Part shown: one piece after another, positions 1-64,000 of the stretch
Layout: every line of letters starts with the position of its first letter
Position numbering within the stretch: the first letter of the stretch is position 1
NCBI GenBank assembly: GCA_051878575.1
Contig: JBJEKJ010000099.1
Span: 10,686-74,685, forward strand
DNA from: Muribaculaceae bacterium
GTDB taxonomy: Bacteria > Bacteroidota > Bacteroidia > Bacteroidales > Muribaculaceae
Length of the DNA: 64,000 nucleotides
Direction of reading: 5' to 3'
Program-made: the position numbers and the translations under genes
The notes under the pieces: generated by a model
What the model saw: the letters and a program-made list of their open reading frames with translations, nothing else
Database searches by the model: none
Told to the model about the DNA's origin: nothing

Positions 1-1
1 C

Positions 2-1063
2 GAGCTCAATAAGCGGCCGGAAGTGCAGATGGCATACTCGGCATTCAACCCATCGTTCCCGCAATATCTAATCTCTGTCGACGAGGCCAAGACCACGAAG
101 GCAGGCGTGGGAGTGTCGGGAGTGCTCAGCGTGATGCAGGGCTATCTCGGAGGTATGTATGTGTCGAACTTCAACCGCTTCGGAAAGCTCTACCGCGTGA
201 TGATGCAGGCTACGCCCGAGTCGCGCGTGTCGCCCGAGTCGCTCAAGGAGATCAAGGTGCGCACGGCAAGCGGCATGGCTCCGATATCCGACTTCGTGAC
301 GCTGAAGCGCGTGTACGGTCCCGACCTTATCAACCGCTTCAACCTCTACACCTCAATCGCCGTCAACGGTACGCCTAATGCCCAATACTCGTCGGGACAA
401 GCCATTCAGGCTATACGCGAGGTGGCCGATCAGGTGCTCCCGCAGGGCTACGGCTACGAGTTCTCGGGTCTTACCCGTGAGGAGGCCGAGCAGTCGAGCT
501 CGTCGACCACCATTATTTTCGCACTCTGCCTGCTTTTCGTCTACTTGATTCTTAGCGCACAATATGAGAGCTACATCCTGCCGCTGTCGGTAATCCTCTC
601 CATTCCGTTCGGATTGATGGGCACATTCGTATTCGCCAAGATGTTCGGTATCGACAACAATATATATCTGAAGATTGCGCTTATCATGCTTATCGGTCTT
701 CTTGCCAAGAACGCCATCCTTATCGTCGAGTTCGCCCTTGAGCGCCGACGCACGGGCATGTCGATTGTCGGGGCGGCCGTGGCAGGTGCGGCAGCGCGTC
801 TGCGACCAATCCTCATGACATCGTTGGCTATGATTATCGGTCTGTTGCCATTGATGTTCGCCCACGGTGTAGGTGCCAATGGTAACCAGGCCCTCGGTAC
901 CGGCTCAATCGGCGGTATGTTGATTGGTATGATTCTGCAAGTTCTGCTTGTTCCTTGCTTGTTTGTGATTTTCCAGGGCATACAGGAGAAGTTCTCGCCA
1001 ATCAAGTGGAAAGACACCGACAACTCCCAGATGGAGAACGAAATCGAACAATATTCTTTGTAA
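2..1063 (+). CDS. RND (AcrB/HAE1-type) efflux permease, C-terminal part; the 5' end lies outside the window
   Basis: The frame is open from the window edge. The translation shows the C-terminal TM bundle typical of AcrB/MexB (LIGLLAKNAILIVEFA, RLRPILMTSLAMIIGLLPL). An outer membrane factor gene follows. Confidence 0.9.
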   Translation, partial: ELNKRPEVQMAYSAFNPSFPQYLISVDEAKTTKAGVGVSGVLSVMQGYLGGMYVSNFNRFGKLYRVMMQATPESRVSPESLKEIKVRTASGMAPISDFVTLKRVYGPDLINRFNLYTSIAVNGTPNAQYSSGQAIQAIREVADQVLPQGYGYEFSGLTREEAEQSSSSTTIIFALCLLFVYLILSAQYESYILPLSVILSIPFGLMGTFVFAKMFGIDNNIYLKIALIMLIGLLAKNAILIVEFALERRRTGMSIVGAAVAGAAARLRPILMTSLAMIIGLLPLMFAHGVGANGNQALGTGSIGGMLIGMILQVLLVPCLFVIFQGIQEKFSPIKWKDTDNSQMENEIEQYSL

Positions 1064-1089
1064 ATACAATATATTATATATTCTGAAAA

Positions 1090-2466
1090 ATGAAGAGGAA
1101 AAACATCTCACTGCTCGTAGTCACTGTGGCAATCGCCACAGTGATGGGCAGTTGCAATATCTATAAGAAATGCGAGCTTCCACAAGAGGGTGTGGTGGGC
1201 GAATATGTGAAGGCTGCCGCCGAGCCGGTCGACTCCACAGCATTGGGAAATCTCTCATGGACGGAGATTTTCACCGATTCTCAGTTGCAATCGCTGATTA
1301 ATCAGGCTCTTGCCAACAACACCAACCTCCAGAACGCCAAGCTGAACGTCGACATTGCCCAGGCTCAGCTGCTCGGCGCCAAGCTCAGTTATCTGCCCTC
1401 GCTGGCATTCGCGCCCAACGGCTCAGGCTCCGAGGTGGGCGGCGTTCCGCTCAAGTGGGGCTATCAGTTGCCGCTATCGCTCAGCTGGGAGGTCGACATC
1501 TTCGGTCGCATCACCAACAGCAAGCGCAAGGCTAAGGCGGCATTGCTCCAAAGCGAGGCATACCGTCAGGCCACGCAGTCGCAGATTATCGGCGCGGTGG
1601 CCAACACCTACTATGCAATCGTGTCGCTCAAGAAGCAGCTTGCCATCTATCGCGAGACCTCGGAGCTTTGGCGCCAGTCGGTCGACGTGATGAAGCAGAT
1701 GAAGGAGGCCGGACGCTACACCGAGGTGGCTGTGGTGCAGAGCGAGGCCAATTATCACAGCATACTTGCCACAATTCCCTCGATAGAGCTGTCGCTGCAC
1801 GAGATGTACAACACCATGTCGCTGCTGCTCAACGTGTCGCCGCAGGAGTGGGACGTGAACACCGCGTCGGTCATCACTCTGCCCGCTACCATCAGCGAGG
1901 GCGTGCCTATGAGCTATCTTGCCGTTCGCCCCGACGTGAAAGCCGCCGAGCAGTCGTTTGCCACGGCATTCTATGCCACCAATATGGCACGCTCGGCATT
2001 CTATCCGAGCATAACGCTCTCGGCCAATGGTGGCTATGGCACGCTGATAGGCAGCTCGGTGATTGACCCTGCCAAGTGGTTCGTATCGCTCGCCGGACAG
2101 CTTGTGGCTCCGCTGTTCTCGCGCGGACAGAACATCGCCACGCTCAAGGCCGCCAAGGCTCAGCAGCAGCAGGCGCTCAACAACTTCCAGTACACGCTGC
2201 TCAGCGCAGGCTCTGAGGTGAGCAACGCCCTTGTGGCCGTCACCAAGCGCAAGGCTGCTCACGACGAGATAAAGATGCAGGTGGAGAAGATGTCGAAGGC
2301 CGTGGAGTACAACAAGGACCTCATGACCCTCAGCACTACCACCTATCTTGAGGTGCTCACCGCACAGCAGTCGTTGCTGAATTGCCAGATTTCGCTTATC
2401 AACAATGAGCTGTCGTCGAATCAGGCTGCCATCAACCTCTATCAGGCATTGGGAGGCGGCCGATAA
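1090..2466 (+). CDS. Efflux outer membrane factor lipoprotein (NodT/TolC family)
   Basis: 458 aa with a lipoprotein signal (VMGSC) and two TolC-like helical repeats. It ends with the family-typical AAINLYQALGGG and lies directly downstream of the RND permease. Confidence 0.9.
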   Translation: MKRKNISLLVVTVAIATVMGSCNIYKKCELPQEGVVGEYVKAAAEPVDSTALGNLSWTEIFTDSQLQSLINQALANNTNLQNAKLNVDIAQAQLLGAKLSYLPSLAFAPNGSGSEVGGVPLKWGYQLPLSLSWEVDIFGRITNSKRKAKAALLQSEAYRQATQSQIIGAVANTYYAIVSLKKQLAIYRETSELWRQSVDVMKQMKEAGRYTEVAVVQSEANYHSILATIPSIELSLHEMYNTMSLLLNVSPQEWDVNTASVITLPATISEGVPMSYLAVRPDVKAAEQSFATAFYATNMARSAFYPSITLSANGGYGTLIGSSVIDPAKWFVSLAGQLVAPLFSRGQNIATLKAAKAQQQQALNNFQYTLLSAGSEVSNALVAVTKRKAAHDEIKMQVEKMSKAVEYNKDLMTLSTTTYLEVLTAQQSLLNCQISLINNELSSNQAAINLYQALGGGR

Positions 2467-2501
2467 TTAGATAACAATAAAATAACTCACATAGATAGTA
2501 T

Positions 2502-3296
2502 ATGATTAGTCCATTAGCCCATGTCGACCCTTCTGCCAAATTAGGCAAAGACGTCATAGTCCATCCTTTCGCATTCATTGGTAAGAATGTGGAAATTGGC
2601 GACAACTGCGTGGTTTATCCGTTTGCGAGCATCCTGAACGGTGCCCGCATCGGTAACCGCAACAAGATATACAACGGCGCGATTATTGCCGCCGAGCCAC
2701 AGGATTTTCGCTGGAAAGGCGAGCAGTCGTATTGCTACATCGGCGACGACAATAGCATCCGCGAGCACACGATAATCAACCGCGGAATATCGCCTGAGGG
2801 CGGAACGCGCATAGGCAGCAACTCGTTTATCATGGCTGAGTCGCACATCGCGCACGACACCGTGATAGAGAACCGCGTGGTGATTGGCAACGGCGCAAGC
2901 ATCGCCCCCAACTGCCATATAGCCGGCAATACAATCCTTTCGTCGAATGTAGTGCTCCACTCAGGCAGCCATATCGGCGAGTGGGTGCTGATTAAGGGCG
3001 GATGCCGCATCAGCGGAAATGTGCCTCCTTACGTGATTATGGCCCACAACCCGGTATCGTACTATGGCGTGAACGCATTCGTGCTGCGCCACTGCAAGTT
3101 CTCCGAGGAGGCCATCGACGATGTGGCAAAGGCCTATCGCCACATCTATCAGTGCGGAACGTCGACGTTCAATGCGCTGAAGCGTATAGAAAACGATATT
3201 CAGCCATCGGCTGAACGCGATAACATCCTTAAATTCGTGCGCGACCACAAACTGAAGATTGTGGCAGTGCCGAGCCATGAAGACATAGAGGATTGA
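2502..3296 (+). CDS. lpxA: Acyl-ACP--UDP-N-acetylglucosamine O-acyltransferase
   Basis: 264 aa with left-handed beta-helix hexapeptide repeats followed by the LpxA C-terminal helical domain (GVNAFVLRHCKFSEEAIDDVAKAYRHIY). Confidence 0.9.
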   Translation: MISPLAHVDPSAKLGKDVIVHPFAFIGKNVEIGDNCVVYPFASILNGARIGNRNKIYNGAIIAAEPQDFRWKGEQSYCYIGDDNSIREHTIINRGISPEGGTRIGSNSFIMAESHIAHDTVIENRVVIGNGASIAPNCHIAGNTILSSNVVLHSGSHIGEWVLIKGGCRISGNVPPYVIMAHNPVSYYGVNAFVLRHCKFSEEAIDDVAKAYRHIYQCGTSTFNALKRIENDIQPSAERDNILKFVRDHKLKIVAVPSHEDIED

Positions 3297-3324
3297 TAGA
3301 TTTTTTTCATATTTGGTCGAAAGA

Positions 3325-3358
3325 AACGCCGTGGAGGATTTGCCCTCCACGGCGTTTT
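3325..3358. terminator. Bidirectional intrinsic terminator between lpxA (+) and the lipoprotein gene (-)
   Basis: Perfect 13-bp stem aacgccgtggagg / cctccacggcgtt with a 6-nt loop. T-runs lie on both strands. Confidence 0.75.
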
Positions 3359-3460
3359 GACTAATTGCATTCGCAAATCGCCTGTTCTTCGGAAATATTT
3401 AATGAGTTTTTCTTTTTCCTATTTGAGCTGAGAATGTGTTCAAAACTCAAAATGCGGTTA

Positions 3461-4069
3461 TCATAATCCGCGTGAGAAAGAAACTTGCGTCATAACGCCC
3501 GATTTGATTTCTACGGTAATTTTGCCGCAAGCAGTCTGGATGCCCTTGCGCATTGTCTCCCTTGCTGCTGCCACCTTCTCGGGATTATCAGGATATTTCA
3601 GAATGTTGTGATAATTCTTTGTGATCTCACCATATTTCTCACTGTTGAGCTCATTTTTCGAACCCTTTTGATAATGAGTCACCAATTTGCACACAGGTGT
3701 CATTTTAAATGAAAAAGCGTCTTGTGTCACCTCCTTGTCGTTGTTCTCGGCCACTACCTGAAGGGTGAAAGTGGTGTTGGTAGCCGATGTGATGTTGCCC
3801 AATTGCTGCTTCAAGTTGAATTTCTGGCCCGGTTCCACCTTTATTTTCTCGGATTTTCCGTTGAAATCGGTATAGACCACGTAGGTGTTGAAAAGCATGT
3901 CGATGTCACCGCCAAACACATTGCTATACTCAAGATCCACACCTATGAGTGAGCCAAGACCATCGCCGCTATCCGGCTCATTGTTGTCGTCGCCACCACA
4001 AGAAACCATGCCGAATGATAGGCATAAAGCCATCATCGCAAAAAAAATCGCTTTAAATTTTTTGTCCAT
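3461..4069 (-). CDS. Hypothetical lipoprotein
   Basis: 202 aa with signal peptide and lipobox (LSFGMVSCGGDD). It is downstream of, and on the same strand as, the TPR-LuxR regulator. AT-richer than its neighbours. Confidence 0.6.
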   Translation of the reverse strand: MDKKFKAIFFAMMALCLSFGMVSCGGDDNNEPDSGDGLGSLIGVDLEYSNVFGGDIDMLFNTYVVYTDFNGKSEKIKVEPGQKFNLKQQLGNITSATNTTFTLQVVAENNDKEVTQDAFSFKMTPVCKLVTHYQKGSKNELNSEKYGEITKNYHNILKYPDNPEKVAAARETMRKGIQTACGKITVEIKSGVMTQVSFSRGL

Positions 4070-4209
4070 AGTAAATTAATCAATTATTACATTTATAAAT
4101 GTTTGAATCGCAAAGTTACATATTATATACAAAAAGAGCAAACCGCGCGATATACAAATATATATACAACTGCGCAAAACGGCTATTTATTACGCTTTAC
4201 AAAATCATG

Positions 4210-6285
4210 CTATTTCACGCTCACGAGGGCCTGCAACACATCTTCAAGCGATTCGGCCTTGTCGAGATTCAACTTACGGCGCATGCGATGACGCATAATG
4301 TTCACACTTGTTCGTGCGATGCACATCAAGTCGACTATGTCGTCGGTGGTTTGACCCAAAGCTATCAGCATGCACAGAATCTCCTCACGGCGGGTCACAC
4401 CCGGAGCCATCTCGCGCAGCGAATTGATGAACTGCGGATACATGCACGTAAAGCGATAGCGGAATCGCGATTCACCATCCTCTCGCAATGTTTTCGGAGT
4501 GAGCGTGGTGAAACGCTTGACAGTAGCCTCATCGCTGTTAAGCTCTTTGATGCGCTCCTCCATAAGCTCACAATTATGATTCACTTCGTGCAGGTTGTCA
4601 ATGAGAGAGTCGATTTGCTGCCTTGCCATTATGCTCTTGATTTTATAGATGCGTCGCTTCACGAGCATCCATGCCACACAAAATCCGAGCAAAATGAGTA
4701 GCAACACCGATAGAGCCACATAGTATTTGATTTGCAAGTTCTTCTTCTGCACCTCCATCTCGGCAGCCATAACCTGAGCTTCATTCTTCTCGGAATGGAA
4801 TCGCAGCATCTGTCCTATTATCGAGTCGTAGGTCTTTGAGTTGTAGAAAAGACTCAGCTCCTTGTTGAGTTTGCGGGCATAAAGCTCGATTTTCTCCTTA
4901 TTGCCGGTTGATAGGTAATAATCGAGGGCAAACTTATAGGCTTTTTCCACGTATATGGGGCGCTCAGTGAGGCTAAGCAGGTTTCTCATACTGTCGAGGC
5001 TGACCTCGCATCGCTTGAAATCGCCCGCACTTCTATAGCCCTCGGCAAGGAGAAAATAGGCCTTGGCCCGTGTTTCGGCGACAAGCGATTTGGTCACCAC
5101 ATTCTCAAGCCGTCGCATTCCGGTCTCCCGGGGAATCACGATTGAGCTATCCTCTACCGACATTTCACCTATGGCGGTCTCAAGATCGGCCATTCCGCTG
5201 TCGTAGGGAAGCGAGCACAGCACGCTGTCGGCAATGTTCCAGTAAACAATCGCTGAATCCGGCTTGTTCTCCTGCCGCATTATGCGCCCTTTCATCATCA
5301 ATGCATAACCCTGCATTTTTGGGTCGCTCATTTTCCCCATCTGCTCCGACTCATAAAGCGCCTGCCGATTGTAAACCTCGGCAAACTGAGGCATGTTGTA
5401 AGTCAGGTACAAGTCGGTGAGCATCACGCATGTCCACACGATGCTTGGGCTGTCTTTGCAATCTTCGGCCACCTTGTAGCTTTTCCTATACATATCAATG
5501 GCCTTGCTCACTTCGCCGGTGCGCTGATATAGCGAGCCGAGCATCGACGTGAGCCAGTGCAATCCCATCACATCCTTTTCCGCCATGGCGATATCAAGGC
5601 AAGATTCGCACCATCTCATCACATCATTCTGCCGCTCGGGCAATTCAAAGCATGCGGCGGCGGCGTAGGTGTAGATCATAAAGCGTCGGTTGGCCGGCAG
5701 GCTGTCGGCGCCCAAAGCCATAGCCTTGTCGATGGCCTCGGCAGCATCCTTCGGCTGATAATTGCGAGAAAGGGCATATCCCAGCACGGCATAAGCGTCG
5801 GGCATCAAATATCGGGCCACTATGGGAGTGGGGTTGTCGGCTAAAGCACGCAGTCTGTCGACACAAGCCTGAGGCTCACCTTTCATTTGATAGCAATTGA
5901 GCAATTGTATCAGCGACCAGTGCGCGTTATCTTTTATTGAGCTCCACCGCACGCTCATCGTGTCGGCCGGAATTTCCACTTTCAGCACGTCATCGAATTT
6001 TACTATCGCCGAGTCCTGCTCGCCCTTGAATTCCGCTCCACGAGCCCTAAGCATGAGGCAGAACGTTTTCACATCCAAGCGGTCCTTTGCCATTGGCCCG
6101 TCTTCAATCGACGCCACTTCTCGGAGCACCGAGTCGGCATTGGATGTGGTGTAGGCTTTATCAAGTTCCGAGCATCGGCTCAGCAGCTCGTCGACTGCCG
6201 AATCCTCGTGACTTGCACAAGCTGACACTAATGTAATTAAGAACAAATTAATTACAGATAATATGATTCTATTGGCTATGTTCAT
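4210..6285 (-). CDS. Membrane-spanning one-component regulator: N-terminal anchor/lipobox, TPR-like sensor region, one internal TM helix, C-terminal LuxR-type HTH
   Basis: 691 aa. N-terminus LFLITLVSAC, then a long helical-repeat region. Internal TM helix YYVALSVLLLILLGFCVAWMLV. C-terminal GerE/LuxR HTH (REEILCMLIALGQTTDDIVDLMCIARTSVNIMRHRMRRKL). Confidence 0.75.
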   Translation of the reverse strand: MNIANRIILSVINLFLITLVSACASHEDSAVDELLSRCSELDKAYTTSNADSVLREVASIEDGPMAKDRLDVKTFCLMLRARGAEFKGEQDSAIVKFDDVLKVEIPADTMSVRWSSIKDNAHWSLIQLLNCYQMKGEPQACVDRLRALADNPTPIVARYLMPDAYAVLGYALSRNYQPKDAAEAIDKAMALGADSLPANRRFMIYTYAAAACFELPERQNDVMRWCESCLDIAMAEKDVMGLHWLTSMLGSLYQRTGEVSKAIDMYRKSYKVAEDCKDSPSIVWTCVMLTDLYLTYNMPQFAEVYNRQALYESEQMGKMSDPKMQGYALMMKGRIMRQENKPDSAIVYWNIADSVLCSLPYDSGMADLETAIGEMSVEDSSIVIPRETGMRRLENVVTKSLVAETRAKAYFLLAEGYRSAGDFKRCEVSLDSMRNLLSLTERPIYVEKAYKFALDYYLSTGNKEKIELYARKLNKELSLFYNSKTYDSIIGQMLRFHSEKNEAQVMAAEMEVQKKNLQIKYYVALSVLLLILLGFCVAWMLVKRRIYKIKSIMARQQIDSLIDNLHEVNHNCELMEERIKELNSDEATVKRFTTLTPKTLREDGESRFRYRFTCMYPQFINSLREMAPGVTRREEILCMLIALGQTTDDIVDLMCIARTSVNIMRHRMRRKLNLDKAESLEDVLQALVSVK

Positions 6286-6342
6286 TGATAATTTATGATA
6301 AGATTCTATTACAACTAATATTCATCATAGAGGGAATGGCGG

Positions 6343-6888
6343 TCACTCATCGGTGTCCATCCTGAAAATCGAGAAATTCACGCTACCATAGGTGAGGTGC
6401 CTTGTGAAGTGCGGCAACGATGAGAAATCGTAGGCCTTGCCGTGCTCTATTATCACAATAGTGTCGGGGTGGAGCATCTGCGAGTTCAATATCAGCCGGG
6501 GCACGTCGGCAAAGTTGGGCAAGTCGTAGGGCGGATCGGCGAAAACGATGTCGAACTTGCGTGTTGTCGACTCCACGAACCTGAACACGTCGCCCCTTAC
6601 CATGGTGAGGTTCTCCTCGTGGAGCATGTCGCGCACACGGCGTATGAAATTGAACTGAGTGGCCGATTTCTCCACGCAAGTCACGCCCGCGCAGCCTCTC
6701 GACAGGAACTCAAAACTGATTGCACCGGTGCCGGCAAAAAGGTCGAGAGCCGTGCAACCCTCAAAATCCACCATATTCTCAAGAACATTGAATATGTTCT
6801 CGCGGGCAAAGTCGGTGGTGGGCCGTGCCGATATGTTTTGGGGCACATCGAAGCGGCGTCGCCCGTATTTTCCACGAATTATTCGCAT
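6343..6888 (-). CDS. rsmD: 16S rRNA (guanine966-N2)-methyltransferase
   Basis: 181 aa. RPTTDFARENIFNVL, SAM motif LDLFAGTGAISFE, and catalytic DPPY. Confidence 0.85.
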   Translation of the reverse strand: MRIIRGKYGRRRFDVPQNISARPTTDFARENIFNVLENMVDFEGCTALDLFAGTGAISFEFLSRGCAGVTCVEKSATQFNFIRRVRDMLHEENLTMVRGDVFRFVESTTRKFDIVFADPPYDLPNFADVPRLILNSQMLHPDTIVIIEHGKAYDFSSLPHFTRHLTYGSVNFSIFRMDTDE

Positions 6889-7715
6889 AGCGACATTAAT
6901 ATTAAGTCAAAAGGAGCCTTCATCGCATCCATCCCAATCCGCATTGCGGCGGCAGGGAAGATTGCGGGCATCACATAGGTTACATATTCTCGCAGCATCG
7001 GCGCCACGGCCTCGCGCATGAGCTTGTCGCCGGCTATCTGTAGCTCGTCGTTGTGCACGTCGAGCGAATAGTCGTTCCACACGTTGAGCACGAAGAACAT
7101 CGCGTCCTCGGCGGTGGCGCACTCAAAGGTGTTGGCGAACGCAAACCGCCCCCGCAGGTACACCATCACGTCGGCGTAGCCATCGTGAAAATAGACAAAC
7201 TCTTTTCCAATGCCGGTGTTGCGGCACTTCTTGGCAAAGTGCTCGCACACGGCCGAGAGGTGATGTCTTATGGGCGGATTGTTGAAGGTGCGGTTGATGA
7301 ACGGCAGCAGTCCTGATGGCATCTCGAAGGCTATCCTCGCTTGGCAATGTGGCAGAGCGTCGACAGCCACGTCGCCGTCGGCCTTGCCATACATTGCCTC
7401 AAATGCGGCACGTGCTCCCGCCTCGTCGAGTCGCTCGGGCACCACCATGAACCGCCGTGAGGTATAGGCCACGTCCACCCGCTTGAAGTCGAGCAGGAAA
7501 AACGGATTGTCGTAGATGCAATTCTCGAGCGAGCGTAGGAAGTCGTCTTCGCCGTCCTCGAGCTCCACTGAGCGGCTCATAAGCGAGTTCTGCTCGATGT
7601 CGCTGTGAGCCACAAACCGCACGCTGCCGCTGTCGATTCTCAGCGACAGCCTCCACAACTCAGGATGCTGCACCTCAACGTCGATCTTATTTGATAACAA
7701 ACTCATTTGTGACAA
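6879..7715 (-). CDS. Conserved hypothetical protein (DUF3822-like, usual upstream partner of rsmD in Bacteroidetes)
   Basis: 278 aa ORF overlapping the rsmD start by 10 nt. Coding-like composition. The family assignment comes from remembered synteny only. Confidence 0.5.
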   Translation of the reverse strand: MSQMSLLSNKIDVEVQHPELWRLSLRIDSGSVRFVAHSDIEQNSLMSRSVELEDGEDDFLRSLENCIYDNPFFLLDFKRVDVAYTSRRFMVVPERLDEAGARAAFEAMYGKADGDVAVDALPHCQARIAFEMPSGLLPFINRTFNNPPIRHHLSAVCEHFAKKCRNTGIGKEFVYFHDGYADVMVYLRGRFAFANTFECATAEDAMFFVLNVWNDYSLDVHNDELQIAGDKLMREAVAPMLREYVTYVMPAIFPAAAMRIGMDAMKAPFDLILMSLCE

Positions 7716-7906
7716 TAATTACAATTTGCATTACGAAGATACGCAAATATCGTCCACAAAACAAGATTTGTACCATTTTTTCGCTCGAATCACACCGATA
7801 ATACTACGTCCGGGCGCTTTAGGGCGCTTTAGGAAGCCTTCGTTATGCATGGATTATGCATATATTATGCAATTGTGCCATAAATGGGCGATTTATTGCC
7901 AAAGTG

Positions 7907-7937
7907 TTTGCCGATAAAGAAATAATCAGTATATTTG
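7907..7937 (+). promoter_or_regulatory. Bacteroidetes sigma-A type promoter candidate for the 8055 gene
   Basis: TTTG (7907-7910), a 19-nt spacer, then TATATTTG (7930-7937). This matches the TTTG-N19-21-TAnnTTTG consensus. Confidence 0.5.
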
Positions 7938-8054
7938 TCACAAGAATATTAGTTGACATATCCGGTGCGAGGCGTGCCGGGCGTCAATATAAAAAGGTAT
8001 ATATTTCAGTGTAAGCCCTGCGTATAAAGAATTTAACTAAGAACAAGAATAAAT

Positions 8055-10427
8055 ATGAGAAAGATTTTTAGCTTATTGCTAATGCAAGGTGTTGCCGCCG
8101 TGGCCATTGCAGGTGCCCCGGCCGCCGCCGATCGTGCTAATGTGAAAGTCTATGAGGCCCCCGAGGTGATATCAACCGAGGCTTTGGGCAGTGAACTGAG
8201 GCTTCAGGTGGTGAAACTGCCCGACGGCACCCTTCGCAAGCGTGTGGTGAGCGCCTTTGGCAGCTCACAACAGCCTGCGGTGGAGATTTCGCCGAAGTCG
8301 GTGATTCGTGCCGAGGCTACGGCTCAGGGAGTGCCATTCCATGAGAATTTTGAGTCGTGGGACGGAAAGACCTACGACTGGATTCCCGAGGGATGGACCG
8401 ACGTGTCGAAAGTTGACCCACCTAACGTGGCGCCCGAGGATCATGGCATCAACCCTACGTGGCAGGTGGAGTCTCCGAGTTGGGACGTGAGCATCGACGG
8501 CAAGTATTTTGCCCGTATTGCCAACCACTATTATTCCGACAAGGAGACGGGCGCGCTCGTCAACAAGCCTCAGGATGAGTGGCTCATTACTCCCACTGTG
8601 CGGCTTGAGGAGGATAATTGGCTCTATTTCTACCTCTGCTATCACCCCGGATGGGTGTTCTTCAACTCGCAGAACTACACTTTCACGAGCTTGAACAACG
8701 TGATGCAGGTGCAGATTTCCGACGATGGAGGCGCCACATGGACGATGCTGTGGAGCTGCCTTGAGGATGCGCAGAAATACACGCAAAGGGAGCTTATGAA
8801 CAGCCTTGCGTCGCTCACCGGCACATGGATTCCGGTACGGGTGCCGCTCACCGACTATGCCGGCAAGGATGTGAAGGTGGCCTTCAGATATGTGGGCATC
8901 AACGGCGAGTCGATGGTTATCGACGCCGTGTCGATAAAGAAGCCCGAGCCACAGGCTTACTACACGATACCTATCGGCTCGTTCTATAGCGGTTTCGACG
9001 TGAACCAGACATTGCCCGAGAAAAGCAGCCTGCTGTGCGGGCCGTTCAAGCCCATCACATTCTACAATGTGTCGAATATCGACTGCGAGACCTTCAAGTG
9101 GGAGTATGTCGATGAGGACGGCAATAAGGCTGAGACCGACGCCGAGGACCTGAGCGTGACCTATGAGCCCGGAGAGTATGACGTCCCGTCGCTGACCGGA
9201 ACCGCCGGAACAAATGCCACCTCGACGTATGCAATCGACTGCGACTTCATACGCGCCGGTGGCAGCAATGCCGTGACCACAGCCGAAGGAAAGGTGGAAT
9301 ACGGCGCCTGCAACTATAATACGAAAAAAGGCGTGGGCTACTACAACGTGTCGGGAAGTTTCCTTTTCGGAACCGGCAGCGACAGCTTCTGGACGTCGTA
9401 TATCAATATGGACAACGTGAAGGTGAAGCTGACGGCTATCTGCAACTATTTCCCCGCTCCCAACCACTCCTATTGCTTCGACAAGGTGTGGGTGAGCGCC
9501 ATTGCGTTCGCCAAGCCTGAGGCTATGTTCTCGCTTGAAATCAGAAGGGTGCTCGGCAACGGTACTATCGAGAGTACTCCGATTGCGGTGGCCGATTGCC
9601 GCGGCTCGGATCTTATCAATACCACTCGCGACGGAATCATCTATGCAACCTTGCCTTTCGACCTCGGACGCTATGTGACAGTCGACACCGGCTTGTTCAT
9701 GAAGCTCACCGGATTCACCGACGCACAGAATGTGTCGGAGTTTGCCGCGCTCAGCCAGCTTGTGCCAAATGCCGATGGCACAAACTATGCCTATATCTAC
9801 CTCACCGGATACCTCGGCGACCAGACCGACGACCTGCTGATTCCGGCATCGCACATCAATAGCTCGGCAGGTGTGCTTAACACTGCCATGTGCTTCAATA
9901 TGAACGCCAATTTCACTTGGATTGAGTGCAACGACCCATATTTCTATGCTGCCGAGCAGAAGCAGTCGAAGGGACTGAAATTCTACACTCAGTTCCGTGC
10001 CGAGGACTTCACTATCACCGGCGATGGTGTGGGCGATTGGATTACATATAAGTTTGGAACTTATAATGAGGAGACGAGCCAGCAGCTGCTCACGCTCACC
10101 GTGGCTGAGAACACCGGGCACAATCGCCAGAGCGACGTGTCGGTGTCGGTTCCGGGCTCCACTTGCGTGGTGCAGGTGATGCAGGACGGCCCGCTGGGTG
10201 GTGTGGCTGCCGTGAAGATTACGAAGTCGGCAAGATTTGAGGGCGAGAACCTCGTTCTCACCGGAGCCGGAGGCACCACGGTGGCCGTCTACAACGCTAT
10301 GGGTGTGAAACTTGCCGAGCAGGCAGTGGAAGGCGACAATGCCGTTGTGGGCGTGCCTGTGGCAGCATCGTCGGGACTCTATGTGCTTAAGTTCAGCGAC
10401 GGAACGGCAGTGAAAGTGATTAGATAA
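8055..10427 (+). CDS. Secreted T9SS cargo protein with choice-of-anchor-J-like N-terminal domain, BACON-like module and Por/T9SS C-terminal sorting domain
   Basis: 790 aa with a signal peptide. FHENFESWDGKTYDWIPEGWTD motif. BACON-like segment (DWITYKF...NRQSDVSVSV...VQVMQ). C-terminal sorting domain ending GLYVLKFSDGTAVKVIR. Confidence 0.7.
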   Translation: MRKIFSLLLMQGVAAVAIAGAPAAADRANVKVYEAPEVISTEALGSELRLQVVKLPDGTLRKRVVSAFGSSQQPAVEISPKSVIRAEATAQGVPFHENFESWDGKTYDWIPEGWTDVSKVDPPNVAPEDHGINPTWQVESPSWDVSIDGKYFARIANHYYSDKETGALVNKPQDEWLITPTVRLEEDNWLYFYLCYHPGWVFFNSQNYTFTSLNNVMQVQISDDGGATWTMLWSCLEDAQKYTQRELMNSLASLTGTWIPVRVPLTDYAGKDVKVAFRYVGINGESMVIDAVSIKKPEPQAYYTIPIGSFYSGFDVNQTLPEKSSLLCGPFKPITFYNVSNIDCETFKWEYVDEDGNKAETDAEDLSVTYEPGEYDVPSLTGTAGTNATSTYAIDCDFIRAGGSNAVTTAEGKVEYGACNYNTKKGVGYYNVSGSFLFGTGSDSFWTSYINMDNVKVKLTAICNYFPAPNHSYCFDKVWVSAIAFAKPEAMFSLEIRRVLGNGTIESTPIAVADCRGSDLINTTRDGIIYATLPFDLGRYVTVDTGLFMKLTGFTDAQNVSEFAALSQLVPNADGTNYAYIYLTGYLGDQTDDLLIPASHINSSAGVLNTAMCFNMNANFTWIECNDPYFYAAEQKQSKGLKFYTQFRAEDFTITGDGVGDWITYKFGTYNEETSQQLLTLTVAENTGHNRQSDVSVSVPGSTCVVQVMQDGPLGGVAAVKITKSARFEGENLVLTGAGGTTVAVYNAMGVKLAEQAVEGDNAVVGVPVAASSGLYVLKFSDGTAVKVIR

Positions 10428-10461
10428 TAGATATTACATCTCCAAAAAACATAAGGAATAT

Positions 10462-12150
10462 ATGAGAAAGCATGTAATTTTATTGTGCGCGTGCGCTATG
10501 GCTATTGGCGCTCAGGCCGGCAACACGGTGTATCCCGTGGCTAAGAGAGTGGCTCCGAAGACTTCCACAAAAGCTGTGGCCGCTCCTACCGATGTGCATT
10601 TTGCCTTGCCCGAAGGCTGCTTCTGGTTTGGCGACATAGGTGCGAGAAGCAGTTATTACTACTATATGTGCAGCTCGATTGTAGCGCCGGCACACACGCC
10701 CATCACTATCAAGAATGACGGCTCGGCCGAGGGTGAGTATACCTGGGCATACTGCGACCCCACTCACTACAGCTATTCGATGAAAGACTTCAGCATGCTT
10801 AGTGCCGACACGCGTGACCTGACGTTCGAGTCAGATTGCTACAACTTCGTGCAGGTGCCCACGCTCACAAGGACACTCAACGGCACTTCCACCGATTGGA
10901 CCATGCCCACCAACTACTACCTGTCGCTGCTTCAATTTGGCGGCGTGCCGGGCGACTTCATCTATGGTAATGTGCCCGGTGAGGAGGAGAAAGGCCATTT
11001 CGGCTTCATGCAGTGGAACTTCAACTCGGCGTATGTGAACCTCTTTGCGAGCTCCGACCTGAAATCCTACGTTTTCGGCAAGGGCGGACAGACTACCGAG
11101 GCCGGAATCACCGGATTGGCTGCGATGTTCCATCAGCCGGCGGCTCCCTACGTGATTCGCGGTGGCTTGAAGGCTTTCATGACGATTAGCTGCGACGACG
11201 ATGCCGAGCTAACGGTGACGTTGCGCCGTGCCACGAAGGTGAGCGATGAGGAGTATGACCTCGGAGCCGAGCTCGGACACTGCACACTGAGTGGAACCGA
11301 GTTGAAGAAAATGATCCGCGAGCCTATCGGCGACGACTATCTCGGATTCTTCACTTTCAAGGATTTCACTCTCACTAATGAGGAAGGCAATGAGGTATCG
11401 GTGATGCCGCTGACGATAAATACGCCCATTGCGGTGGTGTTCAGCGGTTGGCAGTCGTCGAAATTCGAGAAATTCGAGATTTTCACCAATGAGCAGGTGC
11501 TCGACAGCAATAAGCAATACGACGCTATCGGCAACTCACGCATAGAGACGTCGACGTTCTGGACAGGCGGCCCCTACGGCAACAAGGCTAAGGCCCGATT
11601 CAAGAACTTTGTGGGCGTGGTGACGCTTGATGCCTTCTTCCCCATTCTCCACGTCGATGCCGAGGGCTATGACGCTCCTGCCGAGGGTGGTACGCAGTCG
11701 TTCAAAGTCGACCGCTATCAATATGCGGCTGAAGAGTCGTTTGCTGCCACATGCGAGGCCGATTGGGTAACATGCAAGGCCTCTTATGAGAAGGGGGTAC
11801 GCAATTATGGCGGCGTGCTCGAAATCACTGTCGAGCCCAACGAGGGCGAGGCCCGCAGTGCCGTGGTTGTGCTTACCGATACCGATGGCTCGCGCACTGA
11901 GTTCGTGGTGACACAGGCAGCGTCGGCAGGTGTCGATGGCGTGGCTTCCGATGCGGCAAGCGCAGCGCTTGAGGGTGGTAGCCTCGTGGTGCGTGGCTAT
12001 GCCGGAATGGTCGAGGTGTATGGTGCTTCGGGAATGCTCGTGAAGTCGCTCAATGTCGATGGTGAGACAGCGGTTTCGGTAGCCGAGCTTCCAAGCGGAG
12101 TCTACTTCGTGCGCTTCGATAATGGCAATGTGTCGCGTTTCATAAAGTAG
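10462..12150 (+). CDS. Secreted T9SS cargo protein with BACON-like module and T9SS C-terminal sorting domain
   Basis: 562 aa with a signal peptide. BACON-like segment (EADWVTCKAS...GEARSAVVVLTDTDGSRTEFVVTQ). C-terminal sorting domain ending SGVYFVRFDNGNVSRFIK. Confidence 0.7.
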   Translation: MRKHVILLCACAMAIGAQAGNTVYPVAKRVAPKTSTKAVAAPTDVHFALPEGCFWFGDIGARSSYYYYMCSSIVAPAHTPITIKNDGSAEGEYTWAYCDPTHYSYSMKDFSMLSADTRDLTFESDCYNFVQVPTLTRTLNGTSTDWTMPTNYYLSLLQFGGVPGDFIYGNVPGEEEKGHFGFMQWNFNSAYVNLFASSDLKSYVFGKGGQTTEAGITGLAAMFHQPAAPYVIRGGLKAFMTISCDDDAELTVTLRRATKVSDEEYDLGAELGHCTLSGTELKKMIREPIGDDYLGFFTFKDFTLTNEEGNEVSVMPLTINTPIAVVFSGWQSSKFEKFEIFTNEQVLDSNKQYDAIGNSRIETSTFWTGGPYGNKAKARFKNFVGVVTLDAFFPILHVDAEGYDAPAEGGTQSFKVDRYQYAAEESFAATCEADWVTCKASYEKGVRNYGGVLEITVEPNEGEARSAVVVLTDTDGSRTEFVVTQAASAGVDGVASDAASAALEGGSLVVRGYAGMVEVYGASGMLVKSLNVDGETAVSVAELPSGVYFVRFDNGNVSRFIK

Positions 12151-12204
12151 CGCGTCACGCAGCCGCCTCTATGCGGAGCGGCGACGATATATGAAATGAT
12201 AATT

Positions 12205-12248
12205 AAGGCTTCAAGGGTCGGTGGATTGCGACTTTTGGAGCCTTTTTT
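12205..12248 (+). terminator. Intrinsic terminator after the T9SS cargo pair
   Basis: 10-bp stem aaggcttcaa / ttggagcctt (one G-T pair) followed by a T-run. Confidence 0.55.
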
Positions 12249-12462
12249 AGCGCGCGTTCCGAGACTTTCAAAATCAGCTCAAAATATCCGCCTCTACGGT
12301 CCCAAAAATTTAAGGAACGCGCTCTAATTCCGTAGGCAAGTTGCGAAAAAATCCCCGAAAAATGAGGAAACTACGCCTTTTGTGCCGCCATGGAATGCTA
12401 AAGTCGGGAAAATTCATTACTTTTGTAGGAAAACTGCAAGACAGCATAACATTTTACCGAAG

Positions 12463-13623
12463 ATGAGATACTTTTTGATAGCCGGAGAAGCATCGGGCGA
12501 CATCCATGCCGCCGAGCTGATAAAGGCGATTCGCATGAACGACCCGTCGGCCGAGTTCATATTTTTCGGCGGCGACATGATGGCGTCGGCTGCCGGAGTG
12601 CAGCCGGTGGTGCACTATCGCGAGATGGCCTTCATGGGCTTTATCGAGGTGGCGAGGCACTTGCCCGCCATACTCGGATTCATGCGCACGGCGCGTCAGT
12701 GCATCGACTCGTGGCATCCCGACGCGCTCATTCTCGTGGACTATCCGTCGTTCAACCTCAAGGTGGCAAAATATGCCGCCACGAAGGGCGTGAGGTCGTT
12801 CTATTTCATCTCGCCTAAGGTGTGGGCATGGAAGGAGCACCGAGTGAGGCAGATAAAGGAGTACATCACCGAGATGTATTCGATACTGCCCTTTGAGCCC
12901 GAGTTTTTTGAGAGCAGGCATCAGTATCATGTGGAATATGTGGGGAATCCCACTGTGAAGGAGATAGCTGAGGCAAGGCCGGCCTTTGCCGACGCCGCCG
13001 CGTTCCGCAAGGACTACGGCCTGCATCCCGACGCGCCTATAGTGGCTGTGGTGCCGGGCTCACGCCGCAAGGAGATTGCCGACAATCTGCCGGCGATGGT
13101 GAGAGCGTGTGAGATGATAGGAGGCTTGCAGGTGGTGATTGCCGGAGCTCCGGGAGTCGACGCCGGGCTATATGGCAAGGTGCTTGCCGGCAGTGACTGC
13201 CGCACCGACTATCCGGTGCTGTTTGGCAAGTCGTTTGAGATATTGCACCATTCACGTGCGGCACTTGTCACCTCGGGCACTGCCACGCTCGAGACTGCCG
13301 TGATAGGCACGCCGCAAGTGGTGTGCTACCGCATGAATGGCAGTCCGCTGCTCTATGGCATCTACAAGCGCATGCTCAAAGTGCGCCATGTGTCGCTGCC
13401 CAATCTTGTGGTCGACGCGCCGATGGTGCCAGAGCTGCTGTTGCACTATTGCAGCAGTGAGAATATTTGCGCCGAGTTGCGCAAGCTGATAGCCGACACT
13501 CCCGAGCGCAAGGCGATGCTTAGTGGCTATGGCCGCATGATGGAGATTCTTGGCGATGGCGACTGCGCGGCCAATGCCGCCCGTGGCATAGTGGAGTGCC
13601 TGAAAAATTCGATGGAAAATTGA
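12463..13623 (+). CDS. lpxB: Lipid-A-disaccharide synthase
   Basis: Starts MRYFLIAGEASGDIHAAELIKAIR, the canonical LpxB N-terminus. I chose the ATG at 12463 over the upstream GTG at 12382. A TACTTTTG -7 box lies at 12416-12423. Confidence 0.9.
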   Translation: MRYFLIAGEASGDIHAAELIKAIRMNDPSAEFIFFGGDMMASAAGVQPVVHYREMAFMGFIEVARHLPAILGFMRTARQCIDSWHPDALILVDYPSFNLKVAKYAATKGVRSFYFISPKVWAWKEHRVRQIKEYITEMYSILPFEPEFFESRHQYHVEYVGNPTVKEIAEARPAFADAAAFRKDYGLHPDAPIVAVVPGSRRKEIADNLPAMVRACEMIGGLQVVIAGAPGVDAGLYGKVLAGSDCRTDYPVLFGKSFEILHHSRAALVTSGTATLETAVIGTPQVVCYRMNGSPLLYGIYKRMLKVRHVSLPNLVVDAPMVPELLLHYCSSENICAELRKLIADTPERKAMLSGYGRMMEILGDGDCAANAARGIVECLKNSMEN

Positions 13624-13639
13624 GAAATCATTCGTCGTT

Positions 13640-14137
13640 ATGGAAAAGATGGAAAAGAAATACAAGATATTGTTTGTGTGTCTCGGCAATATATGTCGCT
13701 CACCGGCTGCCGAGGGCGTGATGCTAAGGCTCATTGAGGAGCGCAATCTTGTCGGCCGCATAGAGGTGGACTCGGCAGGAACCTACGGTGGCCATGCCGG
13801 CAGCCTCCCCGACCGTCGCATGCGTGTCCATGCAAGGAGCAGGGGCTACGAGCTGACACATCGCAGCCGTCGAGTGACGGGCGATGATTTCGAGCGGTTC
13901 GACCTTATTGTGGGCATGGACGGCAGCAACGTCCACACGCTGCGCGAGATGGCGGCTACAATCGACGAGGCAAGGAAAATTGTGCCTATGGGACGCTTCA
14001 TTCGCCGGTATCCCCACTACGACCATGTTCCTGATCCCTATTATGAGGGCTCTGAGGGCTTCGAGCTCGTGCTCGACCTGCTCGAGGACTCCTGCGCGGC
14101 TCTGCTCGACCATATTATAAATAATATCACTTTGTGA
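13640..14137 (+). CDS. Low-molecular-weight protein-tyrosine phosphatase
   Basis: 165 aa. P-loop ILFVCLGNICRSPAAEG (CX5R-S) and a downstream DP motif (VPDPYY). Confidence 0.85.
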   Translation: MEKMEKKYKILFVCLGNICRSPAAEGVMLRLIEERNLVGRIEVDSAGTYGGHAGSLPDRRMRVHARSRGYELTHRSRRVTGDDFERFDLIVGMDGSNVHTLREMAATIDEARKIVPMGRFIRRYPHYDHVPDPYYEGSEGFELVLDLLEDSCAALLDHIINNITL

Positions 14138-14159
14138 GATAAAACAATAAAACTTTTTT

Positions 14160-16280
14160 ATGCCAATGAAATCAAAAGTATTGACGATTGCCGTGGCGGC
14201 TGCATTTTGCACCGCATGCTCATCGGCTGATGTGACAAAGAACGACGTGAACAAGGATGATTTCGTGAATTATCCCGATGGCAACTATGTGTATGCCTTT
14301 AACGAGTCGGTGAATCCCGAGGGACTCTCGCTGAGGGGCTCGATGTATGACTTGGTGTTCCCCGCACCTAAATCGGTGACGCTGCGCGAGGACTCTACCG
14401 CCATACCTGCCGTGGTGGGCATAGTTGCCGACGGCGATTTGGCGGTTGCCGCCGACTACTTGACCGAGAAACTTGCCGCCAATGGGGTGAGCCGCGACGA
14501 CGAGGCCGGGTTCAAGATAAGGCTGGGCCTGATTGCCGACAAGTCGCACAACGACGAGTATTATGAGCTTACGGTTGACGGCGGTGCCGTGGCGATTGCC
14601 GGCAACAGCGCAATAGGCGTGCTCAATGGAGTGAAGACGCTTATTGCCGTGATGGAGCAGAATGGCGGTGCCGGCGCGAAGTTGTGCAATGCGGTGGTGA
14701 GTGACTATCCCGACTTGGAGCACCGCGGAATGATGCTCGACATCGTGCGCAACTACACCGAATTTGAGAATGTGAAGAAGGTAATCGACTATATCGCCTC
14801 CTACAAGCTGAATGTGTTTCATTTCCATATAGCCGACGATGAGGCGTGGAGACTTGACATTCCGGGTATTCCCGAGCTCACCGAGGTAGGCTCGTGCCGC
14901 ACCAAGACCTACGATGCCAAGAACGAGAAGTTCATGGAGATGCTCTATTCGGGTCAGGACCCCACTGTGGATTTGGAGGAGCGGTTCATCACCCGCGAGC
15001 AGTTTATCGAGTTGCTGAGGTATGCACGTTCGCGCGGAGTGGAGGTGGTGCCCGAAATCGACACTCCCGGACACTCGCGTGCTGCCATAATAGCCATGAA
15101 GGCTCGCTATGAGAAGTATGCGGCTACCGACGATGCCGAGGCGCTGCGCTACAAGATCTGGGACGACGCCGACACGTCGGTCTACAAATCGGCGCAGGGC
15201 TACACCGACGATGTGATAAACGTGGCGCTGCCCGGCGTGTACAATTTCATGGAGAAGGTGTTCGATGAGATACATGCCATGTACAAGGAGGCCGGCATCA
15301 AGCTGCGAGTGTTCCACTTTGGCGGCGATGAGGTGGCTCACGGAGCCCTTGAGGGCTCGCCGATGGTGCGCCGGTTCATGAAGGAGCATGGCATGACGAG
15401 CGTGAAGGAAGTGTCGGAATACTACGTCGACCGTATGGCTGAGTATGTGGCAAGCCGTGGCGTTCTCGCCGGTGGATGGCAGGAGGCCGCACTGAAGCAC
15501 TCGCCCGAATTCGACAGCCGTGTGGCGCCTCGCTATGGCATTGTGAACGCATGGAGCACTAACGGACGCAGCGACACTGTGCCCTACACGCTTGCCAACA
15601 GCGGATATCCTGTGGTGCTTAGCAACGTGCGCAATTTCTACCTCGACATGGTGTACACTCGTCATCAGGACGAGAACGGACTGCGCTGGGGCGGATGGTG
15701 CAATGAGTACACATCGTGGTGTGCGTTGCCTTTCAACAGCTATCGCTCGACTCGCGAGGGATGGAATGGCGAGGAGGAGGATCTTGGCCGCATTGCCGAC
15801 GGCAAGCCCGCTCTTGCCGACCGCTCGGCGATAAAGGGCGTGCAGGCACAGCTTTGGTCGGAGACGATACGCAATTTCGCGATGGTGCAGAGCTATGTTT
15901 TCCCAAAAATCCTCGGACTCGTGGAGCGTGGTTGGAATGCGTCGCCGGCGTGGGGCGAGGGCTCTACTGATTTGGATCTTTTCAATGCCGAGCGCGCGCA
16001 ATATAACTTGCGAATAGGGCTCAAGGAGCTGCCGCGACTGAGCCGCAAGGGCATAGCTGTTCACATCAATCAGCCCGGCATAATCGTGGAGGATGGAATG
16101 CTCAAGGCAAATGCCTGCTATCCCGGCGTTGAGGTGCGCTACACGCTCGACGGCTCGGAGCCATCGGCCTCGTCGCCCGAGTGGACGGCACCGGTGTCGG
16201 TGGGCAGTTCCAAGCTCGTCAAGGCCAAGGCCTTCTACCTCGGCACAGAGAGCGTGACCACATATCTTTGGCTTGATTAG
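14160..16280 (+). CDS. Beta-N-acetylhexosaminidase (GH20), lipoprotein
   Basis: 706 aa with lipobox AFCTAC. GH20 catalytic region HRGMMLDIVRNY, FHFHIADDEAWRL, HFGGDEV. Confidence 0.9.
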   Translation: MPMKSKVLTIAVAAAFCTACSSADVTKNDVNKDDFVNYPDGNYVYAFNESVNPEGLSLRGSMYDLVFPAPKSVTLREDSTAIPAVVGIVADGDLAVAADYLTEKLAANGVSRDDEAGFKIRLGLIADKSHNDEYYELTVDGGAVAIAGNSAIGVLNGVKTLIAVMEQNGGAGAKLCNAVVSDYPDLEHRGMMLDIVRNYTEFENVKKVIDYIASYKLNVFHFHIADDEAWRLDIPGIPELTEVGSCRTKTYDAKNEKFMEMLYSGQDPTVDLEERFITREQFIELLRYARSRGVEVVPEIDTPGHSRAAIIAMKARYEKYAATDDAEALRYKIWDDADTSVYKSAQGYTDDVINVALPGVYNFMEKVFDEIHAMYKEAGIKLRVFHFGGDEVAHGALEGSPMVRRFMKEHGMTSVKEVSEYYVDRMAEYVASRGVLAGGWQEAALKHSPEFDSRVAPRYGIVNAWSTNGRSDTVPYTLANSGYPVVLSNVRNFYLDMVYTRHQDENGLRWGGWCNEYTSWCALPFNSYRSTREGWNGEEEDLGRIADGKPALADRSAIKGVQAQLWSETIRNFAMVQSYVFPKILGLVERGWNASPAWGEGSTDLDLFNAERAQYNLRIGLKELPRLSRKGIAVHINQPGIIVEDGMLKANACYPGVEVRYTLDGSEPSASSPEWTAPVSVGSSKLVKAKAFYLGTESVTTYLWLD

Positions 16281-16346
16281 GTCTAAGTCGCAAATTGGCG
16301 GGGGACAGGCATAAATTCTCTCTCGTCCCCCCCCTGAAGATGATAA

Positions 16347-16392
16347 AAGAGAATCGCAAGAAGCCTGAGGGGCAACTTGCGATTCTCTTTTT
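16347..16392. terminator. Bidirectional intrinsic terminator between the GH20 gene (+) and tRNA-Leu (-)
   Basis: Perfect 14-bp stem aagagaatcgcaag / cttgcgattctctt. T-runs follow on both strands. Confidence 0.75.
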
Positions 16393-16393
16393 G

Positions 16394-16477
16394 TACTCGG
16401 AGCGGGACTTGAACCCGCACAGCCGCAATGGCCAAAGGATTTTAAGTCCTTCGTGTCTACCATTCCACCATCCGAGC
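16394..16477 (-). tRNA. tRNA-Leu (anticodon UAA), type II with long variable arm
   Basis: The reverse complement folds as a cloverleaf. Acceptor gctcgga/tccgagt, anticodon stem aagga/tcctt with loop cTTAAaa, T arm gcggg-ttcaagt-cccgc. No encoded CCA. A TATCTTTG -7 box lies upstream on the minus strand near 16529-16536. Confidence 0.9.
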
Positions 16478-16647
16478 AGCTTGTATAAGCCACAAAAGTG
16501 GGCGGTTGACGCCTGTGCGCTTAAAAGCGGTGCAAAGATACTAATTCAATTCGTCTTTTGCAAGACTTTGCCGAAAATTCGCCAATCCTCACCGCAAAAT
16601 TCGGCTGAATGGCTGCTGATTACTCTTTTGAGATGTGTGTAGAGGGC

Positions 16648-17559
16648 TTAGTAGGTTATATTGTATTTGCGGAGAAGCAGGTCGGGATAATAGGATTGTT
16701 TTGCCTGGCGCAGGCCCGGATCTCCGGCGTCGTCCTCGCGGTTCACCATGTCGATTTGGCTGCGCTCGCGGCAATAGCGCACGAATGCCATGTTAATGAA
16801 CTCGTTGGCTCCTGCGAAGCTGTGGTCGGTCTTTTCGATGTGAACGTGCAGTGTGGTGCCCGTTATCTCGCCGATGGCGAATGCCGCGATGTCGGTTCCG
16901 GCATATAGCACTATGCCGGTGAAAGCCTCGGAGTAGCGTGCGAAGTCGTGGAGCACGCGGCGCGTCTGGTTACGCTCATAGCCGGCCATTCCGTTGTTGC
17001 TCTTGGTGAGGCACAGGCGGTCGAAGAAGGCTCTCGCGGCGTCGATATTGTCCTTGCCCAGCGGCTCGATGTGGTGGTCGGGGTAGGAGGATATGAACTT
17101 GTTCACATGGTTGCGCTTTTTCTTCATCTTGTTGCCTACGAGGGTGGCGAGCTTTGCGGCGTCGTAGATGTAGTCGCTCCACTGCGTCAGCTCATAGACG
17201 CCGGTCGGGTTCAGGGCCATAAAGTCGTCAATCCGCTCCTCGGTGATTGCCGAGAATTCGAGTTGCAGCCCCTCGTAGGCGCAATGCTCCTTAAGTAGAG
17301 CCACCGCCTCGTCGAGCGGCATTGCTCCGATAGGAAGCGAGAAGGCCGTCCGCCTCACGTCGTCCTCAGCCACGCCCTTGATTAGCAGAGTGTCGCGATA
17401 GATGCAGTAGTGATACTTGAAGTAGTCGATCCACATGTAGATTCCTCCCACGGTGTAGTCGCAAGAGCGGCTTCCCGACTGCCTGAGGTAGGGCAGCACG
17501 AGTGGCAGTGAGTTGAAAGTGAGCCTATGAAATTTCAGCCGTCGTCCGTCGTTGTCCAT
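16648..17559 (-). CDS. DUF2156-like protein (related to the C-terminal domain of phosphatidylglycerol lysyltransferase)
   Basis: 303 aa. The N-terminal pattern LTFNSLPLVLPYLRQSGSRSCDYTVGGIYMWIDYF resembles the DUF2156/LPG-synthase-C family. Assigned from memory of the family. Confidence 0.55.
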   Translation of the reverse strand: MDNDGRRLKFHRLTFNSLPLVLPYLRQSGSRSCDYTVGGIYMWIDYFKYHYCIYRDTLLIKGVAEDDVRRTAFSLPIGAMPLDEAVALLKEHCAYEGLQLEFSAITEERIDDFMALNPTGVYELTQWSDYIYDAAKLATLVGNKMKKKRNHVNKFISSYPDHHIEPLGKDNIDAARAFFDRLCLTKSNNGMAGYERNQTRRVLHDFARYSEAFTGIVLYAGTDIAAFAIGEITGTTLHVHIEKTDHSFAGANEFINMAFVRYCRERSQIDMVNREDDAGDPGLRQAKQSYYPDLLLRKYNITY

Positions 17560-17609
17560 AAGAAAATAAACTTCCCTGTGTTTTTTGATTATTCACTCTC
17601 ATGCGAGCG

Positions 17610-18734
17610 TCAGCAGCCCACTATCCATTTGCTTCCGGGCAGGAGCGAGAGCAGCTTGGTGGTGACCACGCAGCATAGATAGGATGCTATGGCTATGCAA
17701 GGAATGGCTATGCTAACCGGCAGTATGGGATTGGCGGGATCGCCTGCCACGAAGGCGCTTGCTATTTGCGAGAGGAAGAACATGTGCATAAGATACATTC
17801 CGAAGGACAGTCTCGACACCTCGGCAATGAGTCGCGGAGTCTTTGGCTTGTCGATGCAAGAGAAGAGCAGGAATGCGCCGAATGATGCGCAAAGCACGTT
17901 GGGGGTGCAGAATTCCCACGACCATTCGAGCAGCGGAGTCTCGATAATCTGTCCGGGAACGCCCTTCCACCAGAACGACCATCCGGTGAATGCGGCTCCT
18001 GCCAATAAGCACACTGCGCCTATCGCCAGTCGCTTGCCGCGTTGCCATGTGATGTGGTGGCGTATGTAGTGTGCGAGCACGAGGTAGCCGAGATAGCCCG
18101 AGCAATACCACAGCATGCTGAAACGGTTCCAGAAGCATTCTCCCCACAATTCGGGAGTGATGAAGGTGTGAAGCCACGGAATCAGCGTGGAGGCGGCGAA
18201 GAAGCCGAGGAAGATGCGCTCGTCGCGCGCCGACGCGCGCTCAAGCCACGGCGACACCACGGGGATGATGATGTAGAGGCTGATAAGCGGATACATGAAC
18301 CACAGATGCCCCGCCATCGCCGGGAAATTGAACACGATGCGCCACAAGTCGGCCATCGACTCCCACAATGTCATGCCATTCCATAGCGGGGGCAGCATGG
18401 TGTAGAGCACCATGAAAATGATAGACGGCGGCATGACGCGCATGAAGCGGCGGCGATAGAATTGCGTCATTGTGGTGCCGGGCTTCATGGGCACGAGCAG
18501 GAATGCCGACACTATCATGAACAGCGGAACGCTGATGCGCCCTAAGAATCCGTCGTAGAATGCCACCCAGAAGCGGTTGCTCTCATTGGCAAGCATCGAC
18601 ACCGAGCCTGCGAGCCCCGACGAGTCGGCGCCATAGAAATTCTCGCTTGCATGCACAAGCATCACCAAAAAACATGCTATCACGCGAATGTAGTCCACGA
18701 ATACCACCCTGTCGTTCCTCTCCATAAATTCCAA
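17610..18734 (-). CDS. Acyltransferase family 3 integral membrane protein
   Basis: 374 aa and polytopic. N-terminal VFVDYIRVIACFLVMLVHA, with the conserved His typical of Acyl_transf_3. Confidence 0.8.
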   Translation of the reverse strand: MEFMERNDRVVFVDYIRVIACFLVMLVHASENFYGADSSGLAGSVSMLANESNRFWVAFYDGFLGRISVPLFMIVSAFLLVPMKPGTTMTQFYRRRFMRVMPPSIIFMVLYTMLPPLWNGMTLWESMADLWRIVFNFPAMAGHLWFMYPLISLYIIIPVVSPWLERASARDERIFLGFFAASTLIPWLHTFITPELWGECFWNRFSMLWYCSGYLGYLVLAHYIRHHITWQRGKRLAIGAVCLLAGAAFTGWSFWWKGVPGQIIETPLLEWSWEFCTPNVLCASFGAFLLFSCIDKPKTPRLIAEVSRLSFGMYLMHMFFLSQIASAFVAGDPANPILPVSIAIPCIAIASYLCCVVTTKLLSLLPGSKWIVGC

Positions 18735-18751
18735 TTTTTGCGGTTATAGTT

Positions 18752-18981
18752 TTTTATGCAAAGATAGTGCAAATCGAGCGTAGAACGCCAAGTTTACTTG
18801 AGCGTTATGCCGAGATGCAGCCTATTTTATGCAAAGATAGTGCAAATCGAGCGCAGAACGCCAAGTTTACTTGAGCGTTATGCCGAGATGCAGCCTATTT
18901 TATGCAAAGATAGTGCAAATCGAGCGCAGAACGTCAAGTTTACTTGAGCGTTATGCCGAGATGCAGCCTATTTTATGCAAA
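18752..18981 (+). repeat. Head-to-tail tandem array: three full 73-bp units plus an 11-bp start of a fourth. Each unit carries a minus-strand TATCTTTG -7 promoter box and a bulged hairpin.
   Basis: Units start at 18752, 18825, 18898 and 18971. Unit sequence: ttttatgcaaagatagtgcaaatcgagcgcagaacgccaagtttacttgagcgttatgccgagatgcagccta. Only 2 substitutions occur among the copies. Confidence 0.95.
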
Positions 18982-19026
18982 TGTACTACAAAAAAGTGGA
19001 ATATGGAAGAATGAGTCGGCGTATTC

Positions 19027-19881
19027 TCAGGAATGTGAGCGGCGGAATGCCACCGGCGACATTCCGGTGGCCTTTTTGAAGAATTTGCCGAGGCTCGACT
19101 GGTCGCAGAAATTGAAGTCGTAGGCTATTCGCTGCACCGAGTTGCCCGATATGAGCAGCTCGCGCTTGATTCTTGCCACGATGAACTTCGAGATAATGTC
19201 CTTGGCCGTCAGGTTGGCGGTCTTGCGGGCTATTTCGTTGAGATATTTTGGAGTTATGCTCAGTTTGTCGGCATAGAATGCCACATCGTGCTGTTGGCAA
19301 CAGTGCTTGTTGAGCAGCTTGATGAAATTGATGAAATAAGAGTCGGTAGTGGTGAAAACCACCGATTGCGAGTTGTCTTTATTGGCCATCGCATTGACGT
19401 CGGCAATGGTGACGAACAGAATGCGGATGATGCCAATGGTGAAGTCGGTGTGGTGGGTGTAGTTGGGCATCTCGGCGTACACCTTGAGCGTGTTCAGCAG
19501 ATTCTTGATAATGGGAACGCTCCTCTCATCCTTCACATTGTTGCAAGGATGGGTGAAGATATTCTGCATAGTGTCCATATTTATGCCCGTGGTTGCCGAT
19601 AGGATAGTGTCGGGGGCATACACAAGACGCATAACTTCGAAATCGTCGGTTTTCGACACTAATTTCACAATTGAGTCGCCCGGGATGGCCATATAGGAAT
19701 TTGGGCTGAGCGTGTATTCCATAAGGTTGATGACCACATTGGCCGAGCCTGCGATGCAAAACAGGAAAGAGCCGTCTTTCGTAGCCGTGAAATTGTCTTT
19801 CTCCCAGTCGCTGATGTCGGAGTTGGTTATGACGTAACCCTTCTTAGTCAATAATTCGTCGTATGCCATTGGAGTGTTCAT
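19027..19881 (-). CDS. AraC/XylS-family transcriptional regulator
   Basis: C-terminal double HTH (FYADKLSITPKYLNEIARK...IAYDFNFCDQSSLGKFFKKATGMSPVAFRR). I chose the start MNTPMAYDE at 19881 because a TATATTTG -7 box precedes it. The longer ORF extending to 19971 was rejected. Confidence 0.85.
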   Translation of the reverse strand: MNTPMAYDELLTKKGYVITNSDISDWEKDNFTATKDGSFLFCIAGSANVVINLMEYTLSPNSYMAIPGDSIVKLVSKTDDFEVMRLVYAPDTILSATTGINMDTMQNIFTHPCNNVKDERSVPIIKNLLNTLKVYAEMPNYTHHTDFTIGIIRILFVTIADVNAMANKDNSQSVVFTTTDSYFINFIKLLNKHCCQQHDVAFYADKLSITPKYLNEIARKTANLTAKDIISKFIVARIKRELLISGNSVQRIAYDFNFCDQSSLGKFFKKATGMSPVAFRRSHS

Positions 19882-20113
19882 TTTCGTATTTTTGCAACAA
19901 ATATAGTGGTTTGTTTGTTCAAATAAAACATTTGGTTGCGTTTGGAACATTATATGAGCGGAATAAACCACGATTTAACTAATCTTTGCTAATTTGGTGC
20001 GACAGCTTGGCCGGACCATCAAATGTGCCCGGTCGAGAATTAGTGTGCTTGTGCGTCGTTCTGACGGTGGAAGCGAGGTGTGTCGGTGCCGCTCAGAATG
20101 CCTTAGAACGGCG

Positions 20114-20171
20114 GTAAACTTGGCGTTCAATGGCGTTCTGTGGCGTTCTGCGCTCGATTTGCACTATCTTT
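20114..20171 (-). repeat. Partial inverted copy of the 73-bp repeat with an internal 10-bp triplication (tggcgttcNN x3)
   Basis: ggcgttctgcgctcgatttgcactatcttt (20142-20171) is the exact reverse complement of 30 bp of the 18752 array unit. tggcgttcaa, tggcgttctg and tggcgttctg lie at 20121-20150. Confidence 0.9.
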
Positions 20172-20205
20172 ACATCCAGATAACCATAGTCTCGAAAAAA
20201 AGTAT

Positions 20206-20213
20206 TAACTTTG
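20206..20213 (+). promoter_or_regulatory. -7 promoter box candidate (TAACTTTG) upstream of the methyltransferase gene
   Basis: Matches TAnnTTTG. No clear -33 TTTG at the consensus spacing. Confidence 0.35.
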
Positions 20214-20349
20214 CATCAAAATCTGCGATTGCCGCTGACAAAGGCCGCTCAATGTAAGTAATTATTTATCAATATATAACGTAGCTTCCTCGTATCCGCA
20301 AAAGGTTTGGTCGCCTGTCAGCCTACTTGGGAGTTCCTCACTTGTTAAT

Positions 20350-22233
20350 ATGGCAGAAAAGAAATCATTTCTTAAAGGGAAAAAGCCGATTACCTTTCTT
20401 GACCTCTTTGCCGGTGCGGGAGGCATAAGCGAAGGGTTTCTTCAGGCATATACCTCTGATAAATATTTCAAGTTTATTCTTGCAAGCGATATTAACGAGA
20501 ATTGTGAGTTGACCCATATAGTAAGATACAATCATCAGTTAGGACTTGACACTAAGTTTCTTACTGCTGATATTATGGCTCCGGATTTTATACAGCGTCT
20601 GCTTGCTCAACTCGGAGATGAGGAAATTGATGTTGTGACAGGCGGTCCGAGCTGTCAGTCTTTCAGTTTGTCCGGCCGTCGCAGACGCTTTGATAAAAGG
20701 GATAATCTTTTCCTTCACTATCTGGCTGTTATCCGCAAATTGCGTCCTAAATACTTTGTTATGGAGAATGTCAAAGGACTTCTGACGAAAGACAAAGGGA
20801 AATTCAAGGATGCGATACTTCGTGAAATACGTTCTATTATCGACGATAAAAATATACCCTCATTTCTTCTGTTCCTTATTCGGCTTCTTGACAAAAACAC
20901 ATCATCGTTTGTCAAAAACTGTGTCCTTACAAAAATAAAAATGGAGGTTGCGGATGATGAAACGGCACGCTCTGAGCGAGACAATTATTTTGCCACACTT
21001 GAAGCACAGTTTAAGTCGATTACACGAAAAATAGACTATCGTCTCAGTAAATCCAATATCAACATTGCGACAATTCGACATGGTCTTAACCTACTCCGCC
21101 GAACCGATGAAAGAAACGCAATCTCCGCTGCTATCATCAATGAAAAAATGCAGGCTGACATTGACAATGATTTCTTTGTCAACCAGTTCAACAATTTCAT
21201 ATCGTTCATTGATGATTCGACGATAATAAACACCATCCTTTCTGCCATCGACACTTTCGCAGAGTTCGACAGCTCCTCTAACGATGTAGAGGAGTTCCGG
21301 GAAATGATAAAACTTTATTCCTATACGCTCGATGAGACATTCTCTCTTGTAAGGGATTTATCCAAAAGCAAAAAGGAAATCGAGGAGCTTGACAAGCATC
21401 TCGAAGATATAAGACTTTACAGGGTCGCTAAGCCAATTGTCGCTCTCGCTGCCGATTACGGCGTTCCGCAAAATCGCGAGCGAGTGCTTTTTATTGGCTG
21501 CCGAAAAGACCAAGAGCTTATAGATGCTGTTCCTCCCACTGTTACTGAGGAAGAAAAGGTAACAGTATATGAAGCTTTACACGATCTTGACTTCTTAGGT
21601 AACGGTGCCGTAGCAGAGACTTACGGCGCACAGCGTATAATGCCTGAATTTGAGCCGCTTATTCGCTGTCGTGAAGTGCAAGGCCATATTTCGGATGCCG
21701 AAGAAACACACACATTCTCCGAATGGTCTAAGATAGGCCGTTTCGGTCACAGGTTCGATTTCTGTTGTGAGCCTTTCTATGTTCGTTCTCTCGAAGACTT
21801 GAACAACAATCTTTTCTGCGAGGCTCCGGTTCTATACAATCATCAGACAAGCTCACAGAGCGATGATGTAAAAGAAAGACTCTCTATCATAGCCAAACAC
21901 GGGGTATATGACGAAGACTGCAAAGTCGAACTTACGCAGTTAGGTTTGGAATCCAATAAGAGAAACTATACCGTCCTTAATCCTAAAGGTCAAAGTCCTA
22001 CCGTAGTCACGATGCCTGACGATTTCATCCATTATGCCGCACATAGAGCAATGACAGTTAGAGAAATGGCACGTCTCCAATCTTTTGATGATTCATTTGT
22101 TTTTCAAGGGAAACGCCAAACCGGAGGCACCAAGAGAAAATCGGAGATTCCGCAATATACACTTGTTGGCAATGCCGTGCCTCCGCTGATGGCAAGGGCT
22201 ATAGCCAATACCATTCTTAAACACATAAAGTAG
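20350..22233 (+). CDS. DNA (cytosine-5)-methyltransferase, unusually long (627 aa)
   Basis: Motif I FLDLFAGAGGISEGF, motif IV GGPSCQSFS, motif VI ENVKGLL, motif VIII YGVPQNRERVLFIG, motif IX MTVREMARLQSF, motif X TLVGNAVPPLMARAIA. About 233 aa separate ENV from QNRER. Confidence 0.92.
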   Translation: MAEKKSFLKGKKPITFLDLFAGAGGISEGFLQAYTSDKYFKFILASDINENCELTHIVRYNHQLGLDTKFLTADIMAPDFIQRLLAQLGDEEIDVVTGGPSCQSFSLSGRRRRFDKRDNLFLHYLAVIRKLRPKYFVMENVKGLLTKDKGKFKDAILREIRSIIDDKNIPSFLLFLIRLLDKNTSSFVKNCVLTKIKMEVADDETARSERDNYFATLEAQFKSITRKIDYRLSKSNINIATIRHGLNLLRRTDERNAISAAIINEKMQADIDNDFFVNQFNNFISFIDDSTIINTILSAIDTFAEFDSSSNDVEEFREMIKLYSYTLDETFSLVRDLSKSKKEIEELDKHLEDIRLYRVAKPIVALAADYGVPQNRERVLFIGCRKDQELIDAVPPTVTEEEKVTVYEALHDLDFLGNGAVAETYGAQRIMPEFEPLIRCREVQGHISDAEETHTFSEWSKIGRFGHRFDFCCEPFYVRSLEDLNNNLFCEAPVLYNHQTSSQSDDVKERLSIIAKHGVYDEDCKVELTQLGLESNKRNYTVLNPKGQSPTVVTMPDDFIHYAAHRAMTVREMARLQSFDDSFVFQGKRQTGGTKRKSEIPQYTLVGNAVPPLMARAIANTILKHIK

Positions 22234-22239
22234 CATATC

Positions 22240-23457
22240 ATGATACACATGCGCCCATACAATGCTTTTGAAACCAAAAATGTCAAATTCTTGGTTGACA
22301 AGCAGGTGGAATTTGCAACAATACAAATCACCGAAACCGGATTAAAGAAAAGCATTTTGGATGCAACAGCTCCTGTTCGTGCTTATTTTAAGGAGAAGAA
22401 CATTCATGACTATGAAACCCAACTTCAAGGTCCTGAACACAAGCGCGTCGTAGACACATACATACTCACGGAGGAAAAACAGCACCATGCAAAGACCTCT
22501 CTTTATAGACCCGTCACAAAAAAAGGCGACCCTCGCCTATGGGTAAATAAAGTTAGGGATGTGGAGTTCCTTCGTGCAAATGATATTTTCGCATTTATCG
22601 CGCACAGAGGTATCCTTTTCACCATAAACCTTACGACTGTAAACATTGAAAAAGTTTGTATGTCGCCCATTGATACGCCATTGAAGGATTTGATTTTTGA
22701 AATCTCTTGCCGGAAAACTTCTATCAGCAACGAATTGCTTGAATTGATAAAGGATAGAATGTCTGACTGGATGCCCGCTGAAATATTGGCTGATACCGGT
22801 ATTGGACGAACCGTTGAATCAGTTCTTGGTATAGACATGAATCCTTCAAAGAGACCTGATTATAAGGGCATCGAATTAAAAAGCCATCGCGAGGCATCCA
22901 AAGTACGCAACACACTATTTACTCAAGCGCCCGAATGGGCTATAAGCCGGTTAAAAAGCGGACGAGCTATTGTTGAAGAGTATGGTTATATCCCTGACGG
23001 ATACATTCATAAATCTTTACACGTCACACTTACAGCGAACAGGCCAAACCCACAGGGTCTCGGTCTGTTAGTTCAACCACAATTAGGTATATTGGAAGCT
23101 GACGAGTTCGCGCGGATAGCGTTGGATGATGGCTCTTTCAGAAAAATTAATGACGTTGCGGCTTGGCAACTTATAAATCTACATGAACGCTTGCTTACAA
23201 AGCATCATGAGACCTTTTGGATTGAAGCGGAGACCAAAAAAGAATCGGGCCAAGAATATTTCCGCGTGTCGCAAATTCTCCACACCAAGAATCCTATTAC
23301 TTCTCAGTTCGATGTCCTTCTTGATCAAGGACAAATCACTGTGGACTTTTTGCTTTGCCGTGATTCCGGCGGTGACACTTACAGCTTTAAGATAAATGGA
23401 AAAGCCCGACACCTATTATTCCCACAGAGCGAAACGTATAGGCTTCAATCCATTTGA
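22240..23457 (+). CDS. Putative Type II restriction endonuclease: unassigned N-terminal module plus C-terminal BcnI/MvaI/MutH-type PD-(D/E)XK core
   Basis: 405 aa, starting 6 nt after the methyltransferase stop. The segment GIGRTVESVLGIDMNPSKRPDYKGIELKSHR matches the MutH/Sau3AI/BcnI pattern (G.G..E..LG......D-x4-E-x-K). It shares the AT-rich composition of the methyltransferase gene. Confidence 0.6.
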   Translation: MIHMRPYNAFETKNVKFLVDKQVEFATIQITETGLKKSILDATAPVRAYFKEKNIHDYETQLQGPEHKRVVDTYILTEEKQHHAKTSLYRPVTKKGDPRLWVNKVRDVEFLRANDIFAFIAHRGILFTINLTTVNIEKVCMSPIDTPLKDLIFEISCRKTSISNELLELIKDRMSDWMPAEILADTGIGRTVESVLGIDMNPSKRPDYKGIELKSHREASKVRNTLFTQAPEWAISRLKSGRAIVEEYGYIPDGYIHKSLHVTLTANRPNPQGLGLLVQPQLGILEADEFARIALDDGSFRKINDVAAWQLINLHERLLTKHHETFWIEAETKKESGQEYFRVSQILHTKNPITSQFDVLLDQGQITVDFLLCRDSGGDTYSFKINGKARHLLFPQSETYRLQSI

Positions 23458-23649
23458 TAAATCTACAAGTCAGTTAGCTATGCCTAACGGCCGCAGATTA
23501 AAGGCGGCATTCTGTGCTGTGGTATGTTTTTTGGGGTGAGATGCGTAATAATAGAAAAATTTTGTGTAAGTTTGTTGGCTAAAGACGCTCAGGCTCTCGG
23601 CCGGGGCGTGTAATATGGCATTATGTAACGAAAAAAACTATTTTGGCAA

Positions 23650-24990
23650 ATGGCTTCAAAACTTTGGGAAAAATCAGTGCAGGTGAATCACGATGTGGAT
23701 ACCTACACCGTGGGACGCGATCGTGAGATGGACCTGTATCTTGCAAAATACGACGTGCTGGGCTCGCTGGCTCACATCAGGATGTTGGAGAGCATTGGGC
23801 TGCTGACTGCCGACGAGCTGAGGGCTCTTACGGCCGGATTGCGCGCTATTCATGCCGAGATAGAGGCCGGAGAATTCGCTATTGAGGATGGCATAGAGGA
23901 TGTGCACTCGCAGGTTGAGCTGATGCTCACGCGCCGCTTAGGCGACATAGGCAAGAAGATTCACTCGGGGCGCTCGCGCAACGACCAGGTGCTCGTCGAC
24001 TTGCGACTGTTCATCCGCAGCGAGATTGAGAGCATTGTGGAGCATGTCACCATGTTGTTCAAGACGCTTAACTCACAGTCGGCACGCTATCGCGACGTTC
24101 TGATGCCGGGATACACGCATCTTCAGGTGGCTATGCCATCGTCGTTCGGGCTGTGGTTTGGCGCCTATGCCGAGTCGCTTGTCGACGACCTGACGGTGCT
24201 CCGTGCGGCCTACGAGATTACCGATCGCAATCCGCTCGGATCGGCTGCGGGATATGGCTCGTCGTTTCCGCTCAACCGCACGATGACCACACGCCTGCTC
24301 GGATTCAAGTCGCTCGACTACAATGTGGTGTATGCGCAGATGGGCCGCGGCAAGACCGAGCGTATAGTGGCAAGCGCCATTGCCGGCGTGGCCGCCACAA
24401 TATCGAAGCTCGCCTACGACGCATGTATGTTCAACTCACAGAACTTCGGTTTCATAAAACTTGCCGACGAGTTCACCACGGGCTCGTCGATTATGCCCCA
24501 CAAGAAGAATCCCGACGTGTTTGAGCTCACGCGCGCCAAGTGCAATAAACTCCAGTCGCTTCCCTATGAGATTACGTTGATAACCAACAATCTGCCATCG
24601 GGCTACTTCCGCGACTTGCAGCTCGTGAAGGAGTCGTTTCTACCTGCTTTTGGCGAGCTGAGGCAGATTCTCACCATGGTGAATGCCATGATGGAGCAAG
24701 TGAGGGTGAATGAGCACATTCTCGACGATGCCCGCTACGACTTGATGTTCTCGGTGGAGGAGGTGAACCGCCTCACGCGCGAGGGGATGCCCTTCCGCGA
24801 TGCCTACAAGAAGGTGGGGCTCGACATCGAGGCTGGCCGCTTCTCGTCGGTGAAGACTGTGGCCCACACCCACGAGGGCTCCATCGGGAATCCGTGCAAC
24901 GACGAGGTGTCGGCTTTGTACATGCAGGTGCTCGACGGTTTCGACTTCGACACCTACCACCATGCCTTCGACAAACTTTTGAATGACTAA
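23650..24990 (+). CDS. argH: Argininosuccinate lyase
   Basis: 446 aa. Fumarate-lyase signature region GSSIMPHKKNPDVFE and an ArgH-type N-terminus (KLWEK...). Confidence 0.95.
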   Translation: MASKLWEKSVQVNHDVDTYTVGRDREMDLYLAKYDVLGSLAHIRMLESIGLLTADELRALTAGLRAIHAEIEAGEFAIEDGIEDVHSQVELMLTRRLGDIGKKIHSGRSRNDQVLVDLRLFIRSEIESIVEHVTMLFKTLNSQSARYRDVLMPGYTHLQVAMPSSFGLWFGAYAESLVDDLTVLRAAYEITDRNPLGSAAGYGSSFPLNRTMTTRLLGFKSLDYNVVYAQMGRGKTERIVASAIAGVAATISKLAYDACMFNSQNFGFIKLADEFTTGSSIMPHKKNPDVFELTRAKCNKLQSLPYEITLITNNLPSGYFRDLQLVKESFLPAFGELRQILTMVNAMMEQVRVNEHILDDARYDLMFSVEEVNRLTREGMPFRDAYKKVGLDIEAGRFSSVKTVAHTHEGSIGNPCNDEVSALYMQVLDGFDFDTYHHAFDKLLND

Positions 24991-25002
24991 AACCGCTAAG
25001 AT

Positions 25003-25998
25003 ATGAATGAATATATAGCAAATCCCAATCGCTATGCCGACGGAATGATGAACTATCGCCAATGTGGAAACTCAGGGATAAAGCTGCCTGAGCTTACGCT
25101 TGGATTCTGGTGGAATTTCGGCGGAGTGAACGACTATGGTGAGTCGCTTGCCAAAGTGACCTACGCTTTCGATCACGGAATCACTTGCTTCGACCTTGCC
25201 AACAACTACGGGCCGCCTTTCGGCTCGGCTGAGGAGACTTTTGGCAAAATCTACTATGAGAACATGCGCGCTCACCGCCATGAGATGATTGTGACCACCA
25301 AAGCCGGCTACAACATGTGGGAGGGCCCATACGGCTGTGGCTCGTCGCGGAAGATGCTCATGACGAGCCTCGACGAGTCGCTGCGGCGCATGCGACTCGA
25401 CTATGTCGACATATTCTACTCTCATCGCTACGACGGCTTCACGCCTATCGAGGAGACGATGCAGGCGCTTGTCGACATCGTGCGTGGCGGAAAGGCTCTA
25501 TATGTGGGATTGTCGAACTATCCTGTCGACAAACTTGTGCCGGCAGTGGCCTATCTGCGCAGTCGTAACGTGAATCCGCTGATTTATCAGGGAAAATACA
25601 ATATGCTCGTGCGCGATGCCGAGGAGAGGCACTTCGACGTAATGAGTGACTTGGGTATCGGCTTCACTGCATTCTCGCCATTGGCTCAGGGAATTCTCTC
25701 GGGCAAATATGTCGACGGCATTCCCGACGACTCGCGCGCCCACACCCAGAATCCGCTCATGAGGGGAATGATAACGCCCGAGGCAACCAAGAAGGTGCGC
25801 CTGCTGAAGTCGATAGCCGAATATCGCGGGCAGACGCTTGCACAGATGGCGCTGTCGTGGATTCTCGCAAAGCAGGTGGTGACATCGGTGATTATAGGTC
25901 CGCGCACGGTGGAGCAGATGGCCGACAGCATAGAGGCAATACGCCATGCCACATTCACTGCCGAGGAATTGATAGAGATCAACCGCGTGCTGCTATGA
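25003..25998 (+). CDS. Aldo/keto reductase (YghZ/L-glyceraldehyde-3-phosphate reductase-like)
   Basis: 331 aa. AKR motifs FDLANNYGPPFGSAEE, VTTKAGY, DIFYSHRYD, ALYVGLSNY. Confidence 0.9.
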   Translation: MNEYIANPNRYADGMMNYRQCGNSGIKLPELTLGFWWNFGGVNDYGESLAKVTYAFDHGITCFDLANNYGPPFGSAEETFGKIYYENMRAHRHEMIVTTKAGYNMWEGPYGCGSSRKMLMTSLDESLRRMRLDYVDIFYSHRYDGFTPIEETMQALVDIVRGGKALYVGLSNYPVDKLVPAVAYLRSRNVNPLIYQGKYNMLVRDAEERHFDVMSDLGIGFTAFSPLAQGILSGKYVDGIPDDSRAHTQNPLMRGMITPEATKKVRLLKSIAEYRGQTLAQMALSWILAKQVVTSVIIGPRTVEQMADSIEAIRHATFTAEELIEINRVLL

Positions 25999-26495
25999 TA
26001 AGGCGATTGCTCATAATGCTGACGATTGCCGCTATGGCAGTGGCGTGCACGAAGATCGACGACAACCACACGCCTGCCTATCAGGTGAGCATACGCCTCA
26101 ACAGTGTGGGGCTGTGGAACACCTATGGCGTGCACGGGTTGGGCGAATGCCGCATTTTCAGCGTCCGCAAGAAGCTGCCTGCCAATTTCCACTTCACCGC
26201 CAACACCTATACCGGATTTGCCGGAGTGATGCTCTTGCAGGGCTTTGACTTCACCACGCAGAGCTATGGCGTGCCGGTGGCCTTCGAGATAGCGTGTCCG
26301 GTGGAGAACCGCTATGACGTGACGGTGGAGTTCAACTCCGAGACATTCGAGGCCGTGTGCCCGAAGTGCGGCTCGCACTATAATGTGCTCGAGGGTGGCG
26401 GGGCAGCCGTGTCGGGCCAGGCTTTCGACCGCCACTATGGCCTTACGCGCTATCGTGTGTATCCCGAGAACGGCGGCTATGTGATAACCAACTGA
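25995..26495 (+). CDS. Small lipoprotein with a Rieske-fold-like C-terminal half lacking the His ligands
   Basis: The start ATG overlaps the AKR stop (ATGA). Lipobox AMAVAC. The segment ACPVEN...(17 aa)...CPKCGSHYNVLEGGG...YRVYPENGGYVI follows the spacing of CxH...CxxH Rieske domains. Confidence 0.6.
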   Translation: MIRRLLIMLTIAAMAVACTKIDDNHTPAYQVSIRLNSVGLWNTYGVHGLGECRIFSVRKKLPANFHFTANTYTGFAGVMLLQGFDFTTQSYGVPVAFEIACPVENRYDVTVEFNSETFEAVCPKCGSHYNVLEGGGAAVSGQAFDRHYGLTRYRVYPENGGYVITN

Positions 26496-26579
26496 CGCGA
26501 GGCTGCGGCTTGCGTGATGTGTGGCATTTTTGCTAAAGAAAAAAAGGAAGAATAAATACAAACAATTGAAATATATACA

Positions 26580-28361
26580 ATGAGTAAGGCAACACTGAAA
26601 AATTTGGAGGCTTTGCGCGACGAGATGCGCCGCGTGAGTGTCAGTGCCGTGATAATTCCGGGCACCGACTATCATCAAAGTGAATATGTGAGTGATTTCT
26701 GGAAATTCCGCGACTGGGTGACGGGGTTCACAGGTAGCAATGGTACGGCGGTGGTCACTCTCGACAAAGCCGGGCTGTGGACCGACTCCCGCTACTTTCT
26801 TCAGGCCGCGCAGCAGCTTGAGGACTCGGGTGTCGACTTGCACAAGGAGGATATTCCCGGCGAGGCTACTATCACCGAGTGGCTTGCCGAGGAGCTTGGC
26901 GACGAGGACGTGCTTGCCGTGGACGGACGCTTGTTCTCTCTAATCAGGGCAAACGCGCTCGAGGAGTTTTGCGGGCGCAACGGATTCAGGTTTGCGGCCG
27001 ATTTTGCTCCCGCCGACAGAATATGGACCGGACGCCCCGAGCGCCCTATGGCCAAGGCCTTCGTGCATGAGGAGAAGTATGCCGGTGAGAGTGCGGCCTC
27101 GAAAATAGGCCGTGTGATGGCCGAGGTGGAGCGTGCCGGAGCCGACTCCATATTCCTCACCGCGCTCGACGAGATAGCGTGGACGCTCAACCTGCGTGGC
27201 TCTGACGTGGCATTCACCCCGGTGGTGATATCCTATCTTTATCTCTCGGCCGACGAGAAAGTGCTGTTCATCGACTCGGCAAAGGTCGACGACGAGGTGG
27301 CCGCGCACCTGAAGGCTGCCGGAGTGAAGATGAGAGAATACGACGATGTGGATAAGTTCCTCGGACGTGTGTCGGTTGACACCACCGTGTTGCTCGACCC
27401 CAACTTGGTGAGCGATGCCCTCGCTCGTGCCCTCGAGTGCTACAAGGTGTACGGCAAGTCGCCTGTGGCTGCGCTGAAGGCTTGCAAGAACGAGGTGCAG
27501 ATAGCCGGAACGCGCAAGGCAATGGAGCGCGACGGCGCCGCTCTTGTGCGCCTGTTCATGTGGATTGAGGCAAATGCCGGCTCCGGTAAGTATTCTGAGC
27601 TCGACGTTTGGGAAATGGGTAAAAAATACCGTGCCGAGAGCGACCTTTACAGGGGCGACAGCTTCGGCATGATTGCCGGCTACAAGGAGCATGGAGCCAT
27701 TGTGCACTACTCGGCATCGAAAGAGAGCGCGTCGACGCTTGCAGCCGACGGACTGCTGCTCGTGGACAGTGGCGCGCAGTATCTGGATGGCACTACCGAC
27801 ATCACGCGCACCGTCACGCTCGGCAACCCTACCGCCGACGAGATTCACGACTACACACTCGTGCTTAAGGGACACCTCGCCATAGCGCGCGCTCAGTTCC
27901 CCGTCGGAACACGAGGCAGTCAGCTCGACGCCTTGGCGCGAATCTATCAGTGGGAGGAGGGTATGACTTATCTGCACGGCACCGGGCACGGTGTTGGTCA
28001 CTTCCTCGGCGTGCACGAGGGCCCGCAGAACATACGCCTCAACGAGAATCCGGCCACACTGCAACCGGGAATGATAACCAGCGATGAGCCGGGAATCTAC
28101 AAGGCAGGGAAATATGGCATACGCACCGAGAACCTTGTGCTGACGGTGCCCGGAGCGCATAGCGAGGAGTTTGGCGACTTCCTGAGGTTTGAGACGCTCA
28201 CGCTGTTCCCCTACGATGCCAAGCTGATTGACCTCTCCATGCTCTCCGACAAGGAGATAGCGCAAGTGAACGCCTATCACAAGATGGTGCGCGAGCGCCT
28301 CACTCCCTATCTGAACGCCGATGAGGCCGCTTGGCTTGCCGAGAAGACTAAGGAACTATAA
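26580..28361 (+). CDS. Xaa-Pro aminopeptidase (M24B, aminopeptidase P family)
   Basis: 593 aa. Creatinase-like N-terminal domains and a pita-bread C-terminal domain with metal ligands (DSGAQYLDGTTDITRT, HGTGHGVGHFLGVHEGP, SDEPGIY, RTENLV). Confidence 0.9.
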   Translation: MSKATLKNLEALRDEMRRVSVSAVIIPGTDYHQSEYVSDFWKFRDWVTGFTGSNGTAVVTLDKAGLWTDSRYFLQAAQQLEDSGVDLHKEDIPGEATITEWLAEELGDEDVLAVDGRLFSLIRANALEEFCGRNGFRFAADFAPADRIWTGRPERPMAKAFVHEEKYAGESAASKIGRVMAEVERAGADSIFLTALDEIAWTLNLRGSDVAFTPVVISYLYLSADEKVLFIDSAKVDDEVAAHLKAAGVKMREYDDVDKFLGRVSVDTTVLLDPNLVSDALARALECYKVYGKSPVAALKACKNEVQIAGTRKAMERDGAALVRLFMWIEANAGSGKYSELDVWEMGKKYRAESDLYRGDSFGMIAGYKEHGAIVHYSASKESASTLAADGLLLVDSGAQYLDGTTDITRTVTLGNPTADEIHDYTLVLKGHLAIARAQFPVGTRGSQLDALARIYQWEEGMTYLHGTGHGVGHFLGVHEGPQNIRLNENPATLQPGMITSDEPGIYKAGKYGIRTENLVLTVPGAHSEEFGDFLRFETLTLFPYDAKLIDLSMLSDKEIAQVNAYHKMVRERLTPYLNADEAAWLAEKTKEL

Positions 28362-28385
28362 ACAACGGAAAAAAGTGAGAAAAAT

Positions 28386-28904
28386 ATGGCACTAATAAAA
28401 TCAGTGAGAGGGTTTACCCCAAAGATGGGCAAGGATTGCTTCCTTGCTGAGAATGCTACCATAATAGGCGACGTGACGATGGGCGACGAGTGCAGCGTGT
28501 GGTTCAACACCGTGCTGCGCGGCGACGTGAACACCATCACCATTGGCAATCGCGTGAATATTCAGGACGGGTCGGTGCTGCACACGCTTTATGAGAAATC
28601 GACTATCGAGATAGGCAACGACGTGTCAATTGGCCACAATGTGACCATACACGGAGCAAAAGTGTGCGATTTCGCATTAATTGGCATGGGCAGCGTGCTG
28701 CTCGACCATGCCGAGGTGGGCGAGGGCGCCATCGTGGCAGCCGGAAGCGTAGTCACCGGCAAGACGAAAATCGGCCCCAACGAGTTATGGGCAGGTGCTC
28801 CGGCCAAGTTCATCAAGATGGTTGACCCGGCGCAGGCAAAGGAAATCAACGTGAAGATAGCCAAGAACTATCTCATGTACTCCAAGTGGTACGACGAGGA
28901 CTAA
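28386..28904 (+). CDS. Gamma-carbonic-anhydrase-family hexapeptide-repeat protein
   Basis: 172 aa. Left-handed beta-helix repeats and the conserved pattern VWFNTVLRGDVNTITIGNRVNIQDGSVLH. Confidence 0.85.
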   Translation: MALIKSVRGFTPKMGKDCFLAENATIIGDVTMGDECSVWFNTVLRGDVNTITIGNRVNIQDGSVLHTLYEKSTIEIGNDVSIGHNVTIHGAKVCDFALIGMGSVLLDHAEVGEGAIVAAGSVVTGKTKIGPNELWAGAPAKFIKMVDPAQAKEINVKIAKNYLMYSKWYDED

Positions 28905-28976
28905 GCGCGCCACCTATGGAAGCGCCGCAAGTCGAAGCCGACGGCGATGCCCGCCCCAAAGTGAGGCAATAACAAT

Positions 28977-29004
28977 AGAGGCAGCTCACCCCTGAGCTGC
29001 CTCT
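28977..29004. terminator. Bidirectional hairpin terminator between the gamma-CA gene (+) and the HTH-nuclease gene (-)
   Basis: Perfect 12-bp stem agaggcagctca / tgagctgcctct with loop cccc. T/A-rich sequence on both sides. Confidence 0.65.
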
Positions 29005-29035
29005 TAATATCTGCCACATAGATAAGATTGAATGA

Positions 29036-29761
29036 TTATATAAATCCCGCTAATTGCCGCTCCATACACATAACCTCATATTGTCTGGATATGTCCTCGT
29101 AGGAATGGAACTTCACTCTATTTTTAATATCTTTGAATGCCGTTCGGCTCATTACCTTCTCAAATTGCTCTCGTCTATTACAAGGAGCAACAATTATGAA
29201 TCGGCTGTTGAAGTCTTGAAGATCGCAGAATTTTATTACTGAGTTTTGTATATCAGTTGAGTGCTCTATCTCAAAGAAGCTATTAGGCATTTTGCGCTCG
29301 TTAAACCAAATGACATCAATGGTGCGAGCTCGATTTATCAAATTGTCATACGAAAATTTGGGGATTTGAACGGTTGAGCAGATTTCTATCAAAGGCTTGT
29401 CCAAAAACAACTTGTTTTGGTCTTGTGCAGGCACAAATGTGGTGAAATTTTTCATATTGCCTATTGCAGTGACAAGACCTTGGTAGTAGCCGTGAGTAAA
29501 TATCTCGTGGGGCTTTATTTCTTTGGTCCCTAAATTGAATTTACCGAGCACTTCTTCTCTGCAATCTTCCAAGGCCCACAATCCGGGTTGAATCTTGAAT
29601 ATTTCTTTTGAAAGCTGAACTATTTGGCGGATTGAAGCCTGTGGGGTTTTTGTTGCCCATGATGATGTGTCAACGAGATTATATAGGCTTCCGAGTGTAG
29701 CGTAGCCTCCATTCTTTCGCAGGGCATCGATGACTTGTTGCTTTTGTGTTTGTTTTGCCAT
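29036..29761 (-). CDS. Hypothetical protein: N-terminal winged-helix (HARE-HTH-like) plus C-terminal restriction-endonuclease-like domain
   Basis: 241 aa. N-terminus QVIDALRKNGGYATLGSLYNLV...FKIQPGLWALED resembles HARE-HTH. C-terminal half has a candidate acidic centre, D149 (IDVIW) and E164/E166 (FFEIEHSTD). Strongly AT-rich relative to both flanks. Confidence 0.5.
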   Translation of the reverse strand: MAKQTQKQQVIDALRKNGGYATLGSLYNLVDTSSWATKTPQASIRQIVQLSKEIFKIQPGLWALEDCREEVLGKFNLGTKEIKPHEIFTHGYYQGLVTAIGNMKNFTTFVPAQDQNKLFLDKPLIEICSTVQIPKFSYDNLINRARTIDVIWFNERKMPNSFFEIEHSTDIQNSVIKFCDLQDFNSRFIIVAPCNRREQFEKVMSRTAFKDIKNRVKFHSYEDISRQYEVMCMERQLAGFI

Positions 29762-29783
29762 TGCTGTGGGGGATTGGTGGGGA

Positions 29784-30626
29784 TTAGTGGGGGAGGGTTT
29801 CGCGGGCGGTTTTCAGCATGTGGGTGGGGAGCGAGCCTCCGCGCCGGTCGGGTGCGGGACCTATCATGTGATTGCCGCTGTTGCTCCTTAAGTTGTCGAT
29901 TATGCCGAGTATGGCCCCGCCCAAATCCACGCCGAAGGAGTGCTTGCCGAGTTTGAATGATGGTGCCACGATGGGCATCATCGTCCAGCGGTTCATGAAA
30001 GGATCGAACATGCGCCTCACGCCGAGCTCCAAGCCGAAGGCTGATCCCGTCTGATACCGTATCGAGCCTCCGAAGCAGGAGTGGTTCATATAGGGTATTG
30101 CCGCGGGCGAGTCGAATGGGTTGCCGGCTGAATAGTTGCCAAACACGCTAAGCGACAGCCGCTCGTTGATGTGATAGGTGATGCTGCCCGATACGCCGAA
30201 GTCGTTGTATAGATTTCTGTTGACGTGGTATTTGTAGCCCGATATCGCGCCGGTGAGTGTCAGGCTGCCGAGGTTTTGAGCAATGCCTATCGTGGCGCTG
30301 CCGAAATTGCCCAATCCCGGCATCGACGTGTAATTCCCGTAGCCGAATGTGCTGCCGTCAAGTCTGCCCGTGTGGAGGCTTTCATTGAGCCTGAGGGCTT
30401 GAGGCTGGTGTAATGCCGGCCTGTTGCCGCCGAAGTCACGGACGGGACTGGTGCCTATGCCGTCGTAGCTTATAGTGTCGGGCAGAAAGAGCGAGTCGGG
30501 CAAGGTAAGCTGCTCATACGGCAATGTCTTGCTGCCGGCGATGCCGGTAGACGTGTCTTGCGCCTGCATGGAGGCCGGGGCACACATCATCATGCAACAG
30601 ATTGACAGAAATACGGGATTTTTCAT
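29784..30626 (-). CDS. Hypothetical secreted, beta-rich (outer-membrane-like) protein
   Basis: 280 aa with a signal peptide (CAPASMQAQD). Gly/Ser/Tyr/Asn-rich alternating segments suggest a beta-barrel. Confidence 0.45.
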   Translation of the reverse strand: MKNPVFLSICCMMMCAPASMQAQDTSTGIAGSKTLPYEQLTLPDSLFLPDTISYDGIGTSPVRDFGGNRPALHQPQALRLNESLHTGRLDGSTFGYGNYTSMPGLGNFGSATIGIAQNLGSLTLTGAISGYKYHVNRNLYNDFGVSGSITYHINERLSLSVFGNYSAGNPFDSPAAIPYMNHSCFGGSIRYQTGSAFGLELGVRRMFDPFMNRWTMMPIVAPSFKLGKHSFGVDLGGAILGIIDNLRSNSGNHMIGPAPDRRGGSLPTHMLKTARETLPH

Positions 30627-30727
30627 CGCTCATCGACTTTTTCTCAGCTAAATTACAACTTTTTTTCTGAATTTGCTCTCAGTTTGACATACTTTGTGTA
30701 AATTTGTGAGTTACTTATTCTGAAATT

Positions 30728-31000
30728 ATGGAATTGACTTCGATTATAGGCTATGTGGCAACCGTTTTATTGGTTTTGGGCTACTTGCCGCAGATGGTGA
30801 GGACTCTTCGCACCCGCTCGACCGACGACATAGCGATGGGGACGTTCTCCATGATGGGGCTTGGCGCACTGCTTTTTGCGGTGCAGGGTGCCATGACGGG
30901 TAATTATCCGCTTTTTGTGGCCAACGTGCTCACCACTATCATGAGCTCGGTGATTTTTGGCATAAAAATCTACAATGATTTTTTCAGGAATAGAAAGTGA
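30728..31000 (+). CDS. SemiSWEET / PQ-loop family small transporter
   Basis: 90 aa, three predicted TM helices, PQ motif (LGYLPQMVRTLRTRSTDDIA). Confidence 0.7.
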   Translation: MELTSIIGYVATVLLVLGYLPQMVRTLRTRSTDDIAMGTFSMMGLGALLFAVQGAMTGNYPLFVANVLTTIMSSVIFGIKIYNDFFRNRK

Positions 31001-31100
31001 CGGTAGTTGTGGCGATGCGGGCGCATGACAGGGCTTGTGTCGGGAGCAACAACAGAGACAATAAATTATAGGCAAATCAAAACTAAGTGTAATATTAAAT

Positions 31101-31841
31101 ATGTCAGGAGCAGCAAAGTCGGACAGCATTGTCATTATACCGACGTATAATGAGAAGGAGAATATCGCCAATATCATCGATGCCGTGTTGTCGCTAAGTC
31201 AGCCGTTTGATGTATTGGTGATTGATGATAACTCGCCCGATGGCACGGCATTTATCGTGCAGGACGTTATGAAGGATCACCCGGGGCGTGTGCATCTGTT
31301 GCAGCGAGAGGGAAAGCTCGGTCTCGGCACTGCCTATATTGCCGGCTTCAAGTGGGCTTTGGAGCGCGACTATGAGTATGTCATTGAGATGGATGCCGAC
31401 TTCTCCCACAATCCCAACGACTTGATTCCGCTGCGTGAGGCATGCCACGACGGTGATGCCGACTTGTCGGTTGGCTCGCGCTATATCACCGGAGTGAACG
31501 TGGTGAACTGGCCTATGGGGCGTGTGATAATGTCGTATTACGCAAGTGCCTACGTGCGTATGGTCACAGGAATGAATGTGCGCGACACCACTGCCGGTTT
31601 CGTGTGCTACTCGCGCCGCGTGCTCGAGCGCATCGATCTCGACAAGGTGGAGTTTAAGGGCTATGCTTTCCAGATTGAGATGAAGTTCACGGCCTATAAG
31701 TTGGGCTTCAAGATAAAGGAGGTGCCTATAATCTTCGTGAACCGTGTGCTCGGCACGAGCAAGATGAACTCGAGCATATTCGGCGAGGCCGTGTTTGGAG
31801 TCGTTAAGCTGAAGGTAGCGAGCTGGTTCAGGAAATATTGA
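31101..31841 (+). CDS. Polyprenol-phosphate mannosyltransferase (GT2, Dpm1-like)
   Basis: 246 aa. IVIIPTYNEKENI, VLVIDDNSPDGT, and a DAD motif (IEMDADFSHNP). Confidence 0.85.
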   Translation: MSGAAKSDSIVIIPTYNEKENIANIIDAVLSLSQPFDVLVIDDNSPDGTAFIVQDVMKDHPGRVHLLQREGKLGLGTAYIAGFKWALERDYEYVIEMDADFSHNPNDLIPLREACHDGDADLSVGSRYITGVNVVNWPMGRVIMSYYASAYVRMVTGMNVRDTTAGFVCYSRRVLERIDLDKVEFKGYAFQIEMKFTAYKLGFKIKEVPIIFVNRVLGTSKMNSSIFGEAVFGVVKLKVASWFRKY

Positions 31842-31884
31842 TATCTTCCTATAATTAACTAAAACTAAATCACGATATAGCTAT

Positions 31885-33234
31885 ATGGGCCGTCAGTTGC
31901 TTTACAATGCCCTGATAGTTAACGAGGGGCGTAAATATAATGGATATGTGGTGATCGATGGCGACAAGATTGCGGCAGTGGGGGAGAATGATCCGTCGGA
32001 TGCTGTGGTGTCGTCGTGTGGCAAGGCCGAAGATTTGCGTGGGGCGCTACTGATTCCGGGGGTTATCGACGATCAGGTACATTTCCGCGAGCCGGGACTG
32101 ACCCACAAGGCCGATATTGCCTCCGAGAGCCGTGCCGCGGTGGCAGGAGGAGTGACGTCGTTCATGGATATGCCAAACACCGTGCCGCAGACCACGACAC
32201 TCGAGGCTTTGGAGGCGAAATTCGAGCGTGCCGCGGCAACGTCGGTTGCCAATTTCAGTTTCAATATCGGGGCTACCAACGACAATATCGATGTGCTGAG
32301 GCGTGTCGACTTCAGCCGTGTGTGTGGAGTGAAGGCGTTTCTCGGCTCGTCGACAGGCAATATGCTCGTCGACGACAGTGAGGCATTGCGGCGGCTTTTC
32401 GGCGAAATCGATGCTGTGATTGCCGTTCACTCCGAGGATGAGGCGATAATCCTCGCCAATCGCGACCACTATGTGGCCGAGCGTGGCGACGACCTCCCGG
32501 TGGAGCTGCACCCACTCATACGCAGCGAGGAGGCGTGCTATGTGTCGACCGAGCGTGCCGTTCGCCTTGCCGAGCGCTATGGCACCCGTCTGCATGTGTT
32601 TCATGTGTCGACGGCGCGCGAGCTGTCGCTTTTCAGCGATGCCCCGCTTGCCTCCAAGAAGATTACCGCCGAGGTGTGCGTGCATCACTTGTGGTTCAGC
32701 GATAATGACTATGCGCGGTTGGGCAGTAGAATAAAGTGCAATCCGGCAATAAAGACGCTTGCCGACCGTGATGCACTGCGCAGGGGGCTGAACATGGGCC
32801 TTCTCGACGTTGTGGCTACCGACCACGCTCCGCATCTGCTCAGCGATAAGCAGGGCAACTGCCTAAAAGCGGCTTCGGGAATGCCTCTCGTGCAGTTCTC
32901 GCTTATTGCGATGCTCGAGATGGCGCGCGACGGCGTGTTCAGCGTGGAGAAAGTGGTTGAAAAGATGTGCCACGCTCCTGCCGAGCTTTATCGCATCGAC
33001 CGCAGGGGATTTATCCGTGAGGGCTATTATGCCGACCTTGCTGTGGTGAGGGAGGACGCCGCAGGGAGCGTCGTCACGGCTGCCGATGTGCTTTCGAAGT
33101 GCGGATGGTCGCCATTCGAGGGCACGACCATGCACCATCGGGTGGCGCGCACCTATGTGAATGGAGAGGAAGCCTACTCCGACGGACGTGTGAACGATGC
33201 CGTGCGAGGCAGGCGTCTCACATTCATCCGATAG
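31885..33234 (+). CDS. pyrC: Dihydroorotase (long, allantoinase-like type)
   Basis: 449 aa. Amidohydrolase metal motif GVIDDQVHFREPG, FMDMPNT, VHSED, and ATDHAPH near the C-terminus. Confidence 0.85.
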   Translation: MGRQLLYNALIVNEGRKYNGYVVIDGDKIAAVGENDPSDAVVSSCGKAEDLRGALLIPGVIDDQVHFREPGLTHKADIASESRAAVAGGVTSFMDMPNTVPQTTTLEALEAKFERAAATSVANFSFNIGATNDNIDVLRRVDFSRVCGVKAFLGSSTGNMLVDDSEALRRLFGEIDAVIAVHSEDEAIILANRDHYVAERGDDLPVELHPLIRSEEACYVSTERAVRLAERYGTRLHVFHVSTARELSLFSDAPLASKKITAEVCVHHLWFSDNDYARLGSRIKCNPAIKTLADRDALRRGLNMGLLDVVATDHAPHLLSDKQGNCLKAASGMPLVQFSLIAMLEMARDGVFSVEKVVEKMCHAPAELYRIDRRGFIREGYYADLAVVREDAAGSVVTAADVLSKCGWSPFEGTTMHHRVARTYVNGEEAYSDGRVNDAVRGRRLTFIR

Positions 33235-33278
33235 ATAGGGAGAATCTAATTACTTACTTAATTAAATAGAGTGTGTTT

Positions 33279-35738
33279 ATGAGAAAACAGTTATTTTTAT
33301 TCCTATTTATTGCAATTGCCGCCTCTGTGTCGGCCGTGCAGATAGGAGTGGACAGGGCAAGGACCGAGGCTATGAGGTTTTTCAGCACCGACAGCCGGTT
33401 GAAGAGTGTTTCGAGTGAGAAATTGGAGCTTGCTTACACCGAGCGCACTGCCGACTACGACAATTTCTATGTATTTGCCAATGCGAAGCGAGGATTTGTC
33501 ATCGTTTCGGCCGACGATTGTGCCATGCCGATTCTCGGCTACGGCACCGAGAGCGTGTTCGACGCGGGAAATATCCCCGATGGATTGAAATTCATGATGA
33601 GTGAGTATAAAAACGAGATTAACTATGCCATAGAGCATGGGTTGAGAACGGCAGGAGGACGCTCGGTAGTGGAAACGCTTGCGCCAATATCTCCGCTATG
33701 TGCCACAAGGTGGAATCAGGGCGCGCCTTACAATAATCTCTGCCCCGACTACAACTCCTCAAGTAAATGCGTGACCGGGTGTGTGGCTACGGCGATGGCT
33801 CAAGTAATGAAGTTCAATAATTGGCCGGAGCGCGGCACGGGCTCAAACTCCTATACCACCACAATCAATGGGTCCGACAAGACTTTGGCGCTCGATTTCA
33901 GCACCATAGCTTTCGATTGGGAAAATATGACCAACTTATATGGAGCGAACTCCACCGATGCCGAGAAGGAGGCTGTGGCTACGCTGATGTATGCTTGCGG
34001 CGTGTCGGTGAATATGGGCTATGGCATGTCGTCGGGGACGCGATCCGTCTATGTGCCGCGAGCCCTTGCCAATTATTTCGGCTATGACAAGAGCGTGAGA
34101 ATGGCTGATCGAGATTGCTATAGCTACAGGGATTGGACCAATCTTGCATATTCGGAATTGGTGGCCAACCGCATAATGTATGTGTCGGGCAGTAATGATA
34201 ATGCCGGACATGCTTTTGTGTGCGATGGCTACGACAAAGACGGCTATTTCCATATCAACTGGGGCTGGGGCGGCATATCCGACGGATATTTCCGCTTCTC
34301 GGCTCTTAACCCATCGACGCAAGGCTTGGGAGGCAGCGAATCGGGATACAGTAGCGGCGTGTCGCTTATTTATAATATAAAGCCCGATGAGGGAGGTTCG
34401 GATTATCAGGAAGTGATGTTCTCCGATGACTTTGTCCCCGATGTGACCTCAGTGCCGAGAACGAATGCAGGTGCAGAAATAGGTTTCACGTTTTCCATAA
34501 TCCGTGTGAGAAATACATATCAGGGAGCGTCGAACATCAAAATGGGCGCGTATGTGGTAAATAAGGAAACCGATGACTCATTGTTTTTTGAGAGCGACAT
34601 CTACTGGAGTGTGGAGTGTGGCAATTGGATACGTTCGGATGACGATAAGCAGATGTATTTCGCCGCATCGAATCTGTTGGAATTGGAGAAAGGAACATAT
34701 CGTGTGTCGCCGGCATTTTACGATGTCACGCATGGCATTTTTGGCGATGTGAGTGTGCCATATAACAGTATCGACCATGTTGACATGGTCGTGGATGATA
34801 GCGGGCTCTCATTTATGGTGCCGGAGAAGGGCGCGGCGAAGTTGACAACCGACTATGTGAAATTCAACACATCTTTCTATGCCGGAGAAAGCTACTCGGT
34901 GGAGGTTACCGTGAGCAACACGGGCGTGGAATACAATGGGGCCATCTATCCGATTATCGTCGATGAGGATTATCAGATACAAGGTAGTCTCACCACCATT
35001 TACTTCGACATTCCTCAGGGTGAAAGCTCTACGCTGACGATTATGGCCGATGTTCCCGATAATGCTTCCGGCTCCTATTATTTCGCTCTCGCCGACCGTG
35101 ATTTTAATCTTATCAGCAGTCTGTATCCTATCGAGGTTAAGATTGCCCCCAATACCTACACTCTCGAGGTGACCAATTTTTCTATTGCTGACGCCAATAA
35201 TGTAGACCCGGCAAACGTGCGTGTGAGAGCCAATGTGAGGTGCACCGATGGATTCTTCAATAATTTTATGTATGTGTGGATATTCAATGCTTCGGGTAAC
35301 GGATTGTTCAATGCGGCAACGCCTATGATGGTGCTTGACAAAGACAATTCGACGACTGTCGATATGTCGGTAGTCCATGCCGATGCAGTGCAAGGGACTT
35401 CATATCTTGCGGCACTTTACACCTACAATGACGGTTGGAAGCAATTGACCAAGGCATTGAAATTCACGACGGCAATTCCCACCGGCGTGGCGGCGACGAG
35501 TGCCGATGAGGAGTTGAAAGTGCTTGTCGGGGCCGCCGGTGATGCGGTGAGCGTCGTTTCGCCCGAGCCGGTGAGCGCTGTGCGCGTATATGCTCTTTCG
35601 GGTGGCATGGTGGCTGCCGCCGATGCCGGAGGCGAGAATAGCGTGAGCGTTGACATTTCAGCGCTTTCGCAGGGTGTCTACGTGGTGCACGCCGACACGG
35701 CAAGTGGCATCGTAGTGAGGAAAATAGTGAAGAAATAG
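33279..35738 (+). CDS. C10-family (streptopain/SpeB-like) cysteine peptidase with T9SS C-terminal sorting domain
   Basis: Signal peptide. Catalytic Cys context TGCVATAMAQVMKF and His context AGHAFVCDGYDKDGYFHINWGWGG. C-terminal sorting domain ending QGVYVVHADTASGIVVRKIVKK. I preferred the ATG at 33279 over the GTG at 33273. Confidence 0.85.
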   Translation: MRKQLFLFLFIAIAASVSAVQIGVDRARTEAMRFFSTDSRLKSVSSEKLELAYTERTADYDNFYVFANAKRGFVIVSADDCAMPILGYGTESVFDAGNIPDGLKFMMSEYKNEINYAIEHGLRTAGGRSVVETLAPISPLCATRWNQGAPYNNLCPDYNSSSKCVTGCVATAMAQVMKFNNWPERGTGSNSYTTTINGSDKTLALDFSTIAFDWENMTNLYGANSTDAEKEAVATLMYACGVSVNMGYGMSSGTRSVYVPRALANYFGYDKSVRMADRDCYSYRDWTNLAYSELVANRIMYVSGSNDNAGHAFVCDGYDKDGYFHINWGWGGISDGYFRFSALNPSTQGLGGSESGYSSGVSLIYNIKPDEGGSDYQEVMFSDDFVPDVTSVPRTNAGAEIGFTFSIIRVRNTYQGASNIKMGAYVVNKETDDSLFFESDIYWSVECGNWIRSDDDKQMYFAASNLLELEKGTYRVSPAFYDVTHGIFGDVSVPYNSIDHVDMVVDDSGLSFMVPEKGAAKLTTDYVKFNTSFYAGESYSVEVTVSNTGVEYNGAIYPIIVDEDYQIQGSLTTIYFDIPQGESSTLTIMADVPDNASGSYYFALADRDFNLISSLYPIEVKIAPNTYTLEVTNFSIADANNVDPANVRVRANVRCTDGFFNNFMYVWIFNASGNGLFNAATPMMVLDKDNSTTVDMSVVHADAVQGTSYLAALYTYNDGWKQLTKALKFTTAIPTGVAATSADEELKVLVGAAGDAVSVVSPEPVSAVRVYALSGGMVAAADAGGENSVSVDISALSQGVYVVHADTASGIVVRKIVKK

Positions 35739-35819
35739 CACGAAGCTATATGGCTTAAGGCCTCAGAGAAGATATGCGCTCAGGGTAATCGCAGTGTTTG
35801 GCGACTCCTTGAGCGCATT

Positions 35820-35930
35820 TTGTTGCCATTGCGCTCGATTTGCACTATCTTTAGATAAGATAGGCTGCATCTCGGCAATGCCAATCAAGTAAACTTGTTG
35901 CCATTGCGCTCGATTTGCACTATCTTTGCA
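35820..35930 (-). repeat. Variant copies (one partial plus one full unit) of the 73-bp repeat family. The TATCTTTG -7 box points at the ATPase gene.
   Basis: Shares the blocks taggctgcatctcggca, tcaagtaaacttg and tgcgctcgatttgcactatcttt with the reverse complement of the 18752 unit. The hairpin arms differ in sequence but stay complementary. Confidence 0.9.
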
Positions 35931-36017
35931 GCCGAAAGGTGGAATTTCTGTGTTATGTTTGTGTGTAGCAATAGGATAATACAGCTATTCTTATAAATTT
36001 ATGACATTATAAATAAG

Positions 36018-38792
36018 ATGATTGACTTGAAATTACTCAGGGGACTGACGGGCAGCGAGGTGGAGGCGAACCGCCTGAAGTTTGGCGTGAATGTGCTTAC
36101 TCCGCCCGAAAAGGCGTCGCTCTTTTCGCAATTTGTGGAGAAATTCCGCGACCCGCTTATTAAAATCCTGCTTGTCGCGCTGCTGTTGTCGATTGGCATA
36201 TCGTGCTATGAGGTGATGAGCCTCGGCGAGCCTGCCACGGTGTTTCTCGAGCCGGTGGGAATCTTTGTGGCTATCACTCTTGCCACGCTTGTGGGCTTCC
36301 TCGTTGAGGTGAATGCCAACAAGAAATTCGACATGCTGAACAAGGTGAACGACGACGTGGCCGTGAAGGTGCTGCGCGACGGCAATATCACTCAGGTGCC
36401 CCGAAAGGATGTGGTGGTGGGCGACATCGTGATTCTCGAGGCCGGCGAGGAGGTGCCTGCCGACGGCTTGCTGCTCGACTCGATGACGCTGAGCATCAAT
36501 GAGAGCACACTCACCGGCGAGCCTGTGATTAAGAAGTCGCACATTGAGTCGGAGTTCAAGCCCGACGCCACTTATCCCACAAACCGCGTGCTCCGCGGCA
36601 CTACCGTGACCGAGGGGCACGGAGTGATGCGTGTGGATGCCGTGGGCGATGCCACCGAGTATGGCAAGGTGTATGAGGAGGCGCAGATAGAGAACAACAT
36701 CAAGACGCCGCTCACGCTGCAATTCGACAAGCTCGGGCGATATATATCATACGGAAGCTATTTCGTCGGCGCGATAATAGTGATAGGCCGACTGCTGATT
36801 TTCGACTATGCCTCATTCGACCTGCTCAGCGTGCAGTTTGTAAACTACTTCATGGTGACGATAATGCTTGCCGTGACGCTGATTGTGGTGTCGGTGCCCG
36901 AGGGGCTGCCTATGAGCGTCACCCTGAGCCTCGCCCTGAGCATGCGCCGCATGCTCGCAAGCAACAACCTCGTGCGCAAGATGCACGCCTGCGAGACGAT
37001 GGGCGCGACAACCATAATATGTACCGACAAGACGGGGACGCTCACGCAGAACCAGATGCGCGTCTATGAGGCCAGGTTCTATGGGCTTGGGGATTGCAGG
37101 GCGCTTGCCGAGGGCGACGACGAGAGCCGCATAATATCGGAAGCCATAGCATGCAACTCCACGGCGTTTCTCGACTGCTCAAATGCAGAGCGCACAGTGG
37201 CGCTTGGCAATCCCACTGAGGGTGCTCTTCTGCTCTGGCTGAAGGATAATGGCCGCGACTATCTCGCCATACGCGAGTCGTGCGAGGTGGTGGCACAGTT
37301 GCCATTCTCCACCGAGCGCAAGTATATGGCCACCGTGGTGCGCAGCAGCGAGCTCGGACGCAATGTCCTCTATGTGAAGGGCGCTCCCGAGATTGTGCTT
37401 GCCATGTGCGGCAGTGTGTCGGGTGATGTGTCGGGCGATGAGATCCGCGAGTCGCTTGCCGGGTATCAGTCGAAAGCCATGCGCACGCTCGGCTTTGCCC
37501 GCCAACTTCTCGACGAAGACGAGTGTCCGATAGCCGATGGCACGCTGCGGGCGTCGAATCTGCGATTCACAGGCATTGTGGCAATCAGCGACCCGGTGCG
37601 CGCCGACGTGCCCGATGCCATTGCCGACTGTATTGAGGCCGGAATCAAGGTGAAGATAGTTACCGGCGACACTCCGGGCACCGCCCGTGAGATAGGACGC
37701 CAAATAGGGCTATGGACCGATGCCGACACCGACGAGAACCACATTTCGGGCCCGGATTTCGCGGCTCTTGACGACATTGAGGCTGCCGCACGTGCCAAGA
37801 AGATTAAAATCATGTCGAGAGCCCGTCCGGGCGACAAGTCGCGACTTGTGAGCCTGCTACAGCAGGGCGGCGAGGTGGTGGCGGTTACCGGCGACGGTAC
37901 CAACGACGCCCCGGCACTGAATGCCGCCCAGGTGGGTCTCTCGATGGGCGACGGCACCTCGGTGGCAAAGGAGGCGAGCGACATTACCATTATGGACAAT
38001 TCCTTCGCGTCGATTACCAAAGCCGTGATGTGGGGCCGATCGCTCTATCAGAATATCCAGCGTTTCATACTCTTCCAGCTTACGGTGAACGTGGTGGCTT
38101 GCGTAATAGTGGGCATAGGAGCGTTCATGAGCTATCAATCGCCGCTCACGGTGACGCAGATGCTGTGGGTGAACCTGATAATGGACACTTTTGCCGCCCT
38201 TGCCCTTGCCTCGTTGCCTCCGAGCGAGGAGGTGATGGCACATAAGCCGCGCCGCCGCTCCGACTTCATAGTGAGCCGCCGCATGCTGTGGTTTGTGATT
38301 GGCATAGGCTTGGCGTTCACGCTATTCCTTTTCGGACTAATGCAATATTTGAAGCAATATCACATAGAGTCGCTTGCCGATTTCTCGTGGAGTGGATATT
38401 TTGCCCAATTCTTCGACTTCCACTATAGCCGGGCCGATGAAATCTCGCTCTACGACCACACTATATTCTTCACTGTGTTCGTTTTTCTTCAATTTTGGAA
38501 TCTTTTCAATGCGAAGTCGTTCGGGAGCGGACACTCCGCGTTTTGGAAGATAAGAGAGAGCAAGGTGTTTTTTGGAACAGTTTTTATGATATTAGTAGGA
38601 CAAATTTTGATTGTGGAATTTGGCGGTCAGATGTTTAATGTCTACTTTAGCAGTGCGGGAAGCGGCCTTCGACTTGCCGACTGGCTGTATATCATAGCCG
38701 GCACCTCTGTGGTGCTATGGATAGGCGAGATAGTGCATCTTTTCGACAAGCGCCGCCAACGCCGAAAAAATTGTTCAATAAATAACGTGTAG
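36018..38792 (+). CDS. Calcium-translocating P-type ATPase (P2/PMCA-SERCA-like)
   Basis: 924 aa. TGEP actuator motif (LTGEPV), phosphorylation site ICTDKTGTLTQN, TGD, GDGTNDAPAL, and 10 TM segments. Confidence 0.9.
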   Translation: MIDLKLLRGLTGSEVEANRLKFGVNVLTPPEKASLFSQFVEKFRDPLIKILLVALLLSIGISCYEVMSLGEPATVFLEPVGIFVAITLATLVGFLVEVNANKKFDMLNKVNDDVAVKVLRDGNITQVPRKDVVVGDIVILEAGEEVPADGLLLDSMTLSINESTLTGEPVIKKSHIESEFKPDATYPTNRVLRGTTVTEGHGVMRVDAVGDATEYGKVYEEAQIENNIKTPLTLQFDKLGRYISYGSYFVGAIIVIGRLLIFDYASFDLLSVQFVNYFMVTIMLAVTLIVVSVPEGLPMSVTLSLALSMRRMLASNNLVRKMHACETMGATTIICTDKTGTLTQNQMRVYEARFYGLGDCRALAEGDDESRIISEAIACNSTAFLDCSNAERTVALGNPTEGALLLWLKDNGRDYLAIRESCEVVAQLPFSTERKYMATVVRSSELGRNVLYVKGAPEIVLAMCGSVSGDVSGDEIRESLAGYQSKAMRTLGFARQLLDEDECPIADGTLRASNLRFTGIVAISDPVRADVPDAIADCIEAGIKVKIVTGDTPGTAREIGRQIGLWTDADTDENHISGPDFAALDDIEAAARAKKIKIMSRARPGDKSRLVSLLQQGGEVVAVTGDGTNDAPALNAAQVGLSMGDGTSVAKEASDITIMDNSFASITKAVMWGRSLYQNIQRFILFQLTVNVVACVIVGIGAFMSYQSPLTVTQMLWVNLIMDTFAALALASLPPSEEVMAHKPRRRSDFIVSRRMLWFVIGIGLAFTLFLFGLMQYLKQYHIESLADFSWSGYFAQFFDFHYSRADEISLYDHTIFFTVFVFLQFWNLFNAKSFGSGHSAFWKIRESKVFFGTVFMILVGQILIVEFGGQMFNVYFSSAGSGLRLADWLYIIAGTSVVLWIGEIVHLFDKRRQRRKNCSINNV

Positions 38793-38794
38793 AT

Positions 38795-39520
38795 ATGAAC
38801 GTGAAATTTGGAATCGCGGCCATGCTTGCCGCAGTGATGCTGCTTGTCGCAGCCGATGCGCAGGCGCAATATCGCTCTCGTCCTCGCCCGGTGCCGGCGC
38901 AGCGACATGCGGCGATACCGCGCGCCTACGATAGTGGCTCGTCCGATGATGATATGTGTTATAAAGGTTTTATCGAGGCGGGCTATTCGGCCGGAGTGGG
39001 AAACTACCGTGCCAATCAGCTCGACGTGCTCACAACACACGGCGTGGCCATAGGCGACGGATTCGTGGGCGTTGGTACCGGTGTCAACGTGCTTTTTCCA
39101 AAGGAGGAGGGCGTAGGAACCAACTGGAGCATGGGCGACTACGGCAATGGATATCGACCTCAGGGCACGAAATATCGCAGCGAGAATGCGGTGTTCATTC
39201 CTTTGTATCTCGACTTGAAGTATAATTTCTCGGGCAGCTCGGTGTCGCCATTCGTGGATTTGAAGTTGGGTGGCACATTCCTTGTCAACGACAATGCCGT
39301 GTGCTTGGGCAATGGTTGGATCGACAATCGGACAAGTGTGTATTGTAGCCCCTCAGTGGGTGTGCGCATACCTATAGGCGGCAGTGCGGCTTTCAATGTG
39401 GCTGTCACCTATACGCTTATCTCTCAGAAGTATTACTATTACGATTATTGGGACGGACCGGTCTATAGTGATGGCATTTCACTCCATTCGCTCGGCGCGA
39501 GACTGTCAATAGAGTGGTGA
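38795..39520 (+). CDS. Outer-membrane beta-barrel protein (porin-family-like)
   Basis: 241 aa with a signal peptide (VAADAQAQ), alternating beta-strand pattern and a C-terminal aromatic residue (LSIEW). It starts 3 nt after the ATPase stop. Confidence 0.55.
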   Translation: MNVKFGIAAMLAAVMLLVAADAQAQYRSRPRPVPAQRHAAIPRAYDSGSSDDDMCYKGFIEAGYSAGVGNYRANQLDVLTTHGVAIGDGFVGVGTGVNVLFPKEEGVGTNWSMGDYGNGYRPQGTKYRSENAVFIPLYLDLKYNFSGSSVSPFVDLKLGGTFLVNDNAVCLGNGWIDNRTSVYCSPSVGVRIPIGGSAAFNVAVTYTLISQKYYYYDYWDGPVYSDGISLHSLGARLSIEW

Positions 39521-39567
39521 AAGTGCTGAAAAGTTGCATTGTAATAGTTAAAAATACTTAATACTAA

Positions 39568-39597
39568 CTCTCGCAGACTTGATTTGCGGGAGTTTTT
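39568..39597 (+). terminator. Intrinsic terminator after the ATPase-OMP pair
   Basis: 8-bp stem ctctcgca / tgcgggag (one G-T pair) followed by TTTTT. Confidence 0.55.
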
Positions 39598-39975
39598 GCG
39601 TTTTGATTAACTTAAAATAGGAGGTTTGTTTAACATTCGGGGGCTGTTGAGAGCAAATACGGCCCTGACAGGCTTTTGTTATGATTGATAGTGTGGCTTT
39701 CGGGGCACATCTCAAGGGTGTGAGAGAATGAATGTGACATAGATGCGCGAATAGTGTGCAAAAATGCTTATTTTTAGATATATGCGATAGCCTATAAAGT
39801 CGATTGGAATAAATTATTATACATATAACAGCTATTTGAAGGTGTCTGATTGTAATTTTATGAGCACAAATAATTGCAAATCGTAAGTAAAAAGAGAAAA
39901 AAGAAATGGTTTGTTCGGAAATGTGCCGTTTGTGTTAAAGTTGCGAATTTTGCATAAATCATTTGCAAATTGATG

Positions 39976-39999
39976 TAACTTTGCGCAAAAATTTTTGCG
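39976..39999 (+). promoter_or_regulatory. -7 box TAACTTTG immediately followed by a perfect 16-bp palindrome (cgcaaaaatttttgcg); candidate promoter/operator of the SusC/D pair
   Basis: TAnnTTTG match at 39976-39983 and palindrome at 39984-39999. This lies about 250 nt upstream of the SusC ATG in an ORF-free AT-rich region. Confidence 0.4.
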
Positions 40000-40239
40000 G
40001 CGAGACAAAAAATATTGGCTGAAACGACGCGTTTGGCTGTCGGCATGCCATAGTTTCTTGCCTGCTGCGGAATCGACGCTGAAAAATTTGGATAACATAA
40101 TCATTATCTTAAAAAGAAGCGGCATAGGGATAAAATTTAGACTATTTGTGAGGAAAGAAGCCTGTAGTAAGAGAATTCAGGCTCCTCACGACAATAAAGG
40201 GAAGTTTAGTTATTCAATTATTTATAAGTTTTTTAAGGT

Positions 40240-43200
40240 ATGAAAAGGCTAATTTTAGTTTTGATTACAGTTTGTTCGGTATTGGCAGTGATTGCCCAGA
40301 CGAAGAAGGTTACCGGACAAGTTGTCTATGCCGGAACCGATGAGCCATTGATTGGTGCCACGGTACTTCCGGTAGGAGGTGGAAATGGAACTGTTACGAA
40401 CATGGACGGTAAATTCATGTTGACCATTCCATCAAGTGTGAAATTGATAACCGTTTCCTATGTGGGAATGGCAACTCGCCAGGTGGAAGTCTCCTCAAAT
40501 ATGGTGATAAAACTTGAGAACGCCGACACTCAGCTCGACGAGGTGGTTGTTACCGCCATGGGCGTAAAGAAGGACCGCAAGGCGCTGGGCTATGCCGCAC
40601 AGGACCTTAAGGCCGAGGATCTTAACACCGAGGGAACCACATCGCTTGCCAATGCAATTCAAGGAAAGCTGACGGGTGTGTCCATTCGTCAGTCGTCGGG
40701 TTCGCCGGGCGCGTCGGCACAGATCGTGATTCGCGGTGCCCGCTCGTTCGACGGCAATAATGCGCCACTATATGTGATTGATGGAATGCCGGTCTCCACG
40801 ACCCCCGACTTCAGCACCGGAGCATCGGTGACCGGAGCCGACATTTCCGATCGCTCCGTCGACATCAATCCCGAGGACATCGAGAGCATCAACGTGCTCA
40901 AGGGTCAGGCAGCATCGGCTCTCTATGGTATTCGTGCCTCCAATGGCGTTATCGTCATCACCACCAAGCGCGGCTCGCTGAAGTCGTCACGCCCGGTGGT
41001 CACTTTGTCGACCAACATTAGCGCCGAGCGCGTATCGCGCAAGTTCAAGCGCCAGACGGTGTATTCTCAAGGAACGTCAGGCACGTATGATCCCAATTCA
41101 TCGATGTCGTGGGGCTCGAAAATCGAGGATTTGCCGAATCACCCCAAATATGGAGGCAACACCGATAACGCCTACACCGCCAATGGCAAGCATGAGGGCC
41201 AGTATTACAATCCCAAGCGTGCGGCAGCAGGCCTTTCGGGCTGGGAGACACCTACGGTCTACGACAATGTGGGCGACTTCCTCGGCACGGGATTCACTGA
41301 GAACACCAATTTCAACGTGTCGCAGAAGAAAGACAACCTCGACTATTCATTCGGCGTGAGCAACTCCTACCAGAAGGGTATTATCCCATCCACGGGTATG
41401 ACCCGCTGGGGTGCGCGCGGACTTGTGGACTACACTATCGACAAGGAGTGGAAGACGGGTTTCTCGGTGAACTATTCGAGCAGCCGCATCACCGGCGCGC
41501 CGGGAGCCAACAGCGGTATCATGAATGTGGTTTACTCATGCCCGGCAGAGTATAACTTGAAGGGAATCCCCTACAATGTGCCCGGCGACCCAACGCAGCA
41601 GATTCTTTTCCGCTCCACGACGTTCAACAACCCGTATTGGTGGGCCGACAACGATGAGTTCTCGCAGCATAACAACCGCACTTACGGCAACGCCTACGCA
41701 GAGTATCACCCCGAGATCAACTGGGGCGACAATATGCAGCTTTGGTTCCGCGAGCAGGCCGGTCTCGACGTGTACACTTCCGACTACACCGATAGGGCAG
41801 AGGTCGGCTCGGCCTACAACAAAAAGGGCGAGATCTACAACTATGGTACACAGCAGAATGTGTTCAACAACCTGTTCACCATCAACTTCAACGCCAAATT
41901 AGGCGACGAGCAGCAGTGGGGCTTGGACGTGATACTCGGTAATGAAATCAATCACGAGAACATCCGCCGATGGGGCTACTATGGAAGCAACTTCCAGTAT
42001 TATGGCTTCCCCACTATCTCCAACGCGACGGCCTACACTTCGTCGGAGTATGGCCGCAAGGAGCGCACCGTGGGATTCTTCGGCAGCGTCTCGGCATCAT
42101 GGGCCGATCAGCTCTACCTTACTGTTACCGGACGTAACGACTACGTGTCGACCATGCCGCGCGGCTCTCGCAGCTTCTTCTATCCCTCAGTATCGCTCGG
42201 ATGGGTGTTCACTCAGCTCAAGGAATTAAAGAGCATCAAGGATGTGCTCAGCTTCGGTAAGTTGCGCGCCTCGTTTGCTCAGGTAGGACAGGCCGGAACT
42301 TACTATAACAACTATTACTACACACCCTCATACGGCAGTGGAATGTATGCCTACACTCCTGTCACTTATCCTTTGCCTACCGGACAATCGACTTATGTGC
42401 CTATGTATGTGGTGTATGACCCGAACTTGAAGCCTCAGAACACGTCAAACTTCGAGATAGGAACCGAACTCGGCTTCTTCAACGGACGCTTGCGCTTTGA
42501 CTATACGTTCAGCTATCAGAATGTAAAAGACCAAATTTTTGAGGTTCCTATCGACGGCTCGACCGGATATCAGTATATCCTCACCAATGCCGGAAAGATG
42601 GAGACTCAGGCGCATGAGCTCAGCATCAATGCCGCAATTCTCAGCGCGAAGGATTATTCGCTCGATCTCGGCGTGAATTTCACCCGCGTGTGGAACTATG
42701 TGAAGGAGCTTGCTCCCGGCGTGGAGTCGATTATGCTCGGCGGCTTCGTGGAGCCTCAGGTGCGCGCACAGGCAGGATGTACTTATCCCAACATCTACGG
42801 AAACGCATTCAAGCGTGATGAGAATGGCAATTTGCTCCTGCTCAACGGTCTGCCACAGGCAAGTGCCGACAGCCAAGATCTCGGAAGCTGCTCGCCCGAC
42901 TTCAACATGGGTTTCACCCTCGGCGGACGCTACAAGCGAGTTTCTCTCTCCACTACCTGGGATTGGCAGAAGGGCGGTAAGATGTATCACGGAACCAACA
43001 TGGTGATGAACTACTTCGGTGCGACGCAAGAGTCGCTCCCATATCATGAGGGCACTATGGTGGCCGAGGGTATTGACGAGGCTACAGGCCTGCCCAACGA
43101 GGTAGAGGTGTCGAAGCAGGTTTACTATATGTACTACTATGACGTGACTGAGGCCGGTATCTACGACACGAGCTTCCTTAAACTCCGCGACGTGACGCTG

Positions 43201-43395
43201 ACCTACAATCTTCCGCGACTTGGAAAGTTCGACATATCGGTATTCGGTTTTGCTCGCAACGTGCTTATTTGGGCTAAGATGCCCAACTTCGACCCTGAGT
43301 CATCGCAAGGTAACGGCAACATGAGCGGCTACTTTGAGCGCTTCTCGGTGCCGAGCACCTCAAGTTTCGGTGGCGGTCTTAAAGTCACTTTCTAA
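40240..43395 (+). CDS. SusC/RagA-family TonB-dependent outer membrane transporter
   Basis: 1051 aa. N-terminal carboxypeptidase-regulatory-like domain (GQVVYAGTDEPLIGATV), TonB box/plug (DEVVVTAMG...), C-terminal barrel ending GGLKVTF. Confidence 0.92.
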   Translation: MKRLILVLITVCSVLAVIAQTKKVTGQVVYAGTDEPLIGATVLPVGGGNGTVTNMDGKFMLTIPSSVKLITVSYVGMATRQVEVSSNMVIKLENADTQLDEVVVTAMGVKKDRKALGYAAQDLKAEDLNTEGTTSLANAIQGKLTGVSIRQSSGSPGASAQIVIRGARSFDGNNAPLYVIDGMPVSTTPDFSTGASVTGADISDRSVDINPEDIESINVLKGQAASALYGIRASNGVIVITTKRGSLKSSRPVVTLSTNISAERVSRKFKRQTVYSQGTSGTYDPNSSMSWGSKIEDLPNHPKYGGNTDNAYTANGKHEGQYYNPKRAAAGLSGWETPTVYDNVGDFLGTGFTENTNFNVSQKKDNLDYSFGVSNSYQKGIIPSTGMTRWGARGLVDYTIDKEWKTGFSVNYSSSRITGAPGANSGIMNVVYSCPAEYNLKGIPYNVPGDPTQQILFRSTTFNNPYWWADNDEFSQHNNRTYGNAYAEYHPEINWGDNMQLWFREQAGLDVYTSDYTDRAEVGSAYNKKGEIYNYGTQQNVFNNLFTINFNAKLGDEQQWGLDVILGNEINHENIRRWGYYGSNFQYYGFPTISNATAYTSSEYGRKERTVGFFGSVSASWADQLYLTVTGRNDYVSTMPRGSRSFFYPSVSLGWVFTQLKELKSIKDVLSFGKLRASFAQVGQAGTYYNNYYYTPSYGSGMYAYTPVTYPLPTGQSTYVPMYVVYDPNLKPQNTSNFEIGTELGFFNGRLRFDYTFSYQNVKDQIFEVPIDGSTGYQYILTNAGKMETQAHELSINAAILSAKDYSLDLGVNFTRVWNYVKELAPGVESIMLGGFVEPQVRAQAGCTYPNIYGNAFKRDENGNLLLLNGLPQASADSQDLGSCSPDFNMGFTLGGRYKRVSLSTTWDWQKGGKMYHGTNMVMNYFGATQESLPYHEGTMVAEGIDEATGLPNEVEVSKQVYYMYYYDVTEAGIYDTSFLKLRDVTLTYNLPRLGKFDISVFGFARNVLIWAKMPNFDPESSQGNGNMSGYFERFSVPSTSSFGGGLKVTF

Positions 43396-43436
43396 TTCAT
43401 TCAGATGTCGAACTAAAAATAGATGATAATAAAGAT

Positions 43437-44921
43437 ATGAAAAAGATATATTCTTTAGCATTGATTGCGCTCCTGGCCACCTCATGCTCGGACGACACAA
43501 TGGATAATATTAACAAGGACAATGCGAATCCGCCCGCAGATAAGGTGCCGGCCTATCTGCAAATTACCGACGCAATAATGTCGACAGGTTTCACCACCAC
43601 CTCGGGAGCTTACGCATGGTATCTCTCGTCGATCACCGAGCAGGAGATTGGTAGCGGCAACAACCAGCTTATGAAGGTGGAGATGCGCAACGCCAATGAG
43701 CTTGCCGCCTCATCTACATATAATAACGAGTGGAACGGTACATACGGCAATCTTATGAACCTCAAGCAGATTATCGACAAGGTGAAGGAAGGCAGCGGTA
43801 CTACCGATGAGGGGCAGCTCGACCTCCTCGGCATGGCTCAGGTGCTCACTGCCATAAACTATGGCGTGCTTACCGACCTTCATGGCGATATTCCTTGCTC
43901 CGAGGCTCTGCAAGGCCTTGACAATCTTCAGCCTAATCTCGATAAGCAAGAGGACGTGTATAAATATATTTTCGCTACTCTTGAGTCGGCAATAGACAAC
44001 ATTAGCAAGGCAAGAGAGGAAGAGATGGAGAATGTGGGTAGCCAGGATATATTATATGGCAACGACATGGAGCAGTGGCAGGCAGCCGCCAACGCCGTCA
44101 TGGCACGCTACAAGTTGCACACCCTTTATCGCAATCCTGCCGTGCTCGACGAGGTGATAGATTATGCCAACAAGGCTGTGAACCTCGGGTTCAAGGGCAT
44201 GTATATCACGACGTTCAATGGCATAACCTGCGACAATCCGTGGTCGGCATACGTGTGGAGCCGCTATTACACGGCGTGCAGCAGCACGGTGTATAAAATT
44301 ATGGAGGCAACTTCCGATCCTCGTGCTGACGGATATTGTCTGTTCGACGTTGGCGAAGATGAGCCTGACTGGCAATATGTGGCATGTGACCCGGGTGATG
44401 AGGCTACGGCCAAAGAGTCGGCATGGCCTTTCTATCCGGTGTGGATCGACTACAGCCCGAGTGTTCAGGTTATGAGTGAGGCAGAGCTTTACTTTATACT
44501 CGCCGAGGCTTATATGCGCAAAGGTAACGTCGACGATGCTCACATGTATTTCAATGATGCTGTGCGTGCGGCTTTTGGCGATCTTGAGAACATTTATGGG
44601 GTGGATTTCGGTGCCGATGATTTCCTTGCACAGTGGAGTGAGGGCGTTACGCTCAGCGACATCATGGCACAGAAGTATGTATCGCAGATTCGCGACGAGC
44701 AGATTGAGACCTACAACGACTTGCGACGTTGCGCCGCTCTTGGCGAGGAGCATATCACTCTCACCAATCCCTATAACACCCAGAGCGGAATTAACCGTTG
44801 GCCGCTGCGTCTGCCTTACGGCAACAGCGGAGTAATCTCCAATAGCAACATCAAAGCCGCTTATGGCGATGGCTCCTACATATTCACCGAGAAGATTTGG
44901 CTCTATGGCGGCACCCGCTAA
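43437..44921 (+). CDS. SusD/RagB-family outer-membrane lipoprotein
   Basis: 494 aa with lipobox LATSCSDD. SusD-like TPR helical pattern (AELYFILAEAYMRKGN, KYVSQIRDEQIETYNDLRR). Immediately downstream of SusC. Confidence 0.9.
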   Translation: MKKIYSLALIALLATSCSDDTMDNINKDNANPPADKVPAYLQITDAIMSTGFTTTSGAYAWYLSSITEQEIGSGNNQLMKVEMRNANELAASSTYNNEWNGTYGNLMNLKQIIDKVKEGSGTTDEGQLDLLGMAQVLTAINYGVLTDLHGDIPCSEALQGLDNLQPNLDKQEDVYKYIFATLESAIDNISKAREEEMENVGSQDILYGNDMEQWQAAANAVMARYKLHTLYRNPAVLDEVIDYANKAVNLGFKGMYITTFNGITCDNPWSAYVWSRYYTACSSTVYKIMEATSDPRADGYCLFDVGEDEPDWQYVACDPGDEATAKESAWPFYPVWIDYSPSVQVMSEAELYFILAEAYMRKGNVDDAHMYFNDAVRAAFGDLENIYGVDFGADDFLAQWSEGVTLSDIMAQKYVSQIRDEQIETYNDLRRCAALGEEHITLTNPYNTQSGINRWPLRLPYGNSGVISNSNIKAAYGDGSYIFTEKIWLYGGTR

Positions 44922-44961
44922 TGCCCGAATCCTACACTCGATCAGACAAGTGTGAATAAAC

Positions 44962-45003
44962 AAGACAGGCTTTGCTCTCACGAGTTAAGCCTGTCTTTGT
45001 TTT
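44962..45003 (+). terminator. Intrinsic terminator after SusD
   Basis: 10-bp stem aagacaggct / agcctgtctt followed by a T-rich run. Confidence 0.7.
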
Positions 45004-45216
45004 GAATAGAATCTGTATAGAAAAAGTATTATCCAATTGTTTGCAAATTTAATGCTTTTAATTGACAAATAAAATACCTATAACGAAGGTTTTTTTGTCT
45101 ATTTGTCGCAAAAAATGTAGAATGTGGAAGTTTTTACATTTTATTTTGTAATTTTGTGTGTATTATAGATTTTCCCGCAGGGGGAAAATAATCTAAATAA
45201 CTATAAAAGGAGAAAT

Positions 45217-46101
45217 ATGGCTTTTGAGAATGATTTATCGCGCATCGACAGCGAGTTCCTGAATAAGGTGGGGCGTGACACCCTCGATAATGAGGTGTGG
45301 ATATTCGATGACTTCGACAGCGAGCGCCTGCGAGGGCTGCCAAAGAAGCTCGATATGCCAATATTTGCCCTTTGCCTGCAAGGCAGCGCGCGTATAAGCC
45401 TGAACCTTGCCGAGTACACAATAGGCAGGTGCAGCCTAATAGCGCTTATGCCCGACACCATTATCCGCGGCATCGATCCGAGTCCCGATGCGCGTGGCAT
45501 CTTTCTCGGCTTGAGTCAGCCTTTCGTGGAGGAGATTCTGCCCAATATCCATGCTGTGTTACCGGTGGCCTTTGGGGCGCGGGTGCATCCTGTGGTGGGG
45601 ATTTCCGACGCCGACTCGGCGTGTCTGCAAGACATTCACATGCTGCTGTGGAAGATTATCCGCACCGAGCAGGGACTGTGTAAGCGCCAGATGGTGCAGA
45701 ATGTGATTCGAGCCATGCTCTATAAGCTCATAGATATCTATGTGAGCCGCAATGGCAAGGCGCTGAAGCGCTCGCGCAATGAGGAGATATTCTTCAGCTT
45801 TGCCCGGCTCGTGGAGTGTGACTACCGAATCGATCGCACGGTGCAATATTACGCCGACCGCCTGTGCATCACTCCCAAGCACCTTACCACGGTGGTGAAG
45901 AACGTGAGCGGACAGACGGCGAGCGACTGGATTACCGAATATGTGGTGCTTTCGGCTAAGGTGATGCTGCGCTCGTCGGAGATGACGATTCAGGAGATAG
46001 CGTCGGAGCTTAATTTCCCGAATCAGTCGTTCTTCGGCAAGTATTTCAAGCAGCATGCCGGCATGTCGCCCCAAGCCTACCGCAAGCAGGATGACCTTTA
46101 G
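45217..46101 (+). CDS. AraC/XylS-family transcriptional regulator (paralog of the one at 19027-19881)
   Basis: 294 aa. C-terminal double HTH (YYADRLCITPKHLTTVVK...IASELNFPNQSFFGKYFKQHAGMSPQAYRK). The N-terminal half shares the pattern of the other AraC (FALCLQGSARISLNLAEYT vs FLFCIAGSANVVINLMEYT). Confidence 0.85.
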   Translation: MAFENDLSRIDSEFLNKVGRDTLDNEVWIFDDFDSERLRGLPKKLDMPIFALCLQGSARISLNLAEYTIGRCSLIALMPDTIIRGIDPSPDARGIFLGLSQPFVEEILPNIHAVLPVAFGARVHPVVGISDADSACLQDIHMLLWKIIRTEQGLCKRQMVQNVIRAMLYKLIDIYVSRNGKALKRSRNEEIFFSFARLVECDYRIDRTVQYYADRLCITPKHLTTVVKNVSGQTASDWITEYVVLSAKVMLRSSEMTIQEIASELNFPNQSFFGKYFKQHAGMSPQAYRKQDDL

Positions 46102-46104
46102 ACG

Positions 46105-47262
46105 TCACTTTTTGGCAAATAGCTTTTGCTTTAGCCATGTCCTCACGGGGATGTCGTAGAGCTTAAGGCATGCGTAGGCCATTGCCACTGCCACGATGAA
46201 AATCGACACGCTTACTGCCACATGCGTGGCAGCCGGAGCGTCTGGGTGCGAGTAAGCCCAAGCCATCTGCATGTATATGAGCGGATAGTGGGTTATATAG
46301 AGAGGGAATGAGATCTCGCCGAGGAAGCGGCAGATGCGCCCGGTGCGCTTGCCCATATCGCAGCTTCCTGCACCCATGGCTACGATAAGCGGGAATATGA
46401 CGATTATGCACACGGCCTCATAGATGCCGTTGGTCCACTGAGTCTGCTCGGTCCCTACGAATGGCATGGCGAGTAGCACGGCAATCACGATGGCGCTGTT
46501 CACGAAGCCGTTTTTAGCCTTTATCACAAAACCTATGCGCGAGAGCAGCAATCCGGCAAAAAATGGGTAAAGCAGGCGTGAGAATCCCACATATAGCTGA
46601 TTTGCTTCGATGCTCCAGCCTCCTATCACTGTATAGGCAAGTGCTTCTCGCCCGGCAAGAAGCCCGAATAGGTCGATATTCATGGTGAGCAGCACCGTGA
46701 GAATGGCAAAGAAGAACACGCACACCGCAAGTGCGATTTTGCCGAGCCTGCGTATCACGGTGGCATATAGCAAATTGGCGATATACTCAAACATCAGCGT
46801 CCAAGCCGGTCCGTTCAGCGAATAGCTCTCGGCCCATCCGCGAATGTCGAGGCATCCTCGGGTAGGAATAAGGAAGCATCCGAGCAGCATCACAAGGAGC
46901 ATTGTGTACCATGGCGTGTCGCCGATTATGGGGAATGCGTCGCAGCTTCCGAAATAGTATAGAAGTCCGCCGATGATTGAGCCAATGAACAGCATGGGAT
47001 GCAGGCGAATGAGTCGGCGCTTGGCAAATGTGCCGAGCGACATGCGGTCCCAACGGTCGTCGTAGGCATATCCTATTACAAATCCCGAAAGGACGAAGAA
47101 GAAGTCAACGGCAAGGTATCCGTGATTGATGATTTGGTTGATATGGCCTCCCGAATATGTCTCAAAAAGGTGAAAAGCCACTACCATCATAGCAGCCACA
47201 CCACGCAGTCCGTCGAGCACCTCATATCGGGGCTTCGACTCAAGATAGGTTGTATGCGTCAT
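46105..47262 (-). CDS. Acyltransferase family 3 integral membrane protein
   Basis: 385 aa and polytopic. N-terminal LDGLRGVAAMMVVAFHLFE, the Acyl_transf_3 signature. Confidence 0.8.
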   Translation of the reverse strand: MTHTTYLESKPRYEVLDGLRGVAAMMVVAFHLFETYSGGHINQIINHGYLAVDFFFVLSGFVIGYAYDDRWDRMSLGTFAKRRLIRLHPMLFIGSIIGGLLYYFGSCDAFPIIGDTPWYTMLLVMLLGCFLIPTRGCLDIRGWAESYSLNGPAWTLMFEYIANLLYATVIRRLGKIALAVCVFFFAILTVLLTMNIDLFGLLAGREALAYTVIGGWSIEANQLYVGFSRLLYPFFAGLLLSRIGFVIKAKNGFVNSAIVIAVLLAMPFVGTEQTQWTNGIYEAVCIIVIFPLIVAMGAGSCDMGKRTGRICRFLGEISFPLYITHYPLIYMQMAWAYSHPDAPAATHVAVSVSIFIVAVAMAYACLKLYDIPVRTWLKQKLFAKK

Positions 47263-47447
47263 TGAATTTTGATAATGTTAATAAGTAATCTCCTACAAAG
47301 TTACGGCAAATTTGCCATTAAACCAAATTCTGCTGATTTTAGGCATTTTTAAATTGCGAGGAGGGAATTAATTCGTTGGAAAGTTGCAGATTAGAGGAAT
47401 AATTCGTAATATTGCAGAAAGAATACAACGACTAACGACACACTGCT

Positions 47448-48404
47448 ATGAGATATCTTGACCCTAAGGCCGATTTGACGTTCAAGCGCGTTTTTGGAGA
47501 GCATAAGGATTTGGTAATCAGTCTGCTCAATGCCTTGTTGCCTCTCAGCGACGATGAGCTGATTGAGACTGTGGAGTATCTGCCAAGCGAGTTGGTGCCT
47601 GAGAATCCGTTGCGCAAATATAGTATTGTCGATGTGCGATGTCGTGACAACAAGGGTAGGCAGTTCATTGTGGAGATGCAGATGGTGTGGTCGCAGGAGT
47701 TCATGCAGCGTGTGATGTTTAATGCGGCAAAAGCCTATGTGCGTCAAGGTGGTAAGGCTATAAAATACAAGTATCTTGAGCCGGTGTACTCGCTGAATCT
47801 GGTGAACGACATTTTTGAGCCCGATTTGAAAGAATACTACCATTACTATCGCATGGTGCACGAGCTGCATAGCGATAAAGTGATAGAGGGACTGCATTTG
47901 GTGTTTGTGGAGCTGCCCAAATTCACGCCACACACCTACACTGAGAAAAAGATGCAGGCTCTGTGGCTCCGTTATCTGACTGAAATCTCCGAGACAACCC
48001 GAGAGGTGCCGGCGGAATTGATGAACGTGCCTGAAATCAGCAAAGCGGTATCGGTGCTTGAGGAGTCGGCTTACACTGAGGCCCAACTTCTTGGCTACGA
48101 CAAATTTTGGGATATGATTAGCGTGGAGCGTGCTTTGGTTGACTCAGGCTTTGACAAAGGCCATAAGGCGGGACTGGAAGCGGGACTGGAAGCCGGCCGC
48201 AAGGAAGGAATTGAAGCCGGCCGCAAGGAAGGCATTGAAGCCGGCCGCAAGGAAGGCCTGAAAGCCGGTATTGAAGCCGGTAGAGAGGAGGGCCGAAGGG
48301 CTGAGAGGATAGAGATGGCCCGCAATTTGCGAAAGCTCAATGTGCCTGTCGACACTATTGTGGCAGCAACCGGCCTTTCTTCGGCTGAGATAGAGTCGTT
48401 GTAA
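47448..48404 (+). CDS. Rpn-family recombination-promoting nuclease / PD-(D/E)XK putative transposase-like protein
   Basis: 318 aa. N-terminus MRYLDPKADLTFKRVFGEHKD and nuclease core SIVDVRCRDNKGRQFIVEMQ are typical of the Rpn/YhgA-like (PDDEXK_2) family. C-terminal repeat-rich tail. Confidence 0.8.
   Translation: MRYLDPKADLTFKRVFGEHKDLVISLLNALLPLSDDELIETVEYLPSELVPENPLRKYSIVDVRCRDNKGRQFIVEMQMVWSQEFMQRVMFNAAKAYVRQGGKAIKYKYLEPVYSLNLVNDIFEPDLKEYYHYYRMVHELHSDKVIEGLHLVFVELPKFTPHTYTEKKMQALWLRYLTEISETTREVPAELMNVPEISKAVSVLEESAYTEAQLLGYDKFWDMISVERALVDSGFDKGHKAGLEAGLEAGRKEGIEAGRKEGIEAGRKEGLKAGIEAGREEGRRAERIEMARNLRKLNVPVDTIVAATGLSSAEIESL
48168..48293 (+). repeat. In-frame coding tandem repeat inside the Rpn-family gene: 12-bp unit x2, 24-bp unit x3, then degenerate units
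   Basis: gcgggactggaa x2 at 48168-48191. gccggccgcaaggaagg(a/c)(a/c)t(t/g)(g/a)aa x3 at 48192-48263. Together they encode (AGLE)2-(AGRKEGIE)3-AGIE-AGREEG. Confidence 0.9.
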
Positions 48405-48433
48405 CCAAGATTTCCTTATTAGCCCTGAAGATT

Positions 48434-50335
48434 ATGAAGGCGCATAGAATGGTGATGACTGTGATGATGGCTGTGGCAAGTGTCGTGGCATCATTGCACG
48501 GTATGGCAGAGTCAATTGAAAAGAAAATAGATGGTATAAAATATGAGCTGAACACAGAGTCGATGACGGCGAAAGTCATATCCGATTATTCTGATTTCAT
48601 CTATAATATTACGGGTGTATATCTGTCATATAAGGGAAAAAAGTCCATTCACATTCCCTCGAGGGTGAAATATAAGGACAAGGATTATTGCGTTGTCGCT
48701 ATCGGATTCCGTGCTTTTATGAATTGCGCCAGTTTGGAGTCCGTTTCATTTCCCGATTCACTGAAAGTAATAGAGGCCTATGCTTTTCAGGGCTGTAGCG
48801 GTATCAGGCAGATTGATTTTCCACCTGCCTTGACTTCAATAGGCTATAGCGCTTTTAAGGATTGTTCGATAACCGATATAGCTATTCATCCATCAATTGA
48901 AATAGAGTATGACGCCTTTGCCGGATGTCCGCTGGAAACGGCCAAGTTGCCTTTGAAATATGCCGGTGAGAGATGGCTCCACAACGTGCATAAGATTATC
49001 CCATTCTCTTGGTATGCCGAGCCAAAGATTAAGGAGGAAATAGCAAAGTGGCAGGCAAAGGCCGAGTTTGAGTCAACGGCGCAATGGAAACAGCGTGTCA
49101 ACGAGCAGACGCGTGCTGCAAAGGTAAAGGAGCTTACTATTGCGGCAAAAAATGAGTTTATGAAAGAAATGATGCGATTGGACGAATACGATTACCGACG
49201 AAATAAAAGGCTTGGCACTTACGATGCCGACAACAATATTCTCCCGGTGGTTTTGCCTAATGGCACATTCTATTTCAATATCGATGCCGAGAATGCGGCG
49301 CAAATAAAGAATAATGAATACAGGGTGAAGCTGACACCTGAATTTGTAGTCACCGGAGATACATTGGCTCTGTCGTCGCTCACGTTGGAGTATAAGGGGC
49401 TGTCGTGGAAGCCGATGCGGTCGGTGGAAATTGTAGAGCAGGATTTGGCGCTTGATTTGCCGCCGCTCGAGATTGATCTCGGTGTAAGTCAAGGAGATGC
49501 TATGGCGGCTACTCAGACAACTATCCGCAAAGTGAGTCCAAAAGTGAGTATCGACGACGCTATCGACAAGCAGATTCCTGTCAACTCAGCCACTAATAAA
49601 GGAACTTTTGCGGTGGTGATAGGCAATGAGAACTATCAGCGGGTAAGCCAAGTGCCTTTTGCCGCCAATGATGCGAAGACGTTCGCACAATATTGCCACA
49701 AGACACTCGGAATACCACACAAGAACATCCGCAGCTACGTCGACGCGACTTTTGCCACACTGATATCGGCCATAGATGATATAAAGAGCATTGTTGCGGC
49801 ATATAATGGTGACGTCGATGTGATTTTCTATTATGCCGGACACGGCATCCCTAATGAGCGAAGTGGTGATGCCTATCTGTTGCCAATCGATACCGACGGC
49901 CGCAATACGGCGGTGTGCTATTCGCTCGGCAAGCTCTATGAGGAGCTCGGAGGAATGGGTGCGAAATCGGTGACGGTGTTTCTCGACGCCTGCTTCAGTG
50001 GTGCCGAGCGAGGAAGTGGAATGCTCGCATCGGCGAGGGGTGTTGCCATCAAGCCGCGTTCTGCCGCTCTTCAGGGGAATATGGTGGTGTTTTCGGCAGC
50101 ATCGGGCGACGAGACAGCGTATCCCTACGATGAGAAGGGTCATGGGTTGTTCACATACTATCTGCTTAGAAAACTTCAGGAAACGAAGGGCGATGCGACG
50201 CTTGGCGAGCTCGGGCGGTATGTCGTGGAGGAAGTCCGCCGGGAGTCGGTCGTGAGCAACGGCAAGTCACAGACTCCCACTGTCAGCACTTCCGACACAA
50301 TGACTTTCACATGGCTTGCTAAAAAGTTGAGGTGA
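48434..50335 (+). CDS. Secreted fusion protein: BspA-type leucine-rich repeats, helical/beta linker, C-terminal caspase-like (peptidase C14) domain
   Basis: 633 aa with a signal peptide (AVASVVASLHGMA). LRR units (AFMNCASLESVSFPDSLKVIEAYAFQGCSGIRQIDFP...). C14 His-Cys dyad contexts IFYYAGHGIP and VFLDACFSGAE. Confidence 0.75.
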   Translation: MKAHRMVMTVMMAVASVVASLHGMAESIEKKIDGIKYELNTESMTAKVISDYSDFIYNITGVYLSYKGKKSIHIPSRVKYKDKDYCVVAIGFRAFMNCASLESVSFPDSLKVIEAYAFQGCSGIRQIDFPPALTSIGYSAFKDCSITDIAIHPSIEIEYDAFAGCPLETAKLPLKYAGERWLHNVHKIIPFSWYAEPKIKEEIAKWQAKAEFESTAQWKQRVNEQTRAAKVKELTIAAKNEFMKEMMRLDEYDYRRNKRLGTYDADNNILPVVLPNGTFYFNIDAENAAQIKNNEYRVKLTPEFVVTGDTLALSSLTLEYKGLSWKPMRSVEIVEQDLALDLPPLEIDLGVSQGDAMAATQTTIRKVSPKVSIDDAIDKQIPVNSATNKGTFAVVIGNENYQRVSQVPFAANDAKTFAQYCHKTLGIPHKNIRSYVDATFATLISAIDDIKSIVAAYNGDVDVIFYYAGHGIPNERSGDAYLLPIDTDGRNTAVCYSLGKLYEELGGMGAKSVTVFLDACFSGAERGSGMLASARGVAIKPRSAALQGNMVVFSAASGDETAYPYDEKGHGLFTYYLLRKLQETKGDATLGELGRYVVEEVRRESVVSNGKSQTPTVSTSDTMTFTWLAKKLR

Positions 50336-50470
50336 TGCCTGTTGTCAAGGAGGGGGATTGCATGATTTTGTGGCTTAATCCGGCAAGAGAATATCAAATC
50401 GGTGGGCTGACCTTCATGGTTGCCCACCGGTTTTTAATACCACATTGATAACTATTCGAGCGAGCGCGGA

Positions 50471-50995
50471 TTATTTGTTCATAAACATTGCATAGATGGC
50501 GTAGGCGAAAGCTCCGAGTTTCAGAGCAGTGTCGGCAAGGTAGGCTATTGTGGCAGCTGTGGCGCTCTTTGCACCAAGTGCAACACTTTTCTGCCTGATG
50601 CTCTCAACCAAAAATGCGAAGAGAAACGGCAAGACGATAAATCCTACGATTATGACCATGATAATGGTTGCGTTATCGGCTTTGTTGCTACCTGCACCTG
50701 CCATCAATATGAGTCCGATAAGAGAGGCTATAGTAGTGGCTACGCTTGCCTTTTTGCTGTATTCCTGCATCTTCTTTACTATGCGAGTAATCACTTTCGA
50801 CAGAATGAATGCGACTATGGCAATTGCCGCTACAATAGCTACAGCTCCCCATCCCGGACCGGTCTCAAATCCAATTTGCGCAACGAGAATACCGATAAAT
50901 AGTAGCATCGGACCGGGTATCTTATTGATGAAGCAACTTATGAATCCAAGTGCGAGCAAAATTCCTATCAAAATCCAAATTAAAATGTCGAGCAT
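50471..50995 (-). CDS. Small polytopic membrane protein (DUF456-like)
   Basis: 174 aa with about four hydrophobic helices. N-terminal FINKIPGPMLLFIGILV resembles DUF456. Downstream of the lipoprotein gene on the same strand. Confidence 0.45.
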   Translation of the reverse strand: MLDILIWILIGILLALGFISCFINKIPGPMLLFIGILVAQIGFETGPGWGAVAIVAAIAIVAFILSKVITRIVKKMQEYSKKASVATTIASLIGLILMAGAGSNKADNATIIMVIIVGFIVLPFLFAFLVESIRQKSVALGAKSATAATIAYLADTALKLGAFAYAIYAMFMNK

Positions 50996-51041
50996 ATCTA
51001 TTTTCGTTTTAAGGTTATACTTTAATTATTTTTTAGTTTGT

Positions 51042-51734
51042 TTATCTTGTTTTGCTTAGTTCGTTGGCGGCATCAGCGGCCTTTGCTGCTGCGCCTGCCA
51101 TTGCGCCAACTGCCTCGGCAGCTTTGCCAAGCGACTCTATTTGCTCTCCGAGTTCATCAAGTTCGCTTCCCGGCTTTCCGGCGCGCCTATTGTTCTCGAG
51201 CTTGCTGGTGAGGCGGAATCTTTTTGCTTTAAGCACAACGCTTTCTTTCTCGTAAGTAGAGAACGTAATGGTAGTTTTGTCACCGTCCTCAAGAGTGAGG
51301 AGTTTGTCGATGTCATCATAGTTCCCAAGGCTTACTCTGGCAGTGAAAATAACATCATCGTTTTCATCAAGAAATTCAGCTTCGATGTCGCCCACATATT
51401 TTTTGCCTGCATCGTGCGAGCCGGCGATTTCGTCGAAGTTCACTGAGGGTTTTGAGTCGTTTCGGGTCATTGCAATGCTCATTTTTACTTCTTTGTCTCC
51501 TCCCCAGCCGTCTTCAATTTTAATGGTGTACTGTTTGTCATCAAAATTGAAAGCCTTGCCGAATTTCCCTCCAATCTTGGTGCTCTCGGGGCTCACTTTG
51601 ATAGTGCCGTCGTCGATGGCTTCGGTTTCGGTCGATTCTGAATTTGATTCAGAGCTCGAGCTGCCGCCACAGGCGGTGAGCAATGCCGTGCAGCATAGTG
51701 CACTAAGCATGATGTTGAAAGTTTTCTTTAACAT
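51042..51734 (-). CDS. Hypothetical lipoprotein
   Basis: 230 aa with lipobox ALLTACGGSSSSES. Ser/Glu-rich linker, beta-rich body, Ala-rich helical tail. Confidence 0.55.
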   Translation of the reverse strand: MLKKTFNIMLSALCCTALLTACGGSSSSESNSESTETEAIDDGTIKVSPESTKIGGKFGKAFNFDDKQYTIKIEDGWGGDKEVKMSIAMTRNDSKPSVNFDEIAGSHDAGKKYVGDIEAEFLDENDDVIFTARVSLGNYDDIDKLLTLEDGDKTTITFSTYEKESVVLKAKRFRLTSKLENNRRAGKPGSELDELGEQIESLGKAAEAVGAMAGAAAKAADAANELSKTR

Positions 51735-52010
51735 GATAATTTTGTTTTAAAGATTATTAATTAAATTAGATTTGTTTTGTTTCTTTGTGCAAAGGAATGT
51801 AAAAAGAACGTGATGTAAATGGTCCATTTTAGTCCATTTATTCAATGCGCTTAATTTTATTTTGCAACCGTAATCATTCCTGTGCAAAAGTAAACATAAA
51901 TTAGTATTTTGCCCACCCCCGAGTTAAACGGTGTTAATTGGTGGTTTTTTGCCCGAAAAACGACTTTGGTTTACAATTTTTTGTAATTTTGGGGATAAAT
52001 TGATGAATTT

Positions 52011-53297
52011 ATGGATAGGAGAGATGATACTTCGGCATCGGGATTTATTGAGTCGGGATATGAGGGCGTGAGTGCCACATTTACCGATGTCGAGATATTG
52101 CGTACTTCGGAGTTCAATATCCTTGCACGTGCCAAGCGCTACGGCAAGTGGTGGATGCTCAAAGGTCTTAATCCTGATGCGGAAGGTAGCGTCGTTCATA
52201 GTCGCATGCTGCATAAGGAGTTTGATATGCTTATGTCGTTGAGCCATAATTCGGTGGTGCAGGCAGTGTCGCTTGAGCCGGTGCAAGGGCTTGGAATGTG
52301 CATAGTGATGGAATATGTGGAGGGAGTGACGCTCAATGAGTGGGCGGAGACCCACACTCTGCGAACTGATCGCATGCGCATTGTATCGGAGCTTCTTGAG
52401 GCCGTGAGCTATATTCACTCATGCGGCATAGCGCACCGCGACCTCAAGCCTGCCAACATTATGGTTGCCACCAATGGCGGGACGCTGAAGATTATCGACT
52501 TCGGGCTTGCCGACAGCGACCGTGATGCCATACTCAAGCAGCCTGCCGGCACACGCCGCTATATGTCGCCTGAACAGGCTTCTGTAGCTGAGGCCGATGT
52601 GCGCAACGATATATTCAGCATTGGTGTGATTCTGCAAAACATTATTCCGTGGAGAAGATACGGCCATATTATGCGGCGATGCCTGTTGCCGATTGATGCC
52701 CGGTATCAGAGTGTGTCTGAATTGCAGGCTGCATTCGCTCACTTGGAGCGCATGAGGCGCGTATTCAGTAAGGTGGGCTATGTCACGTTGCTGCTTGCTG
52801 TGGCAACCGTGGCATGGTTTGGCAACAAAGGTGGAGCAGATAGCGCATCGGCAGAGATGATCGACTCGCTGCATGCGGTGGTGGCCGCCGCAAGAGCAAA
52901 CATTGATTCGGTTAAAGCCCATTCTGCCGCAAAAATCGATTCCTTGCAGAGTGTGCTTACGGGAACTAAGTCGGGCCTGAAGGCGATACAGGACCGCGAC
53001 AGCACCATTAATGCTCGTGCCGATGCTTTCCGACGAATATATGAAACCGGCTATGCCGCCCTTGAGAAGTGCTGGCAACGTGATTTGATGCACTATGATG
53101 CTACTGCCACCGTCGACGACAGGGTGATGTATGTACTCGCTATGTACGAGCACTTGCAGCAGACCGCCAAACAATATGTGAGCCGCCACAGTGCGGGATT
53201 GTCGAAAGATGCCGTGGGGTTGCTTGCTGAGTTGATGCAAAACCGAATAGTGTTTCACTACTATCCGCAGGGTAATGCTATGACGGAAAATTATTAA
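52011..53297 (+). CDS. Membrane-anchored eukaryotic-like Ser/Thr protein kinase
   Basis: 428 aa. Catalytic loop GIAHRDLKPANIMV, IIDFGLA, activation-segment RRYMSPEQ. One TM helix (VGYVTLLLAVATVAWFG) followed by a helical C-terminal domain of about 155 aa. Confidence 0.8.
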   Translation: MDRRDDTSASGFIESGYEGVSATFTDVEILRTSEFNILARAKRYGKWWMLKGLNPDAEGSVVHSRMLHKEFDMLMSLSHNSVVQAVSLEPVQGLGMCIVMEYVEGVTLNEWAETHTLRTDRMRIVSELLEAVSYIHSCGIAHRDLKPANIMVATNGGTLKIIDFGLADSDRDAILKQPAGTRRYMSPEQASVAEADVRNDIFSIGVILQNIIPWRRYGHIMRRCLLPIDARYQSVSELQAAFAHLERMRRVFSKVGYVTLLLAVATVAWFGNKGGADSASAEMIDSLHAVVAAARANIDSVKAHSAAKIDSLQSVLTGTKSGLKAIQDRDSTINARADAFRRIYETGYAALEKCWQRDLMHYDATATVDDRVMYVLAMYEHLQQTAKQYVSRHSAGLSKDAVGLLAELMQNRIVFHYYPQGNAMTENY

Positions 53298-53334
53298 AGA
53301 CTTACCTGCTCTTTTTATTCCGGAAATTGATAAG

Positions 53335-53928
53335 ATGGAAACCGTAAAGACAATTGAGAATCTTAGAAATGAGATAGAAACCGCAATTCACCGTCGCCTT
53401 GCCACACCGAAAGATTTCGATGCGCTGCGAGAGATGATTTTCTCGCGACTTCACATTCTTGTGAGTTCTACCACGCTGAAGCGAATATGGGGCTATATCG
53501 ACGATAATGTGTGTACGCGGCGAAGCACGCTCGACATACTTGCCCGATACATTGGCTATGCCGATTTCGATGCCTACGAAAATGGCACGGTGGGCGATGC
53601 GGCTGAGTTGCCGAGCAATCCCGTTATGGCGCGTCGCATCGACGTGGACGAGCAGCTTCAGCCCGGAGATATGATTCGTCTGACATGGCAGCCGGGGCGC
53701 GTGTGCGATGTGGCCTATCGCGGCAACCGGGCGTTTTGTGTCGTTGCGTCGCAGTGTACGCGACTTAAGGCCGGCGACACCTTCAAGTGCAGCCTTATGA
53801 TTGAGGATGAGCCGCTATATATCGACATGTTGGTCACTGCCGATTCGGCTGCTCCCATAGCCTATGTGTGCGGAAAGAAGTCGGGCATACACTTCGAGCC
53901 TATTCAGGCATCAGATGATTCGATGTGA
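53335..53928 (+). CDS. Hypothetical protein, probably co-transcribed with the kinase
   Basis: 197 aa starting 37 nt after the kinase stop. Helical N-terminal part (SSTTLKRIWGYIDD...LDILARYIGY) and beta-rich C-terminal part. No recognisable catalytic motif. Confidence 0.5.
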   Translation: METVKTIENLRNEIETAIHRRLATPKDFDALREMIFSRLHILVSSTTLKRIWGYIDDNVCTRRSTLDILARYIGYADFDAYENGTVGDAAELPSNPVMARRIDVDEQLQPGDMIRLTWQPGRVCDVAYRGNRAFCVVASQCTRLKAGDTFKCSLMIEDEPLYIDMLVTADSAAPIAYVCGKKSGIHFEPIQASDDSM

Positions 53929-54052
53929 TGCTTGCCCATATTGAGAGTTGGTGGGTAATCGCAATGAGTCACGATTGAAAAACGTAGAGCGGTCGGGGGT
54001 GGATAAGGTGGAGTCGGATGCTAATTTATTTCATGCGTACAAAAAAATATTT

Positions 54053-54086
54053 TATATTTGCAACAGTAATCCCGACGACGGGATTA
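54053..54086 (+). promoter_or_regulatory. -7 box TATATTTG followed by an 8-bp stem hairpin at the predicted 5' end of the amylase mRNA
   Basis: TAnnTTTG at 54053-54060. Hairpin taatcccg-acga-cgggatta at 54067-54086. Confidence 0.4.
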
Positions 54087-54171
54087 TAAAGTGATATTTA
54101 GGTTTTTAGCGGTGTCGCCGATGTGGGCGCCGGGTTGGAAACGGACATTACAAACATAAAATTCATTTACT

Positions 54172-56916
54172 ATGATTCGACGAATTTTTCTATTTGTTGT
54201 GGCTGCGGCTATGCTGTCGGGCATTGCCGCAAAGGCCTCGGCTGTGGCGTGGGAGAGAACCGATTTCCGCGATGAGACGATTTACTTTGCCATGACCACG
54301 CGCTTCTATGATGGCGACCCCAAGAACAATGTGTGCGGATGGGACCGCCAGAACGTGCAGATTGCCAACAACGACCCCGATTGGCGAGGCGATTTCAAGG
54401 GGCTTATCGAGAAGCTCGATTACATCAAGGCTCTCGGATTTACTGCCATCTGGATTACTCCGGTGGTGCAGAATGCTTCGGGAACCGACTTTCACGGCTA
54501 TCATGCCATGGATATGAGCAGCGTGGATTTGCGCTACGAGAGCCATAAGGAGTGGGGCTCGGAGGAGGATGTGACCTTTCAGAGCCTTATTGATGCTGCT
54601 CACGCCAAGGGCATGAAAATTGTGCTCGACATTGTGCTGAACCACACGGGCAACTTCGGTGAGGCTAATCTTAACCCGCTTTTCACCCGAAGCCGCAATA
54701 TAAAGGACCAGGCTTCGATTTCGGCAGCGATTATTCCCAATTACGATCGTCTGCCAAGCAATTACAATGAGCTGTCGGGGACGCAGCAATATCAGGAGAG
54801 ATTCAAATACTTCAAGAATCCTCAGTATGACGTCCACAACTACTATCACCATTACGGAACCGGATGGAACTGGGATTATCCGAGCCGTTGGTGGGGACAG
54901 ATTGCCGGCGACTGCGTAGACCTTAACACCGAGAACGACGCCGTGGCAGAGTATTTGGTGCAGTGCTATGGCGAGTTTATCAAGATGGGCGTCGACGGTT
55001 TCCGCATCGACACCACAGGGCACATCGCTCGGCTCACATTCAATAAGCAATTCATTCCACAGCTGCTTGCCATCGGTGAGCAATACAAGGGAAAGCGTCT
55101 TAACGGTTGTCCGTTCTTTATGTTCGGCGAGTGCTGCGCGCGCTTCAGCGAGGTGACCTACCGTGGCCAGGCCAACCTGTCGAGCTATTTCTACACATGG
55201 AAGTCGCCCGAATCGCTTCTCGACCATTACGATGGCTCGCAGGAATACTGGGACACGCAGTCGCTTCCTGAGGGTCACGACAGCCCCGTAGGGCCTATGG
55301 AGCTTTGTGAGCAGGAGACGGAGTTCGGCCACACAAGCGACAATGTGCTTATGAAGGGCGGCGCATGGCATGAGCCCGACTATAGCGAGGCGTCGGGATT
55401 CAGCATCATCGACTTCCCCATGCACTACAATTTCAATAATGCCGCCGCGGCTGTGAATATCGCAAAGAGCGGCGACAAATACTACAACGATGCATCTTAC
55501 AACGTGGTCTACGTCGACTCTCACGACTATTGCCCGGGTCCCAACGATGGCACGCGCTTCAATGGCGGCACGCAGCAGTGGGCTGAGAACCTGTCGCTGA
55601 TGTTCACTTTCCGTGGCATTCCGTGCATATACTACGGGTCGGAGGTGGAGTTCAAGAAAGGCTGTAAGGTAGATGCCGGAGGCACCGACCTGCCGGTGAA
55701 GCAGTCGGGACGAGCCTATTTCGGCAATTACCTCGAGGGTGAGGTCGCAGCCACCGATTTTGGCGAGTATGAGGCATCGGGCAATGTCGCTCTTACGCTA
55801 AATGCCGACTTGGCGCAGCACATAATCCGGCTGAACAAAATCCGTGCAGCAGTGCCGGCGTTGCGCAAGGGCCAGTATACTTTCGACGGTTGCTCGGCTT
55901 CGGGCGGATATGCCTTCAAGCGGGCATGGAAGGATAGCTATGCCCTTGTGGCTATCAATGGCGGCGCTACGTTCAGCGGCGTTCCGGCGGGAAACTACGT
56001 CGACTTGGTGACGGGCGCGAGCTATACCCCCGCAAGTGGTAAAATCACCGTCGCGGCACCTGCCGGGAAGGGGCAGCTCCGCGTGCTCGTGAAAGACTGG
56101 CAAGGCGGCAAGGTGGGCGACGATGGCAAGTTCATTTATGCCAATTCGCCTGAGGCCCATGGTGGCGACGTGACATTCGATGACCCCGGGACCACCGAAT
56201 ACTATACCGCCGATGACGCAGTGGGACAGCCTGAGGTGAAATTCTCGCCCGAAGGCGGCAATTTCACTACTGCCACAATCACCGTCACCGCGACGCTGAA
56301 TGATGTGGCCGTGAGCGGCTGGTATCGCATTGGTGAAGGTGGGGAAAAGACCACTTTCTACGACACCGCCACATTCACCATCGGAGAGAATATGGCTTAT
56401 GGCGAGACCGTCGTCGTGCTTTATGGCGCCTTTGATGCTTCGGGCAAGGAATTTACAGGAAAGGTTACATATAAAAAGGTCGATCCTAATGCCACCATCA
56501 CCGTGTATGTGAAATCGCCCATTCAGCCATATCTCTATGCGTGGAGCACGGCCACAGGCTCGCTTGAGAAGCTTACGGGAGATTGGCCGGGTGTCAGGCT
56601 GACGGACAAAACCATAGTGGGCGGTGAGGAATTCTACTATCACACGTTCTCCGACGTGTCGATTATCAATATAATCTTCCACAACGGCAGTGGGGCGCAG
56701 ACGTCTGACATTACCGGCATCACCGGAGACGTGTACTATGAGTACGATGGCTTGAGGCAGGCAAATTTATCGGGAGTTGAAGAGGTCACAGTCACCGAGA
56801 GCCGCACTCTTGAGGTCTACACCATCGATGGCCGTGCCATCCGCTCGGTGGAGTCGCTCAGCGAGCTACAGCGAGGTGTATATATCGTCAATCGTCGCAA
56901 AGTGGTGATTTTGTAG
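54172..56916 (+). CDS. GH13 alpha-amylase-family glycoside hydrolase with C-terminal accessory beta domains and T9SS sorting domain
   Basis: 914 aa with a signal peptide. GH13 regions GFTAIWITPV, HGYHAMD, VLDIVLNHTG, GFRIDTTGHI, YVDSHD. C-terminal sorting domain ending RGVYIVNRRKVVIL. Confidence 0.9.
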   Translation: MIRRIFLFVVAAAMLSGIAAKASAVAWERTDFRDETIYFAMTTRFYDGDPKNNVCGWDRQNVQIANNDPDWRGDFKGLIEKLDYIKALGFTAIWITPVVQNASGTDFHGYHAMDMSSVDLRYESHKEWGSEEDVTFQSLIDAAHAKGMKIVLDIVLNHTGNFGEANLNPLFTRSRNIKDQASISAAIIPNYDRLPSNYNELSGTQQYQERFKYFKNPQYDVHNYYHHYGTGWNWDYPSRWWGQIAGDCVDLNTENDAVAEYLVQCYGEFIKMGVDGFRIDTTGHIARLTFNKQFIPQLLAIGEQYKGKRLNGCPFFMFGECCARFSEVTYRGQANLSSYFYTWKSPESLLDHYDGSQEYWDTQSLPEGHDSPVGPMELCEQETEFGHTSDNVLMKGGAWHEPDYSEASGFSIIDFPMHYNFNNAAAAVNIAKSGDKYYNDASYNVVYVDSHDYCPGPNDGTRFNGGTQQWAENLSLMFTFRGIPCIYYGSEVEFKKGCKVDAGGTDLPVKQSGRAYFGNYLEGEVAATDFGEYEASGNVALTLNADLAQHIIRLNKIRAAVPALRKGQYTFDGCSASGGYAFKRAWKDSYALVAINGGATFSGVPAGNYVDLVTGASYTPASGKITVAAPAGKGQLRVLVKDWQGGKVGDDGKFIYANSPEAHGGDVTFDDPGTTEYYTADDAVGQPEVKFSPEGGNFTTATITVTATLNDVAVSGWYRIGEGGEKTTFYDTATFTIGENMAYGETVVVLYGAFDASGKEFTGKVTYKKVDPNATITVYVKSPIQPYLYAWSTATGSLEKLTGDWPGVRLTDKTIVGGEEFYYHTFSDVSIINIIFHNGSGAQTSDITGITGDVYYEYDGLRQANLSGVEEVTVTESRTLEVYTIDGRAIRSVESLSELQRGVYIVNRRKVVIL

Positions 56917-56940
56917 CCGTGTGCTGAGCTAAAAGCGTAT

Positions 56941-56966
56941 GGCTCAGGCTGCGATGAGCCTTTTTT
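56941..56966 (+). terminator. Intrinsic terminator after the amylase gene
   Basis: Stem ggctca / tgagcc with an 8-nt loop, followed by TTTTTT. Confidence 0.65.
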
Positions 56967-57017
56967 GCCGAATTTTTTGCTTCATGCAGATAAATTTGGC
57001 GAAAAAATTGGCCGAAA

Positions 57018-57049
57018 TTTGCGTAGAATGTTGAAATTGTGTAAATTTG
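57018..57049 (+). promoter_or_regulatory. Consensus Bacteroidetes promoter about 270 nt upstream of rpsU
   Basis: TTTG (57018-57021), a 20-nt spacer, then TAAATTTG (57042-57049). Confidence 0.5.
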
Positions 57050-57319
57050 CGACCGTTTTAGCGCCAATCGGGGCTTTGTGTGGCTGCGAATGTCGATAAA
57101 ACGGTTAAGTTTACTCAACTGAGAGGAGGTTATCGATTATAACAAGAAAAGACTTAAAAATTTAAATATCAGACAATTGCAAGGCGGTTTACCTGCATCC
57201 CGTCAAGCACTGCCCGCTGATGGCTATCGATTGCTGATGCCATTGCGGTCGGTATCCATCAATATGCGGAAAACATAAAACAAGAAATTAATAAACAAAA
57301 AATACAATTACAAAGAATT

Positions 57320-57511
57320 ATGATTATCGTACAAGTAAAAGAAGGCGAGAATATCGAAAGAGCTCTTAAAAAATTCAAAAGAAAATTCGAGAAGACCGGT
57401 GTGGTAAAAGAACTCCGCTCACGTCAAGCATTTGAGAAACCGTCGGTTACAAACCGCAAGAAGATGATGAAGGCTGTCTATGTGCAGCAGTTGCGCCGCA
57501 ACGAGGAGTAA
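57320..57511 (+). CDS. rpsU: 30S ribosomal protein S21
   Basis: 63 aa. MIIVQVKEGENIERALKKFKRKFEKTGV...KPSV..RKK is the bS21 pattern. Confidence 0.92.
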   Translation: MIIVQVKEGENIERALKKFKRKFEKTGVVKELRSRQAFEKPSVTNRKKMMKAVYVQQLRRNEE

Positions 57512-57590
57512 TTTTCCGGTAAAATAATTTGCATATCTGAAATCTTTTGCATAAATTCGTAGCAAGGAACTTTAAAAGTACTGAGCTACT

Positions 57591-58502
57591 ATGCTAATCG
57601 AGGATTTCTTAAAATATCTACGGTATGAGTTGAATCTTTCAGCTTATACCGTTTTGTGTTATAAGAACGACCTCGGTCAGTTTGTCGGCTTTCTCACCGC
57701 GGGGAAGGAGGAGCTTGACGCTGCAAGCGTGTCGGCCGCCGACGTCAGGGCGTGGGTAGCCCGGCTGTCGAGGGATGGCATAGCGGCACGCTCCATCAGA
57801 CGCAAGATTCAGGCCCTTAGGGCATTCTATAAGTATCTTATGCGCCGTGGCGTGGTGGCTGAGAGTCCTGCCGCCGATGTGGAACTTGCCAAAGTGCGCA
57901 GGCGCCTGCCGTCGGTGGTGCGTGAGCAGAATATGAACAGTCTGCTCGACGAGGAGATTGATGACTCCGACTTTGATGCCGTGCGCGACAAGCTCGTGGT
58001 GATGATGTTCTACGAGACCGGAATACGCCGAGCCGAGCTTATCGGGCTCAAGGACGTGGACGTGTCGGTGGAAGCCAGGGAGCTGAAAGTGCTCGGAAAG
58101 CGCGACAAGGAGCGTATAGTGCCTTTCGGCGACGAGCTGGCTGAGTGGATAGCCCGCTATCGCAATTTGCGCGACGCCGTGGTGGGGGAGATCGAGGGCG
58201 GCAGTTTCTTCGTCAGGAGCGATGGCGAGCCGCTCTATCCGATGCTTGTGCACAGGCTCGTGCGCGAGAAGCTCGATGCGGCGGGAGGCTCGTCGAGGCG
58301 CAGTCCGCATGTGTTGAGGCACACATTCGCCTCGGCCATGCTCAATGGCGGAGCCGAGCTCAGTAGTGTAAAGGAGTTGCTCGGACATGAATCGCTTGCG
58401 GCAACGCAAGTGTACACACATATAACTTTTGGAGATTTAAAATCTAATTATGAACACGCCCATCCGAGGGCATTAAAAAAAGGAGGAAGATATGGAAGTT
58501 AG
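57591..58502 (+). CDS. XerC/XerD-family tyrosine recombinase (chromosomal, housekeeping type)
   Basis: 303 aa. N-terminal SAM-like domain (FLKYLRYELNLSAYTVLCYKNDL). Catalytic residues in ETGIRRAELIGL, HVLRHTFA, LLGHESLAATQVYTH. Sits in the conserved rpsU-xer-hpf arrangement. Confidence 0.85.
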   Translation: MLIEDFLKYLRYELNLSAYTVLCYKNDLGQFVGFLTAGKEELDAASVSAADVRAWVARLSRDGIAARSIRRKIQALRAFYKYLMRRGVVAESPAADVELAKVRRRLPSVVREQNMNSLLDEEIDDSDFDAVRDKLVVMMFYETGIRRAELIGLKDVDVSVEARELKVLGKRDKERIVPFGDELAEWIARYRNLRDAVVGEIEGGSFFVRSDGEPLYPMLVHRLVREKLDAAGGSSRRSPHVLRHTFASAMLNGGAELSSVKELLGHESLAATQVYTHITFGDLKSNYEHAHPRALKKGGRYGS

Positions 58503-58785
58503 AATTAAGGACATTCATTTCGACGCAACCGCAAAATTGGAGGAGTTTATCAACAAGAAAGCGCAGAAATTGGCGCGTCGACACGAGGAGGTGACAGCAA
58601 TGGATGTGACCCTCAAAGTGGTGAAACCTGAGACTTCTAATAACAAGGAAGCAGGAGTGAAACTCACTATACCAAATAAGGAGGCTCTTTTTGCCTCAAA
58701 AATAGCCGACACCTTCGAGGAGGCAGTGGATTTGTGCTTGGATGCGCTCGCTCGCCAGCTCGACAAGGCGTCGAAAGACAAGTAG
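58492..58785 (+). CDS. hpf: Ribosome hibernation promoting factor / RaiA family (short form)
   Basis: 97 aa. HFDATAKLEEFINKKAQKL...DTFEEAVDLCLDALARQL is the sigma-54 modulation/S30EA pattern. It overlaps the recombinase stop by 11 nt. Confidence 0.85.
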   Translation: MEVRIKDIHFDATAKLEEFINKKAQKLARRHEEVTAMDVTLKVVKPETSNNKEAGVKLTIPNKEALFASKIADTFEEAVDLCLDALARQLDKASKDK

Positions 58786-58830
58786 CGGCACTCTCGCGGC
58801 CACGGCATGCGGCTGCGAGGCGATGATAAT

Positions 58831-58870
58831 GCGGGAGTCGATGCCACCGAGCGCGGCTCCCGCTCTTTTT
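58831..58870 (+). terminator. Possible intrinsic terminator after hpf
   Basis: Stem gcgggag / ctcccgc with a 19-nt loop, followed by tcttttt. Confidence 0.4.
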
Positions 58871-59025
58871 GCCGGGAGGCGCCACATAATATATAGGTTG
58901 GGGCGGGCTATGGCAAATTGTGGCGTGTGATGTGTCCGATGCTGCGCCAAACCGCTTGATTCGGGGATTATTATTGGGAAAAATCGAGAATATGTAACTT
59001 TAGCACAAAAAAAGATTGAGGATTT

Positions 59026-59056
59026 TTTGGTATATAAAAAAATATGCTTAACTTTG
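59026..59056 (+). promoter_or_regulatory. Consensus Bacteroidetes promoter of the tRNA-tuf operon
   Basis: TTTG (59026-59029), a 19-nt spacer, then TAACTTTG (59049-59056). This lies 44 nt upstream of tRNA-Thr. Confidence 0.6.
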
Positions 59057-59099
59057 CACCGCTTTAAGCTCGCAAGCCTGCTTGTGAGGGAAAAGGAAC

Positions 59100-59173
59100 G
59101 CCTCTTTAGCTCAGTTGGCCAGAGCACGTGATTTGTAATCTCGGGGTCGTTGGTTCGAATCCGACAAGAGGCT
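59100..59173 (+). tRNA. tRNA-Thr (anticodon UGU)
   Basis: Cloverleaf. Acceptor gcctctt/aagaggc, D arm gctc-agttggcca-gagc, anticodon loop tTTGTaa, T arm gttgg-ttcgaat-ccgac. Confidence 0.9.
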
Positions 59174-59186
59174 CAGAAAAAAACGA

Positions 59187-59269
59187 GGGTGGTTACCAGA
59201 GTGGCCAAATGGGACTGACTGTAACTCAGTTGTCTTTCGACTTCGGTGGTTCGAATCCATCACCACCCA
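59187..59269 (+). tRNA. tRNA-Tyr (anticodon GUA), long variable arm
   Basis: Acceptor gggtggt/accaccc, anticodon stem actga/tcagt with loop cTGTAac, T arm ggtgg-ttcgaat-ccatc. Confidence 0.9.
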
Positions 59270-59278
59270 CAAAACAAT

Positions 59279-59351
59279 GCGGAAGTAGCTCAGTTGATAG
59301 AGCATCAGCCTTCCAAGCTGAGGGTCGCGAGTTTGAGCCTCGTCTTCCGCT
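59279..59351 (+). tRNA. tRNA-Gly (anticodon UCC)
   Basis: Acceptor gcggaag/cttccgc, anticodon loop cTTCCaa, T arm with ttt/gagc loop. Confidence 0.9.
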
Positions 59352-59364
59352 CAAAGAAATTAAT

Positions 59365-59436
<72 letters not shown>

Positions 59437-59514
59437 CAAATGCTTCGCAAGAAGCGAGAAAGGAAAAATATATAACGAGAAAGTTAATCATTAAAATCAA
59501 AAATAACTAAAGTT

Positions 59515-60699
59515 ATGGCAAAAGAGAAATTCGAAAGAACCAAACCGCATGTTAACATCGGTACAATTGGTCACGTTGACCACGGTAAAACTACTTTGAC
59601 CGCTGCTATCACAACAGTATTGGCAAAGCAGGGTCTTTCTGAGCTGCGTTCGTTCGATTCTATCGACAACGCTCCTGAGGAGAAAGAGCGTGGTATCACT
59701 ATCAATACTGCACACGTTGAGTATGAGACTGCAAACCGCCACTATGCACACGTTGACTGTCCGGGACACGCCGACTATGTGAAGAACATGGTAACTGGTG
59801 CTGCTCAGATGGACGGTGCTATCATCGTAGTTGCTGCTACCGACGGTCCGATGCCTCAGACTCGTGAGCACATCCTTTTGGCTCGTCAGGTGAACGTACC
59901 GCGTCTTGTCGTATTCTTGAACAAGTGCGATATGGTCGACGATGAGGAGATGTTCGACCTTGTAGAGATGGAGATGCGCGATTTGCTCGCACAATATGAG
60001 TATGATGGCGACAACACTCCTATTATCCGCGGTTCTGCACTTGGCGCATTGAATGGTGAGCCACAGTGGGAGGCTAAGGTTATGGAGCTTATGGAGGCTG
60101 TTGACAATTGGATTCCGCTTCCTCCGCGCGACATCGACAAACCTTTCTTGATGCCTGTTGAGGACGTGTTCTCAATCACCGGCCGTGGTACTGTAGCAAC
60201 AGGACGTATCGAGACCGGTATCGTTAAGGTAGGTGATGAGGTTCAAATCATGGGACTTGGCGCTGACAAGAAGTCGGTTGTTACAGGTGTTGAGATGTTC
60301 CGTAAGATTCTTGACGAGGGCGAGGCTGGTGATAACGTAGGTCTTCTTCTCCGTGGTATCGACAAGAACGAAATCAAGCGTGGTATGGTGCTTTGCCACC
60401 CGGGAGTTGTTAAACCTCACTCTGAGTTCAAGGCTTCAGTTTACGTATTGAAGAAAGAGGAAGGTGGACGTCACACTCCGTTCCACAATCACTATCGTCC
60501 GCAGTTCTACATCCGTACACTCGATGTTACCGGTGAGATTACTCTTCCGGAAGGCGTAGAGATGGTGATGCCTGGTGACCACGTGGAGATCATCGTTAAG
60601 CTCATCACTCCGGTAGCTTGCGACAAGGGTCTTCGCTTCGCAATCCGCGAGGGTGGCCGCACAGTAGGTTCAGGTCAAATCACTGAGATTCTTGACTAA
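59515..60699 (+). CDS. tuf: Elongation factor Tu
   Basis: 394 aa. [22 protein letters not shown] and the rest of the sequence are unmistakably EF-Tu. Confidence 0.98.
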
Positions 60700-60772
60700 T
60701 ACTCGGGAATCTTAATCGATAAGATTTAATCACCGGTTGTGGTGGAAGCAATGAAGCTGCAACCGGTTAATT

Positions 60773-60845
60773 ACGGGAATAGCTCAGTCGGTAGAGCACT
60801 GGTCTCCAAAACCAGGTGTCGGGAGTTCGAGCCTCTCTTCCCGTG
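60773..60845 (+). tRNA. tRNA-Trp (anticodon CCA)
   Basis: Acceptor acgggaa/ttcccgt, D arm gctc-agtcggta-gagc, anticodon loop cTCCAaa, T arm gggag-ttcgagc-ctctc. Confidence 0.9.
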
Positions 60846-60866
60846 CTAATTAATGTAATTTAGAAA

Positions 60867-61058
60867 ATGAAAATACTTAAGGATATCGAGGATTCTTATA
60901 ACGAATTAGTTTATAAGGTTTCTTGGCCAACCAAGAGTCAGCTTGCAAATAGCAGCGTGGTTGTTATGGTAGCTTCCATCGTAATAGCCATAATGATATT
61001 TGTCATGGACGAGGTTGTAGACGCCCTAATGCACCTGATTTATGGCATTTCGCTGTAA
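60867..61058 (+). CDS. secE: Preprotein translocase subunit SecE
   Basis: 63 aa with a single C-terminal TM helix, VSWPTKSQL motif, and the conserved position between tRNA-Trp and nusG. Confidence 0.85.
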   Translation: MKILKDIEDSYNELVYKVSWPTKSQLANSSVVVMVASIVIAIMIFVMDEVVDALMHLIYGISL

Positions 61059-61093
61059 GTCGTCGAAATCATTAACTTTAAGGTAGAATATCA

Positions 61094-61645
61094 ATGTCAG
61101 AAGTAAAGAAAAGATGGTATGTTCTCCGTGCCATTTCAGGCAAGGAGGCAAAAGTTAAGGAGGTGCTTGATGCAGCTATTAAGAACACCGATCTTGGAAA
61201 GTACGTATCTCAGGTGTTGATACCTACTGAGAAGGTCTACACTACCCGTAACGGAAAAAAGGTTATCAAGGAGAGAAACCTTTATTCCGGCTATGTTTTT
61301 GTCGAGGCTGAACTCACCGGTGAGGTGATACACGAATTGCGGAACACTACCAATGTGATCGACTTTCTTCACGGAAAGGAGAAAACTGCGCTCCCCGAGC
61401 CGATACGCGAGGATGAGGTGTCGAGAATGCTCGGAGTCGCCGATGCTCAGATTGAGGGCGACGACGATGTGCTTAACGACTTCATCGTGGGCGAGAGCGT
61501 GAAAGTGAACTTCGGGCCATTCAGTGGCTTTACGGGAGAGATCGAGGAGGTGAATCGCGAGAAGCGTAAGCTCAAGGTGATGGTAAAGGTGTTCGGACGA
61601 AAGACTCCTCTTGAGTTGGATAATTCCCAAGTAGAGCGAGAGTGA
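61094..61645 (+). CDS. nusG: Transcription termination/antitermination factor NusG
   Basis: 183 aa. KRWYVLRAISGKEAKV N-terminal NGN domain and a C-terminal KOW domain (GESVKVNFGPFSGFTGEIEEVN). Confidence 0.95.
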   Translation: MSEVKKRWYVLRAISGKEAKVKEVLDAAIKNTDLGKYVSQVLIPTEKVYTTRNGKKVIKERNLYSGYVFVEAELTGEVIHELRNTTNVIDFLHGKEKTALPEPIREDEVSRMLGVADAQIEGDDDVLNDFIVGESVKVNFGPFSGFTGEIEEVNREKRKLKVMVKVFGRKTPLELDNSQVERE

Positions 61646-61718
61646 CGTCGTGCTTGTGGTTGCGCACTTGTGCGATGATTCTCGGTGAATAACAAAAAAC
61701 AAAAAACAGTTTTAAGAA

Positions 61719-62162
61719 ATGGCTAAAGAAATTGCTGGACAGATTAAATTGCAGATTAAGGGTGGAGCAGCAAATCCTTCACCACCAGTAGGACCTGCCT
61801 TAGGTTCTAAGGGTATTAACATCATGGAATTTTGTAAGCAATTCAATGCCCGCACTCAAGACAAGGCTGGCAAGGTTCTTCCGGTAGTAATCACTTACTA
61901 TACCGACAAGAGCTTTGACTTCGTTGTGAAGACTCCTCCGGTGGCTATTCAGCTGCTTGAGGCCTCCAAGCAAAAGAGCGGTTCGGCACAGCCTAACCGC
62001 AAGAAGGTGGCTGAGTTGACTTGGGAGCAGGTAAAGACTATTGCAGAAGACAAAATGCCTGATTTGAACTGTTTTACTTTAGATTCGGCTATGCGTATGG
62101 TTGCCGGAACAGCGAGAAGTATGGGTATCACTGTAAAGGGTTCGTTCCCTGAAAACATTTAA
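61719..62162 (+). CDS. rplK: 50S ribosomal protein L11
   Basis: 147 aa. [21 protein letters not shown] signature. Confidence 0.97.
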
Positions 62163-62176
62163 AAACTTCAATTGAC

Positions 62177-62872
62177 ATGGGTAAACTTACAAAAAATCAG
62201 AAGTTAGTAAACGCAAAGATTGAAGCGGGGAAAAGTTACACTCTTAAGGAAGCTGCAGCGTTAGTAAAGGAAATCACTTTCACTAAGTTTGACGCTTCGG
62301 TTGATATCGATGTACGTTTGGGTGTTGACCCTCGCAAGGCAAATCAGATGGTTCGTGGCGTTGTTTCGTTGCCTAACGGAACCGGAAAGCAGGTGCGCGT
62401 GTTGTGCCTCTGCAATCCCGACGTAGCTGCCGCTGCCACTGAGGCCGGTGCCGACTATGTAGGTCTTGACGAGTACATTGAGAAAATCAAGGGCGGCTGG
62501 ACTGACGTAGACGTAATAATCACGCAGCCTGCAATCATGGGTAAGATCGGTGCTCTGGGTCGTATTCTTGGTCCGCGTGGCCTGATGCCTAACCCCAAGA
62601 GCGGCACTGTGACCATGGATGTCGCAAAGGCTGTGAAAGAAGTAAAGCAAGGTAAAATCGACTTTAAGGTCGACAAAGGTGGAATCGTACACACTTCAAT
62701 TGGTAAAGTTTCATTTGCTCCCGAGGCAATCAAGGAGAATGCCAAGGAGTTTATCAACACTTTGATTAAATTGAAACCGGCAACTGCGAAGGGTACTTAT
62801 ATTAAGAGCATTTATCTTTCAAGTACAATGAGTCCAGGTATCAAGATTGATACTAAATCAATTGACGAATAA
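62177..62872 (+). CDS. rplA: 50S ribosomal protein L1
   Basis: 231 aa. [24 protein letters not shown] signature. Confidence 0.97.
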
Positions 62873-62889
62873 TTAAAAGATTTAAGACA

Positions 62890-63414
62890 ATGAGAAAGGA
62901 AGATAAACTTACTATAATAGAAGAAATAGCTAATACTCTCAAAGAGTACAGCTGTGTGTATCTTGCAGAGACCAACGGCCTTGATGCCGAGAAGACGAGC
63001 GCGCTGCGCCGCGAGTGCTTCAAGAATGGCGTGAAACTGGTAGCAGTGAAGAACACCCTCTTGAAGAAAGCCATGGAGCAGAGCGACGTTGACTACTCGG
63101 GTCTTTATCCGGCTTTGAAAGGCTCCACTTCACTGATGCTGAGCAACACAGGCAATGCTCCCGCCAAGTTGATCAAGGGCTTCGTGAAGAAGGGCGATGT
63201 TCTCCCAGCCTTGAAGGCTGCTTACGTTGAGGAAACCGTATATCTTGGTGCTGATCAGCTCGACTTCCTTGCAAGCCTCAAGAGCAAGAACGAACTTATC
63301 GCAGATGTTGTTGCACTCTTGCAATCGCCTGCTAAGAACGTCATCTCGGCTTTGCAGTCGTCAGGAAACAAGTTGCATGGTATCCTTGAGACTCTATCAA
63401 AAAAAGAAGATTAA
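62890..63414 (+). CDS. rplJ: 50S ribosomal protein L10
   Basis: 174 aa. Conserved position and an L10-like sequence (LRRECFKNGVKLVAVKNTLLKKA). Confidence 0.93.
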   Translation: MRKEDKLTIIEEIANTLKEYSCVYLAETNGLDAEKTSALRRECFKNGVKLVAVKNTLLKKAMEQSDVDYSGLYPALKGSTSLMLSNTGNAPAKLIKGFVKKGDVLPALKAAYVEETVYLGADQLDFLASLKSKNELIADVVALLQSPAKNVISALQSSGNKLHGILETLSKKED

Positions 63415-63449
63415 TAAAATAAAAAATAAACAATTAAATCATATAAAAA

Positions 63450-63824
63450 ATGGCAGATTTGAAAGCTTTTGCAGAACAATTAGTTAACCTTTCGGTAAAG
63501 GAAGTAAACGAACTTGCTCAAATTTTGAAAGAAGAGTACGGTATTGAACCTGCTGCTGCAGCTGTTGCTGTTGCTGCTGGTCCTGTTGCCGGTGCAGCAG
63601 CTGCTGAGGAGAAGACTTCTTTCGACGTAGTATTGAAGAGCGCAGGTGCAAGCAAGCTTGCAGTTGTTAAACTTGTAAAGGAACTTACCGGTCTTGGCTT
63701 GAAAGAGGCTAAGGAGATGGTTGACGGTGCACCCAACACTGTTAAGGAGGGTCTCTCCAAGGCTGACGCTGAGGGCTTGAAGAAGCAACTCGAAGAAGCT
63801 GGAGCTGAAGTTGAACTTAAATAA
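63450..63824 (+). CDS. rplL: 50S ribosomal protein L7/L12
   Basis: 124 aa. Ala-rich hinge and C-terminal domain ([24 protein letters not shown]). Confidence 0.97.
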
Positions 63825-63847
63825 TATTGCCTGAATTTCAGGTGATT

Positions 63848-63887
63848 AGGTTAAGAATCTTCTCACAAGACGATTCTTAACCTTTTT
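63848..63887 (+). terminator. Hairpin plus T-run between rplL and rpoB (attenuator/partial terminator)
   Basis: Perfect 12-bp stem aggttaagaatc / gattcttaacct followed by TTTTT. Confidence 0.7.
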
Positions 63888-63928
63888 GTGTTATAATTAA
63901 AATTTGAGTTCACTTAATTTATTTTTCA

Positions 63929-64000
63929 ATGTCAGTTACTAAACAAACTCGCGTTAATTTCGCATCCGTAAAAAATCCGCTACCATATCCCGATTTTTTG
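63929..64000 (+). CDS. rpoB: DNA-directed RNA polymerase beta subunit, N-terminal 24 codons (continues beyond the window)
   Basis: MSVTKQTRVNFASVKNPLPYPDFL matches the Bacteroidetes RpoB N-terminus. It sits in the conserved position after rplL. Confidence 0.85.
   Translation, partial: MSVTKQTRVNFASVKNPLPYPDFL

Follow-up and report, generated by a model that had tools for sequence, protein, structure and literature searches.

An AT-rich methyltransferase–nuclease gene pair in a Muribaculaceae chromosome: a probable Type II restriction-modification cassette of UbaLAI-like layout

The 64-kb stretch of DNA analysed here (the window) carries, flanked by an AraC-family host gene and argH in a Muribaculaceae chromosome, a cassette of two genes, encoding a C5-cytosine DNA methyltransferase (MTase) and, 6 nt past it on the same strand, a restriction nuclease (Table 1). 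The DNA common to related cassettes ends at ~20163 and ~23460, and the segment between these points has a lower GC content than any other 3.3 kb of the window, 0.421 vs 0.516 in the remainder. GC3 is 0.416 in the MTase gene and 0.411 in the nuclease gene, as against 0.66–0.77 in the genes for AraC, the acyltransferase, ArgH, AKR and M24. According to the ORF list, no integrase, transposase, controller (C) protein or Vsr gene adjoins the cassette. The initial annotation was accurate on the succession and 6-nt spacing of the two genes, their AT-richness and the lack of such genes beside them. It was also right in substance in placing the left border against a copy of a 73-bp repeat: the unit forms a tandem array at 18752–18992, and the copy that abuts or overlaps the left end of the cassette is partial and inverted, the match being to the reverse complement of the D1/D2 repeat family (GTAAACTTGGCGTTC...GCGCTCGATTTGCACTATCTTT). 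Additional inverted copies are found at the left junction of the cassette in a sister strain (L081). A candidate terminator lies 47 nt past the nuclease stop codon, beyond the block common to the cassettes; the consensus scan returned 1 site, with 0.4 expected.

Table 1. Features of the cassette and its borders, in window coordinates.
Feature	Position	Strand	Basis
Inverted partial copy of the host 73-bp repeat unit	20114..20173	.	Sequence read; repeat family D1/D2
Upstream region travelling with the cassette: promoter-like boxes and ~135-nt 5' leader	20163..20349	+	blastn; nine-cassette alignment
TAACTTTG, -7 box-like	20206..20213	+	Alignment of nine cassettes
Long-range leader helix	20234..20322	+	RNAalifold
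C5-cytosine DNA methyltransferase, 627 aa	20350..22233	+	PF00145, TIGR00675, PADLOC MTase_II
All-helical insertion domain of the MTase, aa ~166-354	20845..21411	+	AlphaFold2
Nuclease, 405 aa	22240..23457	+	
Nuclease N-terminal domain, aa 1-165, probable DNA-binding module	22240..22734	+	Own family, AlphaFold2
MvaI/BcnI-type PD-(D/E)XK catalytic and recognition domain, aa 166-405	22735..23457	+	PF15515
Weak terminator-like hairpin and T-run	23504..23535	+	Consensus scan

The MTase matches PF00145 (E=2.5e-52; 178.7 bits, cutoff 22), TIGR00675 (E=2.5e-43; 149 bits, cutoff 100.65) and PADLOC MTase_II (9e-77), and the full set of m5C motifs with which it had been credited was located: I (FAGAGG, aa 20–25), IV (GGPSCQ, aa 98–103), VI (ENV, aa 139–141), VIII (QNRER, aa 374–378), IX (REMARLQ, aa 571–577) and X (GNAVPP, aa 607–612). 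The motif order, with the TRD between motifs VIII and IX, is that of M.HaeIII (1dct) and M.HhaI. A Pro preceding the catalytic Cys of motif IV is expected for the C5-MTase family; by contrast with such canonical enzymes, the cassette MTase keeps the Cys (C102) but has Ser before it (GGPSCQSFS), and the Ser-Cys is conserved in the consensus of its family. The MTases that accompany proteobacterial homologs of the nuclease have GGPPCQ at this motif, and share with the cassette MTase a GK-x-TGG...PQYT segment, added between motifs IX and X relative to the canonical enzymes. The extra ~190 aa reported earlier proved to lie between motifs VI and VIII, where the alignment to HaeIII is interrupted from aa 159 to aa 363, leaving ~190–200 residues that form a helical domain lacking in M.HaeIII and M.HhaI. 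In the AlphaFold2 model (pLDDT 87.6), this insert consists of 11 helices and finds no match among PDB folds (TM<0.36, prob<=0.33). It is 188–193 aa long across 67 species, occurs solely within PF00145 proteins and is not present in the MTases paired with the proteobacterial nuclease homologs; our guess is that it represents a lineage-specific accessory domain contacting DNA or a partner. The Dcm model NF007772 covers only the N-terminal catalytic part of the enzyme and scores 40.7 bits, where the cutoff is 710.

The C-terminal part of the nuclease matches PF15515 (MvaI_BcnI) over aa 175–394 with E=7.3e-54 (183.6 bits, cutoff 25), the sole hit in a Pfam search of the protein. A search with the single sequence retrieves R.MvaI (2oa9) at E=6e-10; the family profile retrieves it at 2e-30 and BcnI at 7e-15. 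The predicted catalytic residues E193, D207, E212 and K214 align with E36, D50, E55 and K57 of MvaI and are invariant or at least 90% conserved among 75 diverse homologs. The D207-x4-E212-x-K214 signature, initially described as of BcnI/MvaI/MutH type, thus stands as far as MvaI and BcnI are concerned, but its MutH part does not: searches of the PDB with the protein (E<=1) and with the family profile (E<=10) brought up no MutH or Sau3AI chain, and membership in the MutH/Sau3AI family was rejected on this lack of sequence similarity. The relation of MvaI/BcnI to MutH described in the literature is at the superfamily level only. R.MvaI (CC/WGG) and R.BcnI (CC/SGG, 2odh) belong to the same Pfam family and display the same E-D-E-K catalytic arrangement, but these are single-domain proteins of ~240–250 aa (238–249 aa in the PDB chains), whereas the cassette nuclease consists of two domains.

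The additional domain lies, as originally proposed, before the catalytic core. It forms a family of its own, comprising 666 clusters from several phyla, in which the full length is kept and polar and basic residues are strongly conserved; its motif reads S87-L-Y-R-P-x-T-K-x-G-D-P-R-x-W101, and a Pfam search of 77 members gave no match. Apart from nucleases, the domain is fused to HerA/FtsK ATPases, MORC-type ATPases and HTH domains, and one viral protein of 127 aa matches it with E=4e-6. The AlphaFold2 model is compact (pLDDT 95.2), and its best PDB matches in Foldseek are the B3 domains of LEC2, FUS3 and VAL1 (TM 0.54–0.62, prob 0.5–0.85), albeit with weak E-values of ~0.15. The match to BfiI-C is much weaker, likewise with a weak E-value; 5o63, the N-domain of UbaLAI, and EcoRII are not within the top 50, and SRA, YTH, EVE and winged-helix readers gave no fold match. 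Among PDB sequences, the family profile finds MvaI and BcnI and not 5o63, and hhalign against EcoRII-N returned a probability of 0.2%, equal to that of the reversed-sequence control. The two conserved stretches, T31–R47 and K68–W101, coincide with the N-arm (31–43) and C-arm (75–94) of UbaLAI. The predicted fold and the conservation pattern suggest that the domain probably binds DNA.

The region upstream of the MTase gene shows blastn similarity to the nearest cassettes (L001–L006) starting at window positions 20163–20251. The Bacteroidetes -7 promoter consensus, known from Bacteroides promoters, is TAnnTTTG; TAACTTTG matches it and is presumably a promoter box, the TA..TTTG columns being invariant in 9/9 aligned cassettes. 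In the leader, RNAalifold pairs 20234–20240 with 20316–20322 (P1, GCTGACA/TGTCAGC) and 20243–20247 with 20308–20312 (P2), and a covariance model (R1) found 4 more leaders, every one ending at its own MTase ATG. In the resulting alignment, which holds only 13 distinct sequences fitted to the model, 91.9% of cells are paired vs 28–43% with slid partners, and 10 pairs are changed on both sides. The single-sequence fold is no more stable than shuffles (z=0.33), and an Rfam search of the leader gave no match. This conserved structured leader possibly helps to time the MTase before the nuclease.

The two family matches and the linkage of the genes, by the 6-nt gap and by a pairing kept across genomes, bear out the original assignment of the cassette to Type II restriction-modification (R-M) systems. 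Its nuclease has a characterised precedent in R.UbaLAI, a monomeric Type IIE enzyme of 405 aa that recognizes CC/WGG and consists of an N-terminal effector domain (1–164) and an MvaI-like domain (165–405) (PMC5766183). The likeness is one of described layout, with the same length and the domain boundary at ~165 vs 164, and the B3-like pseudobarrel of UbaLAI-N (PDB 5o63) is of the same fold class as the weak B3 matches of the predicted N-domain. The two N-domains, however, have no detectable sequence similarity, and the UbaLAI DNA contacts N32, R37, H38, Y84, R86, Y87, E89 and R91 are unmatched at those positions of the cassette nuclease. Given this precedent for the overall design, the pair is a form of an already known system; Sau3AI, against which the layout had been contrasted, was the wrong comparator, and the view that the mechanism could not be read from known relatives was overstated. 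The same applies to the ‘unusual architecture’ ascribed to both proteins, because these layouts are the norm in a large family (4439 nuclease homologs at E<=0.001, the best 120 of which are all 383–406 aa long, and the 666 N-domain clusters).

On balance we favour, with appreciable reservation, a self-contained mobile Type II R-M operon in the M-then-R order, with a UbaLAI-like nuclease and a probable CCWGG-type target. The MTase would protect host DNA by C5-methylating a cytosine of the target site, whereas the nuclease would act as a monomer with a single PD-(D/E)XK active site, like MvaI and BcnI, nicking the strands in succession. By analogy with the Type IIE enzyme UbaLAI, the N-domain would bind DNA and hold a second copy of the site as a tether or effector; such tethering would render the cutting of multi-site foreign DNA efficient and provide a safety catch for the host chromosome. 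As the cassette lacks a controller protein, expression of M ahead of R would probably stem from gene order and the tight coupling across 6 nt, possibly aided by the structured leader. R.EcoRII, another Type IIE enzyme (CCWGG, Dcm-type m5C MTase), resembles the cassette system in the fusion of effector and catalytic domains and in its m5C partner, and may have the same target, but it is a dimer with a catalytic domain from another family, and its N-domain shows no profile similarity to that of the cassette nuclease.

CCWGG or a close pentanucleotide relative is, tentatively, the most likely target because the cassettes strongly avoid CCWGG. In 140 cassette genes, CCWGG is depleted 3.6-fold vs synonymous-codon shuffles (z=-12), ranking 4th of 512 5-mers, after CTAG-containing words only; its O/E is 0.28 in cassettes vs 0.75 in flanks, and the window cassette has zero sites. 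The family profile is also much nearer to MvaI than to BcnI, and sporadic CCWGG methylation has been reported in Bacteroides isolates (PMC10333322). A serious, if less probable, contender retains the proposed mechanism but sets the site at CCNGG, CCSGG or an unrelated short sequence, with the avoidance being an anti-restriction adaptation to CCWGG systems common in hosts. Among the base readers of MvaI, T68, T102, D207 and R230 have counterparts in T225, T263, D369 and K384, but R209, H223 and H225 are replaced by L371, G377 and D379 (the loop alignment being uncertain at ~374–382), and the readers of the central base and of CC/GG are not conserved. Furthermore, MvaI tolerates 5mC and its cognate MTase modifies N4 of cytosine, so that an MvaI-identical enzyme would escape control by the C5-MTase of the cassette. 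In this respect, the earlier caution that the specificity could not be read from relatives was correct for MvaI. CCWGG is under-represented generally in Bacteroidales DNA, and genomes with the cassette are as poor in it as controls (median O/E 0.61 vs 0.63), so the avoidance within cassettes could reflect CCWGG systems of other hosts. GGSCC, GGWCC and GATC are depleted in the cassette too, but for GATC and GGWCC the depletion is nearly equal in cassette and flank, whereas for CCWGG, the strongest non-CTAG depletion, it is not.

It is rather unlikely that the nuclease is a Type IIP enzyme, in which the catalytic domain alone cuts single sites by sliding and hopping, like MvaI and BcnI, and the N-domain, instead of being a second-site effector, serves some other role, for example in autoinhibition, in contacting the MTase or in anchoring the enzyme to DNA non-specifically. 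MvaI and BcnI are, according to the literature, efficient single-domain monomers, no homology could be detected between the N-domain and proven effector domains, and the fusions of the N-domain to ATPases and HTH proteins would fit a generic module for binding DNA or a partner. Yet the broad conservation of the full-length domain and its polar and basic residues speaks against this alternative, as does the fact that its credible fold matches are confined to B3 domains, which bind DNA sequence-specifically; moreover, the sole characterised enzyme of such layout requires its N-domain for double-strand cuts. A bolder reading, which we give similarly little weight, would combine an undescribed B3-like DNA-recognition family, shuffled among nucleases, ATPases and HTH proteins, with leader-timed expression and an MTase-tuning insert. 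The N-domain would then share no sequence ancestry with EcoRII-N and UbaLAI-N and would be joined, in defence systems, to MvaI-like nucleases, to ATPases of the HerA/FtsK and MORC types and to HTH proteins; the ~135-nt structured mRNA leader would replace a controller protein in timing methylase and nuclease, and the lineage-specific helical MTase domain would tune modification. A modification-dependent (Type IIM/IV-like) nuclease, with an N-domain that reads methylated DNA and an MTase that is unrelated or antitoxin-like, would recall the reader-nuclease fusions common in Type IV enzymes and involve an uncharacterised domain, but is very improbable, given the absence of fold matches to SRA, YTH, EVE or winged-helix readers, the almost universal link of the nuclease to one co-oriented MTase subfamily across a gap of a few nt, and the expectation that a host methylating its own DNA would be killed by a nuclease that depends on methylation at the same sites.

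Judged by its sequence and distribution, the cassette is an R-M gene pair acquired horizontally, as the initial annotation had concluded, and belongs to a type that is common among gut Bacteroidales. The whole module, with the MTase insert and the nuclease N-domain, recurs in 79 or more further species, each time amid other neighbouring genes. Of the 67 loci whose upstream gene is complete, all but L037 have the long MTase gene immediately before that of the nuclease. The same pairing occurs on plasmids, and two-domain nuclease homologs are found on proteobacterial plasmids. Comparison with relatives, proposed earlier as a check on acquisition, came out in part as anticipated, the cassette being absent upstream of argH in 55 of them, although the exact empty site was not found. 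The latter result and a 99.4% identical sister strain with the cassette at the same site would suit an old resident of the lineage whose low GC reflects gene-specific constraints, but this is scarcely credible in view of the GC3 contrast, of flanks shared with none of 80 other cassette loci and of homologs at 81–88% identity in different contexts in other Muribaculaceae species.

The module appears to be one of the restriction barriers commonly met with in Muribaculaceae, Prevotella and further Bacteroidales of the gut, and as these bacteria are hard to manipulate genetically, knowledge of the target (probably CCWGG, m5C) would aid the design of DNA able to evade it. To enzymologists, it may present a second, independent case of a monomeric MvaI-like nuclease joined to a tethering domain, as in UbaLAI. 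The current understanding of R-M systems stands. The N-domain, which has neither a Pfam model nor a solved structure, is of interest beyond this cassette, being present in ATPase-based systems too, and the helical MTase insert and the covarying leader, both uncharacterised, lend themselves to direct testing. Finally, the cassette had been regarded as the only clear defence locus in the window, which is doubtful because a second AT-rich ORF, resembling a restriction nuclease, is located at 29036–29761.

The core interpretation offered by the initial annotation, an acquired Type II restriction-modification cassette between the host AraC gene and argH (window 20163-23460, + strand), is right, and the two-gene layout it described was recovered exactly (see table). 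Profile searches identified the first gene product as a C5-cytosine methyltransferase (MTase; PF00145, E=2.5e-52; TIGR00675, E=2.5e-43) and the second as an MvaI/BcnI-type nuclease (PF15515 MvaI_BcnI, aa 175-394, E=7.3e-54), R.MvaI being matched in the PDB, in agreement with what had been read from the sequence for both. Nuclease residues E193, D207, E212 and K214 correspond in the alignment to E36, D50, E55 and K57 of the MvaI active site, and all four, including the three on which the nuclease assignment had originally been based, are either invariant or conserved to at least 90% among 75 diverse homologs. The composition of the cassette is foreign: with a GC content of 0.421 it is the lowest-GC 3.3-kb stretch in the window, as expected from the AT-rich block noticed earlier, and GC3 is 0.416 in the MTase gene and 0.411 in the nuclease gene versus 0.66-0.77 in the genes for AraC, acyltransferase, ArgH, aldo-keto reductase and M24 peptidase. 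Since GC3 of the AraC gene is host-like (0.663), the foreign block starts after it.

Features of the cassette and other parts of the window (nucleotide positions unless marked aa)
Feature	Position	Strand	Remarks
73-bp repeat, three tandem copies	18752-18992		between acyltransferase and AraC
73-bp repeat, inverted partial copy	20114-20173		far side of AraC
TAnnTTTG box	20206-20213		TAACTTTG
Proposed long-range helix of the leader	20234-20240 with 20316-20322; 20243-20247 with 20308-20312		RNAalifold
MTase ORF	20350..22233	+	627 aa
MTase motif I	aa 20-25		FAGAGG
MTase motif IV	20641-20658 (aa 98-103)		GGPSCQ
MTase motif VI	aa 139-141		ENV
MTase motif VIII	aa 374-378		QNRER
MTase motif IX	aa 571-577		REMARLQ
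MTase motif X	aa 607-612		GNAVPP
Nuclease ORF	22240..23457	+	405 aa; 6 nt after MTase
ORF	29036-29761	-	241 aa
ORF	29784-30626	-	280 aa
73-bp repeat, two more copies	35820-35948		~16 kb away
Two 35-nt direct repeats	59147-59277		GGTTCGAATCC

Horizontal acquisition is supported by the foreign GC3, a bounded block of similarity, the unrelated contexts in which the gene pair occurs and its distribution upstream of argH. The closest cassettes resemble the window at the nucleotide level from 20163-20251 to 23405-23462, so that the moving unit comprises ~190 bp of upstream sequence and the two genes. The database holds 4439 nuclease homologs, the best 120 of which (81-100% identity; 383-406 aa, nearly all 402-406) come from Muribaculaceae and Bacteroidales assemblies and, where named by the source, are called MvaI/BcnI family endonucleases. 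A survey of one genome per species yielded full-length relatives (49-88% identity) at 80 loci, mostly of Bacteroidales; some of the bins bear the label Oscillospiraceae or another one. Neither AraC nor argH was found near the cassette homologs at these 80 loci; on long contigs, unrelated housekeeping genes flank the pair, and neither an integrase nor a transposase adjoins it. The long MTase lies immediately upstream of the nuclease in all 67 loci with a complete upstream gene, the sole exception being locus L037, in which ~5.4 kb of GC-rich DNA separates the MTase homolog (2755-4626) from the nuclease homolog (10001-11227) and the nuclease ORF has only 350 aa. Full-length two-domain homologs with 36-40% identity are also carried by plasmids of Vibrio, Moritella, Phaeobacter and Acinetobacter, where the partner C5 methyltransferases are of 470 and 525 aa and lack the helical insert described below; one of these plasmid systems has an upstream HTH gene and one a Vsr gene.

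That the cassette is instead a core gene of the lineage is unlikely. It occupies the same site in the 99.4% identical sister strain (L081), and the single other contig that encodes the same ArgH has it; among 55 ArgH relatives (<=78% identity), however, none carries it upstream. These ArgH relatives, from the metagenome scan, lack upstream synteny, so that absence of the cassette is shown but an exact empty AraC-argH junction was not found among them; the AraC product has no database record. Both sister-strain genes are truncated early, the MTase by a GA deletion after motif I (L081 4865; window 20511-20512) and the nuclease by an A7-to-A6 slip in the N-domain motif (L081 6870; window 22517-22523). 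Decay of the system would explain both frameshifts; the homopolymer slip may alternatively be an assembly error or mark a phase-variable tract.

A Pro residue before the catalytic Cys of motif IV is near-universal among C5 methyltransferases. In the cassette MTase this position is occupied by Ser, and the Ser-Cys variant is kept across the insert-bearing MTase family, whereas the partner MTases of the proteobacterial homologs have GGPPCQ. Alignment to M.HaeIII ends at aa 159 and restarts at aa 363, leaving ~190-200 extra residues between motifs VI and VIII. Profile searches with this METHYLTRANSFERASE insert matched PF00145 proteins exclusively, and the segment holding it is 208-213 aa long in every one of the 67 loci, even at an insert identity of 27-40%. 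Conserved insert residues include Y230, S233-K234-S235, T241, R243-H244-G245, K266 and D272-N273-D274 (full-protein numbering). AlphaFold2 predicts 11 helices (pLDDT 87.6 overall, >90 through most of the core), for which a PDB fold search returned no meaningful match (TM<0.36). The alignment to the 615-position PADLOC Type II MTase model spans the start of the insert region; REBASE-derived sets thus include long-insert MTases.

The nuclease follows exactly the plan of UbaLAI, a monomeric Type IIE enzyme of 405 aa in which a B3-like, EcoRII-N-like N-domain (1-164) precedes an MvaI-like C-domain (165-405) and serves as a tether that lets the single active site nick both strands (PMC5766183). A search with residues 1-170 alone recovered a family that forms 666 clusters at 50% identity and consists mostly of 390-420-aa proteins with the same layout. 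In others (P0202, P0244, P0147, P0126 and P0199 among the database proteins), the N-domain is fused to a HerA/FtsK-type ATPase, a MORC-type HATPase (HATPase_c_3) or a MerR-type HTH/RNA-polymerase-alpha-CTD protein, or is internal or doubled in MvaI_BcnI proteins of 447-616 aa. Conserved positions are T31, K37, I39, D41, A42, R47, H56, Q61, G64 and K68, together with the motif S87-L-Y-R-P-x-T-K-x-G-D-P-R-x-W101, and no Pfam model matched the N-domain in 77 members. The predicted AlphaFold2 structure is a compact, confident fold (pLDDT 95.2), for which the PDB fold search gave real probability and TM values only with the plant B3 domains LEC2, FUS3 and VAL1 (probability 0.5-0.85; target-normalised TM 0.54-0.62), with an E-value of only ~0.15, the B3-like recognition domain of BfiI matching far more weakly. 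A viral protein of 127 aa (BFVD A0A646QVF9) shares the fold (Foldseek E=4e-6, TM 0.63, 18% identity), and the N-domain therefore also occurs stand-alone in a virus.

The nuclease family profile retrieved MvaI (2e-30) and BcnI (7e-15) from the PDB and did not match the UbaLAI-N structure 5o63. No sequence link of the N-domain to known effector domains emerged from single-sequence and profile searches of the PDB, the Pfam scan of the 77 members or hhalign with reversed and EcoRII-C controls; against EcoRII-N from real plasmid sequences, hhalign probability was 0.2%, equal to the reversed control. With the plan the same and N-domain homology not demonstrable, we file the nuclease by its presumed UbaLAI-like working only, a shared N-domain family being unproven. 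Dependence of the nuclease on modification is an unlikely alternative to this UbaLAI-like working. The partner of this nuclease family is always a C5 enzyme.

In this pairing the family differs from MvaI (CC/WGG), which is blocked by N4-methylation and indifferent to 5mC, and its readout must therefore differ in detail from that of MvaI. Mapped through the alignments, the base contacts of MvaI are a mixed set: four have equivalents in the nuclease (T68->T225, T102->T263, D207->D369 and R230->K384) and three do not (R209->L371, H223->G377 and H225->D379). Across 140 cassette genes (67 MTase, 73 nuclease), 49 CCWGG sites were counted versus 180 expected from synonymous-codon shuffling (z=-12); 45/67 MTase and 56/73 nuclease genes are free of the site, as is the cassette in the window. 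Only CTAG-containing words are more depleted among the 512 strand-merged 5-mers, where CCWGG ranks fourth, and its maximal-order Markov O/E is 0.28 in the cassettes versus 0.75 in their own flanks. On this indirect evidence CCWGG would be the most likely target, with roughly even chances of being the true one. The host DNA of the window is also CCWGG-poor (19 sites versus 94, 78 and 32 expected under Markov models of order 1, 2 and 3, respectively). Avoidance at the host level was rejected as a specificity read-out, the median O/E being 0.61 for 56 cassette loci and 0.63 for 56 controls and the pooled Markov O/E 0.75 and 0.76, respectively. CCWGG methylation, irrespective of its type, is reported sporadically, in scattered Bacteroides isolates (PMC10333322). 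Outside 20163-23460, the host DNA has no CTAG (~105 expected) or CATATG (17 expected), 2 CTGCAG (17 expected) and 68 GATC (226 expected), which suggests pressure from other restriction systems in the lineage.

Upstream of the MTase gene, a TAnnTTTG box (TAACTTTG), which fits the Bacteroidetes -7 promoter consensus, is invariant in nine of nine close cassettes, most of which have a leader of ~135 nt in common. A covariance model built on the nine sequences recovered leaders in four additional, more distant cassettes, each leader ending at its own MTase start codon. Over the 13 distinct sequences, a small sample with an alignment fitted to the model, 91.9% of cells are paired versus 28-43% with slid partners; ten pairs are changed on both sides, one helix-1 position occurring as U-A, A-U and C-G. 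Searching the cassette against Rfam gave no match, and the single-sequence fold of the leader is no more stable than shuffles. A role of the leader element as a cis-regulatory RNA is plausible.

The 'unusual architecture' initially ascribed to both genes was overstated, the module being widespread and already annotated at the family level and the nuclease layout having a characterised precedent. What is new lies at the level of parts, namely, the unannotated N-domain family, the helical MTase insertion without structural relative, the Ser-Cys variant of motif IV and the covarying leader.

The copy of the 73-bp repeat seen at the left border of the cassette is confirmed as a partial inverted one; with copies on both sides, AraC is flanked by inverted repeat arrays. 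Within the 73-bp unit, TATCTTTG is similar to the Bacteroidetes -7 promoter box. In the sister strain, additional inverted copies of the unit are present where AraC and the cassette meet. Elsewhere in the window, a PADLOC model for Type II restriction enzymes matches the 241-aa ORF (E=9e-13), which is foreign-looking like the cassette (GC3 0.43), with no methyltransferase seen adjoining it; its sister-strain counterpart has a precomputed match to PF27126 NmeDI_C. The neighbouring 280-aa ORF is host-like (GC3 0.74) and has no family match. The sequence GGTTCGAATCC in the two 35-nt direct repeats looks like T-arm/acceptor ends of neighbouring tRNA genes.

Follow-up and report, generated by a model that had tools for sequence, protein, structure and literature searches.

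A gene at positions 29036-29761, on the minus strand of the 64,000-nucleotide stretch of Muribaculaceae DNA analysed here (the window), encodes a 241-amino acid protein that joins a HARE-HTH winged helix to an NmeDI_C endonuclease-like domain, as indicated by its open reading frame, PF27126, the PADLOC REase_II model and an AF2 model. Judged from its sequence, the protein is most likely an active, stand-alone restriction-type endonuclease that reads the state of adenine methylation. It belongs to a family that originates in a DpnII-like cassette of three genes, a Dam/DpnM-type methylase, the nuclease and a CcrM/DpnA-type methylase, and within this family purifying selection acts strongly on the nuclease irrespective of methylase survival. 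That the window copy is an active endonuclease of the defence type, acquired by horizontal gene transfer, is considered very probable. Members of the family are named only as 'hypothetical protein' in public records; no solved structure or NCBIfam model exists for the family, and no experimental report on any member was found in the sources searched.

The gene and its insertion site

The open reading frame at 29036-29761 begins with ATG, and the peptides quoted in the initial annotation match its translation. That annotation, made from the DNA letters, described a gene of sharply lower GC content than its flanks, set closely between the upstream stop codon and a perfect 12-bp hairpin, and both observations were confirmed. 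The GC content of the gene is 0.40 compared to 0.51 for the whole window, and its GC3 is 0.43 compared to 0.68-0.74 in five neighbouring genes. The window is at its most AT-rich not here but around 39.5 kb.

On the basis of the ORF coordinates and the sequence, a spacer of 22 bp (29762-29783, minus strand) separates the nuclease gene from the upstream stop codon at 29784-29786, and a consensus scan found no promoter-like site upstream of the nuclease ATG. Because a spacer of this length leaves no room for a promoter, co-transcription of the nuclease gene with the upstream host gene is implied. This upstream gene (29784-30626, minus strand) encodes a lineage-restricted, signal-peptide protein of 280 amino acids with only seven homolog clusters; it probably supplies transcription to the nuclease gene, and it marks the insertion site. 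The hairpin (28977-29004, minus strand), found as an inverted repeat with arms at 28977-28988 and 28993-29004 and a 4-nt loop, begins 31 bp past the stop codon of the nuclease gene. It had been called a bidirectional terminator. The perfect 12-bp repeat stood, as did a terminator-like score in the consensus scan on the minus strand, the nuclease gene's own, but the plus strand was not supported by the scan; termination in both directions is nonetheless plausible because the neighbouring genes converge.

The same site is empty in four relatives (L015, L016, L017 and L019) and in the closest one available (L109), and in relatives the orthologs of the upstream gene are followed directly by a hexapeptide-repeat gene. 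Since even the closest relative has an empty site, the gene is a lineage-specific insertion of a single ORF between the stop codon of a host gene and the terminator region. Homologs resemble the window sequence only within the nuclease ORF, at the ends of which the similarity stops, and family genes are AT-rich in 67 of 79 hosts. The earlier proposal of a horizontally acquired single-gene cassette, for which a comparison of presence and absence at this exact site in relatives had been suggested, was thus substantiated. Breakpoints of the insertion were not found, as the intergenic DNA at the empty site of relatives, including that of a relative with 88% identity, does not align to the window, and neither terminal inverted repeats nor target-site duplications were found at the locus. 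Carriage by phages was considered and rejected: there were no matches in 50,697 phage records and only five loci in 2.9 million viral contigs. No DNA methyltransferase gene adjoins the nuclease gene at this locus, the nearest being that of a C5 methylase (20350-22233), 6.8 kb away and paired with its own MvaI/BcnI-type nuclease.

Domain architecture

Residues 1-72 (29546-29761, minus strand) constitute a winged-helix domain, apparently of HARE-HTH type, ending in the GLWAL beta-hairpin, in agreement with the initial annotation. GLWAL occupies residues 60-64 and fits the G-[LIV]-[WY]-x-L hairpin motif of HARE-HTH domains. Of the 61 family members, 30 were matched by the Pfam model PF05066 (best E 1.8e-6), which gave no match at E<=10 with the window protein alone; alignment of the N-terminal profile to a bona fide HARE-HTH domain with hhalign gave a probability of 88% (E 2.8e-6), and Foldseek matched the N-terminus to forkhead winged-helix domains with a probability of ~1.0. 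In the AF2 model of the 241-residue protein (pLDDT 96, pTM 0.91), residues 1-70 have a pLDDT above 94 and the element order H-E-H-H-E-E. At least 90% of the sequences in the 61-member family alignment share P40, I44, G60 and L64. The domain is the predicted targeting module of the nuclease.

Residues 78-241 (29039-29530, minus strand) comprise the NmeDI_C cleavage domain, with a predicted alpha-beta-beta-beta-alpha-beta restriction-endonuclease-like core in the domain model. Database records assign PF27126 (NmeDI_C) to exactly this protein and to each of the 120 homologs listed, and the PADLOC model REase_II (PDLC03534), which represents R.NmeDI, aligned to residues 93-238 over model positions 181-333 of 351 (E 9.1e-13). 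A restriction-endonuclease-like domain had been recognized here from the outset; the accompanying view that its family could not be named was overturned by these two models, which name it as that of R.NmeDI. Residues 1-92 of the window protein do not align to PDLC03534, and the full-length NmeDI architecture of 351 residues is not shared. Modelled alone, the C-terminal domain reached a pLDDT of 93.7. With this model, the best neighbours in a domain-only Foldseek search of the PDB are RE-fold nucleases, none of them significant (Mus81, BsoBI, YaeQ, FANCM/FAAP24, Can2 and MunI; E at least 0.04, TM at most 0.4), and no significant neighbour was returned from the PDB for the whole chain or from BFVD, searched with the whole chain. 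The profile of each domain found nothing among PDB sequences, DpnI and the delta subunit of RNA polymerase included, and the window protein yielded only noise in local scans against Pfam, in a copy that lacks PF27126, and NCBIfam, and nothing against PHROGs. Bromodomain matches from the PDB sequence search were dismissed as spurious.

Within the first core helix, H90 (codon 29492-29494, minus strand) is invariant in the 61-sequence alignment and kept in 71 of 72 full-length copies from the loci with intact, degraded and absent methylases. Equally invariant is D149 (29315-29317, minus strand), a predicted metal ligand at the start of the second core strand. The third core strand carries E164-I-E166 (GAG ATA GAG, 29264-29272, minus strand), with both glutamates conserved in at least 90% of the 61-member family alignment and invariant in a 33-member alignment of the domain. 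In the modelled fold, the predicted order of secondary structure is compatible with a PD-(D/E)xK core, D149 just preceding strand 150-153 and E164/E166 closing strand 159-165, and E-x-E would replace the canonical (D/E)-x-K, the third position being E and not K. The initial annotation had proposed D149, E164-I-E166 and K177 as the nuclease centre; the acidic residues were found to be conserved, but K177 is invariant among closer relatives only, and the conservation of H90, Q94 and D114 in the family alignment had been understated. From these sequence features, we infer nuclease activity for the window protein.

The family and its genomic neighbourhood

The family is present in at least 590 species-level genomes, mostly of gut Bacteroidales, and comprises 2,458 clusters at 90% identity, with single variants found on hundreds of gut metagenome contigs. 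Isolates with solitary copies include Johnsonella ignava ATCC 51276 and Butyrivibrio sp. MB2005; in Prevotella lacticifex JCM 34664 a methylase accompanies the nuclease, and the P. pectinovora copy has an N6_N4 methylase as a neighbour. Its loci were collected by a genome scan with the profile of the closer alignment (A3). In its fullest form, the module consists of a Dam/DpnM-like methylase, the nuclease and a CcrM/DpnA-like methylase in this order, often together with a KilA-N protein (PADLOC PDC-S22). A DpnD/PcfM+N6_N4 methylase is encoded at the first or second position downstream on the same strand in 36 of 79 loci, and a D12 methylase or a fragment of one lies upstream in 17. DpnM, a methylase of GATC sites, is the nearest match to the D12 partner (8e-51; TIGR00571 dam), with 2DPM as its closest solved relative, while the nearest solved relative of the downstream methylase is CcrM (GANTC) and no proven GATC enzyme. 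At two loci (L074 and L075), a full-length Dam-family methylase gene overlaps the start of the nuclease gene by 8 bp. The absence of a methyltransferase partner, as initially noted, therefore holds for the window locus but not for the family, the fullest module of which has adenine methylases on either side.

Type I hsdS/hsdR genes flank the nuclease in four of the 79 loci and McrC in two, and Gabija-like OLD/UvrD and Fic genes occur close to some family members. Together with the methylases and KilA-N (PDC-S22), these neighbours bear out the expected enrichment of homologs among defence and R-M genes. The family includes variants with tandem HARE-HTH domains (P0124 and P0127). Longer relatives were considered as candidates for NmeDI itself, and proved instead to be tandem HARE-HTH forms, fusions to other N-terminal domains, or read-throughs with methylase fragments.

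The KilA-N gene lies directly upstream of the nuclease gene in 14 of the 79 loci, spaced from it by -4 to 10 bp, and likewise in two abundant lineages, those of P. pectinovora and P0043; its product is a full-length match to the PADLOC candidate PDC-S22 (E 3e-127). Such an arrangement would suit a two-gene module in which the nuclease serves as the effector of KilA-N, leaving the window copy as an inert or partly functional orphan. This is very unlikely: in the 65 loci that lack KilA-N the nuclease is just as conserved and under the same constraint, the position of KilA-N between the D12 fragment and the nuclease looks like a later insertion, and PADLOC lists PDC-S22 as a candidate that consists of one gene. 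The notion that the KilA-N protein supplies, at its C-terminus, the half that the truncated D12 methylase lacks was not borne out, as Pfam matches its KilA-N domain only.

Methylase decay and nuclease constraint

Among 52 intact nuclease genes, the adjacent methylase was intact in approximately 13, degraded in approximately 19 and absent in 20; hence, for approximately 39 of the 52, no methylase gene within about 3.5 kb is intact. The lesions are independent of one another and include DPPY to DPPD and DPPY to DRPY substitutions, an internal deletion, a nonsense codon, 5' truncations and short stubs. Where methylase and nuclease are both intact (the ~13 loci), the surviving methylase may be of either type. 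Three of five truncated nucleases adjoin an intact methylase, which is the usual order of R-M decay. The H-D-E-E core of the nuclease is intact in all 27 methylase-less loci, 26 of 27 with degraded methylases and all 18 with intact ones, and the median NG86 dN/dS of the nuclease is about 0.05-0.08 in each of these three classes. A constrained nuclease flanked by rotting methylases is unusual among R-M systems, and the pattern of decay points to either free-riding on resident methylation or modification-dependent restriction.

These values also bear on the suggestion that the protein has a role other than restriction or is a relic, be it a DNA-binding regulator, an inactive R-M remnant, or a MutH-like strand-discrimination nickase tied to adenine methylation. 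Consistent with such roles, the window gene has no promoter of its own and rides on a host operon, MutL is encoded directly upstream of the nuclease in two loci, and the acidic triad is without the canonical lysine. However, BamHI and other known enzymes are active with an E-x-E version of the motif. A relic is disfavoured by the dN/dS of about 0.05 and the full conservation of the H-D-E-E core, and a housekeeping role in repair by a distribution that is patchy, AT-rich and horizontal, with empty sites in close relatives. Any of these roles thus seems very unlikely.

Possible responses to DNA methylation

In the mechanism preferred here, the HARE-HTH domain would read a short site whose state of adenine methylation matters, with GATC as the leading candidate, and the nuclease domain, probably as a dimer, would cut nearby DNA if the site were in the 'foreign' state. 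Methylation at the site would block cutting, and the host would be guarded by adenine methylation encoded elsewhere in its genome. Unlinked protection of this kind would allow a bare 'free-rider' nuclease ORF to spread and persist, and linked methylase genes, being therefore redundant, would decay. We place this polarity, blocked by methylation and with unlinked host protection, just short of probable, and lean slightly toward it over a modification-dependent (Type IV) enzyme. R.NmeDI, the only characterised relative, belongs to the classical Type II enzymes, is paired with a cognate methylase and is sensitive to methylation (PMC2095814), and HARE-HTH nucleases have been described as restriction components of N6A-modifying R-M systems (Iyer et al., 2016; PMC4738411). 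In addition to the R.NmeDI precedent, the slight preference draws on the 8-bp overlap with the Dam-family methylase, the ~13 fully intact loci, the DpnM-like nature of the D12 partner, and the truncated nucleases beside intact methylases. By analogy with DpnM and DpnA, survival of either methylase would be expected if both protect the same site.

Blocked cutting nevertheless has its difficulties. With ~39 of 52 intact nucleases lacking an intact linked methylase, it would need protection by a methylase encoded elsewhere in three of every four hosts. No Dam-type or N6_N4 DNA methylase is encoded within the 64-kb window, and the downstream partner in the family is nearest to CcrM. The copies embedded in Type I operons or adjacent to McrBC are more in keeping with a Type IV-like enzyme that needs no methylase. 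Among 4-bp palindromes, GATC ranks second in depletion both in the host flanks, with an observed/expected ratio of 0.35, and in the window, with 70 occurrences compared to 314 expected. This depletion was rejected as evidence for the target of the enzyme: it is clade-wide and equally strong in relatives without the nuclease gene, and GATC is therefore not tied to the enzyme by it.

The initial annotation leaned toward a Type IV-like nuclease. A modification-dependent (Type IV or IIM) endonuclease, the HARE-HTH domain of which binds modified DNA while NmeDI_C cuts beside it in a host that lacks the modification, is a possibility that we regard as doubtful, and of similar standing is its corollary that the broken neighbouring methylases reflect conflict avoidance, as in the switch from a DpnII to a DpnI cassette. 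The window copy and ~75% of intact members are without an intact linked methylase, many independent lesions have inactivated the neighbouring methylases, purifying selection on the nuclease does not depend on the state of the methylase, and some copies lie within Type I operons or adjoin McrC, all of which favours such an enzyme. Inactivated methylases of this kind have also been reported beside 6mA-dependent wH nucleases (Helbrecht et al., 2024; PMC11037411), and reading of modified DNA by HARE-HTH domains is a prediction of the literature (PMC11037411, PMC4738411). The layout of sensor and cleavage module, with tandem HARE-HTH domains in P0124 and P0127, likewise resembles known modification-dependent enzymes. 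On the other hand, each type of methylase has been found intact, co-oriented and tightly spaced with an intact nuclease somewhere in the family, the Dam-type with overlap; the nuclease hence tolerates both methylations, which removes conflict avoidance as the cause of decay. Furthermore, the N-terminal profile has no detectable similarity to the methyl-reading wH of DpnI type, from which HARE-HTH domains differ (Helbrecht et al., 2024; PMC11037411). The adenine methylases linked to the family and the methylation sensitivity, rather than dependence, of R.NmeDI weaken the initial leaning.

In its most specific form, the modification-dependent reading would make the HARE-HTH domain a methyl-adenine reader and the family a new, very widespread m6A-dependent Type IV class in gut Bacteroidales, which we consider rather unlikely; we are equally sceptical that arrival of the nuclease in DpnII-like cassettes drove the repeated, independent inactivation of Dam- and DpnA-type methylases. 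To our knowledge, the ligand of HARE-HTH is still not known, even for the human ASXL proteins. An m6A reader, if true, would represent the first functional assignment for a prokaryotic HARE-HTH domain and a testable hypothesis for that of ASXL.

Relation to known systems

Classical Type II R-M systems have a linked cognate methyltransferase, which the window locus lacks. The fullest module of the family combines a DpnM-like D12 methylase, a beta-class adenine methylase with a DpnD/PcfM domain and one nuclease; in this it resembles the DpnII and DpnI cassettes of Streptococcus pneumoniae, and it raises the same question of blocked versus methylation-dependent cutting at an adenine-methylated site. 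However, the family nuclease is unrelated to both DpnII (DpnB) and DpnI, the gene order in the family is M1-R-M2, and GATC specificity is a conjecture here. Aravind and Iyer reportedly predicted fusions of HARE-HTH with REase-fold proteins in 2012. Later computational accounts of such fusions (Iyer et al., 2016; Burroughs/Aravind, 2024) describe the same class of architecture linked to N6-adenine methylases, but they are general and do not treat this specific HARE-HTH and NmeDI_C family. In the literature searched, which did not cover the 2012 paper, no description was found of the family, its DpnII-like ancestral module or the decay of its methylases. The 6mA-dependent Type IV wH-nucleases of Helbrecht et al. 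(2024), which include FcyTI, Psp4BI, HtuIII and Ahi29725I among others, also pair a wH reader with a nuclease, and as in this family most have no linked active methylase and some are found beside inactivated methylase genes. Their wH is of the DpnI type as opposed to HARE-HTH, and both nuclease family and domain order differ.

Solitary nucleases of this kind are barriers to the genetic manipulation of gut Bacteroidales. Both modules that the family joins, HARE-HTH and the cleavage domain of NmeDI, are of wider interest. In R.NmeDI, the Type II enzyme of Neisseria meningitidis represented by PF27126 and PDLC03534, the NmeDI_C module cuts at a fixed distance outside the recognition site. The C-terminal ~150 residues of R.NmeDI are homologous to the window protein, which probably shares its cleavage chemistry and, by analogy, may cut outside its bound site. 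The 180-residue N-terminal part of R.NmeDI is replaced by the 72-residue HARE-HTH domain, and its RCCGGY specificity is not expected in the window protein. R.NmeDI is encoded with an overlapping C5 methylase gene, whereas the window gene has none and the partners in the family are adenine methylases. If cleavage occurs at a fixed distance, members of the family are candidate reagents.

The Focal Gene and Its Acquisition

The open reading frame at 29036-29761 (- strand), which encodes a protein of 241 aa, proved to be real, and all of the peptides quoted for it in the initial annotation were present. It starts 22 bp past the stop codon of the gene upstream, which encodes a 280-aa signal-peptide protein (29784-30626, - strand), and is followed 31 bp past its end by a hairpin with a perfect 12-bp stem and a 4-nt loop (28977-29004) that has a terminator-like score on the strand of the focal gene. 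Given that only these 22 bp lie upstream and that no promoter-like site was found, the gene is presumably co-transcribed with the upstream host gene. The sharply lower GC content reported earlier was borne out (GC of 0.40; GC3 of 0.43 vs 0.68-0.74 in five flanking genes).

Comparison with related genomes established the proposed horizontal acquisition of a single-gene cassette. The site is empty in the relatives L015, L016/L017, and L019, where a convergent hexapeptide-repeat gene comes directly after the secreted-protein ortholog, and also in L109, the closest relative available, which has an intergenic gap of 178 bp and an adjacent aminopeptidase with 88% identity to that of the window. In DNA sequence, the focal gene is no more than 73% similar to any homolog, and the similarity starts and stops at the ORF boundaries; terminal repeats or duplications flanking the gene were not found. 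The identical protein occurs with the same neighbors on five short metagenome contigs; the host, an uncultured bacterium of the Bacteroidales, is Muribaculaceae-like.

Domain Organization of the Nuclease

Pfam and NCBIfam scans of the focal protein gave no match for its C-terminal domain, which had been described as restriction-endonuclease-like and of a family that could not be named. The name NmeDI_C can now be given to it: residues 93-238 align with positions 181-333 of the 351-position PADLOC model PDLC03534 for Type II REases (E 9e-13), and PF27126 ("NmeDI_C") is the precomputed Pfam annotation of the exact focal protein and of all 120 listed homologs. R.NmeDI, a Type II enzyme of 351 aa, recognizes RCCGGY and cuts on both sides of its site (PMC2095814). 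The focal protein lacks the N-terminal part of NmeDI and its gene lacks a C5 methylase, and hence it is not a strict member of that enzyme family. At the N-terminus, the HARE-HTH-like winged helix was supported: 30 of the 61 diverse members of the family score against PF05066 (HARE-HTH), the best with E 1.8e-6, the family N-terminal profile matched an unambiguous HARE-HTH (the first domain of the longer relative P0127; Pfam E 3e-16) with 88% probability, and the AlphaFold model (pLDDT 96, pTM 0.91) contains a winged helix whose Foldseek matches were forkhead domains. Fusions of HARE-HTH with a REase fold, linked to N6A methylases, are already found in the computational literature (PMC11037411, PMC4738411); the focal gene is a new, uncharacterised representative of this architecture class.

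An alignment of 61 family members, down to 28% identity, revealed H90 and D149 to be invariant, with Q94, G101, T108, D114, W152, E164, E166, and T169 each kept in at least 90%, in agreement with the nuclease center postulated around D149, E164, and E166. In the predicted order of secondary structure, D149 starts one core strand and E164-x-E166 ends the next, a modeled layout that is that of the restriction-endonuclease fold with an E-x-E variant motif. Structural neighbors were nearly all RE-fold nucleases (Mus81, BsoBI, YaeQ, FANCM/FAAP24, Can2, MunI, and FokI), none of them significant, and a sequence-profile search against the PDB returned no match; this is therefore a cleavage domain without a solved representative, and its putative assignment to the RE fold draws on homology with R.NmeDI together with topology.

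Two tandem HARE-HTH domains precede NmeDI_C in the longer relatives P0124 and P0127, while P0261, P0265, and a group of 420-430-aa plasmid proteins carry it behind unrelated N-termini. Because it is joined in these relatives to other N-terminal sensors, NmeDI_C appears to behave as a portable cleavage domain. The plasmid proteins (L101:4260-5525, L102:4209-5504, and 13 other plasmid records), annotated as 'type II restriction endonuclease', have NmeDI_C at the C-terminus and approximately 270 N-terminal aa without a family match. They stand alone in heavy-metal resistance regions of proteobacterial and actinobacterial plasmids, with no methylase among the genes listed in the incomplete plasmid gene tables.

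Distribution and Neighbors of the Family

Homologs form 2,458 clusters at 90% identity and 865 at 50%, and occur in at least 590 species-level genomes, mostly of Prevotella and other Bacteroidales, but also of cultured Firmicutes and on one Halobacterium plasmid; searches of phage records and viral contigs found the family essentially absent from phages. Public sources name these proteins "hypothetical protein." In 67 of 79 genome loci, the gene is richer in AT than its host, and a survey of neighbors at the same 79 loci established a defense and restriction-modification (R-M) context. An N6_N4 methylase with a DpnD/PcfM N-terminus (about 345 aa) lies at +1 or +2 on the same strand in 36 loci, a 113-aa protein at +1 in 20, a D12 methylase or fragment at -1 or -2 in 17, and a KilA-N protein, matching PADLOC candidate PDC-S22 over its full length (E 3e-127), at -1 in 14. 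Type I hsdS upstream (-1) and hsdR downstream (+1) were found at four loci, all in Firmicutes, and McrC at -1 in two; one P. pectinovora-type locus adjoins Gabija-like OLD/UvrD and Fic genes.

The KilA-N protein (266-316 aa; L006-L014, L022, L025, L028-L030, L056, and others) is encoded immediately upstream of the nuclease, has no family match over its C-terminal 130 aa or so, and its gene seems to have been inserted between a D12 methylase fragment and the nuclease. The conserved 111-113-aa protein encoded directly after the nuclease, as at L070:7725-8060 and in 19 further loci, went unmatched in Pfam, NCBIfam, and PADLOC. In loci with this small gene, the 5' truncation of the downstream N6_N4 methylase falls at the DPPY motif or just ahead of it, which gives the impression that the small gene took the place of the DpnD/PcfM N-terminus of the methylase. 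In Butyrivibrio, Lachnospiraceae, Anaerovibrio, and Ruminococcus (L072, L077, L083, and L098), the nuclease gene is embedded in Type I operons, where hsdS lies 8-33 bp upstream of it and hsdR 12-54 bp downstream; no Type II methylase is close by.

Methylase Partners and Their Decay

The D12 enzyme is a Dam-family methylase (TIGR00571, 256 bits vs a cutoff of 115), with DpnM of the DpnII system as its nearest match (8e-51); for the N6_N4 enzyme, CcrM is nearest, followed by an entry labeled DpnA. The fullest family module, two adenine methylases and one nuclease, thus resembles the DpnII-type cassette, although its nuclease is unrelated to that of the DpnII system. The absence of a methyltransferase partner held at the focal locus, where no DNA methyltransferase gene adjoins the nuclease, but not for the family. 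Methylase state was called by tblastn with full-length reference methylases and corrected by hand for the 57 loci flanked on each side by at least 1.5 kb; among the 52 with a full-length nuclease gene, about 13 retain at least one intact adjacent methylase, about 19 only degraded remnants, and 20 no trace. The lesions are mutually independent, and include point mutations of motif IV (DPPD in L037, DRPY in L095), an internal deletion (L075), a nonsense codon (L033), 5' truncation at the junction with the 113-aa gene (L030, L042, L070), stubs of less than 130 aa, and D12 fragments of 96-184 aa. Surviving intact methylases beside an intact nuclease are of either type, and in L074 and L075 a full-length Dam-type methylase gene overlaps the nuclease start by 8 bp.

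The nuclease itself is under selection. Of 72 full-length copies, 71 have an intact H90-D149-E164-E166 core, and median pairwise dN/dS is 0.05-0.08 in every methylase class, also among pairs of copies that both lack a methylase; on these grounds, it appears to be functional and independent of a linked methylase. Three of five truncated nucleases adjoin an intact methylase. What is new is this family-level picture of a DpnII-like ancestral cassette, repeated decay of methylases around a constrained nuclease, and spread as a bare ORF.

Proposed Mode of Action

HARE-HTH would bring the enzyme to DNA, and the NmeDI_C module would then cut nearby, by analogy with R.NmeDI, which cuts outside its site. 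As the partners are consistently adenine methylases, the state of adenine methylation is likely the discriminator, with GATC the leading candidate for the site. Cutting that is blocked by methylation, with protection coming either from a linked methylase or from unlinked methylation resident in the host, is tentatively preferred, at a likelihood a little short of even. It accounts for the operonic intact methylases, the interchangeable methylase types, the nature of R.NmeDI, and the neutral decay of redundant methylases, but about 75% of hosts would need to be protected by unlinked methylation. Methylation-dependent (Type IV) cutting would explain both the solitary copies and the Type I and McrBC contexts, and has a parallel in Helbrecht et al. 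2024 (PMC11037411), but it conflicts with the loci in which one or the other methylase type survives intact next to an intact nuclease and is considered less likely; if true, a methyl-adenine reader would be of greater interest. Partner-dependent or non-restriction roles take up the probability that is left.

Site usage was compared across the whole window, L001, L015-L019, and 68 host loci. In the 64-kb window, CTAG is found 0 times vs 154 +/- 12 in shuffles, CATATG is absent, GATC occurs 70 times vs 314 +/- 17 expected (about 22-29% of expectation), and AACGTT and CTGCAG are at about 0.1 of expectation; CTAG (0.08) and GATC (0.35) are also the most depleted 4-bp palindromes in pooled host flanks. 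Relatives with an empty site are equally depleted in GATC and CTAG, so that the depletion is clade-wide and not attributable to the focal gene. The lowest-GC stretch of the window (0.35; about 39300-39900) overlaps the end of a 241-aa ORF (38795-39520) that Pfam does not match, together with the intergenic DNA preceding a 1051-aa ORF.

A Second Restriction-Modification Pair

A separate, complete Type II R-M pair occupies a low-GC patch at 20350-23457 (+ strand). It comprises an unusually long C5 cytosine methylase (627 aa, with PF00145 in two stretches) and, 6 bp after it, a 405-aa MvaI/BcnI-family endonuclease whose N-terminal 174 aa have no family assignment. In the relative L112, an AraC-type regulator gene lies directly beside the lyase gene, and the pair is therefore a second insertion specific to this lineage, some 6 kb away from the focal gene. 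Depletion of CCWGG in the window (O/E 0.59), but not of CCSGG (0.97), suggests an MvaI-like specificity for this resident pair.

In the relatives L109, L016, and L017, acyltransferase and LPG-synthase-C genes flank the secreted-protein gene, while in the window they are found at 16648-18734, separated from that gene by the lyase-to-hexapeptide block. The arrangement of 16648-30626 is consistent with inversion of a segment of approximately 8-11 kb, and both ends of this putative segment coincide with the two restriction-gene insertions.
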